From a bacterium (GTDB lineage: Bacteria; Zhuqueibacterota; Zhuqueibacteria; Oceanimicrobiales; Oceanimicrobiaceae): a DNA stretch of 64,000 nucleotides. Numbering within the stretch: the stretch's first letter is position 1; the number at the start of each line of letters is the position of its first letter. The notes under the pieces were generated by a model. It saw nothing but the letters and a program-made list of their open reading frames with translations. It ran no database searches and was not told the DNA's origin. The stretch is from NCBI GenBank assembly GCA_046757025.1, contig JBHHXN010000014.1, positions 1,070-65,069 on the forward strand, given 5' to 3'. The position numbers and the translations under genes were made by a program. This document shows positions 1-64,000 of this stretch, one piece after another.

Positions 1-343
1 TGATAGGTAGGTGTAGTAATTGCACGAGGCGAAGAACGTACCCTCGTTCATCGCAGCGTTCTGCCTGCTGAACCAATTGTCTACGTCTGCCTGCAGTAAC
101 AGCCCACCGCTGACCACTAACCACTAACGGGGTATAAGCCTCTGCAAACGACTTGAAATAACTCGCACCACCGATTTCTAAAATCTGCCCTTCCTCAGGA
201 AATTTCATTTTCGTTATGTACTGGTCAAACAAATTAGTGAACACACCATCTTTGGCCCGACTTTCCAGGCGGTCGATCAAATGCTGTGTGGTCGTGTCGT
301 CAATTTGATTTGAAAAACGATGGGGGTCGCGCGTGCACATAGA
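1..343 (-). CDS. Partial CDS running off the window edge (114 N-terminal codons visible). Hypothetical protein, possibly a class I SAM-dependent methyltransferase ('ILEIGGASYF' resembles motif I).
   Basis: Minus-strand ATG at 341-343 preceded by GGAG. Open frame continues to position 1. Not in the ORF track because no stop lies inside the window. Co-directional with, and downstream of, the nitrilase gene. Confidence 0.35.
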
Positions 344-418
344 ATTCTCCTTCATTTGAATCACCCATGGTTTAAGAGAAAGAATGGTTTCAGCTGCGCC
401 ATTATTTGCCGGAACCGC

Positions 419-1360
419 CTATTTGTTTACCGAAAAGCGGAATACATCCGGTCGGGCATAATGTCCGGCAACATCGAACATCCGCTTGGAGGTGGCGATG
501 AGTTTATAATCGAGGTCAGCGTAGAGAATTTCTTCACTGGCTTGCACTGGGCCAGCTATAAAATTTCCTTTGGGATCGATAATGCAACTGTTGCCGGGAT
601 TGATCCAGTCCTTTCCTTCCGGGTAGAATATTTTAAATTCGTAACTATCTGGAATTTCGCTCATGCGAATCGCGGTACAGCAGCCGATGACAAACATGCC
701 CCCTTCACGGGCGATGTGTCTCAGACTTTGAAGCCAGTTTTCGCTTGAGTCCCATGTGGGCGCTACATGTATTTGAACTCCCTGTTCGTACATTGCCTGC
801 CGCGCCAGGGGCATATAGTTCTCCCAACAAATAAGTCCCCCTACTTTGCCGATCGGGGTATCGATGGCGTTCATGGTATGGCCGTTGCCGCCAGCCCAGA
901 TCAAGCGCTCTCCGCCGGTGGGTATCAGTTTGCGATGTTTACCAAGGATTTCGCCATCCGAATCGATGTAGAGCAAGGTATTGTACAGACTGGCGTTGCT
1001 TGCTTCAGAATTCCGTTCGTGAATCCCCATGGCCAGTGTAATACCAGCCTCCTTCGTGGCCTGGCAAAGTTGCTCTGTAGTTTGGTCGGGAATGGTCACC
1101 GCGTTTTCCAGGAGTTCAAAATACAATTCATTCAGGAGCGCTCCTTTATAATTGGGCACCACCCAAACCCAATCCGGATAACCCGAAATAAAGACTTCCG
1201 GGAAAACTACCAGCCTGGCACCATTGCGGGCGGCTTCTGATATGAGCAAACAGGCTTTATCTACCGTTTTTTTCTTGTCGATAAATACCGGGGCAGCCTG
1301 AACGGCTGCCACCTTTATTTGAACTTTAATTGATTCCATGTATCTTCTCCAGTTTAGCAC
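419..1360 (-). CDS. Carbon-nitrogen hydrolase, nitrilase/cyanide hydratase family
   Basis: 313-aa ORF with nitrilase-superfamily hallmarks: 'AAVQAAPVF' N-terminus, 'VVFPE' catalytic Glu region and a conserved 'CWEN' Cys motif. Confidence 0.8.
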   Translation of the reverse strand: MLNWRRYMESIKVQIKVAAVQAAPVFIDKKKTVDKACLLISEAARNGARLVVFPEVFISGYPDWVWVVPNYKGALLNELYFELLENAVTIPDQTTEQLCQATKEAGITLAMGIHERNSEASNASLYNTLLYIDSDGEILGKHRKLIPTGGERLIWAGGNGHTMNAIDTPIGKVGGLICWENYMPLARQAMYEQGVQIHVAPTWDSSENWLQSLRHIAREGGMFVIGCCTAIRMSEIPDSYEFKIFYPEGKDWINPGNSCIIDPKGNFIAGPVQASEEILYADLDYKLIATSKRMFDVAGHYARPDVFRFSVNK

Positions 1361-1369
1361 ATCAGCTGA

Positions 1370-1873
1370 TTATTTCTTCTCTGCTTTCATCTTCAACCGC
1401 TTAAACTTTTCATTGGTGTCCTGCACCTGCGCTTCAAGGTCTTCCTTCGATTGTGGACCCGATTCGGTGTAACGTTCTTCAAACCAGACCCTGGTGCCGT
1501 TGCCGGACTTCGACAGTACCCAGCGGCAGTTGCAGATGTAGGAGCCGTTCTCCGGATCCAGATTGAATCGCAACTCCTTGTTTTGATCGGCCCGCACCAA
1601 CATGAAGCCACCGGGATCTCCCCAGGCTTTCACTGCAGCTCTATTACCAACATCGGCGAATTTCCTGGCTCCGCCCATATATTCATAACCCAGTATTTCT
1701 GTAAGCTGGGCGACATCTGTCAAGACCTCCCAAACGCGATCGGGAGTCGCATTGATGGTAATCTCTCCACTAAAGCTCTGCCCGCTGAGGGGTTGATTCT
1801 TCGCCTGAGCAAATGCGGATTGGATAGAAAAAAACAGCAATAAACCGACCACAAGATAATTAAAACGAAACAT
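1370..1873 (-). CDS. Secreted SRPBCC-fold protein (polyketide-cyclase/AHSA1-like ligand-binding domain)
   Basis: 167 aa with an N-terminal signal peptide (MFRFNYLVVGLLLFFSIQSAFAQA). 'INATPDRVWEVLTDVAQLTE' is typical of SRPBCC domains. Confidence 0.5.
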   Translation of the reverse strand: MFRFNYLVVGLLLFFSIQSAFAQAKNQPLSGQSFSGEITINATPDRVWEVLTDVAQLTEILGYEYMGGARKFADVGNRAAVKAWGDPGGFMLVRADQNKELRFNLDPENGSYICNCRWVLSKSGNGTRVWFEERYTESGPQSKEDLEAQVQDTNEKFKRLKMKAEKK

Positions 1874-1939
1874 GGGAAACTCCTTGTTTATTTGATGAAT
1901 ATATGATGGATTAAGTTAATGAAGTTGTGTATCAGTCAT

Positions 1940-3352
1940 TCAAACCGAGGGTTTGATATTTTGATTCATTCGGAAAAGATTCTCCGGATCGTATTTGTTT
2001 TTCAACTCCACAAGCCGGTCCCAGGTCGCCTGGGTGTAGGCCTGTTTTACCCGTTCCTCACCTTCATCACTCAAGAAGTTCACATAAACACCGTTGGCGA
2101 ACTGCCTGGTTGTACTGAAAAAGTCACTGGCCCAGGCCGTGCAGCGATCGTCATCACCCGCGTTGTCCCAACGGGTGTGAATGTTCAGGACAAAAGGGGT
2201 TGCGCGGAACGCGTAGGCGGTGGCGTCTTCCGGGACGCGGGCCGGGGCGCCCTCCATGTGCGGGATGAAGACTTCGCAGTTCGGACTCGGAATTTTTTGA
2301 GCGAATTCGATGACCTTGTCGATGCAAGCACTGGATAACTCTTTCAGGTGATGCGACTTCCAGTAGTTTCGAGCGCCATGGGAATTCAGAGCATCGAAAC
2401 CGGACTGCCAGGCGGTCCAGGGATTCATCCCTATGGCCTCGCCATGCGGTTTGCCGAATTCACGTATGGGTTGAATCAATTTCTCGCCTTTTTCCCGGTC
2501 GCCAAGATAGACGAATGCGACCACAATCACCAATCTTCCGTGGACACTCTGGTCCAGAAACGGAAGCGGCGGTGCCGGCCGAACCACCATCCAAACGGTC
2601 ATTTCATCCGGGAGCGTTCGCACATACTCGGCATGAAACTGCATGTAAGCTTTGGCATCTTCGAAACGTTGGATAATAAGTCCTGAGAATACCTCCGGCC
2701 CAAGTTTTGCACACTTGAATTCGAAGGAGGTCACCACACCAAAATTCCCGCCGCCGCCCCGCAGTCCCCAAAACAAGTCCGGATTTTCGGTGCTGCTGGC
2801 GGTGAGTACGGTGCCGTCCGCGGTGACCACTTCTGCTGAAAGCAGGTTATCGATCGACAGGCCGTGCTTACGGCTGATCCAGCCGAAACCGCCGCCCAGG
2901 GTCAGGCCGGCCACGCCGGTGTGAGACACGATGCCGCCCGATACAGCCAGGCTGTGCAACTGGGTTTCCTTGTCGATATCGCTTAACAGACAGCCGGCTT
3001 CTGCGCGCACAATCTTCTTTGCCGGTTCCACCTGAACATGGCGCATCGGCGATAGATCGAGCATCAGGCCGCCATCGCAAACGGCATTGCCTGCCACATT
3101 GTGGCCGCCGCCTTTTACGGCCAACAAAAGGTGGTGAGTGCGTGCAAAATTGACGCCCTCAACCACATCCTGAGTGCCCTGGCAGCGGATAATCAGCGCC
3201 GGCTTGCGGTCGATCATGCCATTCCATATCGCGCGGGCATCGTCGTAACCGTCATCCTGTGGCAGCAACAGATGCCCCTTTAGTCTGACCCGCAATTCTT
3301 CAAATGCGGATGCGTCAAGCTGTTTCTGTACATCCTTTTCTTTATGATTCAT
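1940..3352 (-). CDS. FAD-linked oxidase, berberine-bridge-enzyme-like (FAD_binding_4 + BBE domains)
   Basis: 470 aa. 'VKGGGHNVAGNAVCDGGLMLDLSPM' and 'GGGGNFGVVTSFEFK' are FAD_binding_4 motifs. The C-terminus has a BBE-like segment ('YVNFLSDEGEERVKQAY...NLFRMNQNI'). Confidence 0.8.
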   Translation of the reverse strand: MNHKEKDVQKQLDASAFEELRVRLKGHLLLPQDDGYDDARAIWNGMIDRKPALIIRCQGTQDVVEGVNFARTHHLLLAVKGGGHNVAGNAVCDGGLMLDLSPMRHVQVEPAKKIVRAEAGCLLSDIDKETQLHSLAVSGGIVSHTGVAGLTLGGGFGWISRKHGLSIDNLLSAEVVTADGTVLTASSTENPDLFWGLRGGGGNFGVVTSFEFKCAKLGPEVFSGLIIQRFEDAKAYMQFHAEYVRTLPDEMTVWMVVRPAPPLPFLDQSVHGRLVIVVAFVYLGDREKGEKLIQPIREFGKPHGEAIGMNPWTAWQSGFDALNSHGARNYWKSHHLKELSSACIDKVIEFAQKIPSPNCEVFIPHMEGAPARVPEDATAYAFRATPFVLNIHTRWDNAGDDDRCTAWASDFFSTTRQFANGVYVNFLSDEGEERVKQAYTQATWDRLVELKNKYDPENLFRMNQNIKPSV

Positions 3353-3623
3353 AATTAGCTCCTATGTATTCGTTGAATATATTTCGCCACATAATTTGTC
3401 TGGAACTGTTGTTAGCGGCGATCAATTAATGAAAAATTTGCTACCACAACGCAGCCGGAGTAGTAGGGTGATGGTGTGCCTCTTTCTCATCGTTTCTCAA
3501 GCTCTGGCACAAGATTTACATTCGGAAGATGCTGACGGTAGCAAAAGTTTCGACTTAATATACAAAAGCAACCGTTCTGAAAGCGTTCTGTGAAGCGTTC
3601 TGTGAGAAAAAAATGGCGGGAAT

Positions 3624-6600
3624 TTAGGATTTATACCGTTCTGTCCAGGATTCTACCAGGGTGGTCAAGGCGTTCATTTCCTGAGAATCTTGTCCCCGGG
3701 TAGCCCAACCATAGACATCCTCAAACATCTCCCGGGCGTCTTTTTTTTTGCCAGTTCTAAGCCATAACTGCTTCAGGTTAGCTGCTGCAATCAGGGCATC
3801 CATTTTAGCATTTTGTTTGCGAGCCCCTGTAATCGCTTCTTGAAAAGCCTGCTCAGCATGGGAATGGTTCTGGCCGGGCTCGGCCAACAGAACCGCTCCT
3901 TTTATTTCAAGAACACTGGCCATTGACCAGCATTCGCCGCTGTGTGCCATGCTTTTCAGCACCTCTTCTAACAGCGGGAGGCTCTGGGCAAAAGAGCCGT
4001 TTGCGGCTAACGCTCCGGCAATTAAGGCGCGGTAATAGGCACAACCGATTTCAGAGCCGGTGGCGCGAAAGCGGCTGAGTCCTTCACGCATTCTTTGAAT
4101 GCCGTCCTCCACCTCTCCCATTGTGAAACATGCCCATCCGTAGAGAATCCCGCTCTGGGTTGCAAAATACGGGAATTGGTATTCTTCCGAAAACGCAATC
4201 GATATCTCTGCATGGCTTAATGTGGCATCGGGATCGGCGCGCAGGTTCTGAAGCCAGGCAAACCAATGCAGGGCATAAGCGCGACTGAAGGGGTGCTGTA
4301 ATTCCCGGGCGAGCTCGAGCGCTTCCAGGCCAAGAGATTGCGCCTGGAAGGGGTAGCCGAGATGCCAGAGGACCAGCGACAGCCGAATGCGACAGATTAC
4401 GGCAGGGTCCTGAGCATAAGCGGTGATGTGAGTATGATGATTCCGTGGATCATAGAGACCAATGGCCTTTTCCAGATGCTCGCGCGCCTTCACAAAGTTC
4501 CCCTGCCAGTGATAAGTGACACCGAGAACGTAGTGAGCTTCCACCTCCGCCACCGCATCGTTTTCGTTTTGCGCTTGCTCAAGGAGTTGGCTTCCGAAGC
4601 GCTCAGCTTTCATGATTTCACCACCTACCAGACTGCTAATGGCCAGCATTCTTAAGAGGGGTGAACCGGCGCGCTCGTCAAGCTGCTGGGAAAGCTTCCA
4701 AACCCGCGCGCCAACAACCTGAACTTCGGATGCCCCGTAACCCCGGCCTTGCACCAGGCAAGGGGAAAGAAGGCGCAGGATGTTGAGCTCGCGCCGCTCC
4801 CTTTCCGGGCCTTCGAGGTTCTCCTGCACCAGGAGCAAGGCATGTTGCAAATGCTTTACGGCTTCGTCGTTAGCGTAGATTTGCTGCGCCACCCTCCCCG
4901 CTTGCTCACAATATTGAATGGCGCGGAGTGGGACGCCGGCGTTCTCCCAGTGAGCTGCCAACTGACCACTCACTGGATCCAATTGTCGGGAGTACATCTT
5001 TTCGAGGGATTCCGCTACCCGGCGATGAAGAAGGCAGCTTCGGGTCCTGCTGATCCCGGCAGCGGTAACTTCCCGGATTTTATCATGACTGAAATCGTAG
5101 GCCATACGCCCCTGTTCCCGGATGAGCCGGTGCTGCCACAATTCGTCAAGGCTCTGAATGATGGTTTCCTCGTTTTCTTCGCATGATTTGGATAGAATAT
5201 CAAATGTAAACTCACGTCCGATAATCGCCGACAGCTCCAGCAATTTCTTAGCATGTGAAGAAATCTGAGATAACCGGGATTGAATAACCGCTTGCACTTT
5301 TCGTGGTAAGGGGATATCCTCCGGTATTTTTGTATCGCCATCGGCGCCCGTGTTCCAATCATCCATGAGCGCACGGGTCGTTTCCACAACAAAGAGGGGA
5401 TTGCCTTCTGTACTGGCGTATAATGCTGTAGCGGCCTCATCATCCAGGTTTTTACCCGCGACATGACTGGCGAGCAAAGCCGTCTGGGAGGCATCGATAG
5501 CCCCCAATTCTATTTCTGAAAATATGCTGCTGCGGCGCAATTCCAGCAGGAAGGAGAGTAGGGGGCCGTTGCCGGCCACATCTTCGGTGCGAACGGTTGC
5601 CATAATGAGTGCTTTTGCAGAGGATTCAAATCGCAGCAAGTACTGGAGCCATTCCACCGTCTCCGGATCACACCACTGGATATCGTCTATGAACAGGAGC
5701 AGCGGCTGCTCGGAAGCCATGACCGCACGCGCCAGGGATTCGAAGAGCCGTTTCCGTTGCCAGATTTCAGTAAGCGGTGCGGGCGGGGAGAGATCCGGGC
5801 TGTCGGTCAACAACTCCGGCAGCAAGCGCGCCACCTCGGCTTGCCAAACGGGTTCCAGGCTCAGCACGACCTGGTAAATGGCCTCCGTTCTCAACCATTC
5901 GCTGACCGGCCCGTAGGTGAGGCGCCCCCCGGCCGCGTAGCAGTAGGCCGTGGCTGTTGTAAAACCCTGCTGTCTCACATAGTAGATTAGCTCCTCGGCC
6001 AGGCGGGTTTTTCCGATCCCGGCTTCGCCGCCCAATAGAAACACACGGGTGTTGCCCAGCGTAACCTTTTTCCACGCTTCCAGCAGGACACGCCGTTCTT
6101 GTTCCCGCCCCACAAGTGGGATTTCGGTTTCCATGGGAACCGTGGATTTCGGTTTTGCGTCTTGCTGTGTTAATCGCTCATAAGCTTCCTGAGTTTCTGC
6201 AGCGGGCTCGAGACCTAACTCATCGCGTAAGACCTTTAGACAGCGATGGTAGATGCGCAGGGCGCCCGGTCTATTCCTGTTCAGCGCATGGAGCCGCATC
6301 AACAAGCGGTAGGTGGACTCGTCGAATTCGTCGAGTGTTAGAAGGCGTTCCGCATAGTCGAGGGCTTTTTGATATTTGCCTTGCTGTTCCAGGAGTTGCG
6401 TCAATCGCCTCAGTACCCGGAAAAAAAGCTGCCGCAGACGGTCGCGTTCTGGCTCAATCCACTCTTCATAGCATTCGGGAAGAAGATCGGCGCGATAGAG
6501 CCGGGCGGCTTGTTCCAGGGCTTTCAGCTCGCACGACATTTCGCCGTTTGCCGCGGCCCCTTCCGCTTCCGAGACATACTTTGCGAACTCGGCCACATCG

Positions 6601-6914
6601 ATATGAAGCGGCACGTCAGCACGCCACGATATCCTTCTGCTGTCGATGTTCAAACAGATCTCTATGTCCGGGAAAGCCTGCCGCAAATGATGCAGGAGTT
6701 GACGCAAGTTGGTTCTGGCCTGACTTTCTTCCGAATCCGGCCAGAACAGGAAAGCGATGCGCTGCCGGGTGGTCTCTGCATCGCGATGCAGGGCCAGATA
6801 AGTGAGAAGTGCCCGCATGCGGGCGGTGTTGATACCTTCCACAATTTCGCTTTCACGGAATAATTGAAAATCCCCTAATACGGAAAGAGTGAGTGTTGGA
6901 ATCGTGTTCTTCAT
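3624..6914 (-). CDS. SARP/AfsR-like transcriptional regulator: OmpR-type winged-helix plus BTAD, an NB-ARC-like P-loop ATPase and C-terminal TPR repeats
   Basis: 1096 aa. The N-terminus 'LGDFQLFRESEIVEG...RMRALLTYLALHRD...TNLRQLLHHLRQAF' fits the SARP DNA-binding pattern. It is followed by a BTAD-like helical region. Walker A 'LLGGEAGIGKTRLAEEL' is present, with TPR-like helices in the C-terminal third. Confidence 0.75.
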   Translation of the reverse strand: MKNTIPTLTLSVLGDFQLFRESEIVEGINTARMRALLTYLALHRDAETTRQRIAFLFWPDSEESQARTNLRQLLHHLRQAFPDIEICLNIDSRRISWRADVPLHIDVAEFAKYVSEAEGAAANGEMSCELKALEQAARLYRADLLPECYEEWIEPERDRLRQLFFRVLRRLTQLLEQQGKYQKALDYAERLLTLDEFDESTYRLLMRLHALNRNRPGALRIYHRCLKVLRDELGLEPAAETQEAYERLTQQDAKPKSTVPMETEIPLVGREQERRVLLEAWKKVTLGNTRVFLLGGEAGIGKTRLAEELIYYVRQQGFTTATAYCYAAGGRLTYGPVSEWLRTEAIYQVVLSLEPVWQAEVARLLPELLTDSPDLSPPAPLTEIWQRKRLFESLARAVMASEQPLLLFIDDIQWCDPETVEWLQYLLRFESSAKALIMATVRTEDVAGNGPLLSFLLELRRSSIFSEIELGAIDASQTALLASHVAGKNLDDEAATALYASTEGNPLFVVETTRALMDDWNTGADGDTKIPEDIPLPRKVQAVIQSRLSQISSHAKKLLELSAIIGREFTFDILSKSCEENEETIIQSLDELWQHRLIREQGRMAYDFSHDKIREVTAAGISRTRSCLLHRRVAESLEKMYSRQLDPVSGQLAAHWENAGVPLRAIQYCEQAGRVAQQIYANDEAVKHLQHALLLVQENLEGPERERRELNILRLLSPCLVQGRGYGASEVQVVGARVWKLSQQLDERAGSPLLRMLAISSLVGGEIMKAERFGSQLLEQAQNENDAVAEVEAHYVLGVTYHWQGNFVKAREHLEKAIGLYDPRNHHTHITAYAQDPAVICRIRLSLVLWHLGYPFQAQSLGLEALELARELQHPFSRAYALHWFAWLQNLRADPDATLSHAEISIAFSEEYQFPYFATQSGILYGWACFTMGEVEDGIQRMREGLSRFRATGSEIGCAYYRALIAGALAANGSFAQSLPLLEEVLKSMAHSGECWSMASVLEIKGAVLLAEPGQNHSHAEQAFQEAITGARKQNAKMDALIAAANLKQLWLRTGKKKDAREMFEDVYGWATRGQDSQEMNALTTLVESWTERYKS

Positions 6915-7736
6915 TTTCCGTTCGTTGAATTGTTTTGCGATCTATTTCTTCTCTTTCTTATTTTAGTAAAAGATCCGTTGCGGTTAGCGTAATGCCATGA
7001 GACTCCAATTATGGGCTTTGGACGACTTATTTTGCCGGATAGCAAATATGGCCTGAGTCTTAAATAAGCCTAATAAAAAACAAGATGTAATCTTGATTTT
7101 ATGCTATTGGGCTTACATTGCCAGACGAGGCGAAAAACAGAGAGGCCTCCATACAAGGATATCATGCTCAGTGTCATAAAATCAGACACTTTATGCATAT
7201 TTTACATTAAAAGCTGTGATTTGTATTGATATCCATTATCGACGCCACACAACTTCGTCCAGGAAAAACGCGGAGTGATCTTTGATTTGTATTGATAAAT
7301 TTATAAAAAATCTACAAAATGTCAAGCACTTTCAATGCTTTCTAGTGTACCTGACTGCGAGCTTAACCTGGACTAAAGGCTCCATTCTTCTCTTAAAAAC
7401 AGCCACACATAGCTTGTCATTCAGGAAGAATCTTTTTTGGAATTTGTAAAAACTGTGCTTCAACCAGCCTTTATTTTGTTTACTTAAAAGATCTCGTCAC
7501 TGCGAGATGACGATGCAATTCTCTGACCTGGAGATTGCTGGGCTTGCACTCGCAACAACAAGTCTTGAGTTTTTTTCATTTCGACAGCTTAAGAAGTGAT
7601 TCGCGGAACCGAGTGCGGAATCCTATAATTTTATTATGATGCAATTCTTACAATACGCCTTCCGATCTTTTCCTTGAAAAATAAGATTATTAGCCGTATA
7701 TTTGATGTCAATTTTAGAGGAAGTCAACGTAAACTC

Positions 7737-8936
7737 ATGTGTTCTAAAACCAAACCCGAGCGAATTTATCTCGACCATGCTGCCACCACGCCGGTAGATG
7801 CCAAAGTGGTGCAAGCCATGCTGCCGTATTTTAGCCAGGTGTTCGGCAATGCCTCCAGCATTCATGCTTTTGGCCAGCAGGCCAAAGTCGCTCTTGAAGA
7901 AGCCCGGCGGCAGGTGGCGAAATTGATCAACGCGCAGCCGGCAGAAATCGTGTTTACTTCGGGGGGCACCGAGGCAGACAACTGGGCGATTCAAGGTGCG
8001 GCGGCGCATTTTGCGGGTCACAAAAAGCATATCGTCACCACGGCCGTCGAACATCATGCCGTGCTGTTCGCAGGCAAATATCTAGAAAAAAGAGGCTTTG
8101 AAGTCACCTGTTTGCCGGTAGATAAATTTGGCATGGTAACGCCAGATCAGGTGGCCGACGCCATCCGGGAGGACACCTTTTTAGTCAGTGTGATGCACGC
8201 CAATAATGAAACCGGCAGCCTCAATCCCATAACAGAAATTGGTGCGGTTACTCGCGAGCGTCAGGTTTTGCTGCATACAGATGCGGTGCAAACGGTGGGG
8301 AAAATGCCAGTGGATGTTCATGAATTAAACGTGGACCTGCTGTCCTTTTCCAGCCATAAAATTTACGGACCAAAAGGCATTGGCGCGCTGTATCTGCGCC
8401 GCGGCACTAAAATTGAGAAATTGCTGCACGGCGGCCGGCATGAGCGTGACCGCCGTTCCGGTACAGAAAATGTGCCAGCCGCAGTGGGATTTGGCACAGC
8501 CGCTGAAATTTGTCGAGAAAGGTTAGCTGAAGATATGAATCATTTGTGTCATCTGGGCCGAGAGCTGATTGCGAAAATCACACAGCAGCTTCCTGGGGTG
8601 CGATTGAATGGCCACCCTGAGAAACGTTTGCCCGGTATCGTCAATTTTTCCTTTGCTGGCGTGGAAAGCGATTCATTGATGCTGAGCCTGGATTTAGAGG
8701 GGATTGCCGTCTCCAACGGTTCTGCGTGCAGTTCGGGCTCGGTGGAAGCCTCGCACGTTTTGCAAGCCATGGGGCTGTCCCAGGATTTGAATCGTTCGGC
8801 CATTCGATTCAGCCTGGGCAGAGGCAATACTTCCGAGGACATCGATAGAACGGTTGATGCGCTAACCCGGATCGTGCAGCGATTGCGCGCGTTGAAACCC
8901 GGCAGGAAAAGGGTTGCCGCAGAAGTGCACCCATAA
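7737..8936 (+). CDS. iscS: Cysteine desulfurase (IscS/NifS family)
   Basis: 'RIYLDHAATTPVD', 'SFSSHKIYGPKGIGALYLRRG' (PLP-Lys region) and 'SNGSACSSGS' (active-site Cys loop). Start placed at ATG 7737, which has AGAGGAAG 14 nt upstream. The ORF track's 7674 start adds 21 unlikely residues. Confidence 0.85.
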   Translation: MCSKTKPERIYLDHAATTPVDAKVVQAMLPYFSQVFGNASSIHAFGQQAKVALEEARRQVAKLINAQPAEIVFTSGGTEADNWAIQGAAAHFAGHKKHIVTTAVEHHAVLFAGKYLEKRGFEVTCLPVDKFGMVTPDQVADAIREDTFLVSVMHANNETGSLNPITEIGAVTRERQVLLHTDAVQTVGKMPVDVHELNVDLLSFSSHKIYGPKGIGALYLRRGTKIEKLLHGGRHERDRRSGTENVPAAVGFGTAAEICRERLAEDMNHLCHLGRELIAKITQQLPGVRLNGHPEKRLPGIVNFSFAGVESDSLMLSLDLEGIAVSNGSACSSGSVEASHVLQAMGLSQDLNRSAIRFSLGRGNTSEDIDRTVDALTRIVQRLRALKPGRKRVAAEVHP

Positions 8937-9015
8937 ATTCAATATGACTTGATTGTGAAAAACACTGCAATTCACTTGTGGCTATTATATTAAAAAAGTA
9001 TCGAGCTATTGGCAT

Positions 9016-9035
9016 TTAGCTGTTGGCTTTTGGCC
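9016..9035. repeat. Left inverted repeat 'TTAGCTGTTGGCTTTTGGCC'. Its partner lies at 9469-9512 in inverse orientation.
   Basis: The reverse complement 'GGCCAAAAGCCAACAGC' occurs at 9496-9512. A second partial copy 'GCTAAAAGCCAACAGCTAA' lies at 9469-9487. Together they flank a ~450-bp segment in the iscS-mnmA spacer. Confidence 0.6.
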
Positions 9036-9165
9036 ATTGATGGTGTATTGGTTGCAGACAATGAGAGATTTCAGGACTCTGAATGTTTAGCAAGGTGGGA
9101 TTGCGAGCGTTAAACAAGTTTACCGACTGGCAGAACTTCTCCCTGGTGCAGAAAATTAGCTTAAT

Positions 9166-9198
9166 AAACCTTCCAGGTTTTTAAAACCTGGAAGGTTT
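9166..9198. repeat. 33-bp near-perfect palindrome (AAACCTTCCAGGTTTT-T-AAAACCTGGAAGGTTT): a 16-bp stem hairpin, terminator-like or a protein-binding site
   Basis: The two halves are exact reverse complements. The palindrome sits at the 5' truncation point of the four-helix-bundle gene relic. Confidence 0.6.
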
Positions 9199-9202
9199 AG
9201 AA

Positions 9203-9487
9203 GTCCTGCCGGTTGAGGGAAAACAGGGATTACGATGTCAGATTTGTCGGTCTGCGGTCTCGCAACTTTCAAACATTGCCGAGGGTTGCAGTCGCACCAG
9301 TCAATTAGATTTCAAACGGTTCCTGGAAATGGCTTTAGGTTCGGCATTTGAATTAGAAACTCATTTAATTATCATCGAAGAACTATCTATCATCTCAAAT
9401 GAAGGTATAAAGGTGATTTTGGATCAGTTAAACAAAGAACAAAAGATGATAAATAACCTAATCGGCAAGCTAAAAGCCAACAGCTAA
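9203..9487 (+). pseudogene. 5'-truncated four-helix-bundle protein gene (TIGR02436, the '23S rRNA intervening-sequence protein' family). The first ~35 codons and any start codon are missing.
   Basis: The frame reads '...VLPVEGKQGLRCQICRSAVSQLSNIAEGCSRTSQLDFKRFLEMALGSAFELETHLIIIEELSIISNEGIKVILDQLNKEQKMINNLIGKLKANS*'. This matches the family pattern (FPkeEkyGLtsQlrRAavSIpsNIAEG...AlGSlyElqTqL...). An in-frame stop lies at 9182-9184 and no start codon exists. Confidence 0.65.
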
Positions 9488-9512
9488 CAGCAAACGGCCA
9501 AAAGCCAACAGC
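9469..9512. repeat. Right-hand inverted-repeat block (two tandem partial copies) matching the left repeat at 9016-9035
   Basis: See the left-repeat entry. The block overlaps the last codons and stop of the gene relic. Confidence 0.6.
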
Positions 9513-9571
9513 GGCATAGTTACATCAAAGGGCAGTAGTTAAACAAATGAAATGAATCGAAAATATCCATC

Positions 9572-10702
9572 ATGAACAAGAATAAAAATACCGTCGTCGT
9601 CGCCATGAGCGGCGGAGTGGACAGCAGTGTGGCGGCGGCTTTGCTGCACGAAAGAGGCTATCAGATCATCGGCGTGACCATGAACCTGTGGGATTACGAC
9701 CGGGTGGGCGGCAATGTCAATCGCGACAGCGGCTGCTGCTCTCTCGACACCATGGACGACGCACGGGCGGTCTGTCATACTTTGGGTGTTCCTCATTATG
9801 TGGTTAACTTTCGCAATGAGTTTGAAGCGGCGGTCACCGATAATTTTATTTCCGAATACATGGAAGGCCGCACTCCAAATCCTTGCGTGCGCTGCAACAC
9901 GTACCTCAAGTGGGGAGTGCTGCTGAAAAAAGCGGAGGAATTGGGCGCTGACAAAATTGCTACCGGTCACTATGCGCGTACTTTTTTTGATGAAGAGCGC
10001 GGCCGCTATTTGCTGAAACGCGGCAAAGATATTCACAAGGACCAGTCATACGCGCTGTGGGGAATTCAGCAAAACGGGCTGGCCCGAACCCTTTTCCCGG
10101 TAGGAGAATTTGAGAAGGAAGAAATCCGACAAATCGCCCGCCGTCTGGGTTTGCGCACTGCAGACAAGAAAGAGAGTCAGGAGATTTGTTTTATCCCGGA
10201 TAACGATTACGCGCGCTATCTCCGGAAAAAAGTGCCAAGCCTGCAGCAAAGTCTGGCAGGTGGGGAAATTTATCATGAAAACGGCCAGCGATTGGGAAAG
10301 CATTTTGGCTATCCATTTTACACCATCGGCCAGCGTAAAGGACTGGGCATCGCGGTGGGCAAGCCGGTGTACGTTACGGAAATCGACGCGCCAAACAATC
10401 GCATCAAAGTAGGCAGCAACCGCGACCTGGAGCACGTGGGTTTGATTGCGGAAAATCTCAACTGGATCGCCATTGAGAAGCTCACGCATGAGATGACGGT
10501 AGAAGCCAAAATCCGCTACAACGACCCTGGCGCGCCGGCGCACATTCGGACGATTTCAAACGGTACGGTAGAGGTAAAGTTTGTGCAGCCGCAGAGAGCG
10601 GTGACTCCGGGGCAGTCCGTGGTTTTTTACCAGGACGACGTGGTCATCGGCGGCGGCGTCATCAAATCGTACTTGAAAAATTGGGAGAAATCGCACCAAT
10701 GA
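9572..10702 (+). CDS. mnmA: tRNA-specific 2-thiouridylase (tRNA U34 2-thiolation)
   Basis: The PP-loop '[18 protein letters not shown]' and the full-length MnmA architecture are present. Confidence 0.9.
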
Positions 10703-11484
10703 AACGACTGCTCACCATCGCGGGTTCGGACTCCGGTGGCGGCGCCGGCATCCAGGCGGATCTCAAAACCTTTCATGCTTTTAAATGTTATGGCATGTCG
10801 GTGCTCACCGCGCTCACAGCTCAAAATACCCTGGGGGTGCACGGCGTGCACGACCTGCCGCCGGCATTTGTGGAGCTGCAACTGCAATCGGTGGTCGAAG
10901 ATATCGGCGTGGACGCGGCCAAAACCGGGATGCTGTCCAATGCCGAAATCATCCACGTTCTGGCAGAAAACCTGAAGGATATGCAGGTGCCACATCTGGT
11001 GGTAGATCCGGTGATGCGCGCCAAAGGCGGCGATCCCTTGCTGCGAGAGGATGCCCAGCAAGCGCTTATTGAAGAGATCGTACCGCTGGCGGAAGTTATC
11101 ACCCCCAATATTCCCGAGGCCGAAACGCTGGCAGGTATCTCCATCCGAACCAAAGATGATATGAAAAGAGCAGCTAAAATCATTCATGAAAAAGGCGCAA
11201 AAAATGTCCTGCTCAAGGGCGGGCATCGAGAACAGGATGCGCTGGATATCTTATTCGATGGCCAGGAGTTCACAGAATATTTTGCCGAGAAAATTCCCAC
11301 GAAAAATACCCACGGTACCGGCTGCACCTATTCCGCCGCCATCGCCGCCAACCTGGCCCTGGGAAAAAACGTCAAAGACGCCATTGCGGCTTCGAAAGCC
11401 TTTATCAATCGCGCCATTCAAAACAGTCTATCGATAGGGCAGGGTATCGGACCGTTAAATCATTTTGTCGAAAGTGGCGCCTGA
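10699..11484 (+). CDS. thiD: Hydroxymethylpyrimidine/phosphomethylpyrimidine kinase
   Basis: '[22 protein letters not shown]' and '[17 protein letters not shown]' are ThiD/PdxK-family motifs. The ATG overlaps the mnmA stop (ATGA). Confidence 0.85.
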
Positions 11485-11534
11485 ACGGTTGCCGGTATTT
11501 TGGGCGCAAAAAAAAACGGACACAGAAAAACCGC

Positions 11535-12089
11535 ATGAAGTTGAATCGCATCACCATAACGACGGTAAGTTTGTTTGCGGGTCTGGCGTTCGCCGGCGGC
11601 TACCTTTTTATCGCCATCCCCAATGTGGAAATATTTACCGCCGTGGTGTTTGTAGCGGGGGTTTTATTGGGTGCGCGCAACGGCGCCCTGGTGGGCATCA
11701 TCGCTCAAACGTTTTTTTCGTTGCTGAATCCGTTTGGCATGTCGCTGCCGCCTTTGCTGCTTGCCCAGGTTTTGAACCGCGCCCTGGTGGGTTATGCCGG
11801 CGGCAAGCTGCGGAATTTCTCAGACTTCAGTCAGATGAACTGGAAGAACTGCGCCATGCTGGGATTGACGGGTCTGGTTTTAACCTGGCTTTATGATCTC
11901 ATGGCGTATCTCAGCTTCTTTTTTATTTCGGGGTTTTCAATGGATCAAATGAAAACCACTTTTGCTCTGGGGCTGCCATTTTACCTCATTCACGGTCTGG
12001 TAAATACGGCCATATTTGTGTTGGTACTTCCGCTTTTGATTCGCGGATTACTCAGAATCGAATTCCTTAATACCGCCAGATTGAGTTGA
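11535..12089 (+). CDS. Small polytopic membrane protein, probably an ECF-type S component (substrate-capture subunit). The substrate is unknown and may be a thiamine precursor given the thiD neighbour.
   Basis: 184 aa with ~5-6 hydrophobic helices. A Gly-rich first helix and an overall profile like ECF S components. It lies immediately downstream of thiD. Confidence 0.45.
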   Translation: MKLNRITITTVSLFAGLAFAGGYLFIAIPNVEIFTAVVFVAGVLLGARNGALVGIIAQTFFSLLNPFGMSLPPLLLAQVLNRALVGYAGGKLRNFSDFSQMNWKNCAMLGLTGLVLTWLYDLMAYLSFFFISGFSMDQMKTTFALGLPFYLIHGLVNTAIFVLVLPLLIRGLLRIEFLNTARLS

Positions 12090-13975
12090 AATTGCTTGCC
12101 AAAACGTCCGTTCTTTTGTGGTGTCTTATTTCGTTTCTAATTTTGGTTAATCCACTTGCTTCACAAGAGACCCGCCCCACTGACAGCGATTCAACTTCGC
12201 GTGTAAAATTAGATACCACGCGTAAAATCGCTGCGGATTTTTCAGAACCCTGGCAGGTTCATGCCACGGAAACCGCGGAATTGATCGCCGAAGATGTGGG
12301 CGATTATGTGCAGCTTTTCCCAAACATCCAGTCGCTGGATTTAGGCAGCCTGGGGCAATTTTCACCGCTTTCCTTTCGCGGCGCGTCGCCGCAACAGGCC
12401 GCCATTTTATTCGATGGTTTTGAGTGGGTGGAGCCCATCGGCGGTTTTCTAAACCCCACCAATATACCGATCAACTTAATAGACAATTTGCAATTTCGCG
12501 GCGTCGGTGCCTTTGAGAACACCGGTGTGCTGGGGCCGGCTGGCGTGCTGCAAATCCAGACCTACGATTTCCAATCCGCGCGGCCCTACTCAAAAGTGCT
12601 GTTCCGAGCGGGCGACTGGGGGTACAGCGACCTGGGCGTCATATTTGGCCTGCCCGTCTCCAACAAGTCTCGCTTTGTCATCAGCGGCAACAGGCAGGAG
12701 CTGGACGGTTTCGAAATCAACCGCAAGCACGCAAATTCGCGCATCCTGACCCGGTTCTCAGTGCAGCCGCGGGCAAATTTGAGTTTAATCTACACGGGGT
12801 TTATCAACAAAGACGATGTGAAAGTGCCGGCGCCGCTGGCGCCAGATCTCCTTCCTCGGCTCACGGCTCCCAAACGCAAAGAAAAGCGCTTCGACCAGAT
12901 GCTGCACATCAAATGGGAGGACGGAAACGACAACGGTAAACGATTCGACGGGCGAATCATTTTCTCTAAAATTCGCCAGCGGACGTTTGATGATTCTCTG
13001 TTGTTCAATATCCGAGATCTGACATTGAGCCTCAACGCCCGCTATCAATTAGCGGTTGGCGCGCACACGCTGATTGCCGGCGGGGAAATTCGCCTGGATG
13101 ATTTTGAAAGCTTGAAAATTTCACCGCAGTCGGACCAGAAAGTTAAATTATTTGTACAGGATGCCTTTCAGATTGCGAGTAAAGCGGCTTTGGAATTGCA
13201 GGCACAGGTGGAAAAACACAGCGACCACGCAGCTGTTTTGAACTGGTCGGCGCGGGTAAATTATGGCCTGGCAGAAAACGGCCAGCTCTGGCTGGGCTGG
13301 CAGCAAAGTCGTCGTTATCCCAGCTTTGTGGAACGCTTCTGGCCGACACTGCTTTTTCGCGGCAATCCGGCGCTGGCCGCAGAGAAAGTAATGAACTTCG
13401 AATTGGGTTATCAAATGCAAAATTCGAAAAAGATGGTTTTGCAAGCGTCGGTGTTCGCCCGCCGTACGCGGAATTGGATAACCGCTGCAGCTCTGGATTC
13501 TTCCATCAAATTGTTCAACGCAGTCAATCTGGGCGTGCGCACCCTTGCGGGCATCGAGGCCAAATTTAACTGGAATTTTTACCGTACCGGCAAGTTCGGC
13601 GCCATCGCTTCCTATCTAAAAGTAAAAGAAACCGCGCGTGAAAAGCGTTTACGGGTTCCCGAAATCAACTTTTACAGTTATTTTGAAATCGGCCGTAATT
13701 TTTTTGAGGAGTATGTTTTCATTAAACTGCGGTTGGTGAACCGAATTTACGGCACGCGCTGGGGCCCGTTCTATTCTTTTGGCGCTTCTTTTCCAACTAT
13801 GGCCAAACGAGATCTAAATGTCCTTTTCGATGGGCAGCTCACCTTCCAATTTTCAGACGCCCGACTTTTGATTTCCATGGAAAACATCACGGACGCACGT
13901 TATCAATTGGTGCCGGGCTTTTTCATGCCGCCCAAAACCTTGCGTTTCGGTATAGAGTGGGAATTCTGGGATTGA
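12086..13975 (+). CDS. TonB-dependent-receptor-like outer-membrane protein (plug + β-barrel)
   Basis: Signal peptide present. The plug-like region reads 'LSFRGASPQQAAILFDGFEWVEPIGG'. The barrel has alternating residue pattern and ends in '...RFGIEWEFWD'. Confidence 0.55.
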   Translation: MKLLAKTSVLLWCLISFLILVNPLASQETRPTDSDSTSRVKLDTTRKIAADFSEPWQVHATETAELIAEDVGDYVQLFPNIQSLDLGSLGQFSPLSFRGASPQQAAILFDGFEWVEPIGGFLNPTNIPINLIDNLQFRGVGAFENTGVLGPAGVLQIQTYDFQSARPYSKVLFRAGDWGYSDLGVIFGLPVSNKSRFVISGNRQELDGFEINRKHANSRILTRFSVQPRANLSLIYTGFINKDDVKVPAPLAPDLLPRLTAPKRKEKRFDQMLHIKWEDGNDNGKRFDGRIIFSKIRQRTFDDSLLFNIRDLTLSLNARYQLAVGAHTLIAGGEIRLDDFESLKISPQSDQKVKLFVQDAFQIASKAALELQAQVEKHSDHAAVLNWSARVNYGLAENGQLWLGWQQSRRYPSFVERFWPTLLFRGNPALAAEKVMNFELGYQMQNSKKMVLQASVFARRTRNWITAAALDSSIKLFNAVNLGVRTLAGIEAKFNWNFYRTGKFGAIASYLKVKETAREKRLRVPEINFYSYFEIGRNFFEEYVFIKLRLVNRIYGTRWGPFYSFGASFPTMAKRDLNVLFDGQLTFQFSDARLLISMENITDARYQLVPGFFMPPKTLRFGIEWEFWD

Positions 13976-14027
13976 GGTTAGATTTAAAATAAATTAAAAC
14001 AGATTTATCCTTCATAATAATTTTTTC

Positions 14028-14056
14028 TTGACATTGCTGTTGCTTTCAATTATATT
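14028..14056 (+). promoter_or_regulatory. σ70-type promoter: TTGACA, 17 nt, TATATT
   Basis: Consensus -35 (14028-14033) and near-consensus -10 (14051-14056) with 17-nt spacing, ~25 nt upstream of the riboswitch. Confidence 0.5.
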
Positions 14057-14079
14057 GCGCTAATCAATTAAACAATACA

Positions 14080-14300
14080 CGGGTAATTCCAAGAAATTGG
14101 GAGATAGGAAGCCGGTGAGAATCCGGCGCTGCCCCGCAACTGTAAGCAGCTACGAACGCTTGAAGCGCCACTGTTCTGCAGGCATCACGAGATGACGAAA
14201 AAAGTCAGAATGGGAAGGCAAAGCAAGTAGGAATGAAGCTGTAAGCCAGGAGACCTGCTCGTGGAATCTTTCGAGGGAAAGGCTGAGCATGTGCAAAGAT
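14080..14300 (+). promoter_or_regulatory. Cobalamin (AdoCbl) riboswitch aptamer
   Basis: 'GGAAGCCGGTGAGAATCCGGCGCTGCCCCGCAACTGTAA' matches the conserved cobalamin-riboswitch core. The B12 box 'GTAAGCCAGGAGACCTGC' lies at 14241-14258. 'GCCACTG' is present. Confidence 0.75.
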
Positions 14301-14304
14301 AATT

Positions 14305-14348
14305 TCATCCCTGATTTCCAATCCCCGGAAGTAAGGGATTTTTTTTGT
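14305..14348 (+). terminator. Intrinsic terminator serving as the riboswitch expression platform
   Basis: 13-bp imperfect stem (ATCCCTGATTTCC / GGAAGTAAGGGAT) with a 7-nt loop, followed by T9 (14340-14348). Confidence 0.6.
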
Positions 14349-14513
14349 GTGCCCTCGCCGGCTCCGTTATTGCACACGAAAACGATTGCTTCCACTGATT
14401 TTCATTCCTCTGTCATGGCCAGCCAACCCACTTTTATGGTGGTTTCTGCTTAACAGGGTGTTCAGGTTTTATCCTGATCGCAGAAGCCGTTATTAAATTA
14501 AAAGGAGGTTGAT

Positions 14514-16685
14514 ATGGATAATCCAAAACGACTTGTCGCACTGATTTTTCTGTTGTTCATGGTTCCGATTGCCGGCCATGCCCAAAATGGGACTTTTTCA
14601 GGTTATGTTCGCGATCAATATTCACAGGAGCCGCTGCCGGACGTCAACATTGTGCTGGTCGGCACCCCCTATGGCGCCTCATCCAACAACGCGGGTTATT
14701 TTGAAATAAAAGCCCTGCCAGTTGGAAAATACCTCATTCAAGTCAGCAGAATTGGGTATGCCACCCTGCAGCAAGAAGTGGTTATCAAGCCCGATCAGGG
14801 CAACCGGCAGAATTTTCAATTGCGAGCACAGGCGGTTTTGTTCAACGAAGTTCTGGTTACCGCCACCCGAGAGAAGGCGTTAAATTCGGAAGTTTCGGTG
14901 GCCACGGATATTATCCCGCGATCTGAAATTGACCGGAGTGCTTCGCAAAACATCGGGGAAATTTTGGAGAGCTTGAGTCATGTGTTTGTCAAAAACTACG
15001 GCAACCTCGGGGCTTTAAAAACCGTGACCATGCGCGGTGCCAGCGAAAATCAGGTGCTGATATTGCTCGATGGACAAAGGCTAAACCTGGCGCAGGGCAT
15101 TGCGCCGGATCTGAGCGACATTCCCGTGCACGCCATCGAACGCATCGAAGTCACGCGTGGCGGCAATTCCGCGCTTTATGGCACCGACGCCATCGGCGGG
15201 GTGATCAATTTGATCACCCGCGGGCGCTTCAACCAAAAAGCCGTGAACGGAGGTTTCAATTCTACCATCGGCTCTTTTGGAACCCGCATTGTTTCGGCCA
15301 ATTTTGGCCAGACCCTGGGTGCGTTTAACTATTTTGTTGCTCACGAATATGCCGAAAGCGACGGCGACTTTCGATTTGAGAATGACAATTCAGAAAAAGT
15401 CAAACGCAGCAACAACAACCTCAAGTGGAACGACACGTTCGTAAAACTCAATTACTCACTTAACCCATCCACCTATTTCAGTGGCTATTTGCAGCTCCAC
15501 GACGCCGACCGCGGCGTGCCCGGGCCGTTGAGTTTTCCTTCAGAAAGCGCCACGCAAAAAGACAACTCAAAGAAATTCAATTTTAAATTTGACAAATATT
15601 TTTCCACCGGTTTAAATTTACAAGTGCAGACTTTCTTTTATCACACCATACAAAATTTTGACGATTCATCGGCTTTTTTCCCCATTCATAGTCTGCACAA
15701 AAATGACGCCTTTGGCTTCAGTTTGCAATCCAATTGGCGGCAGACCAAATTCAGCGAGTTCACCGGAGGCGTGGAATATCGGCAGGATAAAATCAACAGC
15801 ACCGATGTGGCCAAACAAAAGCAAACCATCGGCAGCGCGTTTGTGCAGAATGAGTTTAAGTTCCCTCTGGAGAACCTGTGGTCGCACAGCCACTTGAGTT
15901 TGGTGCCCGCTTTTCGAGTGGACAAAGTCACCGGCGAGGAAGCTCAGTGGAGTCCGAAATTCGGGTTTCATTTCAGTCATGCTTCCAATTATCAATTTAT
16001 CGTTCGCGGGAATTGGGGGCGATCTTTCCGGGTGCCGTCTTTTAACGATCTCCACTGGCCGGCTGGTTCGTTTACCGCGGGCAACCCCGATCTGGTTCCG
16101 GAGGAAGGCACAAGCTATGATTTCGGAATGATGCTGAATTTTCAAAAGGCTGCGTACTGGGGGTTCGAAATCAGCTTTTTTCAAACGCAGCTGGATAATT
16201 TGATTTTATGGGGTCCGCGGGCAGATGGCGTCTGGAGTCCGGATAACCTACAAAAAGCCAGTATCCGCGGATTGGAATTGAAATTCACCGTCCGGGATCT
16301 GGGCCGCTTCTTCAATCTCGTTGTTCGACACAATTACCTCCGCGCCGTGGACAACAGCGAGGATTCCAGTTTGAACGGCAGAACCCTGGTGTATCGACCG
16401 TCACATAAACTGGATCTCACGGCCGATTTTGATTTTGAATTCGTGACGTTTAATTGGATCTATCAGTATGTGGGCAAAAGATTCACTGCTCCGGACAACA
16501 GCACCTCTTTGACGGCGTATCATTTAAACCATCTTAGTCTGGTGAGGAGGCAATCCTTGTGGGGCGGGACGTTGAAAATCAGCGGGGAAATTCGCAACCT
16601 GTTTGATGATGAGCAGGTACAGGTCATCGCCGGATTTCCTATTTCCGGTCGGGAGTATCGAACGGTTCTGGGGTTTGAATTCTGA
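14514..16685 (+). CDS. TonB-dependent receptor, SusC/BtuB-like (CarboxypepD_reg-like N-domain + plug + 22-strand barrel). Probable cobalamin/corrinoid receptor.
   Basis: Signal peptide present. The 'GYVRD...PLPDVNIVLVG...GYFEIKALPVGKYLIQVSRIGY' N-domain, a plug ('TMRGASENQVLILLDGQRLN') and a C-terminal '...VLGFEF' are all present. Preceded by the cobalamin riboswitch. Confidence 0.8.
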   Translation: MDNPKRLVALIFLLFMVPIAGHAQNGTFSGYVRDQYSQEPLPDVNIVLVGTPYGASSNNAGYFEIKALPVGKYLIQVSRIGYATLQQEVVIKPDQGNRQNFQLRAQAVLFNEVLVTATREKALNSEVSVATDIIPRSEIDRSASQNIGEILESLSHVFVKNYGNLGALKTVTMRGASENQVLILLDGQRLNLAQGIAPDLSDIPVHAIERIEVTRGGNSALYGTDAIGGVINLITRGRFNQKAVNGGFNSTIGSFGTRIVSANFGQTLGAFNYFVAHEYAESDGDFRFENDNSEKVKRSNNNLKWNDTFVKLNYSLNPSTYFSGYLQLHDADRGVPGPLSFPSESATQKDNSKKFNFKFDKYFSTGLNLQVQTFFYHTIQNFDDSSAFFPIHSLHKNDAFGFSLQSNWRQTKFSEFTGGVEYRQDKINSTDVAKQKQTIGSAFVQNEFKFPLENLWSHSHLSLVPAFRVDKVTGEEAQWSPKFGFHFSHASNYQFIVRGNWGRSFRVPSFNDLHWPAGSFTAGNPDLVPEEGTSYDFGMMLNFQKAAYWGFEISFFQTQLDNLILWGPRADGVWSPDNLQKASIRGLELKFTVRDLGRFFNLVVRHNYLRAVDNSEDSSLNGRTLVYRPSHKLDLTADFDFEFVTFNWIYQYVGKRFTAPDNSTSLTAYHLNHLSLVRRQSLWGGTLKISGEIRNLFDDEQVQVIAGFPISGREYRTVLGFEF

Positions 16686-17194
16686 TGCACACCTGACGGA
16701 TTTCCGCCGGCCAATGCACGAAGGCGGCTAAGCGGTTGGATGCGGCCTGAGCAATTTTTCTTGGGCGCCTTCGTGTATGAGGTTTTTTCCTGTTTTGATG
16801 AATTTTTTATTGAGTGCATAGTCATCTGAGGCATTAATGGCCTCCATTTGCATTTTAAGGTAAGTGTTTCTTTATTCCTGCCGATAAAAATAACCACAAT
16901 GATTGGTAAGAAATTACACATCAGGCATTTTCACGAAAATTTTATCTCATAAAATAAAGCAAATCGAGCTTTTTGAACAAATATGAATCAAAGGATGAGG
17001 TAATTTTTAAATTAAGATGTAACTTTACAATCACTTGGCGTATATTCGAGCAAATTTTCGGGTAAATTTTCTTTACAAATAAAATCCCAGAAACCACGGG
17101 TAAATTTGTAAATTAAATGTTAAAATACTTTAACCTGCCTTCATCAAAAATTGCTTGACAATAAACATATTAAATTGTATTTTTCGATGTAAAA

Positions 17195-17220
17195 TGGTCG
17201 ATTATCGACCACTTTTTTTT
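17195..17220 (+). terminator. Orphan intrinsic terminator: TGGTCGA-TTA-TCGACCA followed by T8
   Basis: Perfect 7-bp stem followed by T8. It lies 510 bp after the receptor gene and 360 bp before the next CDS. Confidence 0.4.
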
Positions 17221-17581
17221 GTTCTCATATTGGAGCTTTATAAAACAACCGTTGAATTTTTTCAAGTATCCCGAAGCTCACTCTTCATTTTCATTCTTTT
17301 TTTAATCAATGCTTAATTTGACGGAATTGACCACAAAAAATGGAAATGATGATCAAACCGCACATAAATTTACAGGAATAATCAGCAAATGAGACGAACC
17401 GTCCCTTCCAGGATGCAGATAGAAATCTTCGATTTAATAAACCGCCCGTTTGTACTAAACGAACTATCAAATCTGAAAAATCCAAAATGTTTGTTTAAGC
17501 GGCGATTTGATCCTTCGCAGGACGCACGAACTTCGGGATAAATTAGCGAGAGGCGCAAACCCATTCACTCAGCACAACATC

Positions 17582-18529
17582 ATGGCTAATAACTCCAAAA
17601 CAAAAACCATTCTGGTTGTTGATGATGTTCCGGTAAACATTCAACTACTGCACACTTACCTCAGCCCCAAGGGCTACCACATAATCTCAGCAAAAAACGG
17701 AATTGAAGCAATTGACATGGTGCGAAAACATCGCCCGGATTTGGTACTTTTGGACGTGATGATGCCGCAGATGAATGGATTTGAGGTGTGTGAAATCATT
17801 AAAGCCGATAAAGAGGTCAGTTTCATTCCCGTGATTCTGGTGACCGCTTTAAAGGAAGTGGAAGATAAAATCAAAGGCGAGAACTCAGGAGCAGATGATT
17901 TCCTGAGCAAGCCGTTTGACAAACAAGAGCTGCTGGTACGTGTGCGCTCGTTGTTGCGAATTAAAGAGTTGCACGACAAACTCAATGAAAAGATCATCGA
18001 ACTGCAGCATGCGAAAGAAGAACTACGCCGATTAGCCATCACAGATGGTTTGACCGGGTTGTACAATTATCGATATTTCAAGGAGCAGCTGCTTCAGGAA
18101 TTGAACCGCGCACGTCGGCACAAGCTCAATGTCTCACTGGTTATGATCGATATCGATCATTTTAAATGCTACAATGACAAAAATGGCCATCCTGCTGGTG
18201 ACTTGGTTTTGAAAAACATCGCCAAACTTTTGCGGGACAATGTCCGCAATATTGATTTAGCAGCCAGATACGGTGGGGAAGAGTTTTGTCTGGTTTTGAT
18301 CGAAACCAACAAACCCTCTGCGAAAATTGTAGCAGAAAAAATTCGCCGCCTGGTGGAGGAATTTACTTTTGACTATGAAGAATTTCAACCGCAAGGGAAA
18401 ATAACCATCAGCACGGGCCTGGCCACCTTTCCGGACGATGCTCAAGAATTTGATGGATTAGTAGAAAAGGCCGACAATCGATTGTATCAAGCAAAACAGA
18501 AGGGAAGAAACGTCATTTTTGTCGAATAA
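17582..18529 (+). CDS. Response regulator with a GGDEF diguanylate-cyclase output (PleD-like REC-GGDEF)
   Basis: REC signature 'ILVVDDVPVN...LVLLDVMMPQMNGFEV'. The GGDEF domain has an intact 'RYGGEEF' active site. The start may alternatively be 17507. Confidence 0.85.
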   Translation: MANNSKTKTILVVDDVPVNIQLLHTYLSPKGYHIISAKNGIEAIDMVRKHRPDLVLLDVMMPQMNGFEVCEIIKADKEVSFIPVILVTALKEVEDKIKGENSGADDFLSKPFDKQELLVRVRSLLRIKELHDKLNEKIIELQHAKEELRRLAITDGLTGLYNYRYFKEQLLQELNRARRHKLNVSLVMIDIDHFKCYNDKNGHPAGDLVLKNIAKLLRDNVRNIDLAARYGGEEFCLVLIETNKPSAKIVAEKIRRLVEEFTFDYEEFQPQGKITISTGLATFPDDAQEFDGLVEKADNRLYQAKQKGRNVIFVE

Positions 18530-18542
18530 ATGAGGGAAATTC

Positions 18543-20027
18543 ATGAAGGTACCTTTGCTGAAAAATGATTCCATTTTCAGAAAATTATTCCTGTTGCATT
18601 TTCTGATTGCAGTACTACCCATTGCCTTATCCTGGATTTATTTTCTATATATACGCAACAGCAAGACTCTGGGCAACGAAGAATTCATGCCTTTCGTGTA
18701 CTATGGCTTACTAATTTTGACGTTCATGCTGGCCATGATCGGGGCGTTTTATTTCAGCAAAAAATTGAGCAAGCCCATCACACAGTTCAAAAAAAGCGCG
18801 CTGGAAATCGCCCGCGGCAACTTTTCGCTGAAAGTCCGCGTTCAGTCCAAAGATGAAATTGGACGGCTTGCCATGATCTTCAACTATATGGTGGAAGAAG
18901 TCAGACGATTGAACGAAAAAAACCTTTACAAAATCATCAATGAAAAAAACAAAACCGAAACCATCCTGAAAAATATTGCCGACAGCGTCATCATCACGGA
19001 CCCGCAAAACAAAATTATTTTGATCAATTCCATCGCCAAAAAGCGATTTGGTTTGTCGGGTACGGATTTTTTAGAGCGGCCAGTTGATGAATTCATCCAC
19101 AATGAGGATCTGATCAAATTCATTCACAATATCAATGATCATACCATTGACGATACAGAAACCATTGAGATAACAGTTTACTCTCCCGGTGAGACCAAAC
19201 CGGAGATTTTGCAAGCTCGGGCCGCGCGCATCGAGGACGACAAAAAGGAGCTCATCGGTATCGCCACGATTCTCAGAGACATTACACGCGAAAAGGAAAT
19301 CGACCGTTTGAAGACCGAACTGGTTTCGTTGGTAGCACATGAGCTGCGCTCCCCGCTGACCTGCATCTCTGGGTTCAGCGAGCTTTTGTTGGATCAATCC
19401 ATCACCCACGAACAGTTGGAAGAGTATGCTTCAATCATTTTGAAGGAGTCGAACCGACTGAGTGATTTGATCAACAAATTTTTGGACATCTCCAAAATCG
19501 AAGCCGGCAAGAGCCAGTTGCGGAAGTCGCCGGTGGACATGAAGCTGCTGATTGACCGGGTGCTCGATTTCAATTCCCAGCTTTCGGAAAAGAAAAATAT
19601 TCACGTGAGTTTTGAATCGCCGTCGGAAGTGTCAACCATCTACGTCGATCGCGATATGATGGAGCAAGTGGTTTTGAATTTGTTCTCAAATGCGGTGAAG
19701 TACAGTCCGGAAAATACCGAGTTGACCATCCGCATCACGGAATTGGACGACAAACTCATCCTGGAGTTTGAGGACCGCGGCTACGGCATTTCAGAAGAAT
19801 CCTTACCCAAAATCTTCAACAAATTTTACCGCATCACGGACAACGATCAAATTCGTGATATTGCTGGATCGGGATTAGGGTTGTCGCTGGTGAAAGAAAT
19901 TGTGGAAATTCACCAGGGCAATATTCAGGTGAAAAGCAAGCTGGGTGAGGGCTCGAATTTTATCGTTACCCTGCCCAAAACGCCGGTTATGGAAGAAGAA
20001 TTGGCGCATCAGGCATTGCTAATCTGA
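18543..20027 (+). CDS. Sensor histidine kinase (TM-HAMP-PAS-HisKA-HATPase_c)
   Basis: Two TM helices. The HAMP-like region reads 'IARGNFSLKVRVQSKDEIGRLAMIFNYMVEEV'. The H-box is 'HELRSPLTCISGFSELL' and the G-boxes are 'GSGLGLSLVKEIVEIHQGNIQVKSKLGEGSNF'. Confidence 0.85.
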   Translation: MKVPLLKNDSIFRKLFLLHFLIAVLPIALSWIYFLYIRNSKTLGNEEFMPFVYYGLLILTFMLAMIGAFYFSKKLSKPITQFKKSALEIARGNFSLKVRVQSKDEIGRLAMIFNYMVEEVRRLNEKNLYKIINEKNKTETILKNIADSVIITDPQNKIILINSIAKKRFGLSGTDFLERPVDEFIHNEDLIKFIHNINDHTIDDTETIEITVYSPGETKPEILQARAARIEDDKKELIGIATILRDITREKEIDRLKTELVSLVAHELRSPLTCISGFSELLLDQSITHEQLEEYASIILKESNRLSDLINKFLDISKIEAGKSQLRKSPVDMKLLIDRVLDFNSQLSEKKNIHVSFESPSEVSTIYVDRDMMEQVVLNLFSNAVKYSPENTELTIRITELDDKLILEFEDRGYGISEESLPKIFNKFYRITDNDQIRDIAGSGLGLSLVKEIVEIHQGNIQVKSKLGEGSNFIVTLPKTPVMEEELAHQALLI

Positions 20028-20101
20028 CCATGCTCAAAAGATAAAATCGGTATATAGAAAAACCCATCGCATTAGATTTAGTAACGATGAATATTTGGTA
20101 A

Positions 20102-22030
20102 TTGAAAAGGAAACCAGAGGTGCACGACGTCAACAAATTACGAAAGACCATTTTGTTCATCGATGATGATCCGGATATGCTGGAAATAGGCGGAATGATC
20201 ATCAACAAAGAGGGGTATCATTACCTCACCGCAGGCAGCGCAGAAGAAGGTCTGGCCACCATCCAGAAGAAACGGCCGGATCTGATCATTCTCGATTACA
20301 TGATGCCGCGGATGAACGGTTATGAGTTTTTCAAGGAGCTGAAACAGAATCCAAAATACAAGGCCGTCAGTGACGTGCCGGTGATTTTGTTAACGGCGGT
20401 GTCGGAAGAAGAAATCGAGCGCAAGGAATTATTTGAGATGGGATTGAGTGCGTTTCTGCTGAAGCCATTTGGAAATCGCGAGCTGTTGAACGTCATCGAC
20501 AACGTGTTTATACTTCACCAGATGAAGTTGAAAAATAAGGAGTTGCAGCAGGAGGTTAAACGCACCGAATACAAATACCAGGATTTGATTGAAAATGCCA
20601 GTGATCTGATCTTTACCCTCGATTTACAGGCCAGGTTTATTTTTATCAACAGACGACTGCCAAACATCATCGGATTTGATCGACAGCAATGGCTGGGTAA
20701 AAAGTTTTACGATCTGATCATGGCCGATGATCGTTCAAATGCCGAACACAATTTGAGGCAAACGCTCAATGGCCGCTCGAGCATCTTTGAAGTGAGAATT
20801 TATTCGGCTAACGGTCGCACTGTGCATTTGTCTGTGAATGTCAATCCCATTTTTGAAAAAGGTCAAATCGTGGGCTGCGTAGGTATTGCCAGAAACATCA
20901 CCGAAAAAAAGCAGCTGGAGATGGAAATTCTTGACCTTAAAAATTTCAACGAAAGCATCATTCAAAGTATGGGTTCGGGTTTGATTACGCTTGATTTGAA
21001 AAACAAGATTACCTCATTCAATAGCAGTGCAGAAGACATTTTAGGGTATTCCGAAAAGGAGGTCGTGGGGAAGTCTTTGGAAGAAATTTTTTCTGAAGAT
21101 AATTGTAAACAGCTATTGCCCATTATTGAAGACCCATCTCAAGGACTCTTGAATCGGGAGATGTCGCTGACGGCCAAGGAAGGCAATACCGTTTATGTGG
21201 GATTTTCGGTGACGCCGAGGTTTGATACCTTGAAGCAGCGGGTTGGGTCCATTATTGCGTTTAAGGATATTACTCAAATCAAGGAAATGCAGGTAGAAGT
21301 ACAGAGAATGGATCGACTGGCTTCCATGGGCGTTTTGGCCTCGGGCATTGCGCATGAAATACGCAATCCGCTGGCCGGAATAAAAACCATCGCGCAGACT
21401 TTAGAGGAAGAAATTGAAATAGAAGATCCACGCCGTGAGTATTTATCGCGAATTGTCAGGCAGGTCAACCGCATGGACGATCTTCTCAAGACCTTTTTTT
21501 CGTACGCAAAGCCCCGTCAACCCAAAAGAAAATATCATCGGTTTCAAGAGATTGTCCAGGAAGTGGTAGCGTTACTCGACAACCGCATTCGCGGTCAATC
21601 GGTTGAATATTCGGAATCGTACCATGCGGATCTGCCGCTGATTTATGTGGATTTTTATCAAATTCAGCAAGTGTTGGTCAATTTATTTTTAAATGCCCTG
21701 GATGCCATGCCGAAGGGTGGTGAATTAAAATTGAATGCGCAGCCCAAAGTCACCACATTGCACAGAGTGGATCGCCGGGGTCGCGCGTTTCCGGTGCAAA
21801 ACAAAAGCGCTCTGTATACGGAGGTCACCCTGCAGGATAGCGGTGAAGGAATCAAACCCGAGCACCTGCCATCCATTTTCAATCCATTTTACACCACGAA
21901 ACCGCAGGGCGCCGGACTGGGTTTATCCATCGTGTACCGAATCATGGCAGAGCACAACGGGGACATTCAAGTAGATAGCTGTGTGAATAATGGAACCACT
22001 TTTAAACTGCTAATGCCGACGGAGGAGTAA
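20102..22030 (+). CDS. Hybrid sensor kinase: N-terminal receiver, two PAS domains, HisKA and HATPase_c (NtrB/AtoS-type H-box)
   Basis: REC signature 'ILFIDDDPDMLE...LIILDYMMPRMNGYEF'. The H-box is 'HEIRNPLAGIKTIAQTL'. The ATP lid is 'GAGLGLSIVYRIMAEHNGDIQVDS'. Confidence 0.85.
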   Translation: MKRKPEVHDVNKLRKTILFIDDDPDMLEIGGMIINKEGYHYLTAGSAEEGLATIQKKRPDLIILDYMMPRMNGYEFFKELKQNPKYKAVSDVPVILLTAVSEEEIERKELFEMGLSAFLLKPFGNRELLNVIDNVFILHQMKLKNKELQQEVKRTEYKYQDLIENASDLIFTLDLQARFIFINRRLPNIIGFDRQQWLGKKFYDLIMADDRSNAEHNLRQTLNGRSSIFEVRIYSANGRTVHLSVNVNPIFEKGQIVGCVGIARNITEKKQLEMEILDLKNFNESIIQSMGSGLITLDLKNKITSFNSSAEDILGYSEKEVVGKSLEEIFSEDNCKQLLPIIEDPSQGLLNREMSLTAKEGNTVYVGFSVTPRFDTLKQRVGSIIAFKDITQIKEMQVEVQRMDRLASMGVLASGIAHEIRNPLAGIKTIAQTLEEEIEIEDPRREYLSRIVRQVNRMDDLLKTFFSYAKPRQPKRKYHRFQEIVQEVVALLDNRIRGQSVEYSESYHADLPLIYVDFYQIQQVLVNLFLNALDAMPKGGELKLNAQPKVTTLHRVDRRGRAFPVQNKSALYTEVTLQDSGEGIKPEHLPSIFNPFYTTKPQGAGLGLSIVYRIMAEHNGDIQVDSCVNNGTTFKLLMPTEE

Positions 22031-22035
22031 AATAG

Positions 22036-23406
22036 ATGACGAAAGCCAACGTGTTAATTGTTGAAGATAATGAAGATTTGTGCCAGACTCTGGCAGATGT
22101 TCTCAGAAAAGAAGGCAAAAAAGTTCGAACGGCTTTTACCGGCGAGCATGCCATCTCGATACTTAAAAAAGACATTATCGATTTGGTGCTGCTGGATATC
22201 AAACTGCCTGATTTTAACGGCATTAAAATTCTCGAAATGGTCAAGGAAATGGATCCCGACATTTCGGTTATCATGATCACCGCTTTGACCGATGCCAAAC
22301 CGGCGGTGGACGCCATGAAAATGGGGGCGTATGATTACTTGATGAAACCATTCGAGTTAGATGAGCTGAAACTGGTGGTGGCGAAAACGCTGGAGACCCA
22401 ACACCTCAAAAGAGAGGTTTCGCGCTTGAAAATCCAGCAGGAAAATCAGTTTCCGGATAACGAGCTGTACGGCAATTCCAAATCCATGCGAGAGCTCAAA
22501 AAACTGATAAAAATTGTGGCGGCCACCCCTAAGACCTCGGTTCTCATTCAAGGCGAAAGCGGCACGGGTAAGGAATTGGTAGCCAACGCCATACACAACT
22601 GGAGCGCCCGCGCCGATAAACCGCTGATTAAAATCAATTGCAGCGCCATTCCGGAAAACTTACTGGAAAGCGAATTGTTCGGTTATGAAAAGGGCGCCTT
22701 CACCGATGCCAAATCGATGAAGAAAGGCATTTTTGAAATGGCTAACGACGGGACCATTTTCCTGGATGAAATCTCCAGCATGCAAATGTCCATTCAACCC
22801 AAATTTTTACGGGTACTGGAAACCCAGTCTTTTCGCCGAATTGGCGGCACCTCCGACATCACCATGGATGTGAGAATCATCGCCGCCACCAATCGCAACC
22901 TGGAAGATTGCGTTGAACAGCAAGCATTTCGGGAAGATTTGTACTATCGACTCAAAGTGATGGTGCTCAACATTCCGGCCTTGCGCGACAGGACCGATGA
23001 TATTTTACCGCTGGCCATGCTCTTTATTGAACGAAGCAATAAAGAGTTTGGCAAAGATGTCAAATCCATTGCCAAAGATGCCACAGAGCGCCTGCTGAAA
23101 TACCGCTGGCCGGGAAACGTTAGAGAGTTAAAAAATGTCATCGAACGAGCGGTCATTTTGTGCAACAGCGAAGAGCTGTCTTCGGAGCATCTGCCCCTGG
23201 AGCTGCAAGACGGCTATTCCAAAATTTCCACTTCCTCCCAGTTTACTTCCTTTTCCAGCGAAGGGGACTCGCTGGAAGAGATGGAACGGCAACATATTAT
23301 TAACATGTTAAAAAAATATAAAGGCAACAAATCGCAAACTGCCCGAATTTTAAACATCTCTCGTTCGACATTGCGTGAAAAAATGAAAGTGTATAAAATA
23401 GCCTGA
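22036..23406 (+). CDS. σ54-dependent transcriptional activator, NtrC family (REC + AAA+ σ54-interaction domain + Fis-type HTH)
   Basis: REC signature 'VLIVEDNEDLCQ'. Walker A 'GESGTGKELVA'. The GAFTGA motif is present as 'GAFTDA'. 'RWPGNVRELKNVIERA' is present. The C-terminal HTH reads 'KGNKSQTARILNISRSTLREKMKVY'. RBS GGAGGAG. Confidence 0.9.
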   Translation: MTKANVLIVEDNEDLCQTLADVLRKEGKKVRTAFTGEHAISILKKDIIDLVLLDIKLPDFNGIKILEMVKEMDPDISVIMITALTDAKPAVDAMKMGAYDYLMKPFELDELKLVVAKTLETQHLKREVSRLKIQQENQFPDNELYGNSKSMRELKKLIKIVAATPKTSVLIQGESGTGKELVANAIHNWSARADKPLIKINCSAIPENLLESELFGYEKGAFTDAKSMKKGIFEMANDGTIFLDEISSMQMSIQPKFLRVLETQSFRRIGGTSDITMDVRIIAATNRNLEDCVEQQAFREDLYYRLKVMVLNIPALRDRTDDILPLAMLFIERSNKEFGKDVKSIAKDATERLLKYRWPGNVRELKNVIERAVILCNSEELSSEHLPLELQDGYSKISTSSQFTSFSSEGDSLEEMERQHIINMLKKYKGNKSQTARILNISRSTLREKMKVYKIA

Positions 23407-23440
23407 CTGGCCGATTTTCGGTCAGTCAGTTCTGTATTCT
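23403..23440 (+). terminator. Hairpin after the NtrC-family gene: weak terminator or attenuator
   Basis: CTGACTGGCCG-ATTTT-CGGTCAGTCAG is an 11-bp stem with one G·U pair. It is followed by TTCTGTATTCTCTC, which is U-rich but interrupted. Confidence 0.4.
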
Positions 23441-23601
23441 CTCTACAAATCCCCTCCCAACATTCATTTTCCACTATTTATTATTCCCTGCCAGGAATTT
23501 AATTTTTCCGCTATTAAGTAAAGGTTTTGCTTTTATATGACGAATACCAATTTGAGGTTCAGGCCTATTAAACTCCGATACGGAATGGCATAAGTACTGG
23601 A

Positions 23602-23616
23602 TGGCACAGGATTTGC
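23602..23616 (+). promoter_or_regulatory. σ54 (RpoN) promoter: TGGCAC-N5-TTGC
   Basis: Exact consensus -24 GG and -12 GC elements with 5-nt spacing, 45 nt upstream of ATG 23661. It lies immediately downstream of the NtrC-family activator gene. Confidence 0.7.
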
Positions 23617-23660
23617 GAAATTTGGCTGAGGGAAAGATTTAATTGGTTGAAGGAGTTTAT

Positions 23661-24329
23661 ATGACTGCCCAAAAGAAAATATTAATTGTGGATGATGAAG
23701 AGGATATCACTTGGGGCATCTCAAAAAGTTTAGACAAGTCGTATTATGGATTAGAAGTCAATTGTGTTCATTCCGGCGATGAAGCCTTGAATTTGATGAA
23801 CTCGAAAACTTTCGATCTGGTGGTGTCTGACATTCGAATGCCCGGTCGGGACGGCATGCAATTGATTCTGGATATTCGAAAACGTTATCCACATACCAAA
23901 GTCATCATCATGACCGCCTACGGATCGCAGCAGGTGAAAGACGAGGTTACCAATCGGGGTGGGTATTTCTACATTGAAAAGCCTTTTGATGTGGGCCACC
24001 TCAAACAAATCATTTTTGATGCTCTGGAAGTGGAGGACAACGGTTTCAAGGGATTTATTGAAAACGCCGGCGTTCGGGAATTGGTTGAGTACAACTGCAT
24101 CAGAAAACGCAATACTATGCTGGAAATTAATCAGGATCAACAGAAGGGGATGATTTATTTTCGAAATGGGGATGTGGTGCATGCTGAATGCGGCGAGCTG
24201 AAGGGAGAACACGCCTTGTTCAATATTCTGAATTGGCAGACCGGCACCTTTAAAATTAACCCTTGTAACTGGAATGTAAATAGAACCATCGCAAGAGACT
24301 GGAAATCCATTTTACATCATTGTATTTAA
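23661..24329 (+). CDS. Response regulator receiver domain fused to a C-terminal DUF4388/PATAN-like domain
   Basis: REC signature 'ILIVDDEEDI...LVVSDIRMPGRDGMQL...KVIIMTAYG'. The C-terminal 'GMIYFRNGDVVHAECGELKGEHALFNILNWQTGTFKI' fits the DUF4388 pattern. RBS AAGGAG 8 nt upstream. Confidence 0.7.
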   Translation: MTAQKKILIVDDEEDITWGISKSLDKSYYGLEVNCVHSGDEALNLMNSKTFDLVVSDIRMPGRDGMQLILDIRKRYPHTKVIIMTAYGSQQVKDEVTNRGGYFYIEKPFDVGHLKQIIFDALEVEDNGFKGFIENAGVRELVEYNCIRKRNTMLEINQDQQKGMIYFRNGDVVHAECGELKGEHALFNILNWQTGTFKINPCNWNVNRTIARDWKSILHHCI

Positions 24330-24360
24330 GAAATTCGTTTGAATTAATGAGGATTTGCTA

Positions 24361-25182
24361 ATGGGTGAAATAATAGCCATATCCAGCCAGAAAGGCGGCG
24401 TCGGAAAAACCACCACTGCCGTGAATTTGAGCGCCAGTTTGGTTACCCTCGGTCATCGCGTGCTTTTGATCGATATCGACCCGCAAGGTAGCATCGCCTT
24501 GACTTTTGGCTATGGTCGATATGATATCAAAGCGGGTATTCTGGATGTTTTCACCCGGAATTTACCCATGAGCCAGGCCGTACATGAAACGGGGATGCCA
24601 AATTTTGATTTTATCCCCACTAACCTCTGGTCAGATGAAAACGATAAACGCAAACTTATTGGTGTGGCTGGCAAAATAAAATTGAAAGAGGCCATCGCTC
24701 CCATCATGGACTTGTACGATTTCATCATTATCGATTGTCCGCCGTCATTGGGTAATCTCACTTTCAATGCGCTGGTGGCGGCCAACTCACTCATTGTCCC
24801 GATTCAATGTGAATATTATGCCTTAAAATCGCTGGGCCGATTTCTTAAGCTGACGCGGGTTATTAAAAATGACAGCAATCCGGATTTGAAATACCGGGGC
24901 TTTCTTTTAACCATGGTAGATCAGAGAAACAATCTTTCGAAAATTGTGATCGAAAAGATTCGATACACGCTTCAGGGGCTGGTGTTCGATACCATGATTC
25001 CGCGCAATGTGCGGCTGGCGGAAGTACCATACTACGGTAAACCGGTGATCAAAATCGATAAAAATTGTAAAGGCGCTACCAGTTACCTCAATTTAGCCAA
25101 AGAGTTGTTAGGTCAATTTCACACGGTGACCAAAGTTGAAAATGAGAAGGAAAAGAAAACAGAATTGGTGGAAGCAGCTTAA
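24361..25182 (+). CDS. ParA/Soj-family P-loop ATPase (deviant Walker A)
   Basis: 'IIAISSQKGGVGKTTTAVNLSASL' and 'LLIDIDPQGS' are ParA/Soj-type, not MinD-type. Confidence 0.85.
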   Translation: MGEIIAISSQKGGVGKTTTAVNLSASLVTLGHRVLLIDIDPQGSIALTFGYGRYDIKAGILDVFTRNLPMSQAVHETGMPNFDFIPTNLWSDENDKRKLIGVAGKIKLKEAIAPIMDLYDFIIIDCPPSLGNLTFNALVAANSLIVPIQCEYYALKSLGRFLKLTRVIKNDSNPDLKYRGFLLTMVDQRNNLSKIVIEKIRYTLQGLVFDTMIPRNVRLAEVPYYGKPVIKIDKNCKGATSYLNLAKELLGQFHTVTKVENEKEKKTELVEAA

Positions 25183-25251
25183 AATGAGATGACGAAATTT
25201 TTAACGGTGGAACAATTTATGTGAACAATTGATTGGAGGAGGTGGCCTATT

Positions 25252-25956
25252 TTGAATTCAACAACACTCATTCGATGGCTTAACAACGGGCTGTTTGTAG
25301 GATTGATGGCGCTGATGTTCATTTCCATGATCAATTTTTCTTCAAACGCCTTGACCACGGTGCAAGAAGAAGAAAGAATCACCGAATTGCGTACGTTTGT
25401 GCCGGAGATTCACGGCGTTTTGCACGCCAATCAAATGCGTTTGAAAAAGGTCACTGAAATTTATCAAATCATGAACAAATACAATCGCAATTTGCAACAG
25501 CCACAAAAATACGACATCGCCAACGAAATATACGAAATGAGTTTGAAATACCAGAATCTCGATGTGCTTTTGATATGCGCAACCATCACACACGAAAGTG
25601 CGCGTACCTGGCGCCGGGACGTCAAATCCCCGGCCGGCGCGCTGGGGTTGATGCAGATCATGCCGTATACCGGCCAGGTGTTAAGTAAGCTGGAAGGCAT
25701 TCCCTGGACCACGCCGGAAGAGGTTCTGTATAATCCCGTTTATAATATTCGGCTGGGATGTCGTTACCTTTCCTCTTTGATCGAAATGTACAATTTGGAT
25801 GGGGGGCTGGCTGCTTACAATGGCGGAGAAAAGCGCGCAGCAAAATGGCTGGCAAGCGGCCGCGATGATGAAATCCTGTATGAAGAAACCCGACTGTACA
25901 TTCCTGCCGTGTTGAAACTGTACGATGTATTCCGGAATAAAACCCTTTCACTTTAA
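25252..25956 (+). CDS. Membrane-anchored lytic transglycosylase (SLT domain)
   Basis: N-terminal TM helix. SLT motifs 'THESARTW' (catalytic Glu-Ser), 'GALGLMQIMPYTG' and 'AYNGG' are present. TTG start with a GGAGGAGG RBS. Confidence 0.75.
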   Translation: MNSTTLIRWLNNGLFVGLMALMFISMINFSSNALTTVQEEERITELRTFVPEIHGVLHANQMRLKKVTEIYQIMNKYNRNLQQPQKYDIANEIYEMSLKYQNLDVLLICATITHESARTWRRDVKSPAGALGLMQIMPYTGQVLSKLEGIPWTTPEEVLYNPVYNIRLGCRYLSSLIEMYNLDGGLAAYNGGEKRAAKWLASGRDDEILYEETRLYIPAVLKLYDVFRNKTLSL

Positions 25957-25974
25957 TTTAGATGCAATATTATT

Positions 25975-27903
25975 ATGCAAAGTGTTCAAAATATATTATC
26001 CGATACCGAGTTCAATCATGAATTAATCAATCGATTTTTTCATACGAACAGTTATTTTTATCGATGCCTTGAAAAAATAATTCAGCAACGAAAAAATAAC
26101 CGCAATCCTTCGAGCAAGCTGTTTAAAGAGCTTTTGGATAAATTGGTCGATTCGGATGATAAATTGGAAATGATTTCCTCCCTCTCGAAGATTGCGGGAT
26201 TTGACCAATTTGTCGAGAAATTAAATCAAGGGATAGGCTTGCTTCGGGATTCGGATCTGGATCTGGAACAGATGAAAATTGAAATCGAGAAACTGGCGCA
26301 AAATTTATTTAAGTGTGCCGACAAGGCGTTCGAAAACACGCAGGCAATAACTGCGGTGGAAGAAATGTTGAGCATTTCAAAATCGGACATTGAAATGATT
26401 CAATATCGGGAGTCAAGCTATCCAGAAAAGAATGGACCGGACGTTTTAACCATCGATGAAAGTCAAAAGATAGAAGAGACCGTTGTATTCACAGAGTCGC
26501 CTTCTCATGAGCCTGGTACAGCCAAACCTGAACTAAATCTGGATTCTTACGAAGACACTCCAGTGCAAAAATCGGAAGAAAAGGATGTCACTTTTAATCA
26601 AAAAGATGGCACGGAAGCCATTGATGAAGGTGGATGCGAGTTCAGAATAGATGAAGAAGGCGACTCTGTGAGTACAACTTTTTCCCATAGAGCTCTTTCG
26701 CAACCCATCAACAGTGAGCCAGAGAGCGTGGTCACGGTTTTTCAAAAAGAGACCCAAAATCAAATCGAGCAAATTCAACAAACGATTGACTCGTTAAAGA
26801 CCGACTTGAAAAATGCCAAGCAGTGGCGTGGTTGTGAGGACATATTCGAAAAGATGGCTGCCAACGCCATGGTTTACGGTTTTGATGCGTTTGAACAAAT
26901 TGCTGCCAAAGCCAATGTGTTGGTGAAAGTGGCTCTGATTAAGCTGGATATTTTACCGGCGACGATTCTGGATTTGCTCTCAGAAATAAAGGACGTTTTA
27001 CAATCTATTCTCAACAGCGATGTGGATCGAATAGAAAAAAAACAGGTAGATAGGCTTTTGCATAAATTGCAAAATCCAAAAAAATATTTTGAAAATGTCA
27101 GCCTGAATCCGGAAGAAAATCTTAACAAATACATAAAAAAAAACTCTCGAGAAACTACGCTAACTGAGGGTGCCGCTGAAAACGGTGACTCAGTAGCCTT
27201 GGATGAAGTTCAAACCCCTATCGATAACGAAAATTCAGAGCGTACGCCGGTAAATTTCACATTACCAGGCGAAGATGACGAAGAAATCCTCAGTCTGGTT
27301 TCTGAAATTTCAAACCACTACGATGTGGGAAATAATTGTCAAACCCAAGCTGTCCAGTCGGACACAGTAACAGCCTCAGAATTCAACCTAAAAAAAAAGC
27401 CGTTAAAAATAAACGAAGTTGAATCCGCCAAAAACGGAGTCACTGTTGTCGCGGATCAGCAGCTCTGTCTATTCAAGCAGCAAGCAGAATTTTATTATTC
27501 CGTAATTGAGGAAGCGTTAACTAAACTTCAAAGCACGCCAAATGACCAAAACGCACTGGAAGACCTGGAGCTGGCGTCAAATTCACTTTATGGTCTGACA
27601 CTGAAGCTGAAATTAGAACCCCTGAGTAAATTTCCGGCTGGCATCGAAGAGCTCATCGGTAACGTCCTAACCACCAATGCCAGTCTTACCACGGATGATT
27701 ACCGACTGATCCGGGAAGTTTATGCGAATTTTAAAGAATTTACCTGTCTGGAAGATTCGGAATCTCGTCATTGTAAAGAGCTCATAAGTTCTGTAAACCG
27801 ACTCAACTCAGCTATAAGCACGCGAGCGATGACAAAAAACAAGCAAGAAAATATTTTTAAAATCACCAGAAACGATATGGAAGGAAATTTACTGATTGTG
27901 TAA
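25975..27903 (+). CDS. Acidic 642-aa hypothetical protein with three degenerate HPt/CheA-P1-like helix-hairpin repeats and long low-complexity acidic linkers. Candidate scaffold.
   Basis: Repeats at 'LSKIAGFDQFVEKLNQGIGLL', 'FEKMAANAMVYGFDAFEQIAAKANVLVKV' and 'LELASNSLYGLTLKLKLEPL'. The regions between them are rich in E/D/S/T. Confidence 0.6.
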   Translation: MQSVQNILSDTEFNHELINRFFHTNSYFYRCLEKIIQQRKNNRNPSSKLFKELLDKLVDSDDKLEMISSLSKIAGFDQFVEKLNQGIGLLRDSDLDLEQMKIEIEKLAQNLFKCADKAFENTQAITAVEEMLSISKSDIEMIQYRESSYPEKNGPDVLTIDESQKIEETVVFTESPSHEPGTAKPELNLDSYEDTPVQKSEEKDVTFNQKDGTEAIDEGGCEFRIDEEGDSVSTTFSHRALSQPINSEPESVVTVFQKETQNQIEQIQQTIDSLKTDLKNAKQWRGCEDIFEKMAANAMVYGFDAFEQIAAKANVLVKVALIKLDILPATILDLLSEIKDVLQSILNSDVDRIEKKQVDRLLHKLQNPKKYFENVSLNPEENLNKYIKKNSRETTLTEGAAENGDSVALDEVQTPIDNENSERTPVNFTLPGEDDEEILSLVSEISNHYDVGNNCQTQAVQSDTVTASEFNLKKKPLKINEVESAKNGVTVVADQQLCLFKQQAEFYYSVIEEALTKLQSTPNDQNALEDLELASNSLYGLTLKLKLEPLSKFPAGIEELIGNVLTTNASLTTDDYRLIREVYANFKEFTCLEDSESRHCKELISSVNRLNSAISTRAMTKNKQENIFKITRNDMEGNLLIV

Positions 27904-27980
27904 AATGGTTTCCTCTGGAAAGTTTGTTTGAGTTTTTAATTTATTTGAGATTTCGATTACAAAAATAGGTTGATAAGAAG

Positions 27981-29675
27981 ATGGCTGCTCATAACGTTGA
28001 AATAGACCAACAATTGGAAGACGTGTTAAAATCGCACAAGACAAAAATTCGCATCGTCGGCATCGGTGGTGGGGGTAATAATACCGTTACCCGTTTGCTG
28101 GAAGTGGGGATCAAAGGCGTAGAGGTGATTGCGGTGAACACCGATGCCCAGGATTTGCTGTTCGCCAAAGCCGATCACAAAATATTGATCGGCAAGAACG
28201 TCACCAGCGGTTTAGGTGCGGGTAGCGATCCGGTGAAAGGGGCGGAGTCCGCACAGGAGAGCCTCAAAGAAATTGAGGGTTTGCTGAATGACAGCGACAT
28301 GGTGTTCGTGACCTGCGGGCTGGGTGGAGGGACTGGCACTGGCGCTTCACCGGTGCTTGCGGAAGTGGCCAAAATGAACGGTGCTTTGACTATCGCTATT
28401 GTCACCCTGCCGTTTGGCGATGAGGGCATCGTCCGTTGGGAAAACGCGCAGAGGGGGTTAGAACAATTGCAGCAAAAAGTGGATACCGTGATCGTGGTGC
28501 AAAATGATCGGCTGTTGGATTTGGTGCCGGATATGTCGCTGAACGCCGCTTTCAAAGTTGCTGATGAAATTTTGGTGAACGCGGTCAAAGGCATCACTGA
28601 GCTGGTGACTGAAAAAGGGCTGGTTAATCTCGATTTTGCCGACGTAAAAACCATTATGAAGAACGGCGGCCTGGCCATGATCGGGCTGGGTGAAAGCGAC
28701 CACGAAAACAACGCAGAGGAAGCGGCTCAAAAAGCGCTCAAGAATCCCCTTCTGGATGTGGAGATCACCGGTGCTAAAAACGCGTTGATCAACATCACCG
28801 GCGGACAGGAGCTGTCGCTAAAATCCTCAAAAACAATCATGAAAATCATTTCCGAACGACTGGATCCTTCAGCAAAAATTATCTGGGGCGCCCGTCTGGA
28901 TGAATCCATGGGGCAATCACTTCGCGTGATGCTGATCGTGACCTGTTTGCAATCGAAGCGCCGATCGGCATCCGAAATCGATATGGTAATTCGGCAAACC
29001 GGTCGCAGTGTCTTGCTGCCCATTCAAAAAGAACAAAAAGAGGTGGAAGTGGTAAAGGTTGAGGATGCGGAGCCGTCGGAACAAGTCGAGGCGTCCACAG
29101 GCCCTCAAAAACATCAAGCGAAGCAAGTTTTCTCTGAAATTTTTTTGGAAGATTGTGAAGCAGACATAACTCGGCTGAGGGATGCTGTGAAAGGTTTGGC
29201 AGTCGGTGAAAATTCGCTGAATGAGAAATATTTGCGGGAAATCAAAAGCGCCTGCACCTCATTGTACAACACCGCTGAATTGTTTTCGTATCCGATAATT
29301 TCGGAATTTGCAGAAGTAGCGGGAGAAGTTACGGACAAGGCGTTATCGAGGGAGTTCGATCTGACTGAAAATTTGATTACCATTTATCAGAATATGCCTG
29401 CGGTTTTAGATGGTTTGCTAAAGAAAAAGGAGCACAGCCGGGAGTATGCCGAAGAGATAAAAATACAGTTTACAAATATATTGAAGCTGTTTGAGCAATC
29501 AGAAGGAGGAAATGAGAGGGAATTCGTCGAATCCGAAGTACCTAAAAACGATAATCAAAATAAGCTGGATATATCGGAAGCGGCCGAAATCACTGAGCAA
29601 AAGAAGGATGGGGAGAAAAAACCGGAATTTTCAAATGTCAGAGATGCCGTAAAATACATTGATAAACTGCTATAA
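27981..29675 (+). CDS. FtsZ-family tubulin-like GTPase with a ~230-aa C-terminal extension carrying an HPt-like motif
   Basis: 'IRIVGIGGGGNNTV', 'NTDAQDL', 'CGLGGGTGTGASPVLAEVAK' and a T7-loop 'NLDFADVKTIM' are present. The C-terminal extension contains 'IKSACTSLYNTAELFSYPIISEFAEVAGEV'. The gene is not in a recognisable dcw context. Confidence 0.85.
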   Translation: MAAHNVEIDQQLEDVLKSHKTKIRIVGIGGGGNNTVTRLLEVGIKGVEVIAVNTDAQDLLFAKADHKILIGKNVTSGLGAGSDPVKGAESAQESLKEIEGLLNDSDMVFVTCGLGGGTGTGASPVLAEVAKMNGALTIAIVTLPFGDEGIVRWENAQRGLEQLQQKVDTVIVVQNDRLLDLVPDMSLNAAFKVADEILVNAVKGITELVTEKGLVNLDFADVKTIMKNGGLAMIGLGESDHENNAEEAAQKALKNPLLDVEITGAKNALINITGGQELSLKSSKTIMKIISERLDPSAKIIWGARLDESMGQSLRVMLIVTCLQSKRRSASEIDMVIRQTGRSVLLPIQKEQKEVEVVKVEDAEPSEQVEASTGPQKHQAKQVFSEIFLEDCEADITRLRDAVKGLAVGENSLNEKYLREIKSACTSLYNTAELFSYPIISEFAEVAGEVTDKALSREFDLTENLITIYQNMPAVLDGLLKKKEHSREYAEEIKIQFTNILKLFEQSEGGNEREFVESEVPKNDNQNKLDISEAAEITEQKKDGEKKPEFSNVRDAVKYIDKLL

Positions 29676-29692
29676 TCATTTTCAAAAGAAAC

Positions 29693-30364
29693 GTGTTTTC
29701 AGCGATCAACATCAAAGAAGTCGACATCACGGAAACAACCTCCAGCTTTCGGCTGCCTCACAAAAAACCGTTGCATCAATATTATCTCCATGAGATTTTA
29801 GCCGGTCTTAAGAAAATTGAACACGTCATGTCCATATCTGAGGCCGAAGTAAGCAATCATCACAAATTAATTGCTATCTCAAAAATCGCGCAGTCCATAT
29901 CTGAGTTGGCGATGATTCATGGATTTGATGGGGTGGAAAAAATTGGCCACAAACTGTTTTCCACTCTTAGCGTTTTACGCGACTCGGGGGGAGAATTCGA
30001 TGAGACTCTGCGTGAGAAAGTAAATCTGGCTGTTTATGTGATACGCCAGGTGGCCACAATGGAAGCTCACATCGAGCGCCAAATGAACGTGGAGCGAATT
30101 GACCAGACGGTAGAACGTGATCAGGAAAAAGTACAGCGATGTGCTGAGAAGTTTTCTGAATCCATCGAACAGTTAATTCATAAACAGATGAAATTACCGT
30201 TCAAGGAAAAATACGATATCAACAAAAATGAGAATCAAAAATTATTGTTCGATATCAGAGAAATGGACTCCATCCTGAACATACCCAAAAAAATAACCCT
30301 CCAACAAGATCGCAATGGTACTTTGGAATTATTCCTACCAGATGATCTATCTCCCGATGAATGA
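29693..30364 (+). CDS. 223-aa hypothetical protein with a pseudo-HPt (CheA-P1-like) domain, Gln at the phospho-His position
   Basis: 'LIAISKIAQSISELAMIHGFDGVEKIGHKLFSTLSVLRDSG' aligns without gaps to CheA P1 'LNAIFRAAHSIKGGAGTFGFSVLQETTHLMENLLDEARRG' with ~12 of 41 identities. GTG start. Confidence 0.55.
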   Translation: MFSAINIKEVDITETTSSFRLPHKKPLHQYYLHEILAGLKKIEHVMSISEAEVSNHHKLIAISKIAQSISELAMIHGFDGVEKIGHKLFSTLSVLRDSGGEFDETLREKVNLAVYVIRQVATMEAHIERQMNVERIDQTVERDQEKVQRCAEKFSESIEQLIHKQMKLPFKEKYDINKNENQKLLFDIREMDSILNIPKKITLQQDRNGTLELFLPDDLSPDE

Positions 30365-30528
30365 AATTTTAACGGGCACTATGTTGAACGTAGTTGCGTA
30401 TCCTTTTCAGCGACTGTGTTGTTTTACGGGATTTACTGGATGCACGAGATGGAATTGTTCATCCATTAAATCACCATTAATTGAACCAAAATAGCCCTGC
30501 CCCGGTTTTACTACAACTCCCCATTATG

Positions 30529-30614
30529 TCACGCTGAGAAGTCCTTCGACATGCTCAGAGCCTGCCCTGAGCCTGGTGAAGGGATAAACTTCTCGGCGAA
30601 GAATCTCATACTAC
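30529..30614. repeat. Partial copy of a dispersed MITE/REP-like composite repeat (GC hairpin + 'GCGAAGAATCTCATACTAC' block)
   Basis: It shares the 'CGAAGAATCTCATACTAC' block with 48721-48739 and 47511-47520, and related GC-rich hairpin sequence with 48684-48720 and 50755-50830. Confidence 0.45.
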
Positions 30615-30778
30615 CCAATTTGCTAAAATGTAAAAATGGTGAATTCGTGCAGAGGGTTCGCGCTCCCGCAACGCGGAATCGCTCAAAATGACATTGTGGG
30701 AAGATGGCTGAGTTAAATGGATGACCGTATCGCGGCGATCTTAAAAGTCTAATAGTGCGATTCCTTATTATCATGGCA

Positions 30779-30859
30779 GTCATTGCGAGGAGTGTAACGA
30801 CGAAGCAATCTCCTGATATTCAGCAAGTTAGGAGATGGCTTCGCTGCGCTCGCAATGAC
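30779..30859. repeat. 81-bp palindromic element built from two inverted copies of the 'GATTsTTCGTCGyTACrCTCCTC' unit
   Basis: GTCATTGCGAGG...CGAAGCAATCTCCT | AGGAGATGGCTTCG...TCGCAATGAC. The same unit is found at 47562-47586 and 48777-48801. Confidence 0.5.
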
Positions 30860-31148
30860 AATTTGTTGTAACATTAATTAGGAAATGTTCTACTAATAAC
30901 CCGGGCAATGGTCATTCCCGCTTAACCTATCTTCCGGCAAGCCGGGTTATGGAATCCCAACTGTGCAATATGCCGATTCAATCAGTGTCCGATTTCATCC
31001 ACGACAAATTGAAAAATCAAACCATACTTTTTCAAATCAAAGAAAAACGCTCCGCTGAACCGGGTGTTAGGATTTGGTGAATAAAAATCTGTTGATAATA
31101 ATTGTGATATTTCTTAAAATCCAAAAACGAAATAATTTGGAGTAAGAG

Positions 31149-32615
31149 ATGAACGAAAAAATAATTGGCGAATCTTATACATTCGATGATGTGCTGTTGT
31201 TACCGGCCTATTCTGAGATTTTACCAAAGGAAACCGATACCCGATGCTGGCTTACAAAAAATATTCAGCTTAACGTGCCTTTGGTAGCGGCGGCTATGGA
31301 TACGGTGACCGAGTCTGAGCTGGCCATTGCCTTGGCGCGGGAGGGCGGAATCGGCATCATTCATAAGAATATGTCTATTGAAAAACAAGCCGAAGAAGTC
31401 GATCGGGTGAAACGTTCTGAAAGCGGCATGATTTACGATCCCATTACATTGACGGCGGATCGCCGCATTGCAGAAGCATTGGAGTTAATGCATCGGTTCA
31501 AAATATCCGGCATCCCCATCGTCGAAGGGAAAAAATTAGTGGGGATTTTAACCAATCGCGATTTACGATTTGAAGATAATATCGAGCTGGAAATCACGCA
31601 GGTCATGACCAAGGATAATTTGGTGACCGCCCCTGTGGGCACCACTCTGGAACAAGCCGAAAAAATTCTTCAGCAGAACCGCATCGAAAAATTACCGGTG
31701 GTGGACGAACATGGCCATCTACAGGGATTGATAACGGTAAAGGATATTCAGAAAAAGCGCAAATTTCCACTGGCGACGAAAGACAGCCAGGGCCGTTTGC
31801 GGGTTGGAGGGGCCATCGGTATTACGGGGAATTTGCTGGAACGGGCACAAGCGCTGATTCAGGCGCAGGTGGATGTGCTGGTGGTCGATTCCGCACACGG
31901 GCATTCAAAAGGCGTGATTGAAACGGTGAAATTATTGCGTAACACTTTTCGTGACATGGATATCATCGCTGGAAATGTGGCCACGGCGGCCGGTGCTCAG
32001 GATTTGATCAAAGCCGGCGCCGACGCCGTGAAAGTGGGGATGGGCCCAGGCACGATTTGTACCACGCGTGTCGTGGCGGGCGTCGGCATGCCGCAAATTT
32101 CCGCTTTAATGAATTGCGCCGAAATATGCAAAAAAAATCGCGTGCAGTTAATATCTGATGGCGGCATTAAGCAAACCGGCGATTTAGCTAAGGCCGTCGC
32201 CGCCGGCGCCGATTCCATCATGATTGGCAGCCTGTTTGCCGGAACAGAAGAAAGCCCGGGGGATAAAGTTTATATGGGGGGGAGGATATTTAAAGTTTAC
32301 CGCGGCATGGGATCCATTTCTGCCATGCAGCAAGGCAGCGGCGATCGCTATTTTCAAGGCGATGAAACGCAACTGACGAAATTGGTGGCCGAAGGCATCG
32401 AAGGTCGCGTGCCGTATCGCGGAAAATTGAGCGAAGTGGTTTATCAAATGGTGGGCGGTCTGCGAGCGGCCATGGGCTACTGCGGCGCCCGAACTATTTT
32501 CGAGTTGCAGTCTAAAAGTCGTTTTGTGAAAATTAGTGCGGCAGGTTTGATGGAGAGCCATCCTCATGATGTGGTTATCACCGAGGAGGCGCCGAATTAT
32601 AAAGTCTTAAAATAA
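31149..32615 (+). CDS. guaB: IMP dehydrogenase
   Basis: '[13 protein letters not shown]', a tandem CBS pair and the catalytic 'GIGPGSICTTR'-type loop ('[17 protein letters not shown]') are present. Also '[12 protein letters not shown]'. Confidence 0.9.
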
Positions 32616-32719
32616 AAAAAGAAACCGGGTTAGCTTGTCATAACCGGGATTAGGGGGAGTTACCGGTATTGACGCGCTTTCCCGGTTTCATCTTTTCAAA
32701 AAAACCGAAATTTTAAACG

Positions 32720-32971
32720 CTACAACTTATTGATGTAAAGCGTTAATTGTGATTTTTGATTGGCGGCTTTATTCCTGTGAATTATTTTTTTCGAAGCTAA
32801 TTTATCTAATAATGAAACGGTTTCGCGATATAATAGTTCAGCGGTTTCTTTATCTTCAGTAGCAAGAACTTTGCTAATGGCGGTTTTCATCTTCGATTTG
32901 TAATGTTTGTTACGCTCTCTGGATTTTTGACTTCGTCTAATTCTTCTAATTGCTGAGGGATAGTTTGCCAT
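32720..32971 (-). CDS. rpsT: 30S ribosomal protein S20
   Basis: 83 aa basic protein. 'MANYPSAIRRIRRSQKSRERNKHYKSKMKTAIS' has the typical S20 N-terminus. Confidence 0.85.
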   Translation of the reverse strand: MANYPSAIRRIRRSQKSRERNKHYKSKMKTAISKVLATEDKETAELLYRETVSLLDKLASKKIIHRNKAANQKSQLTLYINKL

Positions 32972-33229
32972 TTTTTTAAATTGTTCTCCTACTGTTAGGT
33001 AATATTAATTTGAAACAAATATACAAAAATATATATCTTTTGTCAATAAAAAAATAGTTTAAGGCTGAGCTATTAACTATATAATACGAGAACTTAGGTT
33101 GAATATTGCTCAAACTTTTTCTTGACTTTTAGTCTCTATTATCTTATTATACAAGCAATTTTATTTCTAAAAAAATTTTGAATGTACAGCACTTTTTCTC
33201 GCTTTTGTTGACACATTTTAGGAGGGCGT

Positions 33230-33568
33230 ATGAAAATAAAACAAAGAAAAATTGGGGATGTGGTTATTTTAGATCTGAGCGGCAAGCTGCTTGGCGGTCC
33301 ACCGGTCTTTGAGGAATTTACCGAGACCATTCATACCCTCAACGACGAGGGCATCAAAAAAGTGGTGGTCAATCTCAACGAGGTGACCCGAATGAACAGC
33401 TCAGGATTGGGTATTTTAATCTCAGCTTTGACCTCGTTGAGTAAAGTCGACGGTCAGCTCAAATTAGCGGGCATCAATGAGACCATGGAAGGTATTTTGA
33501 TCACGACCAAACTTAATACCATTTTCGAAACCTTTGATACAGCAGAAGGGGCCGCACAAAGTTTTTAA
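33230..33568 (+). CDS. STAS-domain anti-sigma-factor antagonist (SpoIIAA-like)
   Basis: 112 aa. 'VVILDLSGKL', 'VVVNLNEVTRMNSSGLGILISA' and 'LKLAGINETM' follow the STAS pattern with a phosphorylatable Ser. Confidence 0.75.
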   Translation: MKIKQRKIGDVVILDLSGKLLGGPPVFEEFTETIHTLNDEGIKKVVVNLNEVTRMNSSGLGILISALTSLSKVDGQLKLAGINETMEGILITTKLNTIFETFDTAEGAAQSF

Positions 33569-33623
33569 TTTGAAACAGATTGTCGTTCGCCGCTAAATGT
33601 TCCATTCAGTTTGTTTGACTTCA

Positions 33624-33650
33624 GGGAGCTCCAGGAGCTCTCTTTTTTTG
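33624..33650 (+). terminator. Intrinsic terminator after the STAS gene
   Basis: GGGAGCT-CCAGG-AGCTCTC hairpin followed by T7. Confidence 0.45.
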
Positions 33651-34436
33651 ATTAATTCAATCCTTTTGACTCTAAAAGTTAACAAGCAATTTGGAACAAG
33701 GAGCATTTCCGGAGTAGGTCTAAAGTAAAGTTAATCTTTTTAACGGTTCGCTGAATTTGACCGGGATTTAAATTACCCATTGAATATTTATGAAAAATAG
33801 GAATGCCCAGTTGAAAAATATAGCGTTCGACTCAGCTAAGGCTGAAGCATATTTTTTTTTTGATGCGCCCCGAAGTAAATTCGGGAAACCATGAGAACTT
33901 TTTAATAATCAATCAAAACAGATTTTCAATAGCGCATTCGTACTACGAGTCGTTGATGATAGATTGAGCGTGAGCAAGCGAGAAAAGTGCCACACTAAGT
34001 ACTCCATATCAGAAATGGTTGCAGGGTTCACAAGAGGTAATAGCGGCTACCGATCTTCACCCTTCTACTCCGCTCAGAGTGAAGATCATGGTTTTCAGAA
34101 TTTGAATTGGGACTCAGCATGAAGATAGGTACCCGACAGTCCATTTTGAAATGGAATACTTAGCTCAAATACGAATCGCTTTCAAATTGAACAAATTAAT
34201 TTGTCATTGATTTTGACAAAGGGATTACTTGTTTTATTGTGCTGCTACCTGATATTTCCTTCGTGAGTTTTCATTTTTTTAATCAAGTTAGTCTAATAAA
34301 TTTCGCTTTTGATGGAGCTAAAACGAAAAAATAAACCACATTCGTTTTTCATACCATTTATATTTTAAAATGTTGTTTGAGGATGAGCTGATAATCTTAA
34401 TGCAATTTATTAATTGAAAGTAAATGGAGGATAAAA

Positions 34437-36521
34437 GTGAAAGAGTTTAATCCGAGTAACATTCGAAATTGTGCTATCATCGGCCATGCAACTGTTGGCA
34501 AAACCATGCTTGCCGAAGCGATGTTGTTTTCTGCTGGCGAGGTCAGTCGTTTGGGTACTGTAGATGACGGCACGACCACATCCGACTATAACGCTGATGA
34601 AATTAACCGAAAAATTTCGATAAATACTTCTCTACTCCATTGTTCCTGGAAAAATTGCAAAATCAATATTCTCGATACACCGGGCTATTCAGATTTTATC
34701 GGAGAGGTGAAGGGGACTTTGAGAGTAACCGAGCTGGGAATCGTGGTCATCAACTCGGTAGCCGGTGTGGAGGTGGGCACCGAGAGCGTGTGGAAAATTG
34801 CCAGCGATTACGGTATTTCGAGGCTGATCTTTCTCAACCGGCTGGATAAGGAGCACGCTGACTTTGACAAATCGCTATCTTCTGCGCAGGAGCGGTTTGG
34901 CAACAACGTGGTACCGGTTCACCTCCCTGTGCATGCGGGTGAGAATTTTGACAGTTTTGTGGATATCATGAAAATGGAGCTGGTGAAGTACGAAAAAAAT
35001 GGCTCAGGCAAATATGCGACTTCTGAAATACCGGCTGAATTAAAATCCAAAGCCGAGGGCATGCGCGAAAAACTCATCGAAATGGCAGCCGAAAACGACG
35101 ACCAACTGATGGAGAAATATTTTGAGGAAGGGACGCTTTCCAATGAGGAGATCAAAATTGGCTTGAAGTCGGGCATCGCCAATCAATCTATTTTTCCGAT
35201 GCTGTGTGGCGCTGGACTGCTAAATATTGGTTTGCATCATTTAAACGATTTTATTGTAGAATACGGACCTTCGCCAGCCGATTTTCCTGCAGTTAAGGCC
35301 AGGAAACCCAATAGCAGCGAAGAAATCACACGGGAGTGCCAGGAAGATGCCCCGCTTTCTGCGCTGGTGTTTAAAACCGTGTCTGAAACGCATGTGGGCG
35401 AATTGTCCTTTTTTAGAGTTGTTTCCGGTAAAATGCTCAGCGGTTCGGAGGTGTTGAACACCAGCCGGGGTGTTTCGGAAAAAATCGGTCAAATTTTTAT
35501 CATGAACGGTAAAAATCGTAAAGAAATCGGCGTGGTTAACGCGGGCGACATTGCGGCGACCGTGAAGCTTCGTGACACCCACACCGGCAATACTTTGAGC
35601 GATAAAAAGGATCCCGTTGTCTTGCCCGACATTGAATTCCCGGCGCCGGTGATTCGAATTGCAGTGGAACCGAAGTCCAAAGGCGATGAAGATAAAATAT
35701 CAAATGGATTGCATACGCTGCATGAACAGGATCCGACGTTCATTACAGAATACGATGCAGAACTGCGGCAGACCATCATTTCGGGTCAGGGCGAAGTACA
35801 TTTAGATATCGTTGTGAAAAGACTAAAAGAAAAATTTGGCGTGGATGTGAATTTAGTGGAGCCCAAAATACCCTATCGTGAAACCATTAAGGGACGGGCG
35901 CAACTGCAGTCCAAATATAAAAAACAGAGCGGTGGTCGCGGCCAGTACGGGGATGTGTGGTTGAAATTAGAACCGCTGGAAAGAGGCGCCGGGTTCGAGT
36001 TTGTCGATTCAATCGTTGGCGGGGTCATTCCCTCGAAGTATATTCCAGCGGTGGAGAAAGGCGTACGGGAAGCGATGGAAGAAGGTGTGATTGCCGGATA
36101 CCGCGTCACCGACATAAAAGTCACGCTTTATGATGGCAGCTATCACAATGTGGATTCATCTGATATGGCTTTTAAAATTGCCGGCTCCATGGCGTTTAAA
36201 AAGGCCTTTAAGGAAGCGAAGCCCATTTTGCTGGAACCCATTTATGACGTGGAAGTGGTGGTGCCAGAAGATTTTATGGGCGATGTGATGGGCGATCTTT
36301 CCAGTCGCCGCGGTAAAATTTTGGGGATGGACGCAGAAGGTCCATTTCAAGTGATCAAAGCAAAAGTGCCGCTGGCTGAGCTGTATCGCTATTCAACCTC
36401 CTTGCGTTCATTGACGCAGGGCCGGGGAATTCACCGCCGAAAAATGTCGCACTACGAAGAAGTCCCCAATGACGTCACACAAAAAATCATCTTAGCCGCT
36501 GAGGAAGAAAAGTCTAAATGA
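34437..36521 (+). CDS. Elongation factor G-family translational GTPase. It lies outside the str operon and is probably an EF-G2-type paralog.
   Basis: G1 'AIIGHATVGKT', G3 'DTPGYSDF' and G4 'NRLD' are present, with the full five-domain length (694 aa). No rpsL/rpsG context. Confidence 0.8.
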   Translation: MKEFNPSNIRNCAIIGHATVGKTMLAEAMLFSAGEVSRLGTVDDGTTTSDYNADEINRKISINTSLLHCSWKNCKINILDTPGYSDFIGEVKGTLRVTELGIVVINSVAGVEVGTESVWKIASDYGISRLIFLNRLDKEHADFDKSLSSAQERFGNNVVPVHLPVHAGENFDSFVDIMKMELVKYEKNGSGKYATSEIPAELKSKAEGMREKLIEMAAENDDQLMEKYFEEGTLSNEEIKIGLKSGIANQSIFPMLCGAGLLNIGLHHLNDFIVEYGPSPADFPAVKARKPNSSEEITRECQEDAPLSALVFKTVSETHVGELSFFRVVSGKMLSGSEVLNTSRGVSEKIGQIFIMNGKNRKEIGVVNAGDIAATVKLRDTHTGNTLSDKKDPVVLPDIEFPAPVIRIAVEPKSKGDEDKISNGLHTLHEQDPTFITEYDAELRQTIISGQGEVHLDIVVKRLKEKFGVDVNLVEPKIPYRETIKGRAQLQSKYKKQSGGRGQYGDVWLKLEPLERGAGFEFVDSIVGGVIPSKYIPAVEKGVREAMEEGVIAGYRVTDIKVTLYDGSYHNVDSSDMAFKIAGSMAFKKAFKEAKPILLEPIYDVEVVVPEDFMGDVMGDLSSRRGKILGMDAEGPFQVIKAKVPLAELYRYSTSLRSLTQGRGIHRRKMSHYEEVPNDVTQKIILAAEEEKSK

Positions 36522-37024
36522 ATTATAAGCCAAAAACCGATATTTTGTGGGCGCCCTGGCGAATGGATTATATTCTGGCGGATAAAGTGGATGAATGTAT
36601 TTTTTGTTCAAAAACCAAAGAACAGGACGATCAAAATAATTTAATTCTCGTTCGCGGTGAATTTAATTTCGTTATCATGAACAAGTATCCCTACAATAAC
36701 GGCCATTTGATGGTGGTGCCGTACCGTCATACCGACAGCCTGGAAACCTTGAACGGCGATGAGCGGTTGGAATTGATGGATATGGTCTCAAACTCCATCA
36801 AAATTCTTCGGGAGACCATCCAACCCGACGGCTTTAATGTGGGGGTGAATTTAGGCAAAGTGGCCGGCGCCGGCATTGATGATCATATTCATTTTCATAT
36901 CGTACCTCGGTGGGCAGCAGATACTAATTTCATGCCAGTGGTGGGACAAACCAAAGTGGTTTCAGAAGCCCTGGCGCAAACCTGGAATAAACTGCACCAA
37001 AAGTTTTTGGCGAACTCAAAATAA
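36518..37024 (+). CDS. HIT-family (histidine triad) nucleotide hydrolase/transferase
   Basis: 'ECIFC' zinc-ribbon-like N-terminus, 'NKYPYNNGHLMVVP' and the triad 'DDHIHFHIVPRW'. Translationally coupled to the EF-G paralog (4-bp overlap). Confidence 0.75.
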   Translation: MNYKPKTDILWAPWRMDYILADKVDECIFCSKTKEQDDQNNLILVRGEFNFVIMNKYPYNNGHLMVVPYRHTDSLETLNGDERLELMDMVSNSIKILRETIQPDGFNVGVNLGKVAGAGIDDHIHFHIVPRWAADTNFMPVVGQTKVVSEALAQTWNKLHQKFLANSK

Positions 37025-37386
37025 AAATTGTTTAATTAGGTGGCAAGGGAATCGTTTGATTTCGTGCGGTCGACCTGGGCAAGCTTCCTTTTAACCCGCA
37101 TTTATGGACTCACCAGGAGTCGATACGTTGCCAGATTGCACTTTGCTTCGGGAATGGTTCTCTGGGATTTTCAATGCAGCAATTCTCTCTTAGCGCCCAT
37201 CCGTAAACTCGAAAAGGCGCCACAAAAAATCTCTTATGCGAAGGTGTGCCGGCGCGCTAAGCCGGGATTCGTCCCCGGTTAGGAGGCGTTGGTGTAAGAG
37301 CTGGATCGTGTTCGGATGAACACACATTAACTTTTTGTACAACGCCATAAGGCCGTGGCGACAAACCGGCATGCGGATGAAATGTT

Positions 37387-38187
37387 TTAATGATTTTCCT
37401 TTTCCATTGACTTAATTTGCTCCCACCTTTCGTCTAATTCTTCTAGAGAAGCTTCGTGCATTTCCCTGTTTTCGGTCTGAAATTGCAGCTCGATGGATTT
37501 GAAGCGGCGGATGAATTTGTCGGTGGTTTTACGCAGCGCATCCTCCGGATTTACGTTTAGGAAACGGGATAAATTCACCAGCGAAAACAATAAATCACCG
37601 AACTCTTCCTCAATATTTTCCGGTTTTTCACTTTGAAAGGCTTTTTGAAATTCCTGCAGTTCTTCTTGTATTTTATCCCACACCGGCCTGTGGTCCGGCC
37701 AATCAAAACCGACGGTGGAAGCTTTTTGCTGAATGCGCCAGGCTTTTAACAATGCAGAGAGGGCGGCCGGCACTCCGTCGATGACCGATTTTTTACCTTC
37801 CTGCTTTTTGAGCTTTTCCCAATTGATCGACTGCTCGTGGGCGGAATGGATTTCCAGGTCCCCAAAGACGTTTGGATGCCGGCGGATCAATTTGTCGCTG
37901 ATGGTTTCGAGCACCGAGGCGATGTCGAAGTCCTCGTTTTCTGCGGCGATTTGTGCATGAAACACGATTTGTAAAAGCAGGTCGCCCAGTTCTTCCTGTA
38001 ACGCCGGCGCGCTGCCGTCATCGATGGCCTCCAGAACTTCATACGCTTCCTCTAAAAGGTATTGTCGGAGTGATTCGTGTGTTTGTTCTTTATCCCACGG
38101 GCAACCGTGTTCGCCGCGCAGTTTGGCCATAATTTCTACGAGATTGTGAAACTTTTTTCCGATTTCTGGATTATGTGTGTAAGGCAT
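37387..38187 (-). CDS. mazG: Nucleoside triphosphate pyrophosphohydrolase MazG
   Basis: 'LRGEHGCPWDKEQTHESLRQYLLEEAYEVLEAID' and a second MazG-type EEhGDLLF repeat ('EEFGDLLFSLVNLSRF'). Confidence 0.85.
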   Translation of the reverse strand: MPYTHNPEIGKKFHNLVEIMAKLRGEHGCPWDKEQTHESLRQYLLEEAYEVLEAIDDGSAPALQEELGDLLLQIVFHAQIAAENEDFDIASVLETISDKLIRRHPNVFGDLEIHSAHEQSINWEKLKKQEGKKSVIDGVPAALSALLKAWRIQQKASTVGFDWPDHRPVWDKIQEELQEFQKAFQSEKPENIEEEFGDLLFSLVNLSRFLNVNPEDALRKTTDKFIRRFKSIELQFQTENREMHEASLEELDERWEQIKSMEKENH

Positions 38188-38454
38188 TTATTTCACCTTC
38201 GATTAAATTGTTTACGTATAAAATGGTTTTTAAAGTAGAAAAACGGTACTTTATTGTCAAATTAAATGTCGAAAATGTTAAAAAAACTTTATATGTTACT
38301 TTTTGGTGCAAATCGCTTGACTCTTAAAAATATTTTGGTTAATTTGATTTTTGGAAAATTGTTGCATTCGATTAACTGCACCTCAACTGGCCAATTAGAA
38401 TTATCTCAACAAGATTTTTTAAAAAAGTCATTTGAAATAAATGCGTGAACAGAA

Positions 38455-38745
38455 ATGTTTGTTTCAAATTTATTTCAAAAATCACGACCAAGAAAATTTG
38501 CTTTTACTCCGTTTTATTACAACAAGGAAAATGAAACTGAAAACGACGATCCTGAGCAGCCACGGATAAAATTCAGACGGTATCGACGTCCTGAACTCGG
38601 TACGTCTAAATCGGTTAAAATCAAAATCGTTTTCGCCATTCTTCTGGTTCTTTTTTTATATTACTTTAGGGGACTCGTAGAGCAGGACAATCGTCATTTT
38701 AGAATTGAGGAAATTAAGATAGAAGAGACCCCGAGTAATTTTTAG
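38455..38745 (+). CDS. Small hypothetical protein with one TM helix. Possibly not a real gene.
   Basis: 96-aa ORF with a hydrophobic stretch 'IKIVFAILLVLFLYYF'. No recognisable family. It lies just upstream of the cyclase gene. Confidence 0.25.
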   Translation: MFVSNLFQKSRPRKFAFTPFYYNKENETENDDPEQPRIKFRRYRRPELGTSKSVKIKIVFAILLVLFLYYFRGLVEQDNRHFRIEEIKIEETPSNF

Positions 38746-38779
38746 CGATATATTAGCAACTTAGCATTTCAGGAATACG

Positions 38780-40288
38780 GTGTCTCAGCACGCACAAACG
38801 AAAACCCATTTCACTCCCACGCCCAACATGGCGACTGGAAATCGCTTCACTTTCTATCTCAAGAAAATCATCCGAAAATCACGTTTTATTTTAACTTATA
38901 TTTGGGTGAAAAGCCTCGATGTGTTTAAATTTTTACCCATTCGTTTTAAGTTGAGTTTGATCATTGGCTCCATCGTGATCATCGTGGTCATGGTCTTTAG
39001 TCTTATTTTACTACAACGACAAAAAAGTGCCTTGCGCTCCCGCATGATCGAGGTCAGCGAAATTCTGGTTAAAAACTTTGCTGAGCCCCTGAAAGATGAT
39101 TTGTTGCTGGGTAAGCATGACAATGTTCAGGTGGCGGTGAACAAGCTCAAGAACTCGCATGTTGAAGGATTGCAGCAGATTCATGTTGTAAATCACCGCG
39201 GCAAATTAGCCGCTACCACCAATACGCATTTGTCCCAAAAGAATGTGTTGGATATCATTCAATTTCAAGAGAGAGATTTTATTGAGAAGCCGAGCTTATT
39301 TGAGTTTTATTATCCGTTGTACATGCCGGTAGATCAAGGACCTGCGAAGAACAATAAATTTTTAGGCACCGTCTATGTCAGTTTTTCGAAGAACGCCATC
39401 TTGGCGCCATTCAGGCAAGCTCGTGATATCGCATTCGGTTCGGCTTTGCTGGTCACATTTTTGTCGATAATTGGCATTTATATCGTGGCGAGAAAAATGG
39501 CTTTTCAAATTCAACAACTTTCGCGAGGTGCGCGTGAAGTGGGCAACGGGAACTTGAACATCGAAATTGCCGTGAATTCAAAAGATGAATTAGGATTGCT
39601 GGCCAAAGAATTCAACAACATGATTCATCACCTTCGTGAAAAATTGCAAATGCAAAAGTTTGTTTCAAAACTCACAGTACAGATGATTCAGGATACCGCT
39701 CACAAAACGGAAAAGAACGTCGTTGCCGTGAAAAGAAATGTGGCCATTCTGTTCTCCGATGTGAGAAATTTTTCGTCGGTGGCGGAAAAATTGGCCCCCG
39801 AAGAAATTGTTAAATTGATCAACGTTTATTTTGGTCTTCAAACTCGAATTATTGAAAACCACCATGGCATAGTCGATAAGTTTATGGGGGATCAAATTAT
39901 GGCTATTTTTGAAGGTCATAACATGGCAGATAGTGCTTTGAGAGCGGCGGTGGAAATTCAAAAACAAATACGACTGTTAAATCAGGATCGAAAAGCGATG
40001 CATAAGGTGATTCTTGAGATGGGAATTGGCATCAATAACGGCGCCATCGTGATGGGGCACATGGGTTCTTCACACCGAATGGATTACACGGTGATCGGCG
40101 ATGTCGTAAACGTGGCTGCCCGTCTTTGTGCCGCCGCAAAGGCGGGACAAATTATTACCTCACTCGAACTCGCCCGTCGAGTGAACGGTTCTTATCCTAC
40201 TACCCGCCTTAAATCGATTTCGGTTAAAGGACGCATAAAATCTATCGATGTTTGTGAAGTGGATTATGACCGGGACATTTTGATGTAA
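38780..40288 (+). CDS. Membrane-bound class III adenylate/guanylate cyclase with a periplasmic sensor region and a HAMP domain
   Basis: TM, ~150-aa extracytoplasmic segment, TM, then HAMP ('ISRGAREVGNGNLNIEIAVNSKDELGLLAKEFNNMIHHL'). The cyclase-homology domain reads 'VAILFSDVRNFSSV...FMGDQIMAIFEG...GIGINNGAIVMGHMGS...YTVIGDVVNVAARL'. The start may be internal, for example 38828. Confidence 0.8.
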   Translation: MSQHAQTKTHFTPTPNMATGNRFTFYLKKIIRKSRFILTYIWVKSLDVFKFLPIRFKLSLIIGSIVIIVVMVFSLILLQRQKSALRSRMIEVSEILVKNFAEPLKDDLLLGKHDNVQVAVNKLKNSHVEGLQQIHVVNHRGKLAATTNTHLSQKNVLDIIQFQERDFIEKPSLFEFYYPLYMPVDQGPAKNNKFLGTVYVSFSKNAILAPFRQARDIAFGSALLVTFLSIIGIYIVARKMAFQIQQLSRGAREVGNGNLNIEIAVNSKDELGLLAKEFNNMIHHLREKLQMQKFVSKLTVQMIQDTAHKTEKNVVAVKRNVAILFSDVRNFSSVAEKLAPEEIVKLINVYFGLQTRIIENHHGIVDKFMGDQIMAIFEGHNMADSALRAAVEIQKQIRLLNQDRKAMHKVILEMGIGINNGAIVMGHMGSSHRMDYTVIGDVVNVAARLCAAAKAGQIITSLELARRVNGSYPTTRLKSISVKGRIKSIDVCEVDYDRDILM

Positions 40289-40335
40289 TTCACTCGTCAA
40301 AGCTGGCTAAAATCTTTCTCCTCAATTTTTTTTCA

Positions 40336-42504
40336 ATGATCAAAGTTCAAGTAAAATATGTCCTTTTAACTTTAGGCGTGTTAAATTTAATATGCCTGTC
40401 CACCGCACTTGGTCAGTCAGACATAGAACCGTTTCGTCCCAATTCAGTCAGCACCGGTATGGGCGGTTCGCTGGTGGTTTTAGTACGGGACCCTTCAGCT
40501 ATCTACTGGAATCCGGCGCTGCTGGCTGGTTTGCGTGACCGCAGCATGCTCATCGATGTGAAAGAGCCGTTCGCATTCGACTTTGTAGGGCTCACGCAGT
40601 TTATTCCTCTGTATGGTACGTTTGGCGTGGGCGCTTCGCGCATTTCCACCAGCTCAAAAAATATCGATATGGGGACTTTTTCCTGGGGGCGAAAATTGTA
40701 CAAAAGCATCGCCTATGGCACCAGTTTTAATCTGGCAGTTCAAAATAACAAAATGTTTGCAACCGCTGGCTGGGGCTTGTTTATTGGAAATCCGCACGTC
40801 GGTGCGCTTGATTTAAGATGGCGTCACTTCAATAAATCAAAATTTACCGACTTGTTCAATTTTGCGGCCGTGATTCAAAACATCCCTTTGAGCAACCGAG
40901 TTTTCGATCCGGCGATTCAATTAGGCGTCAGCTATTTATTTCCCAGGGCCGGCTTGCTGTTCAATTTCGGATACCGCGTTCAGCAAAATAACAACGCCAG
41001 TCATTTTGGAACCGGTTTCGAGATTAGTAGCACCATCACCTTGTTTGCTGGTGTCGAAAAATTCGATTTGGACAAACTGGGCATTGGCCTGGGTTACACT
41101 CACGATAATTTTATATTCAATTTTGTATATTCTACCGCGCTAGATAAATTTCTGATCACGCTTTCTGCCAGAATTAGTCCGAAACCCCATGTCATGGCGC
41201 AGCCGCATTTTCAGCGCGGGACCCGGCATCTTAAGGAGGGTAATTATGCATTAGCCACAAAGGAGCTCAAGAAATATTTGGCGTACGATCTTTTTGAATC
41301 CAAAACCGACACCGCACGATTATTGGTACGCATGCTTGAAAAACGAATGGCGCGCCGGCAGCATTTGATCGATTCTTTGAATGTAGAAGCGGGAAAGCTG
41401 CTTGTGAAAGGGGAACGGCACTATTTAAGGGCGGCGCTGATATTGATCAAAGTGATAAAACTGGACGAAAATAATTTAAAAGCACACACACGACTTAAAT
41501 CACTAAAGCCGGTCATCGAAAAATTTATCAACAATTCGCTGGCTGAAGGAAACCAGCATTTTGAAAATGGAAACTATCAGAAAGCTCAAAGTGCTTTTAC
41601 CAAAGTGCTGTTATTTGATAAGAAAAATCAGAGCGCGCTGAACCATTTGAGTGAGATAAGAGACATATTTACTGAAATGAGCGAGGAAGCCTTTTTTAGA
41701 GGGGTTGGTTTTTTTCAACAAAGGGATTACCAGGCCGCGATTCGTGACTTTGAACAGGCTTTGGAGATCGATAAAAATATGGAAGCGGCGAAAAGTTATA
41801 TAAATAAAGCTCTGAAAAAAATGGCTGAAAACAAAAAGCAAATTGACATGCTGCTTGGAGAGGGGAGACGCTTGGAGAAGATGCGAAAATATATCGATGC
41901 GTACGCCAAATATCAAGCTGTATTAAAAGTAGATCCAAACAACACCATCGCCAGAGAAAAAATCGTCGAGCTGGAACCGAAGCAGAGAAATGAACAAAGA
42001 ATATTATTCAAATTAACTCAAGAAAAAAAACAGAAGCTTTTGTCGATTTTGGCAAAGGCCGAGGATTCACTAAAAAACAATAACTGGAAAAGTGCTGCTG
42101 AATTGTATGGGCGAGCGCTGGCCTTTGATCCCAATAACATCAAGGCGATGAATGGCTTGCGAGAGGCCAAAGTTAAACTTAAAGTGGATTCGCTGCTCAC
42201 ATCAGCCAGGACCAAGTTTGCAAGCAACCAGCTTCTTGAAGCGCAAATGGACTATGACAAAGTTCTGCAAATCGAACCTACTAACCAAAGCGGACGAAAC
42301 GGGTTCTCCGCCACTAAAGAAAAAATGGATAAGCTGGTGGAAGATTATTTTAATGAAGGTATCAATCTTTACAGCCTCGATCGCTACAAAGAAGCCATTG
42401 AAATGTGGAACAAAGCGTTGCAATTGAATCCAAAGCACAAAGGCTCCCTCGAATACAAAGAACTGGCGCGGGAGCGCTTAAAGGCCTTGCGCCAGATTAA
42501 TTGA
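40336..42504 (+). CDS. Secreted protein with an N-terminal β-barrel-like (outer-membrane) region followed by ~10 TPR repeats
   Basis: Signal peptide. The first ~280 aa has alternating hydrophobic residues and Gly/aromatic-rich β-strand character. The remainder is TPR-like ('NYQKAQSAFTKVLLFDKKNQSALNHL' and similar). Confidence 0.6.
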   Translation: MIKVQVKYVLLTLGVLNLICLSTALGQSDIEPFRPNSVSTGMGGSLVVLVRDPSAIYWNPALLAGLRDRSMLIDVKEPFAFDFVGLTQFIPLYGTFGVGASRISTSSKNIDMGTFSWGRKLYKSIAYGTSFNLAVQNNKMFATAGWGLFIGNPHVGALDLRWRHFNKSKFTDLFNFAAVIQNIPLSNRVFDPAIQLGVSYLFPRAGLLFNFGYRVQQNNNASHFGTGFEISSTITLFAGVEKFDLDKLGIGLGYTHDNFIFNFVYSTALDKFLITLSARISPKPHVMAQPHFQRGTRHLKEGNYALATKELKKYLAYDLFESKTDTARLLVRMLEKRMARRQHLIDSLNVEAGKLLVKGERHYLRAALILIKVIKLDENNLKAHTRLKSLKPVIEKFINNSLAEGNQHFENGNYQKAQSAFTKVLLFDKKNQSALNHLSEIRDIFTEMSEEAFFRGVGFFQQRDYQAAIRDFEQALEIDKNMEAAKSYINKALKKMAENKKQIDMLLGEGRRLEKMRKYIDAYAKYQAVLKVDPNNTIAREKIVELEPKQRNEQRILFKLTQEKKQKLLSILAKAEDSLKNNNWKSAAELYGRALAFDPNNIKAMNGLREAKVKLKVDSLLTSARTKFASNQLLEAQMDYDKVLQIEPTNQSGRNGFSATKEKMDKLVEDYFNEGINLYSLDRYKEAIEMWNKALQLNPKHKGSLEYKELARERLKALRQIN

Positions 42505-42683
42505 TTTGCAAAAAAATGGCGGATTTTGATTTCTTTGAACCCATTCCACGCTGTTGAGAATGTTCCAACCGTAAACGAGGCACGTACAAAACATCACATT
42601 GAGTAATTTTTAGTGGATTTTTTGGTGACTTTTTTGCACATTGTACGGTCAAGTAAATTCATAGCACTCAACAAGATTTTTGC

Positions 42684-43397
42684 ATGAACGTTTTTACAAA
42701 CATTGCCGAGCAGCGTATCGTGCAAGCTCTGGAAGCAGGCGAATTTGAAAATTTGCCCGGCTCGGGCCGGCCATTGAACCTCGATCAGGAGTTTAATGCC
42801 AATAACGAACACCGTCTGGCCTTTATCATTTTAAAAAATGCCGGTTATTTACCGTCGCCGTTGCAAATTCGCAAAGAAATCGAGCAAAAACAACGAACCT
42901 TGCAAGAGGTTATTGAACAGTGTCGCCAGCGGACACAAAACTATAAACATTTTCTGGACTCTGAATTCAAGATACTTGGTGCGGTTAGCTCAAAAAATAG
43001 GTCAAAGGTTGCGAATAAAAATGGCGATGCTTGGCAGGAAGGATGGCGGTCGAAATTCATGTTGGCAATTGCCAAATTGGGTGGACGAAAAAATAAAAAA
43101 CAGGAATCGGCTTTGCGTAAAATTTCAAAGTATATTTGCGCTCACAACGCCACTGTTCAATATTGTCGATCGCGCTACATCGAAATTCTGGAAGAGATAA
43201 ATCGAAAAATAGCCGAATTAAATAATGCGTGTATTAAAGAAGAGGGACAAGGCACGCGGAAATCGATGCAATTGTTGGCTTTGCCATTTATCGATGTGGA
43301 AGCCAAAGTACAGGAATTTTGTACAGAGTTCGAGTGGCTCAATCTCCCGAACGATGATGAAAATGGCGAGAAAATGCGGCCTCAGGAACTTCAGTAA
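42684..43397 (+). CDS. DUF1992 (DnaJC28-like) domain protein
   Basis: 'IAEQRIVQALEAGEFENLPGSGRPLNLDQEF...RLAFIILKNAGYLPSP' matches the DUF1992 signature. Confidence 0.6.
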   Translation: MNVFTNIAEQRIVQALEAGEFENLPGSGRPLNLDQEFNANNEHRLAFIILKNAGYLPSPLQIRKEIEQKQRTLQEVIEQCRQRTQNYKHFLDSEFKILGAVSSKNRSKVANKNGDAWQEGWRSKFMLAIAKLGGRKNKKQESALRKISKYICAHNATVQYCRSRYIEILEEINRKIAELNNACIKEEGQGTRKSMQLLALPFIDVEAKVQEFCTEFEWLNLPNDDENGEKMRPQELQ

Positions 43398-43415
43398 ATT
43401 CCTAGCGTTTAGTTA

Positions 43416-45512
43416 ATGAATTTGTTAAGTATATTCAAACCTTTAAAATTTATGCAATTTCGCAATATTTTTCTTTTCGTCGTCCTCGGTCTGTTTATCC
43501 CCTCTTGCGCCTATTATAATACGTTTTACAACACCAAAAAATATTACAAAGAGGCCCAAAAAGAACGCGAACGCCGCAAGGGAGATAAACCCTCTTCTAC
43601 TGAATTGAACAAATACAATCAAACCATCGAAAAAGCTTCAAAAATATTGGAAATATATCCGAACAGCAAGTACGTTGACGACGCCGTGTTGATTCTGGGC
43701 GAATGTTTTTATTACAAGGGCGATTATGTGAAAGCCCAGAGAAAATTTGTGGAGTTGACGACTTACTTTCCCGAAAGCGACTATTTTCAGAAAGGGCGGC
43801 TGTGGCTGGCGAAAACGAAAATCAAACTGGATGATTATCTCGGAGCGAAGTTTATTCTGCAGGAGCTCATCGAGGGGTCGAAGATAAAAAGAGATATCCG
43901 TGATGAAAGCCGTTTTTTACAAGGTGAAATTTATTTTGATCAGGGACGTTACCCGGAAGCCGAGAAAGAATTCAAGATCGTTGCGGTTCAGGCTAAAAAG
44001 AAATCCATCAAGGCAAACGCCTATTTTCAATTGGGTCAGAGTCATATCAATACGAAAAAATATCAGGAAGCGGTGGACAGTTTCAAAAAAGCGCTGAAAT
44101 ACAGTCATAATGAGCCCTTTGCATTTGAGGCGGAATTGCATCTGGCACGGGCCTGGATGCTGGCGGGGAAATTTAAAAAATCCAAAGAGGTGTGTTACAA
44201 TTTACTGGAAACCGATGTGCAGAGGGAAAAACTCGGCTTGGTAAAGTTGCAAATTGCCGAATGTATTTACCGGGAAGGCAGAGATATTTTTAAGCGGTTA
44301 AAGGGGGCGGATGTGACCTACTTGGGTAAAATTGAGGAAGCGCTGGATGAATACAAAAAAATTACTCTGGAGTATAAGCGCACGGATATTTCGGCCCAAG
44401 CTTATTTTCAGATGGCCAAAATTTATGAAGAGGATTACGGGGATTTTAATCTGGCCAAAGAAAATTACAACAAAGTTAAATTGGAATATACCAAATCCGA
44501 GTATGTGCCCATCTCCCTGGAGAAGGCGAAAAACATTAGCGATTTGATCCGGCTGAAAGGATCGGTAAAAAAGTCACAGGGATTGCAGCTGAGCCGCGGG
44601 GATAATGCGCAACACAATTTTTCAGAATTGGAGCTGCTGCTTTTGGAGCATGGCGTGCATCCTGAGCTGCGGTTTATGAAAAAGCAGAGAAAATTGGCAG
44701 CCGAAAACCAAGCCGCGGTGGCAGAGCCTCAAAATAAAGATGATGATCTGGACGCCCTGGTTGTCAGCAAGCTGCAATTGGCGGAAGTGTATTTGTTTCA
44801 ATTTGGTCAGGTGGATTCGGCATTGTTTGAATACAACGAAATTGCCAGACTGTTCCCAGAGCACCGGGGGGCGGCTAAAGCGCTCTACTCCAGCGCATTT
44901 ATTTATGAGAATGAATATTTGAACAAATTTAAAACGGACTCTCTTTTGTATGTGCTCATCGAACGGTTTCCGGATTCCTATCAAGCGAGGGAGGCCAGAA
45001 AAAAATTAGGTTTGCCGGCCACCGTCATCAAAATGGATCCAGCGGAGGACCTCTACAAACGGGCGGAATCCATGCTTTTTACCATCAACAACGTGGTGCG
45101 AGCTCGCGCCAATTTTTGGGAGATCATTGAAAAATACCCCGAATCAATTTACGCACCGAAAGCGCTTTACGCCCTGGGCTGGATTTACGAAAACATCTCA
45201 TTTGAAAATGAAAAGGCCATCGAAATTTATCAAAAAATATTGGATGATTACCCTAAATCGGAATATTCAAATGCCGTAAAAAAGAAGTTGAGCGAAGTTG
45301 AGCGAGCATTAAAAAAACAAGAAGCCGCAGCTCAGAAGGCGCAAATGGAAGCCAACGGCAAAACAAACGAGTCCGAAACGAAAGTCAAATTAACAAACAC
45401 AAAAACTCCGAATCCGAATGACAAACCACCGGCAGCCAATAAAACGACCATAAAAGAGCCCGTACCCCTCAAAAACAATTCTAAGAAAAAATCAAACAAA
45501 CCTATTCCTTGA
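43416..45512 (+). CDS. TPR-repeat lipoprotein with a Lys/Pro/Asn-rich C-terminal tail
   Basis: Lipobox-like 'LGLFIPSCAYY'. Multiple TPR-like 34-mers. The C-terminal region is low-complexity. Confidence 0.65.
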   Translation: MNLLSIFKPLKFMQFRNIFLFVVLGLFIPSCAYYNTFYNTKKYYKEAQKERERRKGDKPSSTELNKYNQTIEKASKILEIYPNSKYVDDAVLILGECFYYKGDYVKAQRKFVELTTYFPESDYFQKGRLWLAKTKIKLDDYLGAKFILQELIEGSKIKRDIRDESRFLQGEIYFDQGRYPEAEKEFKIVAVQAKKKSIKANAYFQLGQSHINTKKYQEAVDSFKKALKYSHNEPFAFEAELHLARAWMLAGKFKKSKEVCYNLLETDVQREKLGLVKLQIAECIYREGRDIFKRLKGADVTYLGKIEEALDEYKKITLEYKRTDISAQAYFQMAKIYEEDYGDFNLAKENYNKVKLEYTKSEYVPISLEKAKNISDLIRLKGSVKKSQGLQLSRGDNAQHNFSELELLLLEHGVHPELRFMKKQRKLAAENQAAVAEPQNKDDDLDALVVSKLQLAEVYLFQFGQVDSALFEYNEIARLFPEHRGAAKALYSSAFIYENEYLNKFKTDSLLYVLIERFPDSYQAREARKKLGLPATVIKMDPAEDLYKRAESMLFTINNVVRARANFWEIIEKYPESIYAPKALYALGWIYENISFENEKAIEIYQKILDDYPKSEYSNAVKKKLSEVERALKKQEAAAQKAQMEANGKTNESETKVKLTNTKTPNPNDKPPAANKTTIKEPVPLKNNSKKKSNKPIP

Positions 45513-46342
45513 TGGCCAGCCACAATAACGCAGAACGTTTTGGAATTTATGACGGTTCCGTTTTATCCCTCAGCAATCTTTCCCATAAAATTTATTTGAT
45601 GCGGATTCATTGTCCACAAATTGCAAAAAAAATTCAGCCTGGCCAGTTTGTCAACATGAAAGTTGGGAGCAGTTTTGTTCCCTTATTGAGAAAACCTTTC
45701 AGCGTTTGCCGATGCAATCAGCAACGGGGCTGGCTGGAAATTCTCTGGAAAGTCGTGGGTGTGGGCACACAGATTTTGACGACTTACCGCCCGGGCGACA
45801 GAATCGATCTTCTGGGCCCGCTGGGAAACGGTTTCACCATTTCCAATGAGTTGAAACAAGCGGTGATGGTGGCAGGCGGCATCGGCGTGGCCCCTTTTCC
45901 TTTTTTGTGTGAAAGAGTAATTGCACACGGTGCAACCGTCGAGCTGTTTTTGGGCGGCAAATCCCGACAGGATATCGTTTTCGTAAAGGAATTCGAGCGT
46001 CTGGGAGTAGAATTGCATCTTGCCACCGAAGATGGCAGCGCCGGTGCAAAAGGATTGGTCACGGAACTGCTGCAAACTTCCCTGCGGGGAAAAGCCACCC
46101 ACGGTGGGATGGCGCTCTTTTGCTGCGGCCCGGACGGTTTACTCAAACGTCTGAGTGAGCTTTCGCAGCAAGAAAATTTCCTCACCCAAATTTCCCTGGA
46201 AACCATGATGGGCTGTGGCTTCGGCATTTGCATGGGATGTCCCGTGCAAATTACCTCATTAGACAACCGAAAACGGGTTTACAAATTGACCTGCGTTGAC
46301 GGCCCGGTTTTCGACGCACGACAGGTGGTCTGGCATGATTGA
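45509..46342 (+). CDS. pyrK: Dihydroorotate dehydrogenase (class 1B) electron-transfer subunit
   Basis: FAD/NAD-binding ferredoxin-reductase fold plus the C-terminal [2Fe-2S] motif 'MMGCGFGICMGCPV'. Confidence 0.85.
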   Translation: MMASHNNAERFGIYDGSVLSLSNLSHKIYLMRIHCPQIAKKIQPGQFVNMKVGSSFVPLLRKPFSVCRCNQQRGWLEILWKVVGVGTQILTTYRPGDRIDLLGPLGNGFTISNELKQAVMVAGGIGVAPFPFLCERVIAHGATVELFLGGKSRQDIVFVKEFERLGVELHLATEDGSAGAKGLVTELLQTSLRGKATHGGMALFCCGPDGLLKRLSELSQQENFLTQISLETMMGCGFGICMGCPVQITSLDNRKRVYKLTCVDGPVFDARQVVWHD

Positions 46343-47258
46343 TCTGTCGGTCAACATCGGACCCATAAAATTGAAAAATCCCGTGATGGTGGCTTCGGGA
46401 ACTTTTGGCTACGCCCAGGAAGCCAGCCCCCTGGTCGATCTGAACGCCTTGGGCGGAATCATCACAAAATCCATCACACCCAAAGCCAGAGCGGGCAACC
46501 CCCCAAACCGCATCGTAGAGCTGCCAGCCGGCATGCTCAATTCTATCGGACTGGCGAATGTCGGTGTGGAGAATTTCATCAAAGAAAAACTGCCGTTTTT
46601 ACGGACGCTGCAAACCGTTGTCATCGTGAATGTGGCCGGCGCCACGGAAACCGAATTTTTGACCGTGATAGAGAGGTTAAACGACGAAGAGGGCATCGAC
46701 GGTTACGAGCTGAATTATTCCTGTCCGAACGTAGAGGAGGGCGGTTTGGAATTTAGTCAGAATGAAAAAGTCGCCGCACGGGTTACCGCTGCCATCCGAA
46801 AAGCCACGTCCAGACCGTTAATCGTCAAACTGACGCCCAACGTCACGAAAGTGGGTGAAGTAGCCCGGGCAGCAGAACAGAACGGCGCGGATGCGCTGTC
46901 TCTCATCAACACCCTGGTGGGGATGTCGGTGGATATAGAATCGCGCCGTCCCAAAATACCAGCCGCGACGGCCGGGTACTCCGGGCCTGCCATCAAACCT
47001 GTGGCCCTGGCGAAGGTGTATGAAGCAGTGCAGAGTGTCGGCATTCCGGTGATCGGCATCGGCGGCATCATGAATGGCCAGGATGCGTTGGAATTTCTCA
47101 TCACAGGTGCCCGCGCGATTCAGGTGGGTACCGCCAATTTCATCAACCCGGCTGTGGGTTTGCACATTGTGAAAGAATTGCTGGATTACTGCAAAAGATG
47201 CCATCTGTCCGCCATCTCCGAGGTGATCGGCAGCTTAAAGGTGGGTGATGCCGAGTAA
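46335..47258 (+). CDS. pyrD: Dihydroorotate dehydrogenase (class 1B) catalytic subunit
   Basis: 'LKNPVMVASGTFGY', 'GGIITKSIT', 'VKLTPNVT' and 'IGIGGI' are present. The start is coupled to the pyrK stop (ATGATTGA). Confidence 0.9.
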   Translation: MIDLSVNIGPIKLKNPVMVASGTFGYAQEASPLVDLNALGGIITKSITPKARAGNPPNRIVELPAGMLNSIGLANVGVENFIKEKLPFLRTLQTVVIVNVAGATETEFLTVIERLNDEEGIDGYELNYSCPNVEEGGLEFSQNEKVAARVTAAIRKATSRPLIVKLTPNVTKVGEVARAAEQNGADALSLINTLVGMSVDIESRRPKIPAATAGYSGPAIKPVALAKVYEAVQSVGIPVIGIGGIMNGQDALEFLITGARAIQVGTANFINPAVGLHIVKELLDYCKRCHLSAISEVIGSLKVGDAE

Positions 47259-47508
47259 ATTAAAATTTGTTTTGTGGAAGGGATTAGTAAAATCCCGATT
47301 GACACTGGTCACCTCAATTTTAAAAATGCAACTGTTCAGCGTGTCCTGCAAGGCAGAAAATGACCGTAATGGCGTGTTTGCTTTTTAATTGGCGTTGCGC
47401 CAATTCACACAGGTTCGAAAGGTTAAACACCTTTTTAGCCGCGGCAAAATAGTGCCTGAACGAAAACACAATAAATGTCATCCTGAATGATCCCGCGCAA
47501 GCTATAGA

Positions 47509-47616
47509 GTGAAGAATCTCCAACCGACAAATTCGCAATTAACAGAAGGTTCGTGGTCATCGATTCTTCGTCGCTACGCTCCTCAGTCTGACAAAAACAT
47601 AGTTTTCGTTCAGACA
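47509..47616. repeat. Degenerate copy of the MITE/REP-like composite repeat. It ends in the hairpin GTCTGACAAAAAC-ATA-GTTTTCGTTCAGAC.
   Basis: It contains 'GAAGAATCTC' (47511-20), 'GATTCTTCGTCGCTACGCTCCTC' (47562-84) and the 'GTTTTCGTTCAGAC' terminal motif (47603-16). These are shared with 48684-48801 and 50724-50858. Confidence 0.5.
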
Positions 47617-47643
47617 AAAACTAATTCGATTTAAGGAGGAAAA

Positions 47644-48471
47644 TTGAGCTTAGAGAAATTTGGTGTACGTGCGTTAGTGACCATCATATTTGGTCCATTT
47701 ATCCTGTTCTGTGCCTGGAAAGGCGGCTATGTTTTTTTAACTTTAATGCTTTCCATCGTTGTTTTAGGATTGCTGGAATTTTATGATTTGTCGGTGCAAA
47801 AAGTAACCAATCCGCAAAGAATAGTGGGCACGGCATTTGGCGTTCTTTTGTGTTTACTTTTGTTTTTCTATCAATTAGAATTTTTGTGGCTGTATCTTAC
47901 CGCGGCCTTCATCGTGATGTTTTTACTGGAGCTTTTTCGAAATCAGGTAGCGCCGATTTTGAATGTAGCCACCACCATCATGGGCTTGGTTTACGTGGCG
48001 CTCTTTCTAGGATTTTTAATTTTGATTCGGGAATTGCCCGGCCAGATGCAGCGGGATTATCAGCTCGGCGGTTACCTCGTGATGCTGATTTTTCTATCGA
48101 CCTGGTTTTGTGACAGCGCAGCGTACATCCTGGGCTCCCGGCTGGGTAAACACAAACTGTTTGAGCGTGTGAGCCCCAATAAAACTGTGGAAGGTACGGT
48201 GTTCGGATTGCTATTTGCGATATTCACCGCCTATCTTTGTCACTGGCTTTTTTTGGATCAGTTGCAGCTAGCAGCGGTTTTAGTAATAGGGGCTATTTGC
48301 GGCAGCGTGGGTCAGTTGAGCGATCTGTTAGAATCGCTGTTCAAACGAGACGCCCGGGTGAAAGATTCGTCCTCTTTGATTCCGGGACACGGGGGGATTT
48401 TAGACCGTTTTGATAGTGAAATTATCATTGCGCCAGTCGTGTATATTTTCTTGCGGTTTGTGGTGTTGTAA
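47644..48471 (+). CDS. cdsA: Phosphatidate cytidylyltransferase (CDP-diglyceride synthase)
   Basis: Polytopic membrane protein with a C-terminal 'SRLGKHKLFERVSPNKTVEG...IPGHGGILDRFDS' CTP-transferase signature. Confidence 0.85.
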   Translation: MSLEKFGVRALVTIIFGPFILFCAWKGGYVFLTLMLSIVVLGLLEFYDLSVQKVTNPQRIVGTAFGVLLCLLLFFYQLEFLWLYLTAAFIVMFLLELFRNQVAPILNVATTIMGLVYVALFLGFLILIRELPGQMQRDYQLGGYLVMLIFLSTWFCDSAAYILGSRLGKHKLFERVSPNKTVEGTVFGLLFAIFTAYLCHWLFLDQLQLAAVLVIGAICGSVGQLSDLLESLFKRDARVKDSSSLIPGHGGILDRFDSEIIIAPVVYIFLRFVVL

Positions 48472-48683
48472 AAAAAATCGGTGGCATGCAAGCAGACTGC
48501 GTTGGCAGTCAAATACGAGCAGAAGACGTGGTCTCTCACAGCTTCCCTCTTTGTTTGTAAATATGGGACCGATTATTTAGGCGCTTAGCGCCCAACATCG
48601 AGAATTGTTGTCGATATAAGAAAGCGTCTAAACTTAAAATCGAAACGAATTAGAGGATTGAGGAAGGTGGGTTGCATACGATT

Positions 48684-48801
48684 GAGTGTCTGCCCGAAAG
48701 GCGTCCCGCTCAGCGGGAGAGCGAAAAATCTCATACTACAGAAGCTTGATTGAATGAATAACGTATGGTGGTCTGAGATTCTTCAGTCGCTTCGCTCCTT
48801 C
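48684..48801. repeat. Copy of the MITE/REP-like composite repeat
   Basis: 'GAGTGTCTGCCCGAAAGG' relates to the 50724 terminus. It also contains 'GCGAAAAATCTCATACTAC' and 'GATTCTTCAGTCGCTTCGCTCCTTC'. Confidence 0.5.
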
Positions 48802-49476
48802 TGAAGGACATTTTCTGAGCTAATTGGATAACCGTACTGTATATCTCATAAGTTCTTGTTAATCAATTTATAAGTTGTTTTTTATTTTACCTGATTAATT
48901 CATAGACCACGGAATGACACGGAAAAAGACACAGAAAATCAATGAGTTAAAAGATGAGTATTGCAGAAATCTTGAAAATAATTGGTTTTGATTCATGCAC
49001 GTCTAAGTTGCTGTTTTTTAAAATATCGGTGTTAATCCGTGTATTTGCGTGGTGAACAATTGAGGTTTAAAAATCTGGGCAAGGGAAAAAATATTCACAG
49101 GCCGTATTAATCAAACGAACCATTCAACAATCGTATTCGTTTTACGGCGTCAGTCCTCTTTTCGCAGTTGTGTCTGCAAAGGTAGCAGATGCCTTGTTTT
49201 GGATTTCTCAGAAATGGCCTCTGACTTTTTAGCGATACTGGCTACGGGTTTGACTTCAGGGAACCGGGCTTTTTCACCCCGACGGAGTGCGATCATCAAA
49301 CAAAGCGATGTTTTGCACTAAATCACCCCGTTGGGATGGCCTTTTTATCATCCATGGCCATCCCGAAATCCCCAAAAGTCCCGAAGGGTTGGAATGAAAT
49401 CTCATGAAATTGCTTTTGTGGAAAATTAAAGTGGTATTTAACTTCCAACTATTTTTGCTTTGAATTAACCGTTTTC

Positions 49477-50427
49477 TCAATAGAGCAGTGACTCGCCCTG
49501 GTCGATGATGGTTTTGTTATCGATGCGGATGGTCGGTTTCAGAATGATGCCTTTGATGGCGGGAATGATTTTGCCGTGTACTTTTGTGGATTGATTTTGC
49601 CCCAAAGAAATGTGAGCGGTACCGGCAACCTTTTCGTCCTCCTGGGCCGAATAGCCTAATTTCAATGTGTTATTGGTGCCCACTCCGAATTCTTTGATCT
49701 CCCTACCGGATGCCCCCAATTTGCGCAGCTCTTTGCGCAACAGCTCCGCTTCTGGCCCGCCTTTAATTTGCGTGACGTGCCCTTTTTGAACTTTCAGGGA
49801 AATGGGCTCGCTCAGGGAGTTTGACTGCCCGGCAATCCGGTCCAGCTTGATGATGCCGTCGGTATTTTTGTTCAGAAACAGACTGGCGTCACCAGCCGGC
49901 AGGGTGCTGAATTCGCCGGCTTTGTTGGCCATACCGCCTTCGGCGTAACCGTGCAATCGGTTGATGCTGATCTTGGCATCTGTGCCAGAGGGGGATTGCA
50001 AATGCAGAGTTTTTCCGATTGAAAAAATATCGGCAAGCTTGCGGCTGATCTGATTTAGTTTTTTGTAATTGGCTTTAAACAACCGTTCGATCAATTTTTT
50101 AGAGGTGTTGTTCAAAAGCAGGATGCGTGTGCCGTTTTGCCGGGCGTTTTCAAAGAGCGCTTCATTGACCCTTTGCGTGGTCAACACCACCACCACATCC
50201 AAAAGCGCAAATGAATTATGCAAAGGAGTCAATAACTGGCAATTGTTGTTATAATCGGATGAGAATTTTGTGAAGATGGAGAATCTGGTTAATTTTTTTG
50301 CACACTGCCACAGTCCCTCACCCACTTCGGCAAGCGAATCTTCGGCAACGATCAAACAAGTCTCCTTCGACTTTATTTCCAGACAATTTCTGAGTATGGT
50401 GCGAATGGATTTGTCTAACTGGGTCAT
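49477..50427 (-). CDS. Putative aminopeptidase, M29 (AmpS/PepS)-like. The family assignment is tentative.
   Basis: 316 aa. 'AGTAHISLGQN' resembles the M29 'HIAxG' region and the overall composition fits. There is no cross-check other than the peptidase/OPT neighbourhood. Confidence 0.4.
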   Translation of the reverse strand: MTQLDKSIRTILRNCLEIKSKETCLIVAEDSLAEVGEGLWQCAKKLTRFSIFTKFSSDYNNNCQLLTPLHNSFALLDVVVVLTTQRVNEALFENARQNGTRILLLNNTSKKLIERLFKANYKKLNQISRKLADIFSIGKTLHLQSPSGTDAKISINRLHGYAEGGMANKAGEFSTLPAGDASLFLNKNTDGIIKLDRIAGQSNSLSEPISLKVQKGHVTQIKGGPEAELLRKELRKLGASGREIKEFGVGTNNTLKLGYSAQEDEKVAGTAHISLGQNQSTKVHGKIIPAIKGIILKPTIRIDNKTIIDQGESLLY

Positions 50428-50723
50428 GAGTTAATAATTGGTTTTTCCCATCAAATGTTGAACCACAATTATTTCGTCTCAGAGAAAAGTCATCCCTTTT
50501 GATTTCCTTTTCAAATGTGAAATCAATTTCCTGAAACAAGAAAAATGATTAATGTGCGAGAGATCTGAGGTTGTTAATTCGTTATGAATCGATTTTAACG
50601 TGAACGGTCGTTGTTTTGCTCATTTCAATCAGTCACGAACTGAAACTGGTTAGGTTGGGAAGCTATTAAAAGAAATTGTCTTCAATAGATCTCCCTGGTT
50701 ACCTCCTCTACGTCCAATGTATT

Positions 50724-50858
50724 TAGTGTCTGAACGAAAACGACCCTATCTTCCCTAAGGCCTCCTGGCCGAGGGTGAATTCCTGCTTGACTCGGCGGGG
50801 ACGCCTTAGCGAAGAGGTTTAGAAATCGCGCATTTCTCTAGTTTTCGTTCAGACACTA
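50724..50858. mobile_element. 135-bp MITE-like element with perfect 18-bp terminal inverted repeats (TAGTGTCTGAACGAAAAC ... GTTTTCGTTCAGACACTA). The most intact member of the dispersed family.
   Basis: The terminal repeats are exact reverse complements. The internal GC-rich hairpin 'CCTGGCCGAGGG...CTCGGCGGGG' relates to the 30529 and 48684 copies. No coding capacity. Confidence 0.55.
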
Positions 50859-50938
50859 TTTAATTGAATCTCTCGTTTAGACGTTTGTTTAACTCCCACA
50901 GAGAGAATGAAAAAAAAGATCAAGTAAAAAGCAAAGTA

Positions 50939-52180
50939 CTATATCTGTAACGCCACGTGCGCAAACACTTTGGCATCGTGGATGATGTTCTCGATTTTGA
51001 CGTATTCGTTGGGCTCGTGCAAAGTTTCATCCTGCGTTGCCCAGACTGCCACCTGGAAACCCTGATTGCGGAAAAAGGCCGCTACGGTGCCACCGCCAAT
51101 TCCCATTGGCTGGGCCTGTTTGCCGGAAATGTGATAAATGGCACGCTGCAGCGCTTTCACGATAGCGGCATCCGACGGCGTGGGCGGCGCCGCTACGACC
51201 ACTTGCTCCGTGGTTATTTCAATGGACACTCGATGCCGGCTTTCTATTTCCGAGCATATCTTTTTTACATCTTGCTGGAATTTTTCTACGTCATAATCCG
51301 GCAGTAATCGACAATCGAAATAAAAAACATCTTCCCCGGGAATGGTGTTGATGTTCGGCACGTTGGCTTCTTTTTTAGTGGGCTCGAACGTACTCATGGG
51401 CGGATCAAAAACCGCATCTTCTGTGTTATACAGCAGATACAGATCGTTCAATTTGACGATGAGATGCGCGCTGGCTTTCAGGGCGTTGACGCCGTGGTCC
51501 GGCGTGGAACCGTGGGTCTGTTTTCCTTGCACTCGGAATTTCAGCCAGACGATGCTTTTTTCCGCCACTTCGATCATGGTACCGTCTGCAATGCCGGCGT
51601 CGGGTATGAGAATTAAATCTTCTTTTCTAAAGATGCCTTTGTGATGCTCGAGCAGATATTGAATACCGTAATCGCTGCCGGTTTCTTCGTCGGATACCAG
51701 AACCAGCCCGATGTTTATTTGGGGTTGCAGCCCGGTATCGCGAAAGGCTTTGACAGCGAGAAAGGATGAAACGATGCCCTGTTGATTGTCTTCGACGCCA
51801 CGGCCGATTATCTTGCCATGTTCAACTTTAATTTCCCAGGGATTGCTGTGCCATTTGTCGAGCTCACCAGGGGGAACCACGTCTAAATGCGACATGATCC
51901 ATAACGTTTTTGAGGGATCCCGGCCTTTTATTTTAGCCACGATATTGGGTCGATTGCCGGAAGAGACTCTTTTATCCGGGGCCGGGTAGTTTGTGAGCTC
52001 GTCACATTTGAGTGCCTGTTCTAAATAGGATTGTACAAACTCGGCCTTTTTTTGTTCGCCGTCGCCGTCGTTTTCGGGCGCCAGCGCCGGAATGGCTGTC
52101 AAATTTTGTTGCAATGAAATGGCTTCATTTTCATAAGAATCAATGTGGCTGCAAATTTGTTCAAGAGCTACATTATCCAA
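50939..52180 (-). CDS. M20-family metallopeptidase (ArgE/DapE/CPG2-like)
   Basis: 'MSHLDVVPPGE' (metal-binding His-x-Asp), 'GRGVEDNQQG' and a dimerisation-domain insert are present. 413 aa. Confidence 0.8.
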   Translation of the reverse strand: MDNVALEQICSHIDSYENEAISLQQNLTAIPALAPENDGDGEQKKAEFVQSYLEQALKCDELTNYPAPDKRVSSGNRPNIVAKIKGRDPSKTLWIMSHLDVVPPGELDKWHSNPWEIKVEHGKIIGRGVEDNQQGIVSSFLAVKAFRDTGLQPQINIGLVLVSDEETGSDYGIQYLLEHHKGIFRKEDLILIPDAGIADGTMIEVAEKSIVWLKFRVQGKQTHGSTPDHGVNALKASAHLIVKLNDLYLLYNTEDAVFDPPMSTFEPTKKEANVPNINTIPGEDVFYFDCRLLPDYDVEKFQQDVKKICSEIESRHRVSIEITTEQVVVAAPPTPSDAAIVKALQRAIYHISGKQAQPMGIGGGTVAAFFRNQGFQVAVWATQDETLHEPNEYVKIENIIHDAKVFAHVALQI

Positions 52181-52193
52181 TATGAATCCTCAT

Positions 52194-52529
52194 TTACCGC
52201 CAGGTTATCGATTTGCTCTTTTCCAGGCTCTGGAAAAAGAGCGCCAATCTTTCAAAAACGGGTTCGACTTTATCGCCAAATTTAGTTTTGAGCTTGTTGC
52301 CGATTTCTTCCACAGTGACAGAACCGTTGCAATGCTCCCACACAAAACTACCGATTTCATCCAATTTGAGATGGACGTACGGCCTCTTTAAATTCGACAT
52401 GAACCATCTCCCGATCAAGTGATCGCCAAATTTTGGAATCAGCAGCACGGTCAATCCGTTTTCATTTTTTTCCCATTTTTGATTCCATTTCGGATGGCGA
52501 TATAAAAAACTATTATCCATGTTTTGCAT
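52194..52529 (-). CDS. PqqD-family protein (RiPP-recognition-element-like peptide chaperone)
   Basis: 'HLKLDEIGSFVWEHCNGSVTVEEIGNKLKTKFGDKVEPVFERLALFFQSLEKSKSI' follows the PqqD pattern (LNE.G..IW...DG..tv.eI...L...F.v.....DV..FL..L...GLI). It has a ~45-aa N-terminal extension. Confidence 0.5.
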   Translation of the reverse strand: MQNMDNSFLYRHPKWNQKWEKNENGLTVLLIPKFGDHLIGRWFMSNLKRPYVHLKLDEIGSFVWEHCNGSVTVEEIGNKLKTKFGDKVEPVFERLALFFQSLEKSKSITWR

Positions 52530-52763
52530 AAACCAAAAACGAGATTAAAGCGCGTGGAATTTTCGCACCGAAACACAGAAGGCTGTCTTTTATCAACATG
52601 AATCGGAGGTCAATTGTAACATTTCAAGTTCTTTAGTTTTGATGATGCCAACGACGATTCAGGCCCCTTGGCCGATGGCAAATACTTGCGGTTGTACGAG
52701 CCTCCTGCCGGGGGCGATTATCTCATCCGTACAAATTTATCTTTAGTTCTCTTACTTACGATT

Positions 52764-54728
52764 CTATGCCTTGGCGGCGTTGTCCATGGGAATTTTGATG
52801 AGCATGTAAAATACCATGGCAAATATCACCAAGCCTAACCAGGGCGTGTTAAAAAACGCCCAATTTGCCAGCGAAAAAGTGCTTTCCGAAACATTTAAAC
52901 CGAGCACCACAAAGGCTAAAATGACCGCCATGAGCGATTCGCCCGCAATGAGTCCGGATGCCAGAAGGACGCCGGTGTTGTCGGCTTTGGTCTTCTGTGC
53001 GTCGGTTAAATTTTTCTTTTCTACAATGCGGTCCACAACCAGTTTGATAATGCCGCCCACGAAAATGGCGGCGGTTGAGTGAAAGGGCAAGTACATGCCC
53101 ACTGCGATCAACATCGGAGAGGGCGATTTGATCAGAATCAATCCAATGGCAAAAAAGATGCCCACGATAACCAGTGGCCAGGCCATTTCACCGCCCACAA
53201 TGCCATTGGCCATCAACGCCATGAGGCCAGCCTGGGGGGCCGGCAGTGCCGCGCTACCTATTTCATACACTTTGTCCATCACGGCGATGAACGGCATAAG
53301 CAACGCACCGGCGACGATGACACCGATAATCTCGCCCATCTGCATGCGCCAGGGCGTGCCGCCTAAAATGTGACCGACTTTCAAATCCTGCGTCATGTCG
53401 CCGGCAATGCCTGCGGCGCAGCAAACCACGCCGGCCACACCCAGAACCGCAGCCACACCTTTGACGCCGGTGACACCGATGGCCACCATCAACACGGCGG
53501 AAATTAGCAGTGTGCTCAATGTGAGTCCGCTGATGGGATTGTTGGAGCTGCCGATGAGGCCAACCAGGTAGCCCGCTACCGCAGAAAATAAAAAGCCTAC
53601 CACCAGCAGCACCACGGTCAGCAGTAAGGAGCCTAAAAATGAGCCGCTAAAGTAGTGGTAGAGAAAGTATTGTGGAATGGCAAGAAGAAAAATCGCGATG
53701 ATGATTTTTTTGAAGTCCAGGTCGATTTCGAGCCTCGACACTGGTCCGGCATGCGATTTGATTTTTTGCAAGTCTTTGAAGGCTTTACCAATACCTTGAA
53801 CCAGTGAAGTGCGCAGATTGTAAAGGGTGTAAAAAGCCGCCACGATCATGGTTCCCACCGCCAGCGGTCGGATTTGATTTTTCCAGACGTCGGCGCTGAT
53901 GTTTACCCAGTTTTGACCCGCCACGTCCCCCAGAGACGGATTTAAAAAGATGGCCAGAGGCACTAACAGCAGATGTCCCATGACGGCGCCCGCGAACAAA
54001 ACCGACGAAATGCGAAAGCCGACGATGTAGCCCACGCCCATCAATGCGGGCGAGGCGATAGGCGTTTCTAAGAGAATGCCGCCCGAAAACGCCGATGAGG
54101 TGCCGGCGATCTGGATTTTGGATTCGGCAAAGGCAAAAAAGCGATTCACGTAATCCTTGATGAAGAAAATACCGTTGGGGTTTTTAAACAGCTCCAGGAG
54201 TGCGGCAATGCCCATGGCGCCGAAAACGTATCCGGCGCCGGTTGCGCCGCCCTGACCCGCTTTGACAATTTCAGCCGCGGCCACGCTTTCCGGAAAAGGC
54301 AGCTCCGCTTCCTCCACCATGGTACGCCGCAGCAACACCACGAACAGCACACCGAGTGCGCCACCGATGAGCATGATGATGGCTCCTTCCAGCAGGTGCT
54401 CAAAAGTCCACAGTGAATCCCAGACGCCGCTGATGACAAAGGCCGGAATGGTAAAAATCGCACCCGCCACCAGGGCTTCGCCCACCGAGGCCGTGGTTCT
54501 GGCGATGTTCTCTTCCAAAATCGAACCTTTGAAGATGCGTAACGCCGCCATGGCTACCACTGCGGCAGGAAAGGTTGCGGCCACGGTCAAGCCCGCTTTC
54601 ATGCCGAGATAGGCATTGGCGGCCCCTAAAACCACGGCCATCAAAACACCCAGGAAAACCGCTTTGAAGGTAAATTCTTTAAGGTCTGTTTCTGCAGGAA
54701 CGTAAGGCTTGAAATCTGGATTACTCAT
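52764..54728 (-). CDS. OPT-family oligopeptide transporter
   Basis: 654 aa with ~16 TM helices. The N-terminal 'DFKPYVPAETDLKEFTFKAVFLGVLMAVVLGAANAYLGMKAGLTV' is characteristic of bacterial OPT transporters. Confidence 0.85.
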   Translation of the reverse strand: MSNPDFKPYVPAETDLKEFTFKAVFLGVLMAVVLGAANAYLGMKAGLTVAATFPAAVVAMAALRIFKGSILEENIARTTASVGEALVAGAIFTIPAFVISGVWDSLWTFEHLLEGAIIMLIGGALGVLFVVLLRRTMVEEAELPFPESVAAAEIVKAGQGGATGAGYVFGAMGIAALLELFKNPNGIFFIKDYVNRFFAFAESKIQIAGTSSAFSGGILLETPIASPALMGVGYIVGFRISSVLFAGAVMGHLLLVPLAIFLNPSLGDVAGQNWVNISADVWKNQIRPLAVGTMIVAAFYTLYNLRTSLVQGIGKAFKDLQKIKSHAGPVSRLEIDLDFKKIIIAIFLLAIPQYFLYHYFSGSFLGSLLLTVVLLVVGFLFSAVAGYLVGLIGSSNNPISGLTLSTLLISAVLMVAIGVTGVKGVAAVLGVAGVVCCAAGIAGDMTQDLKVGHILGGTPWRMQMGEIIGVIVAGALLMPFIAVMDKVYEIGSAALPAPQAGLMALMANGIVGGEMAWPLVIVGIFFAIGLILIKSPSPMLIAVGMYLPFHSTAAIFVGGIIKLVVDRIVEKKNLTDAQKTKADNTGVLLASGLIAGESLMAVILAFVVLGLNVSESTFSLANWAFFNTPWLGLVIFAMVFYMLIKIPMDNAAKA

Positions 54729-55402
54729 TTTCCCTCCCTTCCGAAAATAGTAAATAATCCTTACCGGGAATTAAAAACTGTTGTGGTACGCCGTCTCTCT
54801 AATATGCCCCCTAAAATCTGAAAATCAACATAACAGAATTATTTTAAAAAGTCAAGCGAAAAATTGTGTTCATGGTAAAACCTCACTACTGGGGGGGTAT
54901 ATACTCTTTTTCAAACTTTAAGCTGGTAGAAAAAGCCGCTATATTCACGAATAATTAAGCACACTACTTCTGTCATTCTGGAAGAAACTTTTTAATAAAC
55001 AGCATCTTACGACTATTCTAACAAGATTCTTACAGAATGACAGCCAGGTTTCACAGAGTCTGTTTTTATAGCAATGAAAGGATTTCCCTTTATCACTGAG
55101 GATTTCCTGTTCATGAAATAGCGTTTTCTTTTTTGTTTGATTTTTTTGAAATAAATAGTATATTTATTTTTTAGATAAATCGGTTATTAGCGCGTTGAAA
55201 AACGGCTCAAATCAAGTTGAAGATATTTATTTTTGTGGGGTGATTTTAAAAATCGTTAAAGGCAAATCGCAAATCGGTGCAAGGGGGCGGACAACCGATT
55301 CGGAAGCGAAATTCGAAACCAATATCCAGAAAGTTTTTGCAGCCATGCATGCTCGATTGTGTATAAAAAGGTGTGTAAAAATGGTGGTAACCGGCTGAAA
55401 AT

Positions 55403-56197
55403 ATGACTTTTTTAATGGACATTACGCTTGGTCATTATTTTCCCGGCAAATCCATTTTACATCGGCTGGATCCGCGAAGTAAACTCCTGGCAAGTCTGTT
55501 TTTGATGACCGGCGTGCTACTTACGCATGAATTAAAACTGCTGATGATTGAGATCTCTATGCTTTTCCTGGGGATGGTTTTTTCGAAAATTCCACTGAAG
55601 ATCATCTTGAAAAATTTGAAGGGATTCTACTGGCTTTTTCTGTTGACTTTTTTGATTCATGTTTCTGATTTCAGTGGCAGCGCAAGTTTCCCGTTTGTGA
55701 ACGTCCATTTTACGCAAACGGGTCTGGTTGCGGGTGTGATTTATACCTGGCGGCTAGTTCTGATAATCATCATTACGGCCTATTTAACCCTGACGACTTC
55801 TCCTCTGGAGTTGACAGATAGTCTGGAAAAAATATTCTCACCGCTGAAAAGACTGAAACTGCCGGTGCAAGAATTTGCGATGATGATGACGATGTCGTTG
55901 CGCTTTATCCCGATTTTACTCACAGAAGCGGATAGAATCAAGCACGCCCAACTTTCACGGGGCGCGTCGCTAGAAGGCAGTTTGGTAAAGAAAATAAAAA
56001 ATATCGTTCCCATGTTGCTGCCACTGTTTATTTCGGTGATTCGGCGGGCGGACGAGCTGTCGGTGGCCATGGAAGCGCGATGTTACTCTGGCGGGGAAGG
56101 CCGCAGTCATTACCAACAGTTGACGTTTCATTCCGATGATCTGGTGGTTATGATGTTGTCAGGAGCGTTTTTACTCGGCGTCCTTTTGTTGCGATAG
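55403..56197 (+). CDS. ecfT: Energy-coupling-factor transporter transmembrane component (EcfT/CbiQ family)
   Basis: 'LDPRSKLLASLFLMTGVLL' N-terminus and the 'RLKLPVQEFAMMMTMSLRFIPIL' coupling-helix region. No adjacent EcfA ATPase genes. Confidence 0.8.
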   Translation: MTFLMDITLGHYFPGKSILHRLDPRSKLLASLFLMTGVLLTHELKLLMIEISMLFLGMVFSKIPLKIILKNLKGFYWLFLLTFLIHVSDFSGSASFPFVNVHFTQTGLVAGVIYTWRLVLIIIITAYLTLTTSPLELTDSLEKIFSPLKRLKLPVQEFAMMMTMSLRFIPILLTEADRIKHAQLSRGASLEGSLVKKIKNIVPMLLPLFISVIRRADELSVAMEARCYSGGEGRSHYQQLTFHSDDLVVMMLSGAFLLGVLLLR

Positions 56198-56215
56198 CGG
56201 GTTCTTTAAAAATTT

Positions 56216-56947
56216 ATGCGCAATATTAAGCTCACTCTCGAATACGATGGCAGCAATTATTGTGGCTGGCAATGGCAGCCAGATGACAACACGGTACAAA
56301 AAACACTGCACAGCGCCATCAAATCGGTCATGAATGATGAACCTACGTTGATAGCTGCTGGCCGAACCGATTCGGGTGTGCATGCATTGGGGCAGGTGGT
56401 AAATTTTAAAACCAACAGCCACCTCGGTCTCGATGCCATAAAAAACGGGATTAACCGTTATCTTCCAAACGATGTGTTAGTTTTGGCTGCTGAAGAAGCG
56501 GCAGCGGATTTTCATGCACGCTTTAGCGCCACAAAACGAGTTTATCGCTACGTCATCGCCAAGACCCGCAGAGCCGTAGGCCGACAATATGCGTGGTATT
56601 GCAAATATCGGTTGGAGCTGGAGAGAATCAAAACCGCTTCAGAATATCTGGTAGGCGAACATGTGTTTGCCGTATTTAGTAAAGAAACAGAAGATGAGCC
56701 GCACTATTTGTCGTACGTGGAAAGTGCCGAGTGGTCTGAAACCGAACGCGATCTTATTTTTAGAATCTGTGCCAAACGTTTTTTACATAACATGGTACGC
56801 ATGATCGTTGGAACGCTGGTGGAAGTGGGTCGCGGCAAATATGAGCCAGACATCATCGAAGAACTTCTGGAAAGCGGGGATAAAAGCCGTACCGGAGCCA
56901 CCGCGCCGCCGCATGGTCTGTTTCTCGAAAAAATATATTACAACTAA
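56216..56947 (+). CDS. truA: tRNA pseudouridine(38-40) synthase
   Basis: '[16 protein letters not shown]' and the catalytic '[18 protein letters not shown]'. Confidence 0.9.
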
Positions 56948-56994
56948 ATCGAATTAAACTATTTTCTGAAAAACCATTACCTATTAAAAGGGAG

Positions 56995-57654
56995 TTGATC
57001 ATGAAGTTTTTTTTGGACACGGCGAACATCGATGAAATTAAACAGGCTGCCAGTATGGGTATCCTGGACGGCGTCACCACCAATCCAACGCTGGTGGCCA
57101 AAGAACAAGGCAAATTCAAAGAGATGCTGATCGAAATATGTGAAGTGGTAAACGGGCCTGTGAGCGCCGAAGTGGTTTCCACCGATTTTGACGGGATGAT
57201 GAAAGAAGCGCATGATTTAGCGGCATTGCATGCAAATATTTGCATTAAAATTCCCATGACCCGCGACGGGCTGAAAGCGGTGAAAGCGCTTTCTTCCGAA
57301 AACATTCCGGTAAACGTCACGCTTTGTTTCAGTCCCAGTCAGGCGTTGATGGCGGCGAAAGCCGGCGCCACATTCGTCAGTCCCTTTGTGGGCAGAGTGG
57401 ATGACATCAGCGGCGTGGGAATGGATATCATTACCGATATTCGCACCATCTTTGACAATTATCAATTTGAGACCGAGATTTTGGCTGCCAGTCTCCGCCA
57501 TCCATTGCACGTGGTGGAGGCCGCTCTCATTGGCGCCGATGTCGCCACCATGCCGTACAAAGTGTTTGATCAATTATTTAATCATCCGCTCACCGACATC
57601 GGCTTAAAAAGATTTTTATCGGACTGGGAAAAAGTAAAGGACCGCGTGGTGTGA
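56995..57654 (+). CDS. Transaldolase / fructose-6-phosphate aldolase (type 3B, TalC/Fsa-like)
   Basis: '[16 protein letters not shown]...GVTTNPTL' and the Schiff-base Lys region 'NICIKIPMT'. 219 aa. Confidence 0.85.
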
Positions 57655-57756
57655 GACGCATTGCACAGTCACTGCGGGTGATAGTCTGGTGTGGTTCAAC
57701 TAATTGTTTTGAAATTAAATGGAAAATCGCACAGAGATGATTTCAGGTAAAAAAGG

Positions 57757-58938
57757 ATGAATAAAATAATTGGTTTTACATTGTTTATTATTTTGGTCGG
57801 GGCGGGATGTAAAAAATCCGGGGAAGAGCGTACCACACCAGGTCAGGATTTTACCGCCAATACCATAACTCACACTGCGTTTCAAGAGCAGCAGTATGTG
57901 GATGACCAAATCAGCAACAGCCGGCATAATGCCATCACCCGGGCAGTGGAAAAAGTCAGCGATGCGGTTTGTGGTATCAATGTTACTCAAATAAGAGAAT
58001 ATTATCGTTCACCGGTATATGATGATCCGTTTTTTCGTCTGCTCTTTCCGAACCGGGTTCCACGCCAGGCGGTAAAAAGCCTGGGCTCCGGGTTTTTGAT
58101 TTCCAAAGATGGCTATATTCTTACCAATGAACATGTGGTACACAATGCTGTTGAAATCGTCGTCGTATTGTCCGATGGCAGCACCCACAACGCGGATTTG
58201 GTTGGCACGGATTACATCACGGATATCGCATTGATTAAAATTGACGGCAATAACCACCCGGTGATAGAATTTGGGGATTCCGACGACGTGATCATCGGCG
58301 AGTGGGTGATTGCCCTGGGAAATCCATTTGGGCTATTTGAAATCAATGCTAAACCTACGGTCACCGTGGGCGTGGTCAGCGCCCTTGACCGTGACTTTGG
58401 TAAACAGAAAAACAATCGCGTCTATCAGGATATGATTCAAACCGATGCCGCCATCAATCAGGGAAATAGCGGCGGTCCTCTGGTGAACAGCCTTGGCCAG
58501 GTGATCGGTTTAAACACGTTTATTTTCACCAGCAGCGATTACAATTCCGGCTCCATCGGTCTGGGGTTTGCCATCCCCATCAACCGCATTAAAGGTGTGT
58601 TGAATGAGCTGAAAGAATTTGGCGAAGTGAATAGAAGATTCTGGTCGGGACTGGAGGTGGATGACATCACGCCGCTGATGGCGCGGTATTTTCGCTTAAA
58701 ATCCTCTGAAGGAGTCATCGTAACCAACGTCAACAAAAATAGCCCTGCGGACAAAGCCGGTCTGGAAGTTGGGGATATTATTGTGGAAATGAACAACGAA
58801 AAAATCAGAAGCCGAAGCGACATCTGGCGCGTCATCGAAGATTCGGATTTGCGCGGCGGCGATCAGTTGAATCTGGTGGTGATTCGTGACCGCAAAAGAC
58901 TGAGCATGACGTTGCGGTTGGAAGAAATTGCCGATTAG
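57757..58938 (+). CDS. HtrA/DegP-family periplasmic serine protease (trypsin-like domain + one PDZ)
   Basis: Signal peptide. The catalytic triad region reads 'TNEHVV', 'DIALIKI' and 'GNSGGPLVN'. The C-terminal PDZ reads 'GLEVGDIIVEMNNEKI'. Confidence 0.85.
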   Translation: MNKIIGFTLFIILVGAGCKKSGEERTTPGQDFTANTITHTAFQEQQYVDDQISNSRHNAITRAVEKVSDAVCGINVTQIREYYRSPVYDDPFFRLLFPNRVPRQAVKSLGSGFLISKDGYILTNEHVVHNAVEIVVVLSDGSTHNADLVGTDYITDIALIKIDGNNHPVIEFGDSDDVIIGEWVIALGNPFGLFEINAKPTVTVGVVSALDRDFGKQKNNRVYQDMIQTDAAINQGNSGGPLVNSLGQVIGLNTFIFTSSDYNSGSIGLGFAIPINRIKGVLNELKEFGEVNRRFWSGLEVDDITPLMARYFRLKSSEGVIVTNVNKNSPADKAGLEVGDIIVEMNNEKIRSRSDIWRVIEDSDLRGGDQLNLVVIRDRKRLSMTLRLEEIAD

Positions 58939-59195
58939 TGTCATGAGAGAACAGGGCTTCTTTGGCTTCTTTGTGTAAGCTCTCTTTTCGGAGAGGGCGG
59001 CAAAATAGGTTGTTCAACCTTCAGAGATGGGTGAAAACTTACGGAATCTGGTAGCGATTCGTTTCTGTTTAATTTACATTGAGCGTAGCAGAAGGATGAA
59101 TTTGTCCACCCTTTTCGCGCAGTCTGATCGGGTTGTCGCGTTGAAGCAGGAATCAGTCAAATTGAAAACAAAAGGATTAATCGAAGGACATCGAG

Positions 59196-60494
59196 TTGAT
59201 TGATCGTTATTCACGGCCTGAAATGGCTCAGATTTGGAGTGACGAAAATAAATTCCGCACTTGGCTGAAAGTGGAAATTTTAGCCTGTGAAGCCATGACG
59301 GAACTCGGCGAAATGCCGGCGGCGGCTTTGCAGGTCATCCAAGAAAAAGCCGATTTCGATATTCAGCGGATATTGGAGATCGAAGATACTGTGAAGCACG
59401 ACGTCATCGCTTTTTTGACCAACGTCGCTGAATATGTTGGCCCGGACAGCCGATATATACATGCGGGTATGACTTCATCCGATCTTTTGGATACCTCGCT
59501 TTCGGTTCTGATGCGTCATGCAGGTCAAATACTATTGGACAAATTAGAAAAGCTCAAAGAGGCATTGCGCGTTCGTGCCGTGGAATTCAAGGACACTCCG
59601 TGTATGGGACGGTCGCACGGCGTGCACGCCGAACCCACCACCTTTGGCTTGAAAATGGCATTGTGGTATGATGAAATCAAGCGGGGCATTGCGAGGTTGA
59701 ATAAAGCGGTGGACACAATTTCTGTGGGTAAAATCTCCGGCGCAGTCGGCACGTTCGCACATATTGACCCGCGCGTAGAAGCGTATGTTTGTTCGAAATT
59801 GCAACTGCAGCCCGCGCCGATTTCAACGCAAATCGTGCAGCGAGACCGGCACGCAGAGTATTTAACCACGCTGGCGCTCATTGCCAACTCGCTGGAAAAA
59901 TTCGCCACGGAAATTCGAAACTTGCAACGAACAGAAATACTGGAAGTGGAAGAATCGTTTGACAAGGGGCAGAAAGGTTCCTCCGCCATGCCGCACAAGC
60001 GCAATCCGGTGTCGTGTGAGCAGGTAGCCGGACTGGCCCGGGTCGTGCGCACCAATTCCCTGGCAGCCATGGAAAACGTCGCCCTCTGGCATGAACGCGA
60101 CATCACCCATTCGTCGGTGGAACGCATCATCATCCCGGACAGCACCACGGCTCTCGATTATATGTTGCACAAATTTACCGGCATCATCGCCAACTTGATC
60201 GTATATCCGGAAAATATGCTGAATAATATACACAAGACCAATGGTTTGGTGTTCTCGCAATCGCTGCTTTTAGCTTTGACGCGCAAAGGCCTCACGCGCG
60301 AGGAGGCTTATGCGCTGGTGCAAGGAGCGGCCATGAAAGTCTGGAATTCTGGCAAAGATTTTCAATCCGTGGTTTTGGCTGATGAATCCATTTCAAAATG
60401 GTTGTCTGATGAGGAGGTGGCGCGTTGCTTCGATTTAAAAAACCATTTACGAAATGTTCAGGTGATTTTTGACAGGTTGGGATTAACTAATTAA
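59196..60494 (+). CDS. purB: Adenylosuccinate lyase
   Basis: '[27 protein letters not shown]' and the fumarate-lyase signature '[11 protein letters not shown]'. Confidence 0.9.
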
Positions 60495-60702
60495 TTAACA
60501 TTTCTCACTTCAATTTATGCAAACATGCTCATATAAAATAATCAGATACGATAGATTTCACTTCATACTGAGTGGAGTCGAAGTATGAATTATTGCCTGA
60601 ACAAATCACCCTTCGACTCCGCTCTGGGGGAAGGTAGAACAAACCGTAACTTCTGGATTAACAATTAGTTTATGAACAACCTCACCACGTGAGAAATGTT
60701 AA
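60495..60702. repeat. Nested inverted repeats spanning the whole purB-purC spacer. Outer 14-bp arms TTAACATTTCTCAC / GTGAGAAATGTTAA. Inner arms GAGTGGAGTCGAAG / CTTCGACTCCGCTC.
   Basis: Outer arms at 60495-60508 and 60689-60702 are exact reverse complements. Inner arms at 60570-60583 and 60611-60624 match 13 of 14. The outer left arm overlaps the purB stop. Confidence 0.5.
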
Positions 60703-60734
60703 TAATTAAATAATATTAAAGGAGAGAGGAAGCC

Positions 60735-61463
60735 TTGAAAGAACAAAGTGTAAAAAAGAAAAAAAAAGTCCAGGAAGGTAAATCCAAAATACTTTACGAA
60801 ACCGATAACGAAGAGCTTTATATCCTGGAATTCAAAGATTCAGCAGTGACTTTATATGGAACCAAAACCGGTGTCGTAAAAGAAAAAAGCAAAATCAACA
60901 ATCAGATTTCATCGCATTTTTTTAGTTATCTGGAAAGCTATCACGTTCCGACGCATTTCGTGAAGCCATTTTCCGGCAATTCAATGGTCATTAAAAAGTT
61001 GGAGATGATTCCGGTAGAAGTGTTCATGCGCAACTACGCCGCGGGAAATATGGTTAAAAAATACGGAGTGGAAGAAGGCAAAGAGCTGGATCATCCCGTG
61101 CTGGAGTACTATTTAAAGGGCGATGAAAAACAGGACCCCATGGTGAATGAGCACCATATCGTGGCTTTTGAGTACGCCACGGCCGAGGAGCTCAAACAAA
61201 TTGAACGGCTGGCAAAAAAAACCAACGCCGTATTAAAATCGTTTTTCTACCGCCGAAATATCGTTCTGGTGGAATTCAAATTGAAGTTTGGCCGCAATAA
61301 ATCTGGAAAGATTACTCTGGCCGATGAAATTTCTCCGGATACTTGTCGGTTATGGAATATTGAATCGGAAGATAAACTGAACAAGAAAAAGTTCATGCCC
61401 GGTAAAGACAAAGCCATCGAAGCGTACGAGGAAGTCCTGAGCCGGGTTTTTAAGTCGTCTTAA
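60735..61463 (+). CDS. purC: Phosphoribosylaminoimidazole-succinocarboxamide (SAICAR) synthase
   Basis: 'GKSKILYETDNEELYILEFKDSAVTLYGTKTG' and 'ITLADEISPDTCRLW'. TTG start with the RBS AGGAGAGAGGAAG. Confidence 0.85.
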   Translation: MKEQSVKKKKKVQEGKSKILYETDNEELYILEFKDSAVTLYGTKTGVVKEKSKINNQISSHFFSYLESYHVPTHFVKPFSGNSMVIKKLEMIPVEVFMRNYAAGNMVKKYGVEEGKELDHPVLEYYLKGDEKQDPMVNEHHIVAFEYATAEELKQIERLAKKTNAVLKSFFYRRNIVLVEFKLKFGRNKSGKITLADEISPDTCRLWNIESEDKLNKKKFMPGKDKAIEAYEEVLSRVFKSS

Positions 61464-61506
61464 TTATTTAAAATGCGAACCGATTTACATAACCGCTGGA
61501 GGCAGT

Positions 61507-62157
61507 GTGAGTAAAGAAGGATTTGGTATTATTATCGGGATGGTGTTATCGTCCGCCATCATGACGACCGGTGCGGTACTGACGCCGCACCTGCATTTAA
61601 CCGTATTTGCGGTCATCGTCGTCGTGCTGACCGGATTTATGTTTTATTTTTTTCGCGATCCGGAGCGAACAATCCCCGCGGCTGCAAACGTGGTGGTTTC
61701 GCCAGCAGATGGCAAAGTCATCGAAATTCAAGAGGATTTCGAAAAGGAATTTCTGAATGGCAAGTCCACGCGCATCAGTATCTTTTTGTCAGTGTTTGAC
61801 GTCCACGTCAATCGGATTCCCATTAGCGGCACGGTTGGGTATTTCCGCTATCGGCGGGGATCGTTTGTACAAGCATTCAAAAGCGAAGCCTCGGAGATCA
61901 ACGAGCAAACCATCATTGGCATTGAAAACGACCGACACAAGATCCTGTTCAAGCAAATCGCGGGAATTATAGCGCGCAGAATCGTGTGTCATGTCCGCGA
62001 AGGTATCGTGGTTGAACAGGGTGAAAGATTTGGCATCATCAAATTTGGCTCCCGAGTCGATGTGTTTCTACCAGAAGAATTTGAAATTAAAGTATCATTA
62101 AATCAAAAAGTAAAAGGCGGAGAAAGTATCATAGGAGTAGTGCATAATGTTTCATAA
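61507..62157 (+). CDS. psd: Phosphatidylserine decarboxylase-family proenzyme (short form)
   Basis: 'SPADGKVIEI', 'VFDVHVNRIPISGTV' and the C-terminal 'KFGSRVDVFLP' (G-S self-cleavage region). GTG start with a GGAGG RBS. Overlaps pssA by 11 nt. Confidence 0.75.
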   Translation: MSKEGFGIIIGMVLSSAIMTTGAVLTPHLHLTVFAVIVVVLTGFMFYFFRDPERTIPAAANVVVSPADGKVIEIQEDFEKEFLNGKSTRISIFLSVFDVHVNRIPISGTVGYFRYRRGSFVQAFKSEASEINEQTIIGIENDRHKILFKQIAGIIARRIVCHVREGIVVEQGERFGIIKFGSRVDVFLPEEFEIKVSLNQKVKGGESIIGVVHNVS

Positions 62158-62884
62158 AAGGAATTTAGTACCCAGTTTGTTCACCATGCTCAATTTGTTT
62201 TTTGGATTTTTTGCCATTGTGAATACGCTGCAGGGTAAGTACGTCACAGCTTCCTGGATGATCATCATCGCAGCACTCTGGGATGCCCTTGACGGCAAAA
62301 TTGCTCGAAAAACCCACTCATTCAGCGAATTCGGAATTCAATTCGACTCATTAGCAGACGCGGTTTCGTTTGGGGTGGCGCCGGCTGTGCTCATCTATCG
62401 GGTATTTTATTACAAGCTGGCCGCACCGGGCATGATTTTGGCCTTCCTGCCGCTATTGTTTGGGGTGATTCGGTTAGCGCGATTCAATGCCAATATGGAT
62501 GGCTTCGAAAAGGAGAACTTCTCAGGATTGCCCATTCCGGCCATGGCGACGACCATTTCCACTTATGTCCTTTTTAATTACGATCTCTGGGAAGGATTAC
62601 GGTATGAACCGTTTCTTATTCCCCTGGTGCTGTTCTTGAGTTTTCTCATGGTGAGCAACGTGGAGTACGAAACCGTGCCGAAATTCTCATTTCGTGATAC
62701 GAAAAAGAATTCAATCCAATTAGCGATTATGCTTTTGGCAATGACCGTTATCGTCGTCTTCCGCGAACGCGTGATGTTTCCCATGACTCTGGGATTTGTT
62801 TTGTACTTCTTCATCCGCTCTATCATACTGGGCCATAAAGATGAAGAAGATGAAGAAATATTTGACATCTCACTGCCGGATTAA
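62147..62884 (+). CDS. pssA: CDP-diacylglycerol--serine O-phosphatidyltransferase (CDP-alcohol phosphatidyltransferase family)
   Basis: 'DALDGKIARKTHSFSEFGIQFDSLADAVSFGVAPA' is the D-G-x2-A-R...G-x3-D-x3-D signature. Confidence 0.85.
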   Translation: MFHKRNLVPSLFTMLNLFFGFFAIVNTLQGKYVTASWMIIIAALWDALDGKIARKTHSFSEFGIQFDSLADAVSFGVAPAVLIYRVFYYKLAAPGMILAFLPLLFGVIRLARFNANMDGFEKENFSGLPIPAMATTISTYVLFNYDLWEGLRYEPFLIPLVLFLSFLMVSNVEYETVPKFSFRDTKKNSIQLAIMLLAMTVIVVFRERVMFPMTLGFVLYFFIRSIILGHKDEEDEEIFDISLPD

Positions 62885-62897
62885 CGGACCCGGATGA

Positions 62898-63176
62898 ATG
62901 ATGTTTGTCGCTGACATTTTTATCACACTGAAAAAAGGCATTCTGGATCCACAGGGCGACACCGTGAAGCAGGCCCTGGAAAACCTTGGCTTTGAGGGCA
63001 TTCAGGGTGTGCGAATGGGCAAATTTATTCAACTGCAGTTTAAAGACGTTGACCGGGAGGAAGCGCAGCGTCTGACAGATGAAGCCTGCCAAAAATTGCT
63101 GGCGAATTCCGTCATTGAAGATTTTCGCTTTGAACTGCGTGAGAACGGATCAGCGCATCACCAGGGAAACGCTTGA
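62898..63176 (+). CDS. purS: Phosphoribosylformylglycinamidine synthase subunit PurS
   Basis: 92 aa. '[45 protein letters not shown]'. Confidence 0.85.
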
Positions 63177-63880
63177 TGAAATTTGGTGTGATCATTTTTC
63201 CCGGCTCGAACTGCGATCACGATTGCTATCATGTTCTGAAGCATGTGTTGAATCAGGAAGTGAAATATGTCTGGCACAAAGCCGACGCGCTTGACGATTT
63301 GGATGCCATCGTGTTGCCAGGAGGGTTTTCTTACGGCGATTATTTACGAACCGGCGCCATCGCGCGCTTTTCTCCGGTAATGAAAGCTGTCACCGCGTTC
63401 GCAGAACAGGGCGGCCTGGTCATCGGCATTTGTAACGGATTTCAAATTCTCTGTGAAAGCGGTTTGTTGCCAGGCGCGCTCATGCGCAACAAGAGCATGC
63501 GCTTCGTTTGCAAATTTGTGCACCTGCGAGTGGAGAATCACCAGACGCGATTTACTAACCGCTGTCTGTCAGGTGAAATTCTCTACATGCCGGTTGCACA
63601 CGCAGAAGGCCTGTATTATGCGGATCAACAGACCCTCAGTGAAGTGAACGCAAACCGTCAGATAGTCTTTCGGTATTGCGATGCGCATAGTGAAATTACC
63701 ACCGACGCCAACCCCAACGGCTCGTTGAGCAACATTGCCGGCATCATCAACAAAGCGGGCAACGTCATGGGTATGATGCCGCATCCGGATCGCTGCGCAG
63801 AGGAAATTCTCAATTCTACCGATGGACTGAAAATCTTTGAATCCATGCTGCAAACCAATTTAGCGACGGTTTTAACTTAA
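63173..63880 (+). CDS. purQ: Phosphoribosylformylglycinamidine synthase glutaminase subunit PurQ
   Basis: '[19 protein letters not shown]', the nucleophile region 'GICNGFQIL' and 'HPDR' near the C-terminus. Start overlaps the purS stop. Confidence 0.9.
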
Positions 63881-64000
63881 TACCGGGCGGTAGTAACTTT
63901 TAAAAAATTTATTTGCAAATTAAGCATGCGGAGGTGAAAGAAAAGCTGAGTCTATGGCCATGAAATGGGAAAGGAACCCTGGATGAGAAAAAAATCGTTA

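Follow-up and report, generated by a model that had tools for sequence, protein, structure and literature searches.

Intervening sequences (IVS) that carry an open reading frame have been described in the 23S rRNA of Leptospira, Coxiella burnetii, Xanthomonas, and Brucella, where they encode a protein named S23p (PMC4990558). They are regarded as selfish, horizontally acquired elements, and their reading frame is often unexpressed or decaying (PMC4990558). The protein XCC0516 is a homopentamer of four-helix bundles (PMC4990558), and a Pfam superfamily of basic four-helix-bundle pentamers unites PF05635 with Avd, the accessory protein of the diversity-generating retroelements (PMC10053308). Repeats of the heptamer TAACTGA, in turn, occupy intergenic regions of Beggiatoaceae, cyanobacteria, and Bacteroidetes, and the paper devoted to them makes no mention of "S23", "helix bundle", "intervening" or "IVS" (PMC4679880). 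No published link between heptamer arrays and the four-helix-bundle gene family was found in the open-access literature.

The locus described here belongs to a window of 64,000 nucleotides from a bacterium of the Oceanimicrobiaceae. Its segment 9005-9512 is very probably a dead copy of an IVS-like selfish cassette that landed between iscS and mnmA, in the same orientation as both genes. The cassette consists of a 120-codon four-helix-bundle gene, of the family annotated as "23S rRNA intervening-sequence protein", placed inside inverted arrays of the heptamer GCYAAHR. A preliminary description had seen in this segment a gene relic truncated at a palindrome and bounded by inverted repeats. The sequence features that it listed are real, but their anatomy was misread; of its interpretation, the relic, the insertion, and the repeats as property of the element stand, whereas the truncation does not.

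Reconstruction of the four-helix-bundle gene

The 3' part of the iscS-mnmA spacer scores above the cut-offs of both family profiles, with 80.7 bits against PF05635 (cut-off 33.8) and 86.8 bits against TIGR02436 (cut-off 24), in agreement with its previous assignment as a relic of this family. However, the first helix and the start codon, which had been reported as missing, are present in a different reading frame. The 28 codons that follow from ATG 9061 read MRDFRTLNV*QGGIASVKQVYRLAELLP, which corresponds to helix 1 of the family. When 9061-9144 is spliced to 9212-9487, a protein of 120 residues is obtained that spans positions 1-109 of the 109 in TIGR02436 (101.4 bits, cut-off 24, E 3e-29) and 2-106 of the 106 in Pfam PF05635 (97 bits, cut-off 33.8, E 9e-28). 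The gene is thus not truncated, and 120 of 120 codons can be followed from ATG 9061 to TAA 9487.

The 5' part of the gene (9061..9144, plus strand, start codon 9061-9063) covers codons 1-28, that is, helix 1, and is 85-87% identical at the DNA level to two of the closest copies, L093 and L092. It holds a nonsense codon at 9088..9090 (plus strand), where a TGG-to-TAG change replaces Trp10, a residue that is invariant among 30 homologues. The 3' part (9212..9487, plus strand) covers codons 29-120 and ends in the stop codon TAA at 9485-9487; in NCBI it is annotated as a fragment of 93 residues (P0008). The reading frame is not intact, being broken by the TAG at codon 10 and by a 67-bp frameshifting insertion, and the window copy departs from the family at 6 of 67 conserved columns (at least 90% conservation), while most homologues do so at 0-3. 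The window copy is a pseudogene of the PF05635/TIGR02436 family. It has been inactivated by three kinds of hits: the nonsense change at Trp10, the 67-bp insertion with its palindrome, and the replacement of several conserved residues. Such decay recurs elsewhere, with in-frame stops splitting the four-helix-bundle gene at three other loci (L091, L120, L140). Searches against PADLOC and PHROGs gave zero matches at E < 0.01, and therefore offer no support for a role in defence or in phages.

The 67-bp insertion and its palindrome

The insertion lies at 9145..9211 (plus strand), with a placement that is ambiguous by about 12 bp, and shifts the frame by +1. It is the single insertion in an alignment with four homologous copies, of which three are intact, and all of the gene sequence is kept. 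Within it lies a perfect palindrome (9165..9199), with 17-nt arms at 9165-9181 and 9183-9199 around a 1-nt centre and a hairpin energy of -23.9 kcal/mol. An outer imperfect stem, formed by 9126-9140 and 9198-9212, lengthens this structure to -46 kcal/mol; the same inverted pair was the sole match in a local alignment of the insert with the gene (stretch offset 9 bp). Since the alignment with the homologues reveals an insertion with no gene loss, the palindrome interrupts the gene and does not truncate it: what had been taken for a truncation point sits inside an insertion in a complete gene. Nothing points to mobility of the palindrome itself, which is unique in the window and absent from the 170 loci compared with it and from the viral collection. 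Further matches in the window are at chance level, with 3 mismatches.

According to the previous model, a truncation at the palindrome removed helix 1 and the start codon, and the remnant may by now have taken on the roles of iscS terminator and mnmA leader. A strong hairpin does stand 230 nt past the iscS stop codon, and the frame annotated by NCBI (P0008) opens just past it. However, besides the presence of helix 1 and ATG at 9061-9144, which refutes the truncation, the hairpin has no U-tract, the sequence 3' of its stem being GAAGUCCUG, and the terminator scan gave no terminator-like site at 9165-9199. The lone site in the region (9507-9495, minus strand, in the right array) matches the chance level, with 1 found and 1.0 expected, and lies on the other strand. 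Moreover, a full terminator would sever mnmA from the operon, because mnmA follows on the same strand, and in relatives it is 9 bp from iscS. A search of 8900-9620 against Rfam with a relaxed threshold yielded chance matches to microRNA hairpins alone (E 0.35). The previous model is considered extremely improbable.

Another explanation would have the pseudogene arise from two paralogous cassettes that fused, or through a repair patch from a second copy, with the junction at the palindrome. This is consistent with the imperfect direct similarity that flanks the insertion, where 9133-9156 and 9200-9223 agree at 15 of 24 bases with many third-position differences, and with the fact that one and the same protein stretch is encoded on either side of the palindrome, as ELLPGAEN and as EVLPVEGK, for which the family consensus is EFLPVEEK. 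The arms of the palindrome itself agree at 17 of 17 positions. A shuffle test of these comparisons gave P ~0.009. Nevertheless, the similarity is short and was spotted after the fact, the 5' and 3' parts share their nearest relatives at similar identity (87% and 82-88% to L092), and the alignment requires no loss of gene sequence. A fusion or patch is for these reasons rather unlikely, and the simple insertion described above is preferred.

Inverted heptamer arrays as part of the element

The inverted repeats noticed at the borders of the segment do exist, pairing 9009-9034 with 9469-9494 (26 nt, 85%) and 9019-9038 with 9493-9512 (20 nt, 95%). They are arrays of the degenerate heptamer GCYAAHR, in reverse orientation upstream of the gene and in forward orientation at its 3' end and downstream. 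The left array, which is the left inverted-repeat arm (9005..9038), comprises 4-5 units of TRTTRGC, which is GCYAAHR read on the opposite strand, and it is here that the homology to the copies L092 (88%) and L091 (85%) begins. It is separated from the start codon by a short leader (9039..9060, plus strand) that is conserved in the closest copies, with 77% identity to L092. The right array and right arm (9469..9512) has six units of GCYAAHR and contains a 14-nt unit repeated three times in tandem; its first units still belong to the coding sequence, where they specify the conserved C-terminal KLKANS and the stop. Together, the two arrays also supply stop codons in each of the three frames. The 16-mer GCCAAAAGCCAACAGC, allowing up to 3 mismatches, occurs five times in the window, always at this site, against 0.92 occurrences expected, and none of 100 shuffles reached five. 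Heptamer tandem repeats in intergenic regions are also represented by the STRR sequences of cyanobacteria.

The same packaging surrounds most of 77 distinct homologous loci, with intact copies of the gene found in this setting in operons of many unrelated bacteria. Around the 77 loci, the density of the heptamer reaches 15.7/kb for reverse units upstream and 18.9/kb for forward units at the 3' end and downstream, compared with a background of about 1/kb, which amounts to an enrichment of about 17-fold. Units at these loci follow the consensus G-C-Y-A-A-H-R, and each side has a median of 4-5 of them; 51 of the 77 have a strict array, defined as at least 3 units no more than 250 nt from the gene. 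As a control, 930 kb made up of the window and 80 mnmA-centred loci contained a single array and a single four-helix-bundle gene, both of them at the site described here. The coding sequence itself bends to the repeat, since the last 10 codons are skewed toward the heptamer, with CTA used for 43% of Leu codons, compared with 9% in the body of the gene, and AGC for 50% of Ser codons, compared with 13%. Because homologues at dozens of unrelated loci have these repeats around them too, the repeats belong to the element, as had been supposed from the window copy.

Probable insertion at the iscS-mnmA junction

Both host genes are encoded on the plus strand. The upstream one (7737..8936) codes for an IscS-like cysteine desulfurase (Aminotran_5), whose start at ATG 7737 agrees with the starts of its relatives, while the mechanical ORF opens earlier, at TTG 7674. 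The downstream one is mnmA (9572..10702), coding for the tRNA 2-thiouridylase. The spacer of 635 bp, from the end of iscS at 8936 to the start of mnmA at 9572, was measured correctly in the preliminary description, and gene calls for this organism likewise show mnmA and thiD overlapping by 4 bp. What remains of the mnmA leader (9513..9571, plus strand) contains ATAGTTAC (9516-9523). In L091 and L093, which are among the closest copies, this motif likewise stands directly beyond the right array.

In relatives with 75-80% MnmA identity, the gap between iscS and mnmA is 9 bp (L004) or 91 bp (L172), as expected for an insertion into an otherwise tight gene pair; in three more (L003, L174, L171), DUF4258/DUF2283 (toxin-antitoxin) genes are located between the two. 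A comparison of empty sites found the cassette at this junction in none of the six relatives that share the synteny. None of these relatives has an intact gene here, and the repeats do surround relatives of the gene elsewhere. The closest copies of the cassette have 77-82% protein identity and about 85% DNA identity over array, leader, and coding sequence, in unrelated contexts.

These observations bear on the possibility that an old, vertically inherited resident gene simply decayed in situ, with no mobility involved. In other clades the cassette is kept at one site across diverged relatives, as at several loci where it precedes hemE and at four (L095, L100, L109, L119) that have one context in common, so long residence is possible. 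At this junction, however, the syntenic relatives lack it, the nearest copies occupy different contexts, and the G+C content of the cassette (41.5%) is 12 points under that of the flanking genes (53%), all of which makes decay of a resident gene very unlikely. For the favoured insertion, neither a target-site duplication nor exact element ends can be defined, as the empty-site relatives are too diverged (~75% protein identity). The 64-kb window holds no second copy of the cassette. Logan contigs from this organism are interrupted at 9430, a position in the conserved 3' end of the coding sequence, and this is a hint that further copies may exist.

Position of the cassettes inside operons

Across the homologous loci, the cassettes follow the orientation of their hosts. 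The four-helix-bundle gene is co-oriented with its upstream neighbour in 65 of 68 loci and with its downstream neighbour in all 65, and spacing to the neighbours is in the range of tens of bases, the four-helix-bundle start lying a median of 65 nt past the stop codon of the preceding gene. Individual cassettes are found between a kinase gene and its LytTR regulator, between a SAM riboswitch and metH, or separating two metH reading frames. A live cassette would have no room for a promoter or terminator of its own, which suggests read-through transcription within the host operon.

Predicted stem and possible mode of action

In the window, both the minimum-energy and the centroid folds predict pairing of 9019-9035 with 9496-9512 (z = -6.0), and the predicted duplex of the two arms has an energy of -40.8 kcal/mol. 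At least 10 long-range closing pairs are predicted in 59 of 71 loci, compared with 27 of 71 when the upstream flank is shuffled. On these thermodynamic predictions, the two arrays may pair and close the reading frame in a long RNA stem, an architecture that can be likened to that of the ORF-bearing 23S rRNA IVS, which are excised by RNase III. Paired arms would let the element occupy operons, 5' leaders, and intercistronic gaps with little harm. However, arms of one locus pair only slightly better with each other than with those of different loci (-40.0 vs -35.9 kcal/mol), and arm complementarity may be a simple consequence of each arm being built from the same motif. Mismatches in the arms show no excess of sense-strand G:U over A:C (106 vs 135), and therefore give no strand-specific sign of selection for an RNA stem.

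This strand symmetry would fit arrays that act as DNA, serving, as do the repeated end motifs in some transposons, as terminal or subterminal binding sites through which a recombinase provided in trans or the four-helix-bundle protein moves the cassette, with the RNA stem as a by-product. The strict orientation rule (reverse upstream, forward downstream), which holds despite array sizes of 3 to 24 units, fits such a role, as do the array hairpins without a gene (L163 2223-2346, and the flanks of L083), which resemble non-autonomous elements, and the additional perfect 29-bp outer inverted repeat of L093, the closest copy. Against it, transposase, integrase, and reverse transcriptase are all absent within about 10 kb in the window, no target-site duplication was identified, and the near-absolute co-orientation and the missing space for promoter and terminator, although compatible with it, are left unexplained. 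A role of the arrays as DNA is regarded as possible, with the balance somewhat against it.

A wider RNA-level reading is put forward here as a tentative and rather doubtful proposal, namely that the arrayed four-helix-bundle genes represent widespread, so far undescribed mobile "messenger-RNA intervening sequences" of operon transcripts and 5' leaders. By analogy with rRNA intervening sequences, their zipper-like arms might be processed in the same way. The Avd-related protein might then bind the excised RNA or the arrays and aid in maintenance or spread, perhaps with the help of a reverse transcriptase acting in trans, and the classical 23S rRNA intervening sequences might be a special case of this larger class.

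The window copy is itself a mere pseudogene, yet it exposes the consistent packaging of a very common family of "hypothetical" genes. If the cassette rides on operon transcripts, this would explain the scatter of these genes among housekeeping genes, as well as the assembly breaks and fragment annotations associated with them, such as the 93-residue protein of this locus. The defined arrays, the solo hairpins, and the insertions that separate a riboswitch from its gene offer handles on the role of the four-helix-bundle protein, and the arrays together with the co-orientation rule could be used for the automatic annotation of these elements and their decayed copies.

Comparison with known systems

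Terminal inverted repeats, as found in MITEs and TIR transposons, are present in the cassette. An integron gene cassette was considered and rejected, since the units TGTTGGC and TGTTAGC do not fit the attC core GTTRRRY (by inspection), no integrase is located nearby, and the element is single and inside a housekeeping operon. Unlike the elements that carry Avd, the cassette has neither a reverse transcriptase nor a pair of template and variable repeats in its vicinity; no reverse transcriptase was recognised by Pfam among the large ORFs within 1-22 kb.

With the TAACTGA repeats the arrays share a period of 7 nt, an intergenic location, a fixed orientation to the adjacent gene, a variable copy number, and an association with assembly breaks. 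They differ in their unit, GCYAAHR, and in forming an inverted pair around one gene family.

As for the protein, the sole solved structure matched by sequence is that of XCC0516 from Xanthomonas campestris (PDB 2gsc; E 7.7e-15, residues 3-97), a distant homologue of the cassette protein. Rfam searches detected no rRNA in the window, where the only match was a cobalamin riboswitch, and none in 20 related loci. Lying between iscS and mnmA, the cassette does not occupy a helix of 23S or 16S rRNA. In contrast to the rRNA IVS, which reside in helix 9, 25 or 45, it lies between protein-coding genes of an operon, and its arms consist of a degenerate heptamer repeated in tandem instead of a unique inverted repeat. 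In common with the rRNA IVS, it encodes a PF05635 protein, measures about 430-500 nt, and has complementary borders that, as a fold prediction, form a stem around the reading frame. A further feature of the IVS, transcription within the host transcript, would probably apply to the cassette as well.

The iscS-mnmA spacer and its pseudogene

The spacer between iscS (ATG 7737 or TTG 7674, to 8936, forward strand) and mnmA (9572-10702, forward strand) measures 635 bp, and in gene calls on contigs of the same organism mnmA and thiD overlap by 4 bp. These distances had already been reported in a preliminary description, together with TIGR02436 homology in the spacer, inverted repeats bounding the segment and a perfect palindrome, and all of these sequence features are real. 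Its interpretation of the gene as a relic truncated at the palindrome, with no first helix and no start codon, is instead contradicted by the anatomy of the locus. The 3' two-thirds of the spacer match PF05635 and TIGR02436 far above the cut-offs in a profile search, and three-frame translation reveals that an ATG at 9061 opens MRDFRTLNV*QGGIASVKQVYRLAELLPGAEN, which corresponds to the family's helix 1 but is read in another frame than the 3' part. Once 9061-9144 and 9212-9487 are joined, the resulting 120 residues span the full TIGR02436 model (1-109/109, E 3e-29) and nearly all of the Pfam model (2-106/106, E 9e-28). When the DNA is aligned to four homologous copies, of which L091 has an in-frame stop and the other three are intact, the single length difference is a 67-bp insertion at 9145-9211, which holds the palindrome, shifts the frame by +1 and has removed no gene sequence. 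Since helix 1 and its ATG are present, the full models are covered and the insertion entailed no gene loss, the spacer gene is complete but dead, not 5'-truncated.

Further lesions are found in this copy. A TAG (9088-9090) stands in place of Trp10, a residue that never varies among 30 homologues, and of the 67 columns with conservation of 90% or more, 6 depart from the consensus (0-3 in most homologues), including Ile-to-Gln and Pro-to-Leu changes within the VSIPSNIAEG motif. Taken by itself, this copy is an ordinary pseudogene. The NCBI annotation at the locus consists only of a 93-residue fragment, P0008 (9206-9487), a public "four helix bundle protein" that begins MPVEG and whose start would need a CTG near 9206; this entry corresponds to the pseudogene's 3' fragment and deserves a flag to that effect. 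Cassette decay is recurrent, as in-frame stops also split the gene in three other fetched loci: L091 (2612-2614), L120 (about 2597-2599) and L140 (about 302-304).

The palindrome has perfect arms of 17 nt (9165-9181 and 9183-9199), and pairing of 9126-9140 with 9198-9212 (13/15) adds an imperfect outer stem that lengthens the hairpin, to a predicted -46 kcal/mol. It was not found elsewhere in the window, in 170 fetched loci or in the viral collection, and it matches no RNA family; it lacks a U-tract, and a terminator scan gave no site there. This region could represent a patch from, or fusion with, a second, diverged copy, given that the flanking segments 9133-9156 and 9200-9223 encode the same protein piece (15/24 identical, shuffle P about 0.009), differ in many cases at third codon positions, and enclose identical palindrome arms. 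Against such an origin, the nearest relatives are the same for the 5' and 3' parts.

Heptamer arrays of the window copy

The bounding inverted repeats pair 9009-9034 with 9469-9494 (26 nt, 85%) and 9019-9038 with 9493-9512 (20 nt, 95%). The right arm is composed of the units GCTAAAA, GCCAACA, GCTAACA, GCAAACG, GCCAAAA and GCCAACA, and the left arm has units of this kind in reverse complement. The repeats are heptamer arrays, and they mark the family. Allowing up to 3 mismatches, the 16-mer GCCAAAAGCCAACAGC occurs 5 times in the 64-kb window, every time at this spacer, where 0.92 occurrences are expected by chance and 5 were reached in 0 of 100 shuffles. DNA similarity to the copies in loci L092 and L093 amounts to 82-88% through array, leader and coding sequence. 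By inspection of the alignment, similarity to the closest copies stops at the outer array edges, which places the cassette at about 9005-9512.

Insertion into the mnmA operon

The order PEMT-iscS-x-mnmA-y-thiD-ECF_S-TonB is kept in relatives with 75-80% MnmA identity; the protein collection holds none between 80% and 100%. Junction x is 9 bp long in L004 and 91 bp in L172, and in L003, L174 and L171 it contains a DUF4258/DUF2283 pair or the remains of one. None of these relatives carries a four-helix-bundle gene or arrays there, so that the empty-site comparison proposed in the preliminary description points to insertion of the cassette at iscS-mnmA rather than long residence. The closest copies, with 77-82% protein identity, are located after an alpha-amylase-like gene, after a 451-residue gene, or on short contigs. 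The G+C content of the cassette (41.5%, vs 53% in iscS, mnmA and thiD) is weak evidence for insertion, because the window is heterogeneous as a whole. Logan contigs from this organism, with 1-3 mismatches to the window over 4722 nt, begin at 9430, in the conserved 3' end of the gene, and most of the closest homologues lie on contigs of 0.5-1.2 kb; such breaks at the gene are what a repeated element would produce, though they give only a hint of one.

The junctions flanking mnmA in relatives hold other small co-oriented genes, among them DUF4258/DUF2283 pairs, a retropepsin-like Asp_protease, HicB, PIN and unnamed small ORFs (L003 4831-5275; L174 1979-2424; L171 1916-2479; L172 3659-4215). Small accessory genes have repeatedly landed in the mnmA operon. 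The mnmA-upstream spacer of L172 (2410-2500) and L005 (1-130) contains a gene-less inverted CACGAAT/CACGAAG hairpin, which belongs to a repeat family distinct from GCYAAHR and may be a different type of cassette reduced to its empty shell. Further downstream in the window, a cobalamin riboswitch (14064-14276, 92.5 bits) lies between two TonB-dependent receptor genes (12086-13975 and 14514-16685), and the same-organism Logan contigs stop within it, at 14151.

Array packaging across the gene family

The ordinary pseudogene of the window reveals a packaging that is family-wide. Relatives of the protein were gathered from 80 metagenome loci and from exact-protein look-ups, and nearly all of them have the same layout as the window copy. 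Across 77 distinct loci, the density of reverse-orientation units is 15.7 per kb over the 150 nt preceding the gene and that of forward units 18.9 per kb at its 3' end and beyond, over a background of about 1 per kb beyond 400 nt and 0.1-0.5 per kb in the gene body. The in-phase unit consensus is G-C-Y-A-A-H-R, with a median of 4-5 units per side and a maximum of 24; a strict array (at least 3 units, no more than 250 nt from the gene) is present in 51 of the 77 loci. An unbiased control of 930 kb, comprising the window and 80 mnmA-centred loci from related phyla, contained exactly one array and one four-helix-bundle gene, both at the iscS-mnmA site of the window.

The arrays extend into the coding sequence, where the first units of the downstream array specify the stop codon together with the conserved KLKANS C-terminus. 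Over the final ten codons, codon choice leans towards the heptamer, as seen for Leu CTA (43% vs 9% in the gene body), Ser AGC (50% vs 13%) and Ala GCC (40% vs 10%), which argues for nucleotide-level constraint on the array. As read directly from the sequence, GCTAANN and NNTTAGC units include TAA or TAG, and because the unit period is 7, stops fall in all three frames across an array.

Two four-helix-bundle genes can also share a locus, as in L110 (194-595 and 2471-2860, same strand, 2 kb apart). The L085 contig, which has a four-helix-bundle cassette, additionally bears a small PDDEXK_3 (PF13366) gene (4733-5266) with flanking repeats of its own: direct ATCAGTGTTCCATCCGTGTCGATCAGTGGCT copies on either side and an inverted partner upstream. 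PDDEXK_3 is a second repeat-packaged small-gene family.

Placement inside operons

The longest neighbouring ORF lies on the strand of the cassette in 65 of 68 loci upstream and in 65 of 65 downstream. From the upstream stop codon to the cassette start codon, the median distance is 65 nt, for the most part array, which leaves no space for a promoter or terminator. In L163 (800-1440), the cassette separates a LytS-like kinase from its LytTR regulator; its gene has very long arrays of about 18 units, roughly 125 bp, on either side, and a solo reverse-plus-forward array hairpin without a gene follows the regulator and operon (2223-2346). In L112 (896-1486) a cassette separates the metH start codon from a SAM riboswitch, and in L115 (1235-2912) one lies between two metH reading frames, the first of which stops inside the array. 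In L115, which is related to L112, the leader is empty of cassette. The cassettes of L085 and L088 have unrelated metabolic genes on either side.

Proposed mechanism and comparison with intervening sequences

Intervening sequences of 23S rRNA that bear an ORF encode the same protein family; their complementary borders form a stem, and they are transcribed in the host RNA and excised by RNase III (PMC4990558). For 8990-9530, both the minimum-energy and the centroid fold form a stem between the left and the distal right array (z = -6.0), with a predicted arm duplex of -40.8 kcal/mol. At least 10 long-range closing pairs appear in 59 of 71 predicted folds (median 31), vs 27 of 71 (median 8) when the upstream flank is shuffled. 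On the basis of the intervening-sequence architecture and this predicted pairing, we favour a cassette that would be transcribed by read-through from the host operon and tolerated there because its arms would fold it out of the transcript.

A serious rival is that the arrays act on DNA, either as inverted end motifs for a recombinase or as protein-binding sites. The solo array hairpins without a gene speak for such a role, as does L093 with its perfect outer inverted repeat of 29 bp; in the window, no transposase, integrase or reverse transcriptase was found within about 10 kb of the cassette, and the four-helix-bundle protein has no match in PADLOC or PHROGs. On the sense strand, G:U mismatches between the arms do not outnumber A:C ones (106 vs 135), and arms of the same locus pair only slightly better than arms of different loci (-40.0 vs -35.9 kcal/mol). 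These two tests provide no support for selection on RNA pairing as such.

The four-helix-bundle family has been described before, as have its scattered distribution and its occurrence in intervening sequences of rRNA. In the open-access literature, we found neither a link between inverted heptamer arrays and this family nor a description of its operon-internal, co-oriented placement; the packaging is consistent and widespread, and appears to be undescribed. Intergenic heptamer tandem repeats have been reported in Bacteroidetes, cyanobacteria and Beggiatoaceae (PMC4679880). The cassette has the same architecture as the ORF-bearing intervening sequences of 23S rRNA, but lies outside rRNA: we class the element as an intervening-sequence-like cassette, of which the window copy is a decayed member.

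Follow-up and report, generated by a model that had tools for sequence, protein, structure and literature searches.

A multi-kinase signalling cassette and a predicted σ54 promoter upstream of an archaeal-type FtsZ operon

A 64-kb stretch of DNA (hereafter, the window) from an uncultured KSB1/Calditrichota-type bacterium carries four co-directional signalling genes, followed by a match to the −24/−12 promoter of σ54-RNA polymerase and then by a cytoskeletal operon. The question raised by this locus is whether the signalling genes control the operon and, if so, by which route. The regulatory logic (a two-component system, an enhancer-binding protein and σ54) is ordinary; the interest lies in the target, an unusual operon whose cytoskeletal product, an FtsZ of archaeal type, carries a fused pseudo-HPt domain.

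Gene content of the cassette and its probable target

The features of the locus are listed in Table 1. Pfam and ORF analysis bore out the domains assigned to the four signalling genes in a preliminary description, as well as their head-to-tail layout, with gaps of 13, 74 and 5 nt (each figure given there, i.e. 14, 75 and 6 bp, was one too high).

Table 1. Predicted and annotated features of the locus (positions within the window)
Feature	Position	Strand	Characteristics or basis
Inverted repeat TGTTAAAATACTTTAAC	17118–17134	+	5′ of cassette promoter; invariant in 7/7 aligned orthologous upstream regions
Predicted σ70-type promoter of the signalling operon	17155–17183	+	TTGACA, 17-nt spacer, TATTTT, TG ahead of −10
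Upstream palindrome TGGTCGATTATCGACCA	17195–17211	+	Proposed autoregulatory operator; perfect pattern match
REC-GGDEF diguanylate cyclase	17582–18529	+	Single receiver, GGEEF active site, RxxD I-site
HK1, membrane histidine kinase	18543–20027	+	2 TM, HAMP, PAS, HisKA (HELRSPL), HATPase; Pfam, sequence
REC-HK2, cytoplasmic kinase	20102–22030	+	N-terminal REC, PAS, PAS, HisKA (HEIRNPLAGI), HATPase; Pfam
NtrC-type activator	22036–23406	+	REC, AAA+ σ54-interaction domain with GAFTDA loop, HTH_8
Downstream palindrome TGGCCGATTTTCGGTCA	23408–23424	+	Proposed enhancer (UAS) of the σ54 promoter
T-rich element B AAGGTTTTGCTTTTATATGACGAATACC	23519–23548	+	Conservation island in intergenic alignment
σ54 promoter core, TGGCAC-N5-TTGC (−24/−12)	23602–23616	+	Motif and conservation
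REC-PATAN (DUF4388) response regulator, first target gene	23661–24329	+	Pfam; RBS AAGGAG 6 nt upstream
Remainder of target operon	24355–30364	+	Pfam, synteny, PDB comparison, hhalign
ParA/MinD-like ATPase	24355–25182	+	
SLT lytic transglycosylase	25252–25956	+	
642-aa protein with HPt-like region	25975–27903	+	hhalign
Archaeal-type FtsZ with C-terminal pseudo-HPt	27981–29675	+	PDB comparison
223-aa protein	29693–30364	+	

All four receivers retain the acidic pair, the phospho-Asp, Thr/Ser and Lys, and both kinases retain the H, N and G boxes. The cyclase (Pfam Response_reg, 2.4e-30; GGDEF, 1.3e-50) has orthologues of 62–76% identity with the same Met start. Orthologues of HK1, in which a loop of roughly 10 aa separates the TM segments, show 50–66% identity. 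The true start of REC-HK2 may be the GTG at 20120, which is used in the 636-aa public gene call in identical contigs.

According to Pfam, the only DNA-binding domain of the cassette is that of the activator (Sigma54_activat, 1.7e-69; HTH_8, 4e-14), whose orthologues in syntenic loci are 60–85% identical. The recognition helix ISRSTLREKMK and the GAFTDA loop, present in place of GAFTGA, are kept in all 13 orthologues inspected. PMC4641369 counts GAFTDA among the variants compatible with activity, and the characterised σ54 activator DVU2106 contains it; for VfmH, another GAFTDA protein, it is stated to be unknown how the substitution affects contact with σ54 (PMC10714721).

The genes of the target operon are separated by 17–77 nt. 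The C-terminal domain of FtsZ matches CheA P1 (E 4.6e-9), with Ser/Thr at the position of the phospho-His, and the earlier designation “pseudo-HPt” is therefore appropriate for this domain. It probably also applies to the middle of the 642-aa protein, judging from hhalign, whereas no pseudo-HPt was detected in the 223-aa protein. The receiver of REC-HK2 is N-terminal, and thus appears to serve as an input for regulation, not as the output of a relay. Since, in addition, the HPt-like domains encoded downstream lack the histidine and no His-bearing HPt is present, the phosphorelay previously proposed to run through this hybrid kinase is not supported. The suggested link between c-di-GMP and the operon was overstated: its sole basis is the conserved co-operonic position of the cyclase gene, and neither a c-di-GMP receptor nor a downstream effector was identified.

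About 14 KSB1/Calditrichota-like loci (L005–L013, L015, L055, L056, L071 and L073) share a syntenic block comprising REC-GGDEF, HK1, REC-HK2, the activator and REC-PATAN through FtsZ. One of these, L007, keeps the cassette, the promoter and REC-PATAN and lacks ParA through FtsZ, so that the obligatory target of the cassette may be REC-PATAN only. Two further loci, L053 (which keeps ParA through FtsZ) and L054, have the promoter and the palindrome described below and no adjoining activator gene. No rpoN gene was found in the 64-kb window.

The σ54 promoter and the palindromes

The −24/−12 match is present at 23602, as previously described, 195 nt past the activator stop codon (not 196 bp), and has the spacer AGGAT. 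The window contains two matches to the degenerate pattern TGGYAY-N5-TTGC, whereas the expectation from shuffled sequences is 0.82 and 17% of these reach two; a lone σ54 motif per 64 kb is thus near chance and not significant by itself. Its significance comes from its conservation at the same place, 45–60 bp ahead of the next start codon, in 14/14 loci (retrieved without use of the σ54 motif); REC-PATAN orthologues lie downstream of the promoter in 13 loci. There is no further σ54-like site within 23000–31200.

Upstream of the promoter lies a 17-bp palindrome with the consensus TGGTCRA-N3-TYGACCA. It was found in all 14 loci, and in 11 of them it is placed 189–210 bp 5′ of −24 (the remaining spacings are 158, 366 and 379 bp). 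One of the 11 is L053, and this set distance, maintained even where no activator gene is adjacent, argues for an enhancer-like element rather than merely a terminator. A UAS palindrome had been predicted 80–150 bp upstream of the promoter; the element is present, slightly beyond this range. A position weight matrix of the palindrome matched only the expected places in loci left out of its construction and gave one match (score ≥15) in 569 kb of unrelated control loci, and a pattern search detected no occurrence in the window beyond the two copies. These observations uphold the earlier pairing in cis of the activator gene and the σ54 promoter, as synteny, the −24/−12 element and the palindrome at about −195 are kept in approximately 14 related loci. 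The arrangement is not particularly “typical of developmental circuits”, as had been stated, since activator genes beside their targets are general to enhancer-binding proteins.

Each promoter has one strong putative activator site; enhancer-binding activators usually use two or more. The T-rich element B is strongly conserved in closer relatives, and its reverse complement is, by inspection, a perfect match to WATCAANNNNTTR in 6/11 loci. It lies at no fixed distance from −24, and L053, L055 and L056 lack it altogether. Possible roles for this element are as a site of bending by IHF/HU or as a further site for the activator.

The predicted promoter of the cassette is the best σ70-like match within 16600–31200 (10/12 positions), and its −35 and extended −10 elements are kept in 7/7 orthologous regions and in L071. 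The inverted repeat TGTTAAAATACTTTAAC is probably a transcription factor site. A second copy of the palindrome, 2–14 nt 3′ of the −10 element, follows the TTGACA-17-TATTTT promoter in 8 loci; the sequence TGAACGATTWTYGACCAC occupies this place in L005–L009, L012 and the independent locus L071. The position of this copy behind a σ70-like promoter suggests NtrC-like autoregulation.

Proposed mechanism and alternative readings

We consider it likely that the cassette is transcribed by σ70-RNA polymerase as a single operon encoding a multi-kinase two-component module, whose output, the NtrC/AtoC-type activator, drives the FtsZ operon through the palindrome and the σ54 promoter, with autoregulation. 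Kinases were assigned to receivers by adjacency and similarity alone. The likeliest kinase for the activator would be the adjoining AtoS/NtrB-like REC-HK2. HK1 could plausibly form an upstream layer by phosphorylating the receivers of REC-GGDEF and REC-HK2, because these two are the most similar (41% identity), and would thereby gate both c-di-GMP synthesis and the activity of REC-HK2. We infer that the phosphorylated activator most likely binds the palindrome approximately 195 bp 5′ of the σ54 promoter and loops to σ54-RNA polymerase, possibly aided by element B. The genes switched on would be those of REC-PATAN, ParA, SLT, the pseudo-HPt protein and FtsZ. The copy of the palindrome at or just past the start of cassette transcription would provide the autoregulation, probably by repression.

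Alternatively, the palindromes could act as RNA hairpins and not as protein-binding sites, the one behind the activator gene being an intrinsic terminator and the one behind the σ70 promoter a leader attenuator, with element B or an unrecognised site acting as the enhancer. Both copies in the window fold well: the upstream one is followed by T8, and the downstream one, which gave a terminator-like match, is part of a 12-bp stem (23403–23429; −20 kcal/mol) overlapping the activator stop codon. Several arm differences are G·U-compatible (by inspection), and the retention of element B in closer relatives is also in line with this reading. However, five of six upstream copies are unable to fold into a hairpin (dG 0), and among the eight downstream copies, whose dG ranges from −0.6 to −20 kcal/mol, two have essentially no stability, although the sequence is conserved; the T-tail is missing from most copies. 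Moreover, the palindrome is not preceded by a co-directional gene in L053 and lies 490 bp past the stop codon in L056, and yet in both loci it is about 190–200 bp from −24; it therefore tracks the promoter and not the stop codon. Together with the absence of element B from three loci and its variable distance to −24, this makes the hairpin explanation rather unlikely. The strong hairpin of the window leaves room for a terminator role behind the signalling operon, and a dual role of the palindrome, as an enhancer and a weak terminator, is possible.

The activator and its neighbouring σ54 promoter might also adjoin by gene order only, with another enhancer-binding protein serving the promoter, the targets of the activator lying elsewhere and the palindrome belonging to another factor, e.g. 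a repressor; L053 and L054 would fit this, as would the many activator paralogues that turned up in the homologue search, genomes of this type probably encoding several such proteins. Against it, the activator adjoins the promoter in 13/14 lineages spanning 47–85% protein identity, its HTH helix and GAFTDA loop are co-conserved with the palindrome, the same palindrome is found at the promoter of its own operon, and the site is otherwise missing from the window and nearly so from the control loci, which renders such a coincidence improbable. We give still less credence to an unused −24/−12 element and a single σ70 transcript of all ten genes from 17155, i.e. simple co-transcription. The uniform gene direction, the short gaps, the scarcity among the loci of canonical T-tailed terminators behind the activator gene and the near-chance frequency of the motif speak for it, but the motif is retained in every locus though its flanks have diverged (52% mean column identity in the spacer alignment, with three islands of conservation), it is still present in L053, whose upstream gene is divergently oriented, and all loci preserve an intergenic spacer of 250–640 bp containing three footprints.

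Comparison with known systems

In the enteric NtrB–NtrC system (glnAp2, glnAp1, glnLp), an adjacent kinase of the HEI[KR]NPL type phosphorylates a REC-AAA+-HTH_8 enhancer-binding protein, which binds 17-bp palindromes (6-N5-6) at least 100 bp 5′ of the σ54 promoter and, at sites overlapping σ70 promoters, exerts negative autoregulation. The window contains an activator of the same architecture, an adjoining kinase of this type, and 17-bp palindromes at both a σ54 and a σ70 promoter. However, the activator is not an orthologue of NtrC (403 bits against the NCBIfam cut-off of 559), the palindrome (TGGTCA-N5-TGACCA) and the GAFTDA loop differ, the operon includes two or three kinases and a diguanylate cyclase, and the target is a cytoskeletal/cell-wall operon and not nitrogen assimilation.

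The top NCBIfam matches of the activator are AtoC (453 bits) and NtrC, both under cut-off, and that of REC-HK2 is AtoS (338 bits), so that the two partners of one cognate pair of E. coli appear as best matches. The scores are well under the equivalog cut-offs (714 and 646, respectively), REC-HK2 lacks a membrane domain and bears an additional receiver at its N-terminus, and ato genes are absent here.

The ORP operons of Desulfovibrio vulgaris include MinD/ParA-type ATPases. DVU2106 of this species shares the GAFTDA variant with the activator, and its gene likewise adjoins its σ54-dependent targets, the ORP operons, which PMC4641369 (citing Fievet et al. 2011) tables under “cell division”. In contrast, DVU2106 is a one-component protein without a receiver, its targets include no FtsZ, PATAN or SLT, and the organism belongs to another phylum.

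The PleC/DivJ–PleD and WspR/DgcR systems resemble the cassette in having a receiver-controlled GGEEF cyclase with an RxxD I-site, encoded beside a HisKA kinase. The epithet “PleD-like” is nevertheless unsuitable for the cyclase, which has one receiver instead of two and scores 352 bits against the PleD cut-off of 474 (for DgcR, 220 against 500).

A PATAN-receiver protein tied to FtsZ-based machinery is also known from Anabaena, where PatA interacts with factors of cell division and, in the course of differentiation, makes the divisome less stable (PMC7380572). The domain order is PATAN-REC in PatA and REC-PATAN here, and in the locus described in this study the regulator is placed behind a σ54 promoter, with an archaeal-type FtsZ paralogue carrying a pseudo-HPt as the FtsZ partner.

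The signalling cassette and its activator

As the preliminary description had stated, the four signalling genes are co-directional and lie head-to-tail; the gaps between them measure 13, 74 and 5 nt, not 14, 75 and 6 nt. The features of the region are collected in the table. The only Rfam match in the window is a cobalamin riboswitch directly upstream of a TonB-dependent receptor gene. Two other signalling genes lie elsewhere in the window, and the remainder consists of housekeeping genes.

Features of the cassette, the target operon and the surrounding window (window positions)
Feature	Position	Strand	Description
1096-aa regulator	3624-6914	-	BTAD-AAA_16-TPR
Cobalamin riboswitch	14064-14276		Rfam, 92.5 bits, E 1e-21
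TonB-dependent receptor gene	14514-16685		
Weaker palindrome-like site	16974-16990		TGGCCAATTTTGAAACA type
Inverted repeat	17118-17134		TGTTAAnATACTTTAAC; in the window TGTTAAAATACTTTAAC
σ70-like promoter (putative)	17155-17183		TTGACA, 17 nt, TATTTT
Upstream palindrome (candidate operator)	17195-17211		perfect match to the pattern
REC-GGDEF	17582-18529	+	Pfam Response_reg, GGDEF
HK1	18543-20027	+	two N-terminal membrane helices, then Pfam HAMP, PAS, HisKA, HATPase_c
REC-HK2	20102-22030	+	Pfam Response_reg, PAS, PAS, HisKA, HATPase_c
Activator	22036-23406	+	Pfam Response_reg, Sigma54_activat, AAA_lid, HTH_8
Downstream palindrome (candidate enhancer)	23408-23424		TGGYCRA-N3-TYGRCCA, 17 bp
Element B	23519-23548		T-rich
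σ54 promoter (putative)	23602-23616		TGGCAC-AGGAT-TTGC
Target operon	23661-30364		REC-PATAN to 223-aa gene
Gap between ParA and SLT genes	25183-25251		69 nt
642-aa protein	25975-27903		
FtsZ	27981-29675		
223-aa protein	29693-30364		
HAMP-adenylate/guanylate cyclase	38780-40288		

The acidic pair, phospho-Asp, Thr/Ser and Lys residues are intact in all four receivers, including that of REC-PATAN, the DUF4388 protein of the target operon. Both kinases match HisKA and HATPase_c, with the H-boxes AHELRSPL and AHEIRNPL and visible N, G1 and G2 boxes. REC-GGDEF has a GGEEF active site with an RxxD I-site five residues upstream (…RNIDLAARYGGEEF…), identical in three related loci from KSB1/Calditrichota-like metagenomes (L005, L006 and L013), and these are the motifs expected of an active diguanylate cyclase. 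The label "PleD-like" did not hold, as the protein has a single receiver instead of the REC-REC-GGDEF architecture and its NCBIfam PleD score (351.7) lies below the equivalog cut-off of 474. None of the cassette proteins reached such a cut-off. The assignment of the activator as an NtrC or AtoC orthologue was likewise rejected (AtoC, 453 against a cut-off of 714; NtrC, TIGR01818, 403 against 559).

The activator receiver matches Response_reg (2.6e-27) and contains DLVLLDIKLPD, IMITA and LMKPF, as in NtrC-like enhancer-binding proteins of the response-regulator class. The AAA+ domain (Sigma54_activat, 1.7e-69) contains Walker A GESGTGKE and Walker B FLDEI, and its L1 loop reads GAFTDA, not GAFTGA, in all 13 activator orthologues. 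We take this loop as a variant form of the motif, since GAFTDA is among the variants reported to retain activation and is carried by the characterised σ54 activator DVU2106 (PMC4641369). VfmH also has GAFTDA, with an effect stated as unknown (PMC10714721). No DNA-binding domain is encoded by the cassette other than the activator's C-terminal Fis-type HTH (HTH_8, 4.2e-14), the candidate binder of the conserved palindromes described below. Among the orthologues, those of the distant loci L055 and L056 included, neither the recognition helix (ISRSTLREKMK) nor the unusual GAFTDA loop varies, whereas unrelated activators of the same data set have GAFTGA and different helices. In FleQ the Walker A motif is followed by …ARN.H; the corresponding stretch of the activator reads …ANAIH, and the comparison with the FleQ-type c-di-GMP site was given no weight.

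In NCBIfam, the activator is closest to AtoC and REC-HK2 to AtoS, themselves a cognate pair; for the REC-PATAN receiver, too, those of AtoC and NtrC score best. No two receivers are more alike than those of REC-GGDEF and REC-HK2 (41% identity; other pairs, 25-35%). On the basis of these matches and similarities we propose two tiers, in which HK1 would be the phosphate donor for REC-GGDEF and for the HK2 receiver, and HK2 that for the activator and perhaps also for REC-PATAN. The phosphorelay through a hybrid kinase that had been envisaged is not indicated, since the REC-HK2 receiver is N-terminal (residues 17-132 of 642) and a His-bearing HPt is absent, the HPt-like domains having Ser/Thr at the phospho-His position. 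As to the claimed link between c-di-GMP and the operon, the cyclase is kept wherever that end of the locus is visible, which hints at such a link, but no receptor was found.

Promoters and palindromes of the locus

The putative σ54 promoter has GG at -24 and GC at -12 with correct spacing, and lies 195 nt past the activator stop and 44 nt before the REC-PATAN ATG, which is preceded by the ribosome-binding site AAGGAG. By chance, 0.82 copies of the degenerate σ54-like pattern would be expected in each window, and 17% of shuffles contained at least two; one such motif per 64 kb is no more than chance, and the case for the promoter therefore rests on the relatives. TGGCAY or TGGTAY, N5 and TTGC were found in the intergenic region of all 14 loci, 45-60 bp upstream of the next start codon, while the rest of the spacer has diverged (mean column identity in the alignment, 52%) except for three conservation islands. 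The earlier proposal that activator gene and σ54 promoter form a cis pair is thus upheld, gene order and promoter both being kept among related loci. No further σ54-like sites were detected at 23000-31200, and no rpoN within the 64-kb window.

The first island, a 17-bp palindrome, precedes the -24 element by 189-210 bp in 11 of the 14 loci (outliers at 158, 366 and 379 bp). A palindromic upstream activating sequence had been anticipated 80-150 bp from the promoter; the palindrome exists, but about 195 bp away. The window's copy overlaps the activator stop and extends to a 12-bp stem, and is thus terminator-like. However, the hairpins of the copies vary in stability between -0.6 and -20 kcal/mol, and the T-tail is missing in most. 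In L053, a locus devoid of the activator gene and with a divergent upstream neighbour, the palindrome TGGTCAGATTCTGACCA occurs 201 bp upstream of TGGCATGTGGGTTGC, ahead of ParA through FtsZ, and in L056 it lies 490 bp past the activator stop, yet 189 bp from -24. For these reasons we argue that the palindrome goes with the promoter and is primarily a putative site for protein binding. With a position weight matrix derived from the first site set, 569 kb of unrelated loci gave one match scoring at least 15, and four loci outside its training set gave matches only at the expected places. For σ54 promoters, action from enhancers at least 100 bp upstream, with looping helped by IHF or HU, is the established mechanism (PMC4641369). 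Element B, the second island, lies between palindrome and promoter; in 6 of 11 loci its reverse complement agrees fully with the IHF consensus, its distance to -24 is variable, and it is missing from three distant lineages. A scan of the metagenome collection for -24/-12 elements with the palindrome at 170-195 bp revealed no extra regulon members: 18 matches were obtained against approximately 12 expected by rough arithmetic, three being orthologous loci and the others lying in unrelated gene contexts and base compositions.

Only one site in the window matches the palindrome pattern perfectly (chance expectation estimated at about 0.008 per window). It lies 387 bp upstream of REC-GGDEF, and the best σ70-like promoter of this region is found 11 nt before it. 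Seven aligned loci conserve the -35, the extended -10 and the element TGAACGATTWTYGACCAC; in L071, a locus found independently, the promoter hexamers and the palindrome recur, the latter starting 2 nt after the -10. Hairpin stability is nil in five of the six upstream copies, which are therefore conserved as sequence. We considered that this palindrome might be the enhancer of a second σ54 promoter ahead of REC-GGDEF. With one mismatch allowed, the window, L005, L007, L008 and L009 contain no such promoter; L006 and L013 each have a single one-mismatch match, at positions not common between loci. As these loci share no σ54-like site, the enhancer role was rejected, and the simplest reading is that the upstream palindrome is an operator at the transcription start. 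An inverted repeat about 20 bp upstream of the cassette -35, invariant in 7/7 relatives, suggests that a further regulator may act on the cassette. Rfam detected no RNA family in or near the cassette, and hence the long 5′ regions contain no known riboswitches, those for c-di-GMP included. A weaker palindrome-like site, partly conserved (counterparts at L005 1896, L006 2211 and L009 945), is located 213-226 bp upstream of the operator copy and could be its looping partner.

Related loci and the FtsZ operon

Four public metagenome contigs encode the identical activator protein and share its gene order. Scanning genomes with REC-PATAN yielded ten orthologous loci, from MAGs of candidate division KSB1, Caldithrix and Calditrichaeota, in which tblastn detected the same block: REC-GGDEF, HK1, REC-HK2, activator (60-85% identical), REC-PATAN, ParA, SLT, the 642-aa protein, FtsZ, the 223-aa protein and guaB. 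Distant FtsZ homologues (47-52% identity) led to two more cassette-bearing lineages (L055; L056 and L057) and a cassette-less one (L053 and L054). In the latter (1.27-Mb contig), the ParA-to-FtsZ block stands alone (5850-11707), without cassette or REC-PATAN, and two PATAN-domain genes, one encoding a 539-aa REC-PATAN, occur about 8 kb downstream (19642-21707).

The cassette is not invariant. L011 (1528-3365), L012 (4865-6472) and L015 (1010-2206) have a third PAS kinase between HK1 and REC-HK2, either with a receiver or lacking one. Its position corresponds to the 74-nt gap of the window, and in L005 the same gap holds an 83-aa ORF (6157-6408) resembling a lone His-containing DHp helix. A gcvPB-like gene (glycine dehydrogenase subunit 2, identified by reading the sequence, with no search) is placed between the promoter-plus-palindrome and REC-GGDEF in L005 (2170-3624), L006 (2496-3938) and L013 (1361-2830), where it and the signalling genes are apparently transcribed together. 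In the majority of orthologous operons, ParA and SLT are separated by an additional gene for a single-domain CheY-like receiver of 127-140 aa (e.g. L005 11503-11895, L006 11511-11906, L055 6094-6510); the window has a short gap instead, the gene therefore having been lost in this lineage. In the KSB1 MAG locus L007 (and similarly in L067), the cassette, σ54 promoter and REC-PATAN are kept, and the genes from ParA through the 223-aa gene are missing. Approximately 1.5 kb without a convincing + strand ORF (10652-12166) is followed directly by guaB, reflecting either a deletion or a misassembly.

Against Methanocaldococcus jannaschii FtsZ1, the FtsZ of the operon (MFQ5602527.1) reaches 390 bits, with 56% identity in an ungapped alignment of 318 residues; with the best FtsZ structures from bacteria it reaches about 290 bits, and by these comparisons it is of the archaeal type. 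No dcw cluster was found around it or elsewhere in the window. Its extension of about 240 aa, shared by more than 100 homologues of 540-600 residues from KSB1/Calditrichota-like metagenomes, carries a CheA-P1-like domain (profile against CheA P1, 1i5n, E 4.6e-9; Pfam Hpt matched by 19 of 25 members) and ends in the conserved peptide FSNVRDAVKYFDKLF (FSNVRDAVKY[IF]DKL[LF]). Throughout this family the phospho-His position is Ser/Thr. In the 642-aa protein, in which no Pfam domain was found, residues 255-367 match the pseudo-HPt of FtsZ (hhalign against its profile, E 3.4e-5, probability 72%); a single-sequence hhalign comparison detected no such domain in the 223-aa protein. Judged by these profiles, the HPt-like domains are genuine but dead. 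A survey of the FtsZ family from 2023 reported that ftsZ had not passed from archaea to bacteria to any notable extent. In Anabaena, PATAN-receiver proteins have already been tied to the divisome (PMC7380572). No description of the cassette or operon was found in the literature on FtsZ with PATAN and σ54, on DUF4388 with σ54, on FtsZ in KSB1 or Calditrichaeota, or on Caldithrix rpoN.

Proposed regulation and comparison with NtrC

That a dedicated kinase and activator module would drive the adjacent σ54 promoter is well supported by the comparison of loci, and a defined candidate enhancer and a likely autoregulatory operator are added here. The importance of the cassette lies in its testability and in what it controls, an unusual and probably conditionally expressed archaeal-type FtsZ module. 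Since σ54 promoters are silent without their activator, this module is predicted to be off by default and signal-induced, which points to a conditional process and not to housekeeping division. The 17-bp candidate enhancer, the putative promoter, the GAFTDA activator and two candidate kinases are heterologously testable parts for an uncultured lineage.

A more far-reaching proposal, which we offer tentatively and consider rather unlikely, is that the cassette is a two-level master switch of a second FtsZ machine, archaeal in type and expressed conditionally, in KSB1/Calditrichota. At one level, the activator would turn on the σ54 promoter. At the other, the same kinases would phosphorylate REC-PATAN and, in most relatives, the CheY-like protein; the phosphorylated receivers would dock on the histidine-less CheA-P1-like domains of FtsZ and the 642-aa protein, so that the phosphorylation state would directly steer how the FtsZ polymer, the ParA-like ATPase and the lytic transglycosylase are assembled or where they are placed. 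If true, this would be a signal-gated division or morphogenesis device made from an FtsZ that came from archaea.

From two-component kinases through an enhancer-binding protein to σ54, the regulation as such follows a textbook scheme. NtrC represses σ70 promoters and activates glnAp2 from similar sites, and the upstream palindrome of the cassette would share with it the same arrangement of an operator at a σ70 start.

Follow-up and report, generated by a model that had tools for sequence, protein, structure and literature searches.

An archaeal-type FtsZ with a histidine-less CheA-P1-like tail domain in a candidate signal-gated operon of a KSB1/Calditrichota-type bacterium

FtsZ positioning by ParA/MinD-type ATPases is known from MipZ in Caulobacter, PomXYZ in Myxococcus, and MinCDE, and PomX and PomY are long, partly disordered scaffold proteins. 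Second FtsZ paralogues with specialized roles are also known; FtsZm, which magnetotactic bacteria encode in the mamXY operon as their second FtsZ, is a recent duplicate of the host FtsZ and has no C-terminal tail. FtsA normally requires the PxFLR peptide of FtsZ. Among signaling proteins, helices A and B of the CheA P1 domain carry the His, ChpA of P. aeruginosa contains "Xpt" variants with non-His residues at the phospho-site, and in the phototaxis of cyanobacteria PATAN-REC regulators receive their input from CheA-type kinases. Developmental or appendage genes are common targets of sigma-54 acting with an NtrC-type activator. In Anabaena, the PATAN-and-REC protein PatA has ZipN and SepF of the divisome as binding partners, and FtsZ rings are enhanced when it is lost (PMC7380572).

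We analyzed a 64-kb stretch of DNA (the window), in which an earlier note had described a six-gene operon behind the motif TGGCAC-N5-TTGC. All six ORFs were confirmed, co-directional on the + strand from 23661 to 30364 with intergenic gaps of 17–77 bp, and the motif is present upstream of them (Table 1). Judged by its ribosome-binding context (GGAG 5–6 nt upstream), ATG 23661 rather than TTG 23643 is most likely the start of the first gene. The host is an uncultured, diderm bacterium of KSB1/Calditrichota type (TonB receptors, SurA, an SLT enzyme, and sigma-54), and EF-G from the window has its closest matches in KSB1 (77%) and Calditrichaeota (75%).

Table 1. Features of the operon and of the signaling block upstream (window coordinates)
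Feature	Position	Strand	Basis
REC-GGDEF response regulator (diguanylate cyclase)	17507..18529	+	Pfam Response_reg and GGDEF
HAMP-PAS-HisKA-HATPase sensor histidine kinase	18543..20027	+	Pfam
Hybrid REC-PAS-PAS-HisKA-HATPase histidine kinase	20102..22030	+	Pfam
NtrC-type sigma-54 enhancer-binding protein (REC, AAA+, HTH_8)	22036..23406	+	Sigma54_activat E 2e-69, Response_reg, HTH_8
Intrinsic terminator-like hairpin, end of regulator operon	23403..23429	+	12-bp stem, 7 G-C pairs, T-rich tail
Sigma-54 -24/-12 promoter element TGGCACAGGATTTGC / TGGCACAGGATTTGCG	23602..23616 (23617)	+	TGGCAC-N5-TTGC match
Single-domain-output response regulator (receiver + PATAN/DUF4388)	23661..24329	+	Response_reg E 5e-26; DUF4388/PatA_N 44 bits (cutoff 25)
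Orphan Soj/ParA-type ATPase	24355..25182	+	ParA/AAA_31 E 1e-49; KGGVGKTT deviant Walker A
SLT-family lytic transglycosylase, membrane-anchored or exported	25252..25956	+	SLT E 3e-18; N-terminal hydrophobic anchor
642-aa scaffold	25975..27903	+	No Pfam family; tail-HMM matches, AF2
FtsZ-P1: GTPase core, linker, pseudo-CheA-P1, acidic linker, C-terminal amphipathic peptide	27981..29675	+	Tubulin and FtsZ_C
FtsZ GTPase core, aa 1-330, archaeal FtsZ1-like	27981..28970	+	PDB scores, NJ tree, HMMs
Pseudo-Hpt domain, aa ~380-508, CheA-P1-like five-helix bundle without phospho-His	29118..29504	+	Profile, Pfam, AF2
C-terminal amphipathic peptide FSNVRDAVKYIDKLL	29628..29672	+	Orthologue alignment
223-aa helical protein, probable pseudo-P1 at aa ~28-150	29693..30364	+	No family; orthologues match tail HMM

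The fifth gene product, FtsZ-P1, had been called a bona fide FtsZ, and its score on NCBIfam TIGR00065 ftsZ (411.6 bits; cutoff 295.2) bears out the family; what had been overlooked is that the sequence is of archaeal type. The core scored 390 bits against M. jannaschii FtsZ1 (PDB 1FSZ/1W58) and at most 290 against any bacterial FtsZ in the PDB, and it shares with archaeal FtsZ1 the VTCGLGGGTGTG signature and four of six diagnostic columns. In a neighbor-joining tree of sequences chosen by similarity to the query, with classes set by C-terminal motif, the operon FtsZ family and archaeal-type sequences split from bacterial-type ones in 197 of 200 bootstraps. Operon FtsZ proteins also scored 44–66 bits higher on an archaeal-type than on a bacterial-type HMM. 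By sequence, then, the origin of the core is archaeal-type. The core is ∼45–50% identical to bacterial FtsZ and shares with dcw-encoded FtsZ the family and the GTP-binding and T7-loop residues, all of which are invariant across the operon family. However, it is encoded outside the dcw cluster and lacks the FtsA/ZipA-binding PxFLR peptide. Unlike archaeal FtsZ1, it belongs to a diderm bacterium, lacks the archaeal GID C-terminal motif for SepF, carries a 230-aa tail, and sits in an operon with bacterial-type signaling and wall genes.

That tail, rightly described before as noncanonical, holds a CheA-P1/Hpt-like domain. A profile of the domain matched CheA P1 in the PDB with E 2e-9, and Pfam Hpt, under a permissive threshold of E ≤ 1, matched 16 of 21 FtsZ-tail orthologues, the best with 4.5e-7. 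The AF2 model (pLDDT 91) had 1i5n as its best fold match, with a TM score of 0.78–0.84. Thr occupies the His48 position in FtsZ-P1, and His was found at the phospho-site in none of 18 pseudo-P1 copies; of the 14 columns with at least 80% conservation, 12 lie in helices A and B. The five-helix P1 fold and sequence profile are shared with CheA P1/Hpt domains, including the His-less Xpt of ChpA, but the operon copies have no kinase (P3–P5) module and occur either as part of a cytoskeletal GTPase or as repeats within scaffolds. FtsZ-P1 ends in an amphipathic peptide with the consensus xSNVxxAVKY(F/I)xKL(F/L) among orthologues and a hydrophobic moment of 0.66; it corresponds to neither PxFLR of bacteria nor GID of archaea.

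The two proteins that the earlier note left uncharacterized indeed have no Pfam family, but their relation to the FtsZ tail had been missed. The 642-aa scaffold, described there as an acidic repeat protein, does have acidic, disordered linkers; its repeats are three CheA-P1-like helical bundles (aa 10–131, 252–373, and 491–630). The FtsZ-tail HMM matched it at aa 255–367 and 500–616 with 26–27 bits each, and AF2 gave three domains (pLDDT about 90) whose best fold matches are CheA P1, making a third pseudo-P1 copy probable beside the two supported by the HMM. Linker 2 bears a conserved motif, LPGEDDEEIxxLVxEIS (aa 430–447). Only 16 homologues of the scaffold were found among 5.8 billion proteins, 8 of them on a contig equal in length to that of an FtsZ match; as judged from these hits, the family is confined to FtsZ-P1 operons. 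The 223-aa protein of the window gave no significant match to the tail HMM by itself, and its positional orthologues matched with E 1e-9 to 5e-3 (Z=4000). Aligned in register with pseudo-P1, it has Gln in place of the His and the AMIHGF(D/E)GVE motif in common, and it probably contains one such domain. The Myxococcus scaffolds PomX and PomY are comparable in being long and partly disordered, but the operon scaffolds are built of pseudo-P1 repeats, not of coiled coils.

The receiver of the first gene product has the DD, D (SDIRMPG), T, and K residues, which are conserved in its orthologues. A receiver protein, either REC-PATAN or REC, was called wherever upstream sequence is present except in L002, where the operon has no receiver gene inside. 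Comparable to it is Anabaena PatA, in which PATAN and REC are likewise combined and which affects the FtsZ ring by contacting the divisome (PMC7380572), but the operon protein has the reversed order, REC then PATAN, its gene lies inside the ftsZ operon, and three loci keep the REC part only. The best solved relative of the ATPase was M. xanthus chromosomal ParA (8RAY, 216 bits), with 188 bits for Soj and at most 64 for MinD; it fell below the cutoffs of all NCBIfam ParA, MinD, and RepA models, and no ParB gene was found near its gene. With MipZ, PomXYZ, and MinCDE it has in common that a deviant-Walker-A ATPase is genetically tied to FtsZ. In contrast to MipZ and MinD, it is Soj/chromosomal-ParA-like, co-operonic with ftsZ, and missing in two lineages (L005/L006 and L007/L008). 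The transglycosylase has ES, GLMQI, and AYNGG motifs, as read in its sequence, as well as an N-terminal hydrophobic segment, and its gene was called in all loci but L018–L020, whose upstream sequence is too short.

Upstream of the operon lies a conserved signaling block whose first gene encodes the REC-GGDEF protein; L005, L017, and L021 have this gene in the corresponding place. Both histidine kinases are kept in L003, L005, L007, L008, L014, L015, and L017, the hybrid kinase directly 5′ of the activator gene, and every locus with upstream sequence retains both kinases together with the NtrC-type activator. The activator has the GAFTDA variant of its loop, and all seven orthologues read have GAFTDA or GSFTDA. 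The sigma-54 element lies 196 bp 3′ of the activator-gene stop, beyond the terminator. TGGCACAGGATTTGC is the sole exact TGGCAC-N5-TTGC on either strand of the window, against ∼0.1 expected by simple arithmetic. TGGYAY-N5-T[TG]GC precedes the operon in 10 of 11 loci, 55–66 nt 5′ of the first start codon in nine of them and 161 nt 5′ of it in the other, and the eleventh locus has a one-mismatch version; only 16 such matches occur in the 546 kb of strand searched. No activator binding site common to the loci was found upstream of the promoters. The operon is a putative inducible unit read as one transcript, and positioning and cutting of the wall are putative activities.

A search of other genomes recovered the same gene order and -24/-12 element in 10 further loci of related metagenome bacteria, representing about nine lineages, with 47–67% FtsZ identity to the window. 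These loci keep REC(-PATAN), SLT, and FtsZ, and ParA and the two helical proteins are usually present. Since ParA is missing from two lineages and PATAN from three loci, the parts list is flexible, and ParA-driven positioning of FtsZ, which the earlier note had suggested, is not an invariant core; the conserved unit itself stands. The note had also allowed for a canonical FtsZ among unconserved neighbors; the neighbors are conserved, and the FtsZ is neither dcw-encoded nor equipped with PxFLR. Our literature search likewise agreed with its view that this is not a described system, as no paper among those searched was found to link FtsZ with KSB1 biology, an Hpt-domain fusion, or DUF4388.

We assign a probability of about 0.5 to the following reading. 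The conserved operon would be vertically inherited in KSB1/Calditrichota-group bacteria and would encode a second, archaeal-type FtsZ with its own regulators and effectors, such that two-component-gated FtsZ assembly works together with an SLT transglycosylase anchored in the membrane and often with a Soj-type ParA. In a published KEGG-orthologue (KO) count table of other KSB1 genomes, none linked to the operon loci, two ftsZ (K03531) are present in 29 of 44 genomes, ftsA, ftsQ, ftsW, and ftsI are present in nearly all, mostly as single copies, and rpoN is present in 41 of 44 (PMC9012183 suppl. 7). On the basis of these counts, the operon FtsZ is probably an extra copy beside a dcw-type ftsZ. 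It would then resemble FtsZm as an additional paralogue in a specialized operon beside the normal divisome, but its core is archaeal-type, its tail is extended by a signaling-type domain, and its partners are REC, SLT, and ParA.

It is unlikely, we think, that the archaeal-type FtsZ is instead the lineage's main division FtsZ, the bacterial one having been displaced or out-competed, with pseudo-P1 proteins replacing the FtsA/ZipA tethers and the sigma-54 promoter as one of several inputs. The equivalog score and invariant GTPase motifs would fit this, as would the stable synteny of the locus with the housekeeping genes guaB, rpsT, and fusA across lineages. Moreover, no dcw genes were seen, and for 10 of 12 KSB1 genomes of clade III the table lists just one ftsZ, its type not given (PMC9012183 suppl. 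7). However, the paired ftsZ genes and nearly universal ftsA, ftsQ, ftsW, and ftsI of the KO table speak against it, as does the lack of PxFLR, and it would be odd for an essential gene to be driven from a sigma-54 promoter that depends strictly on an activator and has two kinases of its own as input.

We see a slimmer chance that FtsZ-P1 co-polymerizes with or poisons canonical FtsZ and that REC-PATAN acts like PatA, so that a signal blocks or relocates division. The PatA precedent, the heavy signaling input (two kinases, the NtrC-type activator, and the GGDEF protein), and pseudo-P1 proteins without an enzymatic domain all suit such a checkpoint. However, an SLT gene in every locus with upstream sequence speaks for cutting of the wall over inhibition alone, a core so diverged from bacterial FtsZ is a poor candidate for co-polymerization, and its GTPase and T7 residues are fully conserved.

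Smaller again is the chance that an FtsZ-like polymer and the SLT enzyme build another envelope structure (such as a site of budding, a septum like that of cysts or spores, a compartment inside the cell, or a large trans-envelope complex), in parallel to FtsZm at the magnetosome or to transglycosylases dedicated to flagella or secretion systems. Specialized second FtsZ paralogues and sigma-54/NtrC control of development or appendages provide precedents, and the best NCBIfam match of the SLT protein is a flagellar-assembly lytic transglycosylase family, far under its cutoff, but no appendage or compartment structural genes were found in or adjoining the operon in any locus, and the flanking genes are housekeeping genes. 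A chance juxtaposition of genes beside a fortuitous promoter match was rejected as extremely improbable. One-mismatch versions of the motif are indeed about as common in the window as chance predicts (5 against 5.5 expected), but the order of the genes and the placing of the promoter recur in the 10 further loci at FtsZ identities down to 47%, and three gene products have one rare domain in common.

Under the favored reading of a signal-gated second FtsZ, a signal sensed by the kinases would lead to phosphorylation of the activator and opening of the sigma-54 promoter, and FtsZ-P1 would polymerize. Because pseudo-P1 is common to the FtsZ tail, the 642-aa protein, and probably the 223-aa protein, docking of the receiver to the pseudo-Hpt domains is the likely control link, by analogy with Hpt:REC complexes; the Hpt:REC interface would be reused without phosphotransfer. 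The phosphorylation state of REC(-PATAN) could thereby control assembly, bundling, or membrane attachment of FtsZ-P1, whose C-terminal amphipathic helix may tether the polymer to the membrane or a partner. ParA, where present, might provide nucleoid-based positioning, and the SLT enzyme would cut glycan strands at the site. The operon appears to be a module, not described before, for a signal-gated cytoskeleton and the cutting of the wall, which would give these bacteria a division-like or wall-remodeling apparatus deployed conditionally beside the ordinary FtsA/FtsZ divisome.

The six open reading frames of the earlier note are all present in the window, as the accompanying table sets out. 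Upstream on the same strand are genes for a REC-GGDEF protein and for two kinases, one with HAMP-PAS architecture and the other a REC-PAS-PAS hybrid. An NtrC-type activator gene (domains REC, Sigma54_activat, and HTH_8) follows them and ends at a strong terminator hairpin. The operon is preceded by TGGCACAGGATTTGC, the sole exact TGGCAC-N5-TTGC match within the window, followed by GGAG and then the ATG at 23661. If transcription starts ∼12 nt past the GC, the leader would be ∼34 nt long. The σ54 promoter proposed in the earlier note is supported at the sequence level: GG at −24 and GC at −12 are exactly spaced, a gene for an enhancer-binding protein adjoins the element, and the element is kept in orthologous loci.

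Features of the operon and its surroundings, in window positions
Feature	Position	Strand	Details
NtrC-type activator gene	22036-23406	+	σ54 contact loop at aa 218-225
Terminator hairpin	23403-23429		end of activator gene
σ54 element	23602-23616		exact TGGCAC-N5-TTGC
Receiver + DUF4388/PATAN (REC-PATAN)	23643/23661-24329	+	Response_reg E 5e-26 (91.6 bits); DUF4388 44 bits, cutoff 25
ParA-type ATPase	24355-25182	+	AAA_31 E 1e-49; KGGVGKTT
SLT transglycosylase	25252-25956	+	E 3e-18; hydrophobic anchor at N-terminus
642-aa protein	25975-27903	+	no Pfam family
Inverted repeat in acidic linker 1 of the 642-aa gene	26482-26505 / 26655-26678		24-nt arms, 23/24 complementary, 149 nt between arms
Near-invariant segment of the 642-aa protein	27262-27315	+	aa 430-447
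564-aa FtsZ	27981-29675	+	Tubulin + FtsZ_C; TIGR00065 411.6 bits, cutoff 295.2
223-aa protein	29693-30364	+	no family
Gap without genes	30365-31148		785 bp, last operon gene to guaB
Inverted repeat in gap	near 30779-30860		spotted by eye

The σ54 contact loop of the activator reads GAFTDA, not the canonical GAFTGA, and this variant recurs in 7/7 orthologous activators read (as GSFTDA in one of them). No convincing k-mer or palindrome that might mark a common activator binding site was found upstream of the promoters across the loci. The remainder of the window holds ordinary chromosomal housekeeping genes (guaB, fusA, pyrD, purB, purC, TonB receptors, and others), and their stable synteny on both flanks led us to drop a phage or plasmid origin. 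An Rfam scan of 22000-34000 gave no match. The gap between the operon and guaB contains no Rfam family and no terminator-like site; it includes the inverted repeat GTCATTGCGAGGAG...CTCGCAATGAC. In related loci, this gap spans ∼130-340 bp, counted either side of an extra gene where some carry one.

In a search of 5.8 billion proteins, most top matches to the operon FtsZ shared its long tail (query coverage 99-100%, identity 56-63%), and those bearing an organism name were assigned to KSB1, Calditrichaeota, Bacteroidetes, or plain "bacterium." The exact gene is present in the source samples SRR29324606 and SRR29324610. The EF-G encoded in the window is nearest to KSB1 (77%) and Calditrichaeota (75%) sequences. 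We read the neighborhoods of 11 FtsZ family members. FtsZ and SLT genes are called in every locus covering the upstream DNA, as is a receiver gene in each of these except locus L002. Six loci encode a REC-PATAN protein as the receiver, L016 encodes a truncated REC, and L003, L013, L014, L017, and L021 have a separate stand-alone REC. A Soj-type ParA is usual (absent from L005/L006 and L007/L008), as are a helical protein of 467-764 aa before ftsZ (absent from L005) and another of 179-491 aa after it. The block of kinase, hybrid kinase, and NtrC-type activator precedes the operon in all loci covering upstream DNA (not L002, L013, or L016). A TGGYAY-N5-T[TG]GC element lies 55-66 nt ahead of the first start codon in 9/11 loci and 161 nt ahead in L002; that of L015, TGGCACAGGGTTTGT, has one mismatch in its −12 part. 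The pattern has 16 matches in the 546 kb of strand searched, 10 of them at the operon-start position. In most lineages guaB and rpsT lie downstream of the operon, a synteny that argues for vertical inheritance. The combination singled out in the earlier note, FtsZ, ParA, SLT, and REC-DUF4388 with an upstream σ54 motif, thus exists elsewhere, with gene order and element recurring among the 11 loci and ParA not universal.

The related loci also vary in content. Extra stand-alone receiver genes, differing in type from the REC of REC-PATAN, lie between ParA and SLT in L003 (6659-7063), L014 (6407-6820), L017 (7082-7477), L021 (6334-6729), and L013 (3961-4344); the window has no such gene, and its ParA-SLT spacing is only 69 bp. 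L002, the most divergent lineage (1.27-Mb JGI contig), has the operon without a REC-PATAN gene or an adjoining activator, and two larger REC/PatA_N genes are found ∼8 kb downstream, past guaB and rpsT (19642-21707). The FtsZ representative P0085 (406 aa) was considered as a short canonical paralog and rejected as a truncated or mis-assembled copy of the operon ftsZ; its tail breaks after KVFSEIF, and gene order on its 5-kb contig is scrambled.

The earlier description of the protein as a bona fide FtsZ is confirmed by the TIGR00065 score and by matches to Tubulin (E 4e-46) and FtsZ_C (E 4e-31). The GLGGGTGTG nucleotide-binding loop and the NLDFADV T7 synergy loop are invariant in 24 aligned family members. 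Compared with all PDB chains, the core (aa 1-328) scored 390 bits against M. jannaschii FtsZ1 vs. 290 bits against the best bacterial FtsZ and ∼245-250 bits against those of E. coli, P. aeruginosa, and T. maritima. The nucleotide-binding loop, VTCGLGGGTGTG, has the archaeal form as opposed to AGMGGGTGTG. When 1.84 billion cluster representatives were searched exhaustively with HMMER for this FtsZ, ∼13 family representatives proved to have the same tail; the next-best matches end in the archaeal LGI(D/E)F, the named clusters among them being Thermoplasmatota and Freyarchaeota. A genome-contig search with the protein found four FtsZ loci outside the operon family, three archaeal and one from Dehalococcoidia (identities of 57% for Woesearchaeota, 52% for Halobacteriales, and 44% for Dehalococcoidia), and the archaeal loci were reused as references. 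In a neighbor-joining tree of 89 FtsZ cores (17 from the family, 16 whose C-terminus is archaeal-type, and 56 bearing the bacterial PxFLR), with sampling biased to the query and classes assigned by C-terminal motif, the family and archaeal cores together were split from the bacterial ones in 197/200 bootstraps. The family was monophyletic in 161/200, and the archaeal set excluding the family appeared in only 1/200. For every family member, an archaeal-type HMM outscored a bacterial-type HMM by 44-66 bits. Such an FtsZ is unusual in a bacterial lineage, because archaeal and bacterial FtsZ cleanly separate in published trees (PMC8178401). The simplest reading would be an ancient transfer of the FtsZ core, for which we infer the direction from archaea to bacteria.

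Other representatives, P0133, P0136, and P0137, are archaeal-type FtsZ proteins that end in LGI(D/E)F and carry N-terminal extensions of ∼230-515 aa ahead of the GTPase core. The NCBI contig that carries P0136 is 132 kb long, and one carrying a P0133 cluster member is 233 kb.

The conserved C-terminal peptide of bacterial divisome FtsZ, (D/E)-(I/V)-P-x-F-L-(R/K), is the binding site for FtsA, ZipA, or SepF. A regular expression for this peptide matched 55 bacterial-type representatives and none of the family. The GID-type C-terminal motif with which archaeal FtsZ1 binds SepF (PMC8178401) is likewise absent from the family, and LGI[DE]F is present in neighboring archaeal-type representatives. 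In the ortholog alignment, a variable linker separates the core from a block of ∼125 aa that is conserved (VFSEIFxEE...IKNACxSLxNSAELF...). An acidic linker comes next, and the proteins close with a peptide that is conserved as well, xSNVxxAVKY(F/I)xKL(F/L). The window's protein ends in ...FSNVRDAVKYIDKLL, and this peptide is strongly amphipathic (hydrophobic moment 0.66).

The 125-aa block resembles the P1 domain of CheA. Its profile matched CheA P1 domains in the PDB (E 2e-9 to 2e-7), its AF2 model is a five-helix bundle (pLDDT 91), and its best solved fold matches are CheA P1 structures (1i5n at TM 0.78-0.84 and an rmsd of 2.4-2.9 Å, followed by 2lp4 and 3kyi). Under a permissive threshold of E ≤ 1, Pfam Hpt (PF01627) matched 16/21 members, the best of them at 4.5e-7; the window's own copy scored 13.9 bits, below the 24.6 cutoff. 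In CheA, helices A and B carry the phospho-His. Here, of 14 columns with conservation of 80% or more, 12 fall in helices A and B, and the column equivalent to CheA His48 is occupied by T, E, N, Q, L, Y, S, M, A, or R. Because none of 18 copies has a His at this position, we classify the domain as a predicted pseudo-Hpt, devoid of the phospho-accepting histidine on helix B, and refer to the operon FtsZ as FtsZ-P1.

The same domain appears to recur in the operon's two formerly uncharacterized proteins. An HMM of the FtsZ-tail block matched the 642-aa protein twice (aa 255-367 and 500-616, 26-27 bits each), and it matched the orthologs at the same two places. The AF2 model of this protein shows helical bundles at aa 10-131, 252-373, and 491-630 (pLDDT ∼90), with disordered acidic linkers between them, and CheA P1 is the best fold match of the bundles. 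Orthologs of the protein encoded after ftsZ matched the FtsZ-tail HMM at E 1e-9 to 5e-3 (4000-protein genome scale). The score of the window's 223-aa copy alone is not significant; it aligns in register and has an AMIHGF(D/E)GVE motif in common with the first-domain subtype. By sequence, then, one shared domain is found in the FtsZ tail and both partner proteins, with the 223-aa copy placed through its orthologs. The 642-aa scaffold family comprises only 16 clusters, all "hypothetical," of which 8 are on contigs equal in size to those of FtsZ matches.

Two further features of the 642-aa gene stand apart from its domains. The segment LPGEDDEEIxxLVxEIS is near-invariant in an otherwise disordered, fast-evolving linker, where it is the only predicted helix, and it looks like a putative short linear binding motif with ParA, the FtsZ core, and PATAN as candidate partners. 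The inverted repeat in acidic linker 1 has a chance expectation of none. The RNA fold of 26470-26690 has an energy of −79.8 kcal/mol (z = −7.2) and a closing stem of ∼27 bp. Possible explanations of this repeat are a place where the operon mRNA is processed or cut by RNase III, and the insertion of a small inverted-repeat element into the disordered linker.

The ATPase has a deviant Walker A motif of the KGGxxK[ST] type and a ParA-type fold. Its nearest solved relative is the M. xanthus chromosomal ParA 8RAY (216 bits; identified through PMC12462528), with Soj proteins next and MinD chains at 64 bits at most. It falls under every NCBIfam cutoff for ParA, RepA, and MinD (ParA_partition 103.7 bits vs. 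180), and neither the window region nor the loci contain a ParB gene. By sequence, it is an orphan Soj-type ATPase. A MinD or MipZ identity was dropped: minD_bact scored 81 bits vs. 213 for the cutoff, and the Pfam match to MipZ is limited to profile positions 2-151 of 262. The SLT domain (PF01464) scored 66 bits vs. a cutoff of 21.3 and keeps the HESA (Glu-Ser), GLMQI, and AYNGG motifs. All phospho-acceptor residues of the receiver are kept in every ortholog. A precedent is Anabaena PatA, which combines PATAN and REC: it is a binding partner of ZipN and SepF, and FtsZ rings are enhanced when it is lost (PMC7380572). The domain order of PatA is PATAN then REC, whereas that of the operon protein is reversed.

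No dcw genes occur in the 64-kb window, and no mur or fts genes were found in it or within 10 kb in the 13 loci with several kb of flank (L001-L008, L014-L017, and L021). FtsA normally needs the PxFLR peptide of FtsZ. A KO count table of 44 other KSB1 genomes, MAGs of at least 50% completeness in which single ftsZ counts are partly missing data, lists two K03531 (ftsZ) entries in 29/44 on a first count and 27/44 as the row is printed (PMC9012183, file 7), with 5/6 in clade I, 8/11 in clade II, 2/12 in clade III, and 12/15 in clade IV; GCA_013359425.1 and GCA_003576975.1 are examples. In the same table, ftsA, ftsQ, ftsW, and ftsI occur for the most part as single copies, and 41/44 genomes have rpoN (PMC9012183). 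Two NCBI KSB1 assemblies among our loci are outside the table, no tabulated assembly could be matched to our loci, and the Zhuqueibacterota supplements contain no ftsZ entry. Since many KSB1 genomes have two ftsZ genes and the operon FtsZ does not have the PxFLR that FtsA needs, the operon FtsZ is most simply read, on this indirect evidence, as an extra copy beside a canonical dcw FtsZ. That the operon instead encodes the lineage's housekeeping FtsZ is, on these grounds, unlikely.

We give a probability of about 0.5 to a composite model in which two-component signaling gates FtsZ-P1 assembly, coupled to the SLT enzyme and often to ParA. What was observed is the conserved architecture, the promoter element, the archaeal-type core, and His-less P1 domains on three proteins. 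In the model, the kinases would phosphorylate the NtrC-type activator, the σ54 promoter would fire, and FtsZ-P1 would polymerize. The pseudo-P1 domains on the FtsZ tail and the scaffolds would serve as docking sites for receiver proteins, using the Hpt:REC interface without phosphotransfer, such that phosphorylation of REC(-PATAN) may tune FtsZ-P1 assembly or bundling. The amphipathic C-terminus may attach the polymer to the membrane or a partner, ParA, where present, may provide nucleoid-based placement, and the anchored SLT would cut glycan strands at the polymer site. We put forward only tentatively the more specific proposal that an archaeal FtsZ was taken over by a bacterial lineage of phylum rank as an additional cytoskeletal polymer, with phospho-dead P1 docking letting REC(-PATAN) phosphorylation gate the place and time of both polymer assembly and SLT cutting of the wall. 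A checkpoint acting on the canonical divisome seems rather improbable, and a scaffold for another envelope structure more so. A chance gene neighborhood is excluded, as judged from the gene order and σ54 element kept across 11 loci.

The proposed gated FtsZ-P1 module has partial counterparts. FtsZm and other second-FtsZ systems likewise provide an extra FtsZ module, MipZ and PomXYZ share ParA/MinD-type Z-ring positioning, and PatA shares control of the divisome by PATAN and REC. The operon differs from FtsZm, MipZ, PomXYZ, and PatA in the probable archaeal origin of its core, in the fusion of FtsZ to a phospho-dead CheA-P1 domain that is repeated in operon partners, in its obligatory SLT gene, and in its dedicated circuit of kinase, activator, and σ54. 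FtsZ is regulated by small partners of its short C-terminal peptide and by Min, MipZ, or Pom gradients. A full-text literature search turned up no paper that treats FtsZ in KSB1 or Caldithrix, a fusion of FtsZ to Hpt, or FtsZ together with DUF4388. FtsZ-paralog modules are a known kind, and there is a realistic chance that the link from REC to pseudo-Hpt is a new regulatory principle.

An entire group of uncultured bacteria within the FCB (Fibrobacteres-Chlorobi-Bacteroidetes) superphylum keeps an archaeal-type FtsZ, and in it a signaling-type domain replaces the partner-binding peptide. Although the host is uncultured, the solubility and small size of the operon proteins put direct biochemistry within reach. 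If the reading is true, a core cytoskeletal gene would have crossed between domains and been long retained, and the Hpt:receiver interface would have gained a second use on a polymer, purely for docking. Diderm bacteria would then possess a second, conditional FtsZ machine, an inducible division-like apparatus beside the canonical divisome, and with it a new principle of FtsZ regulation.
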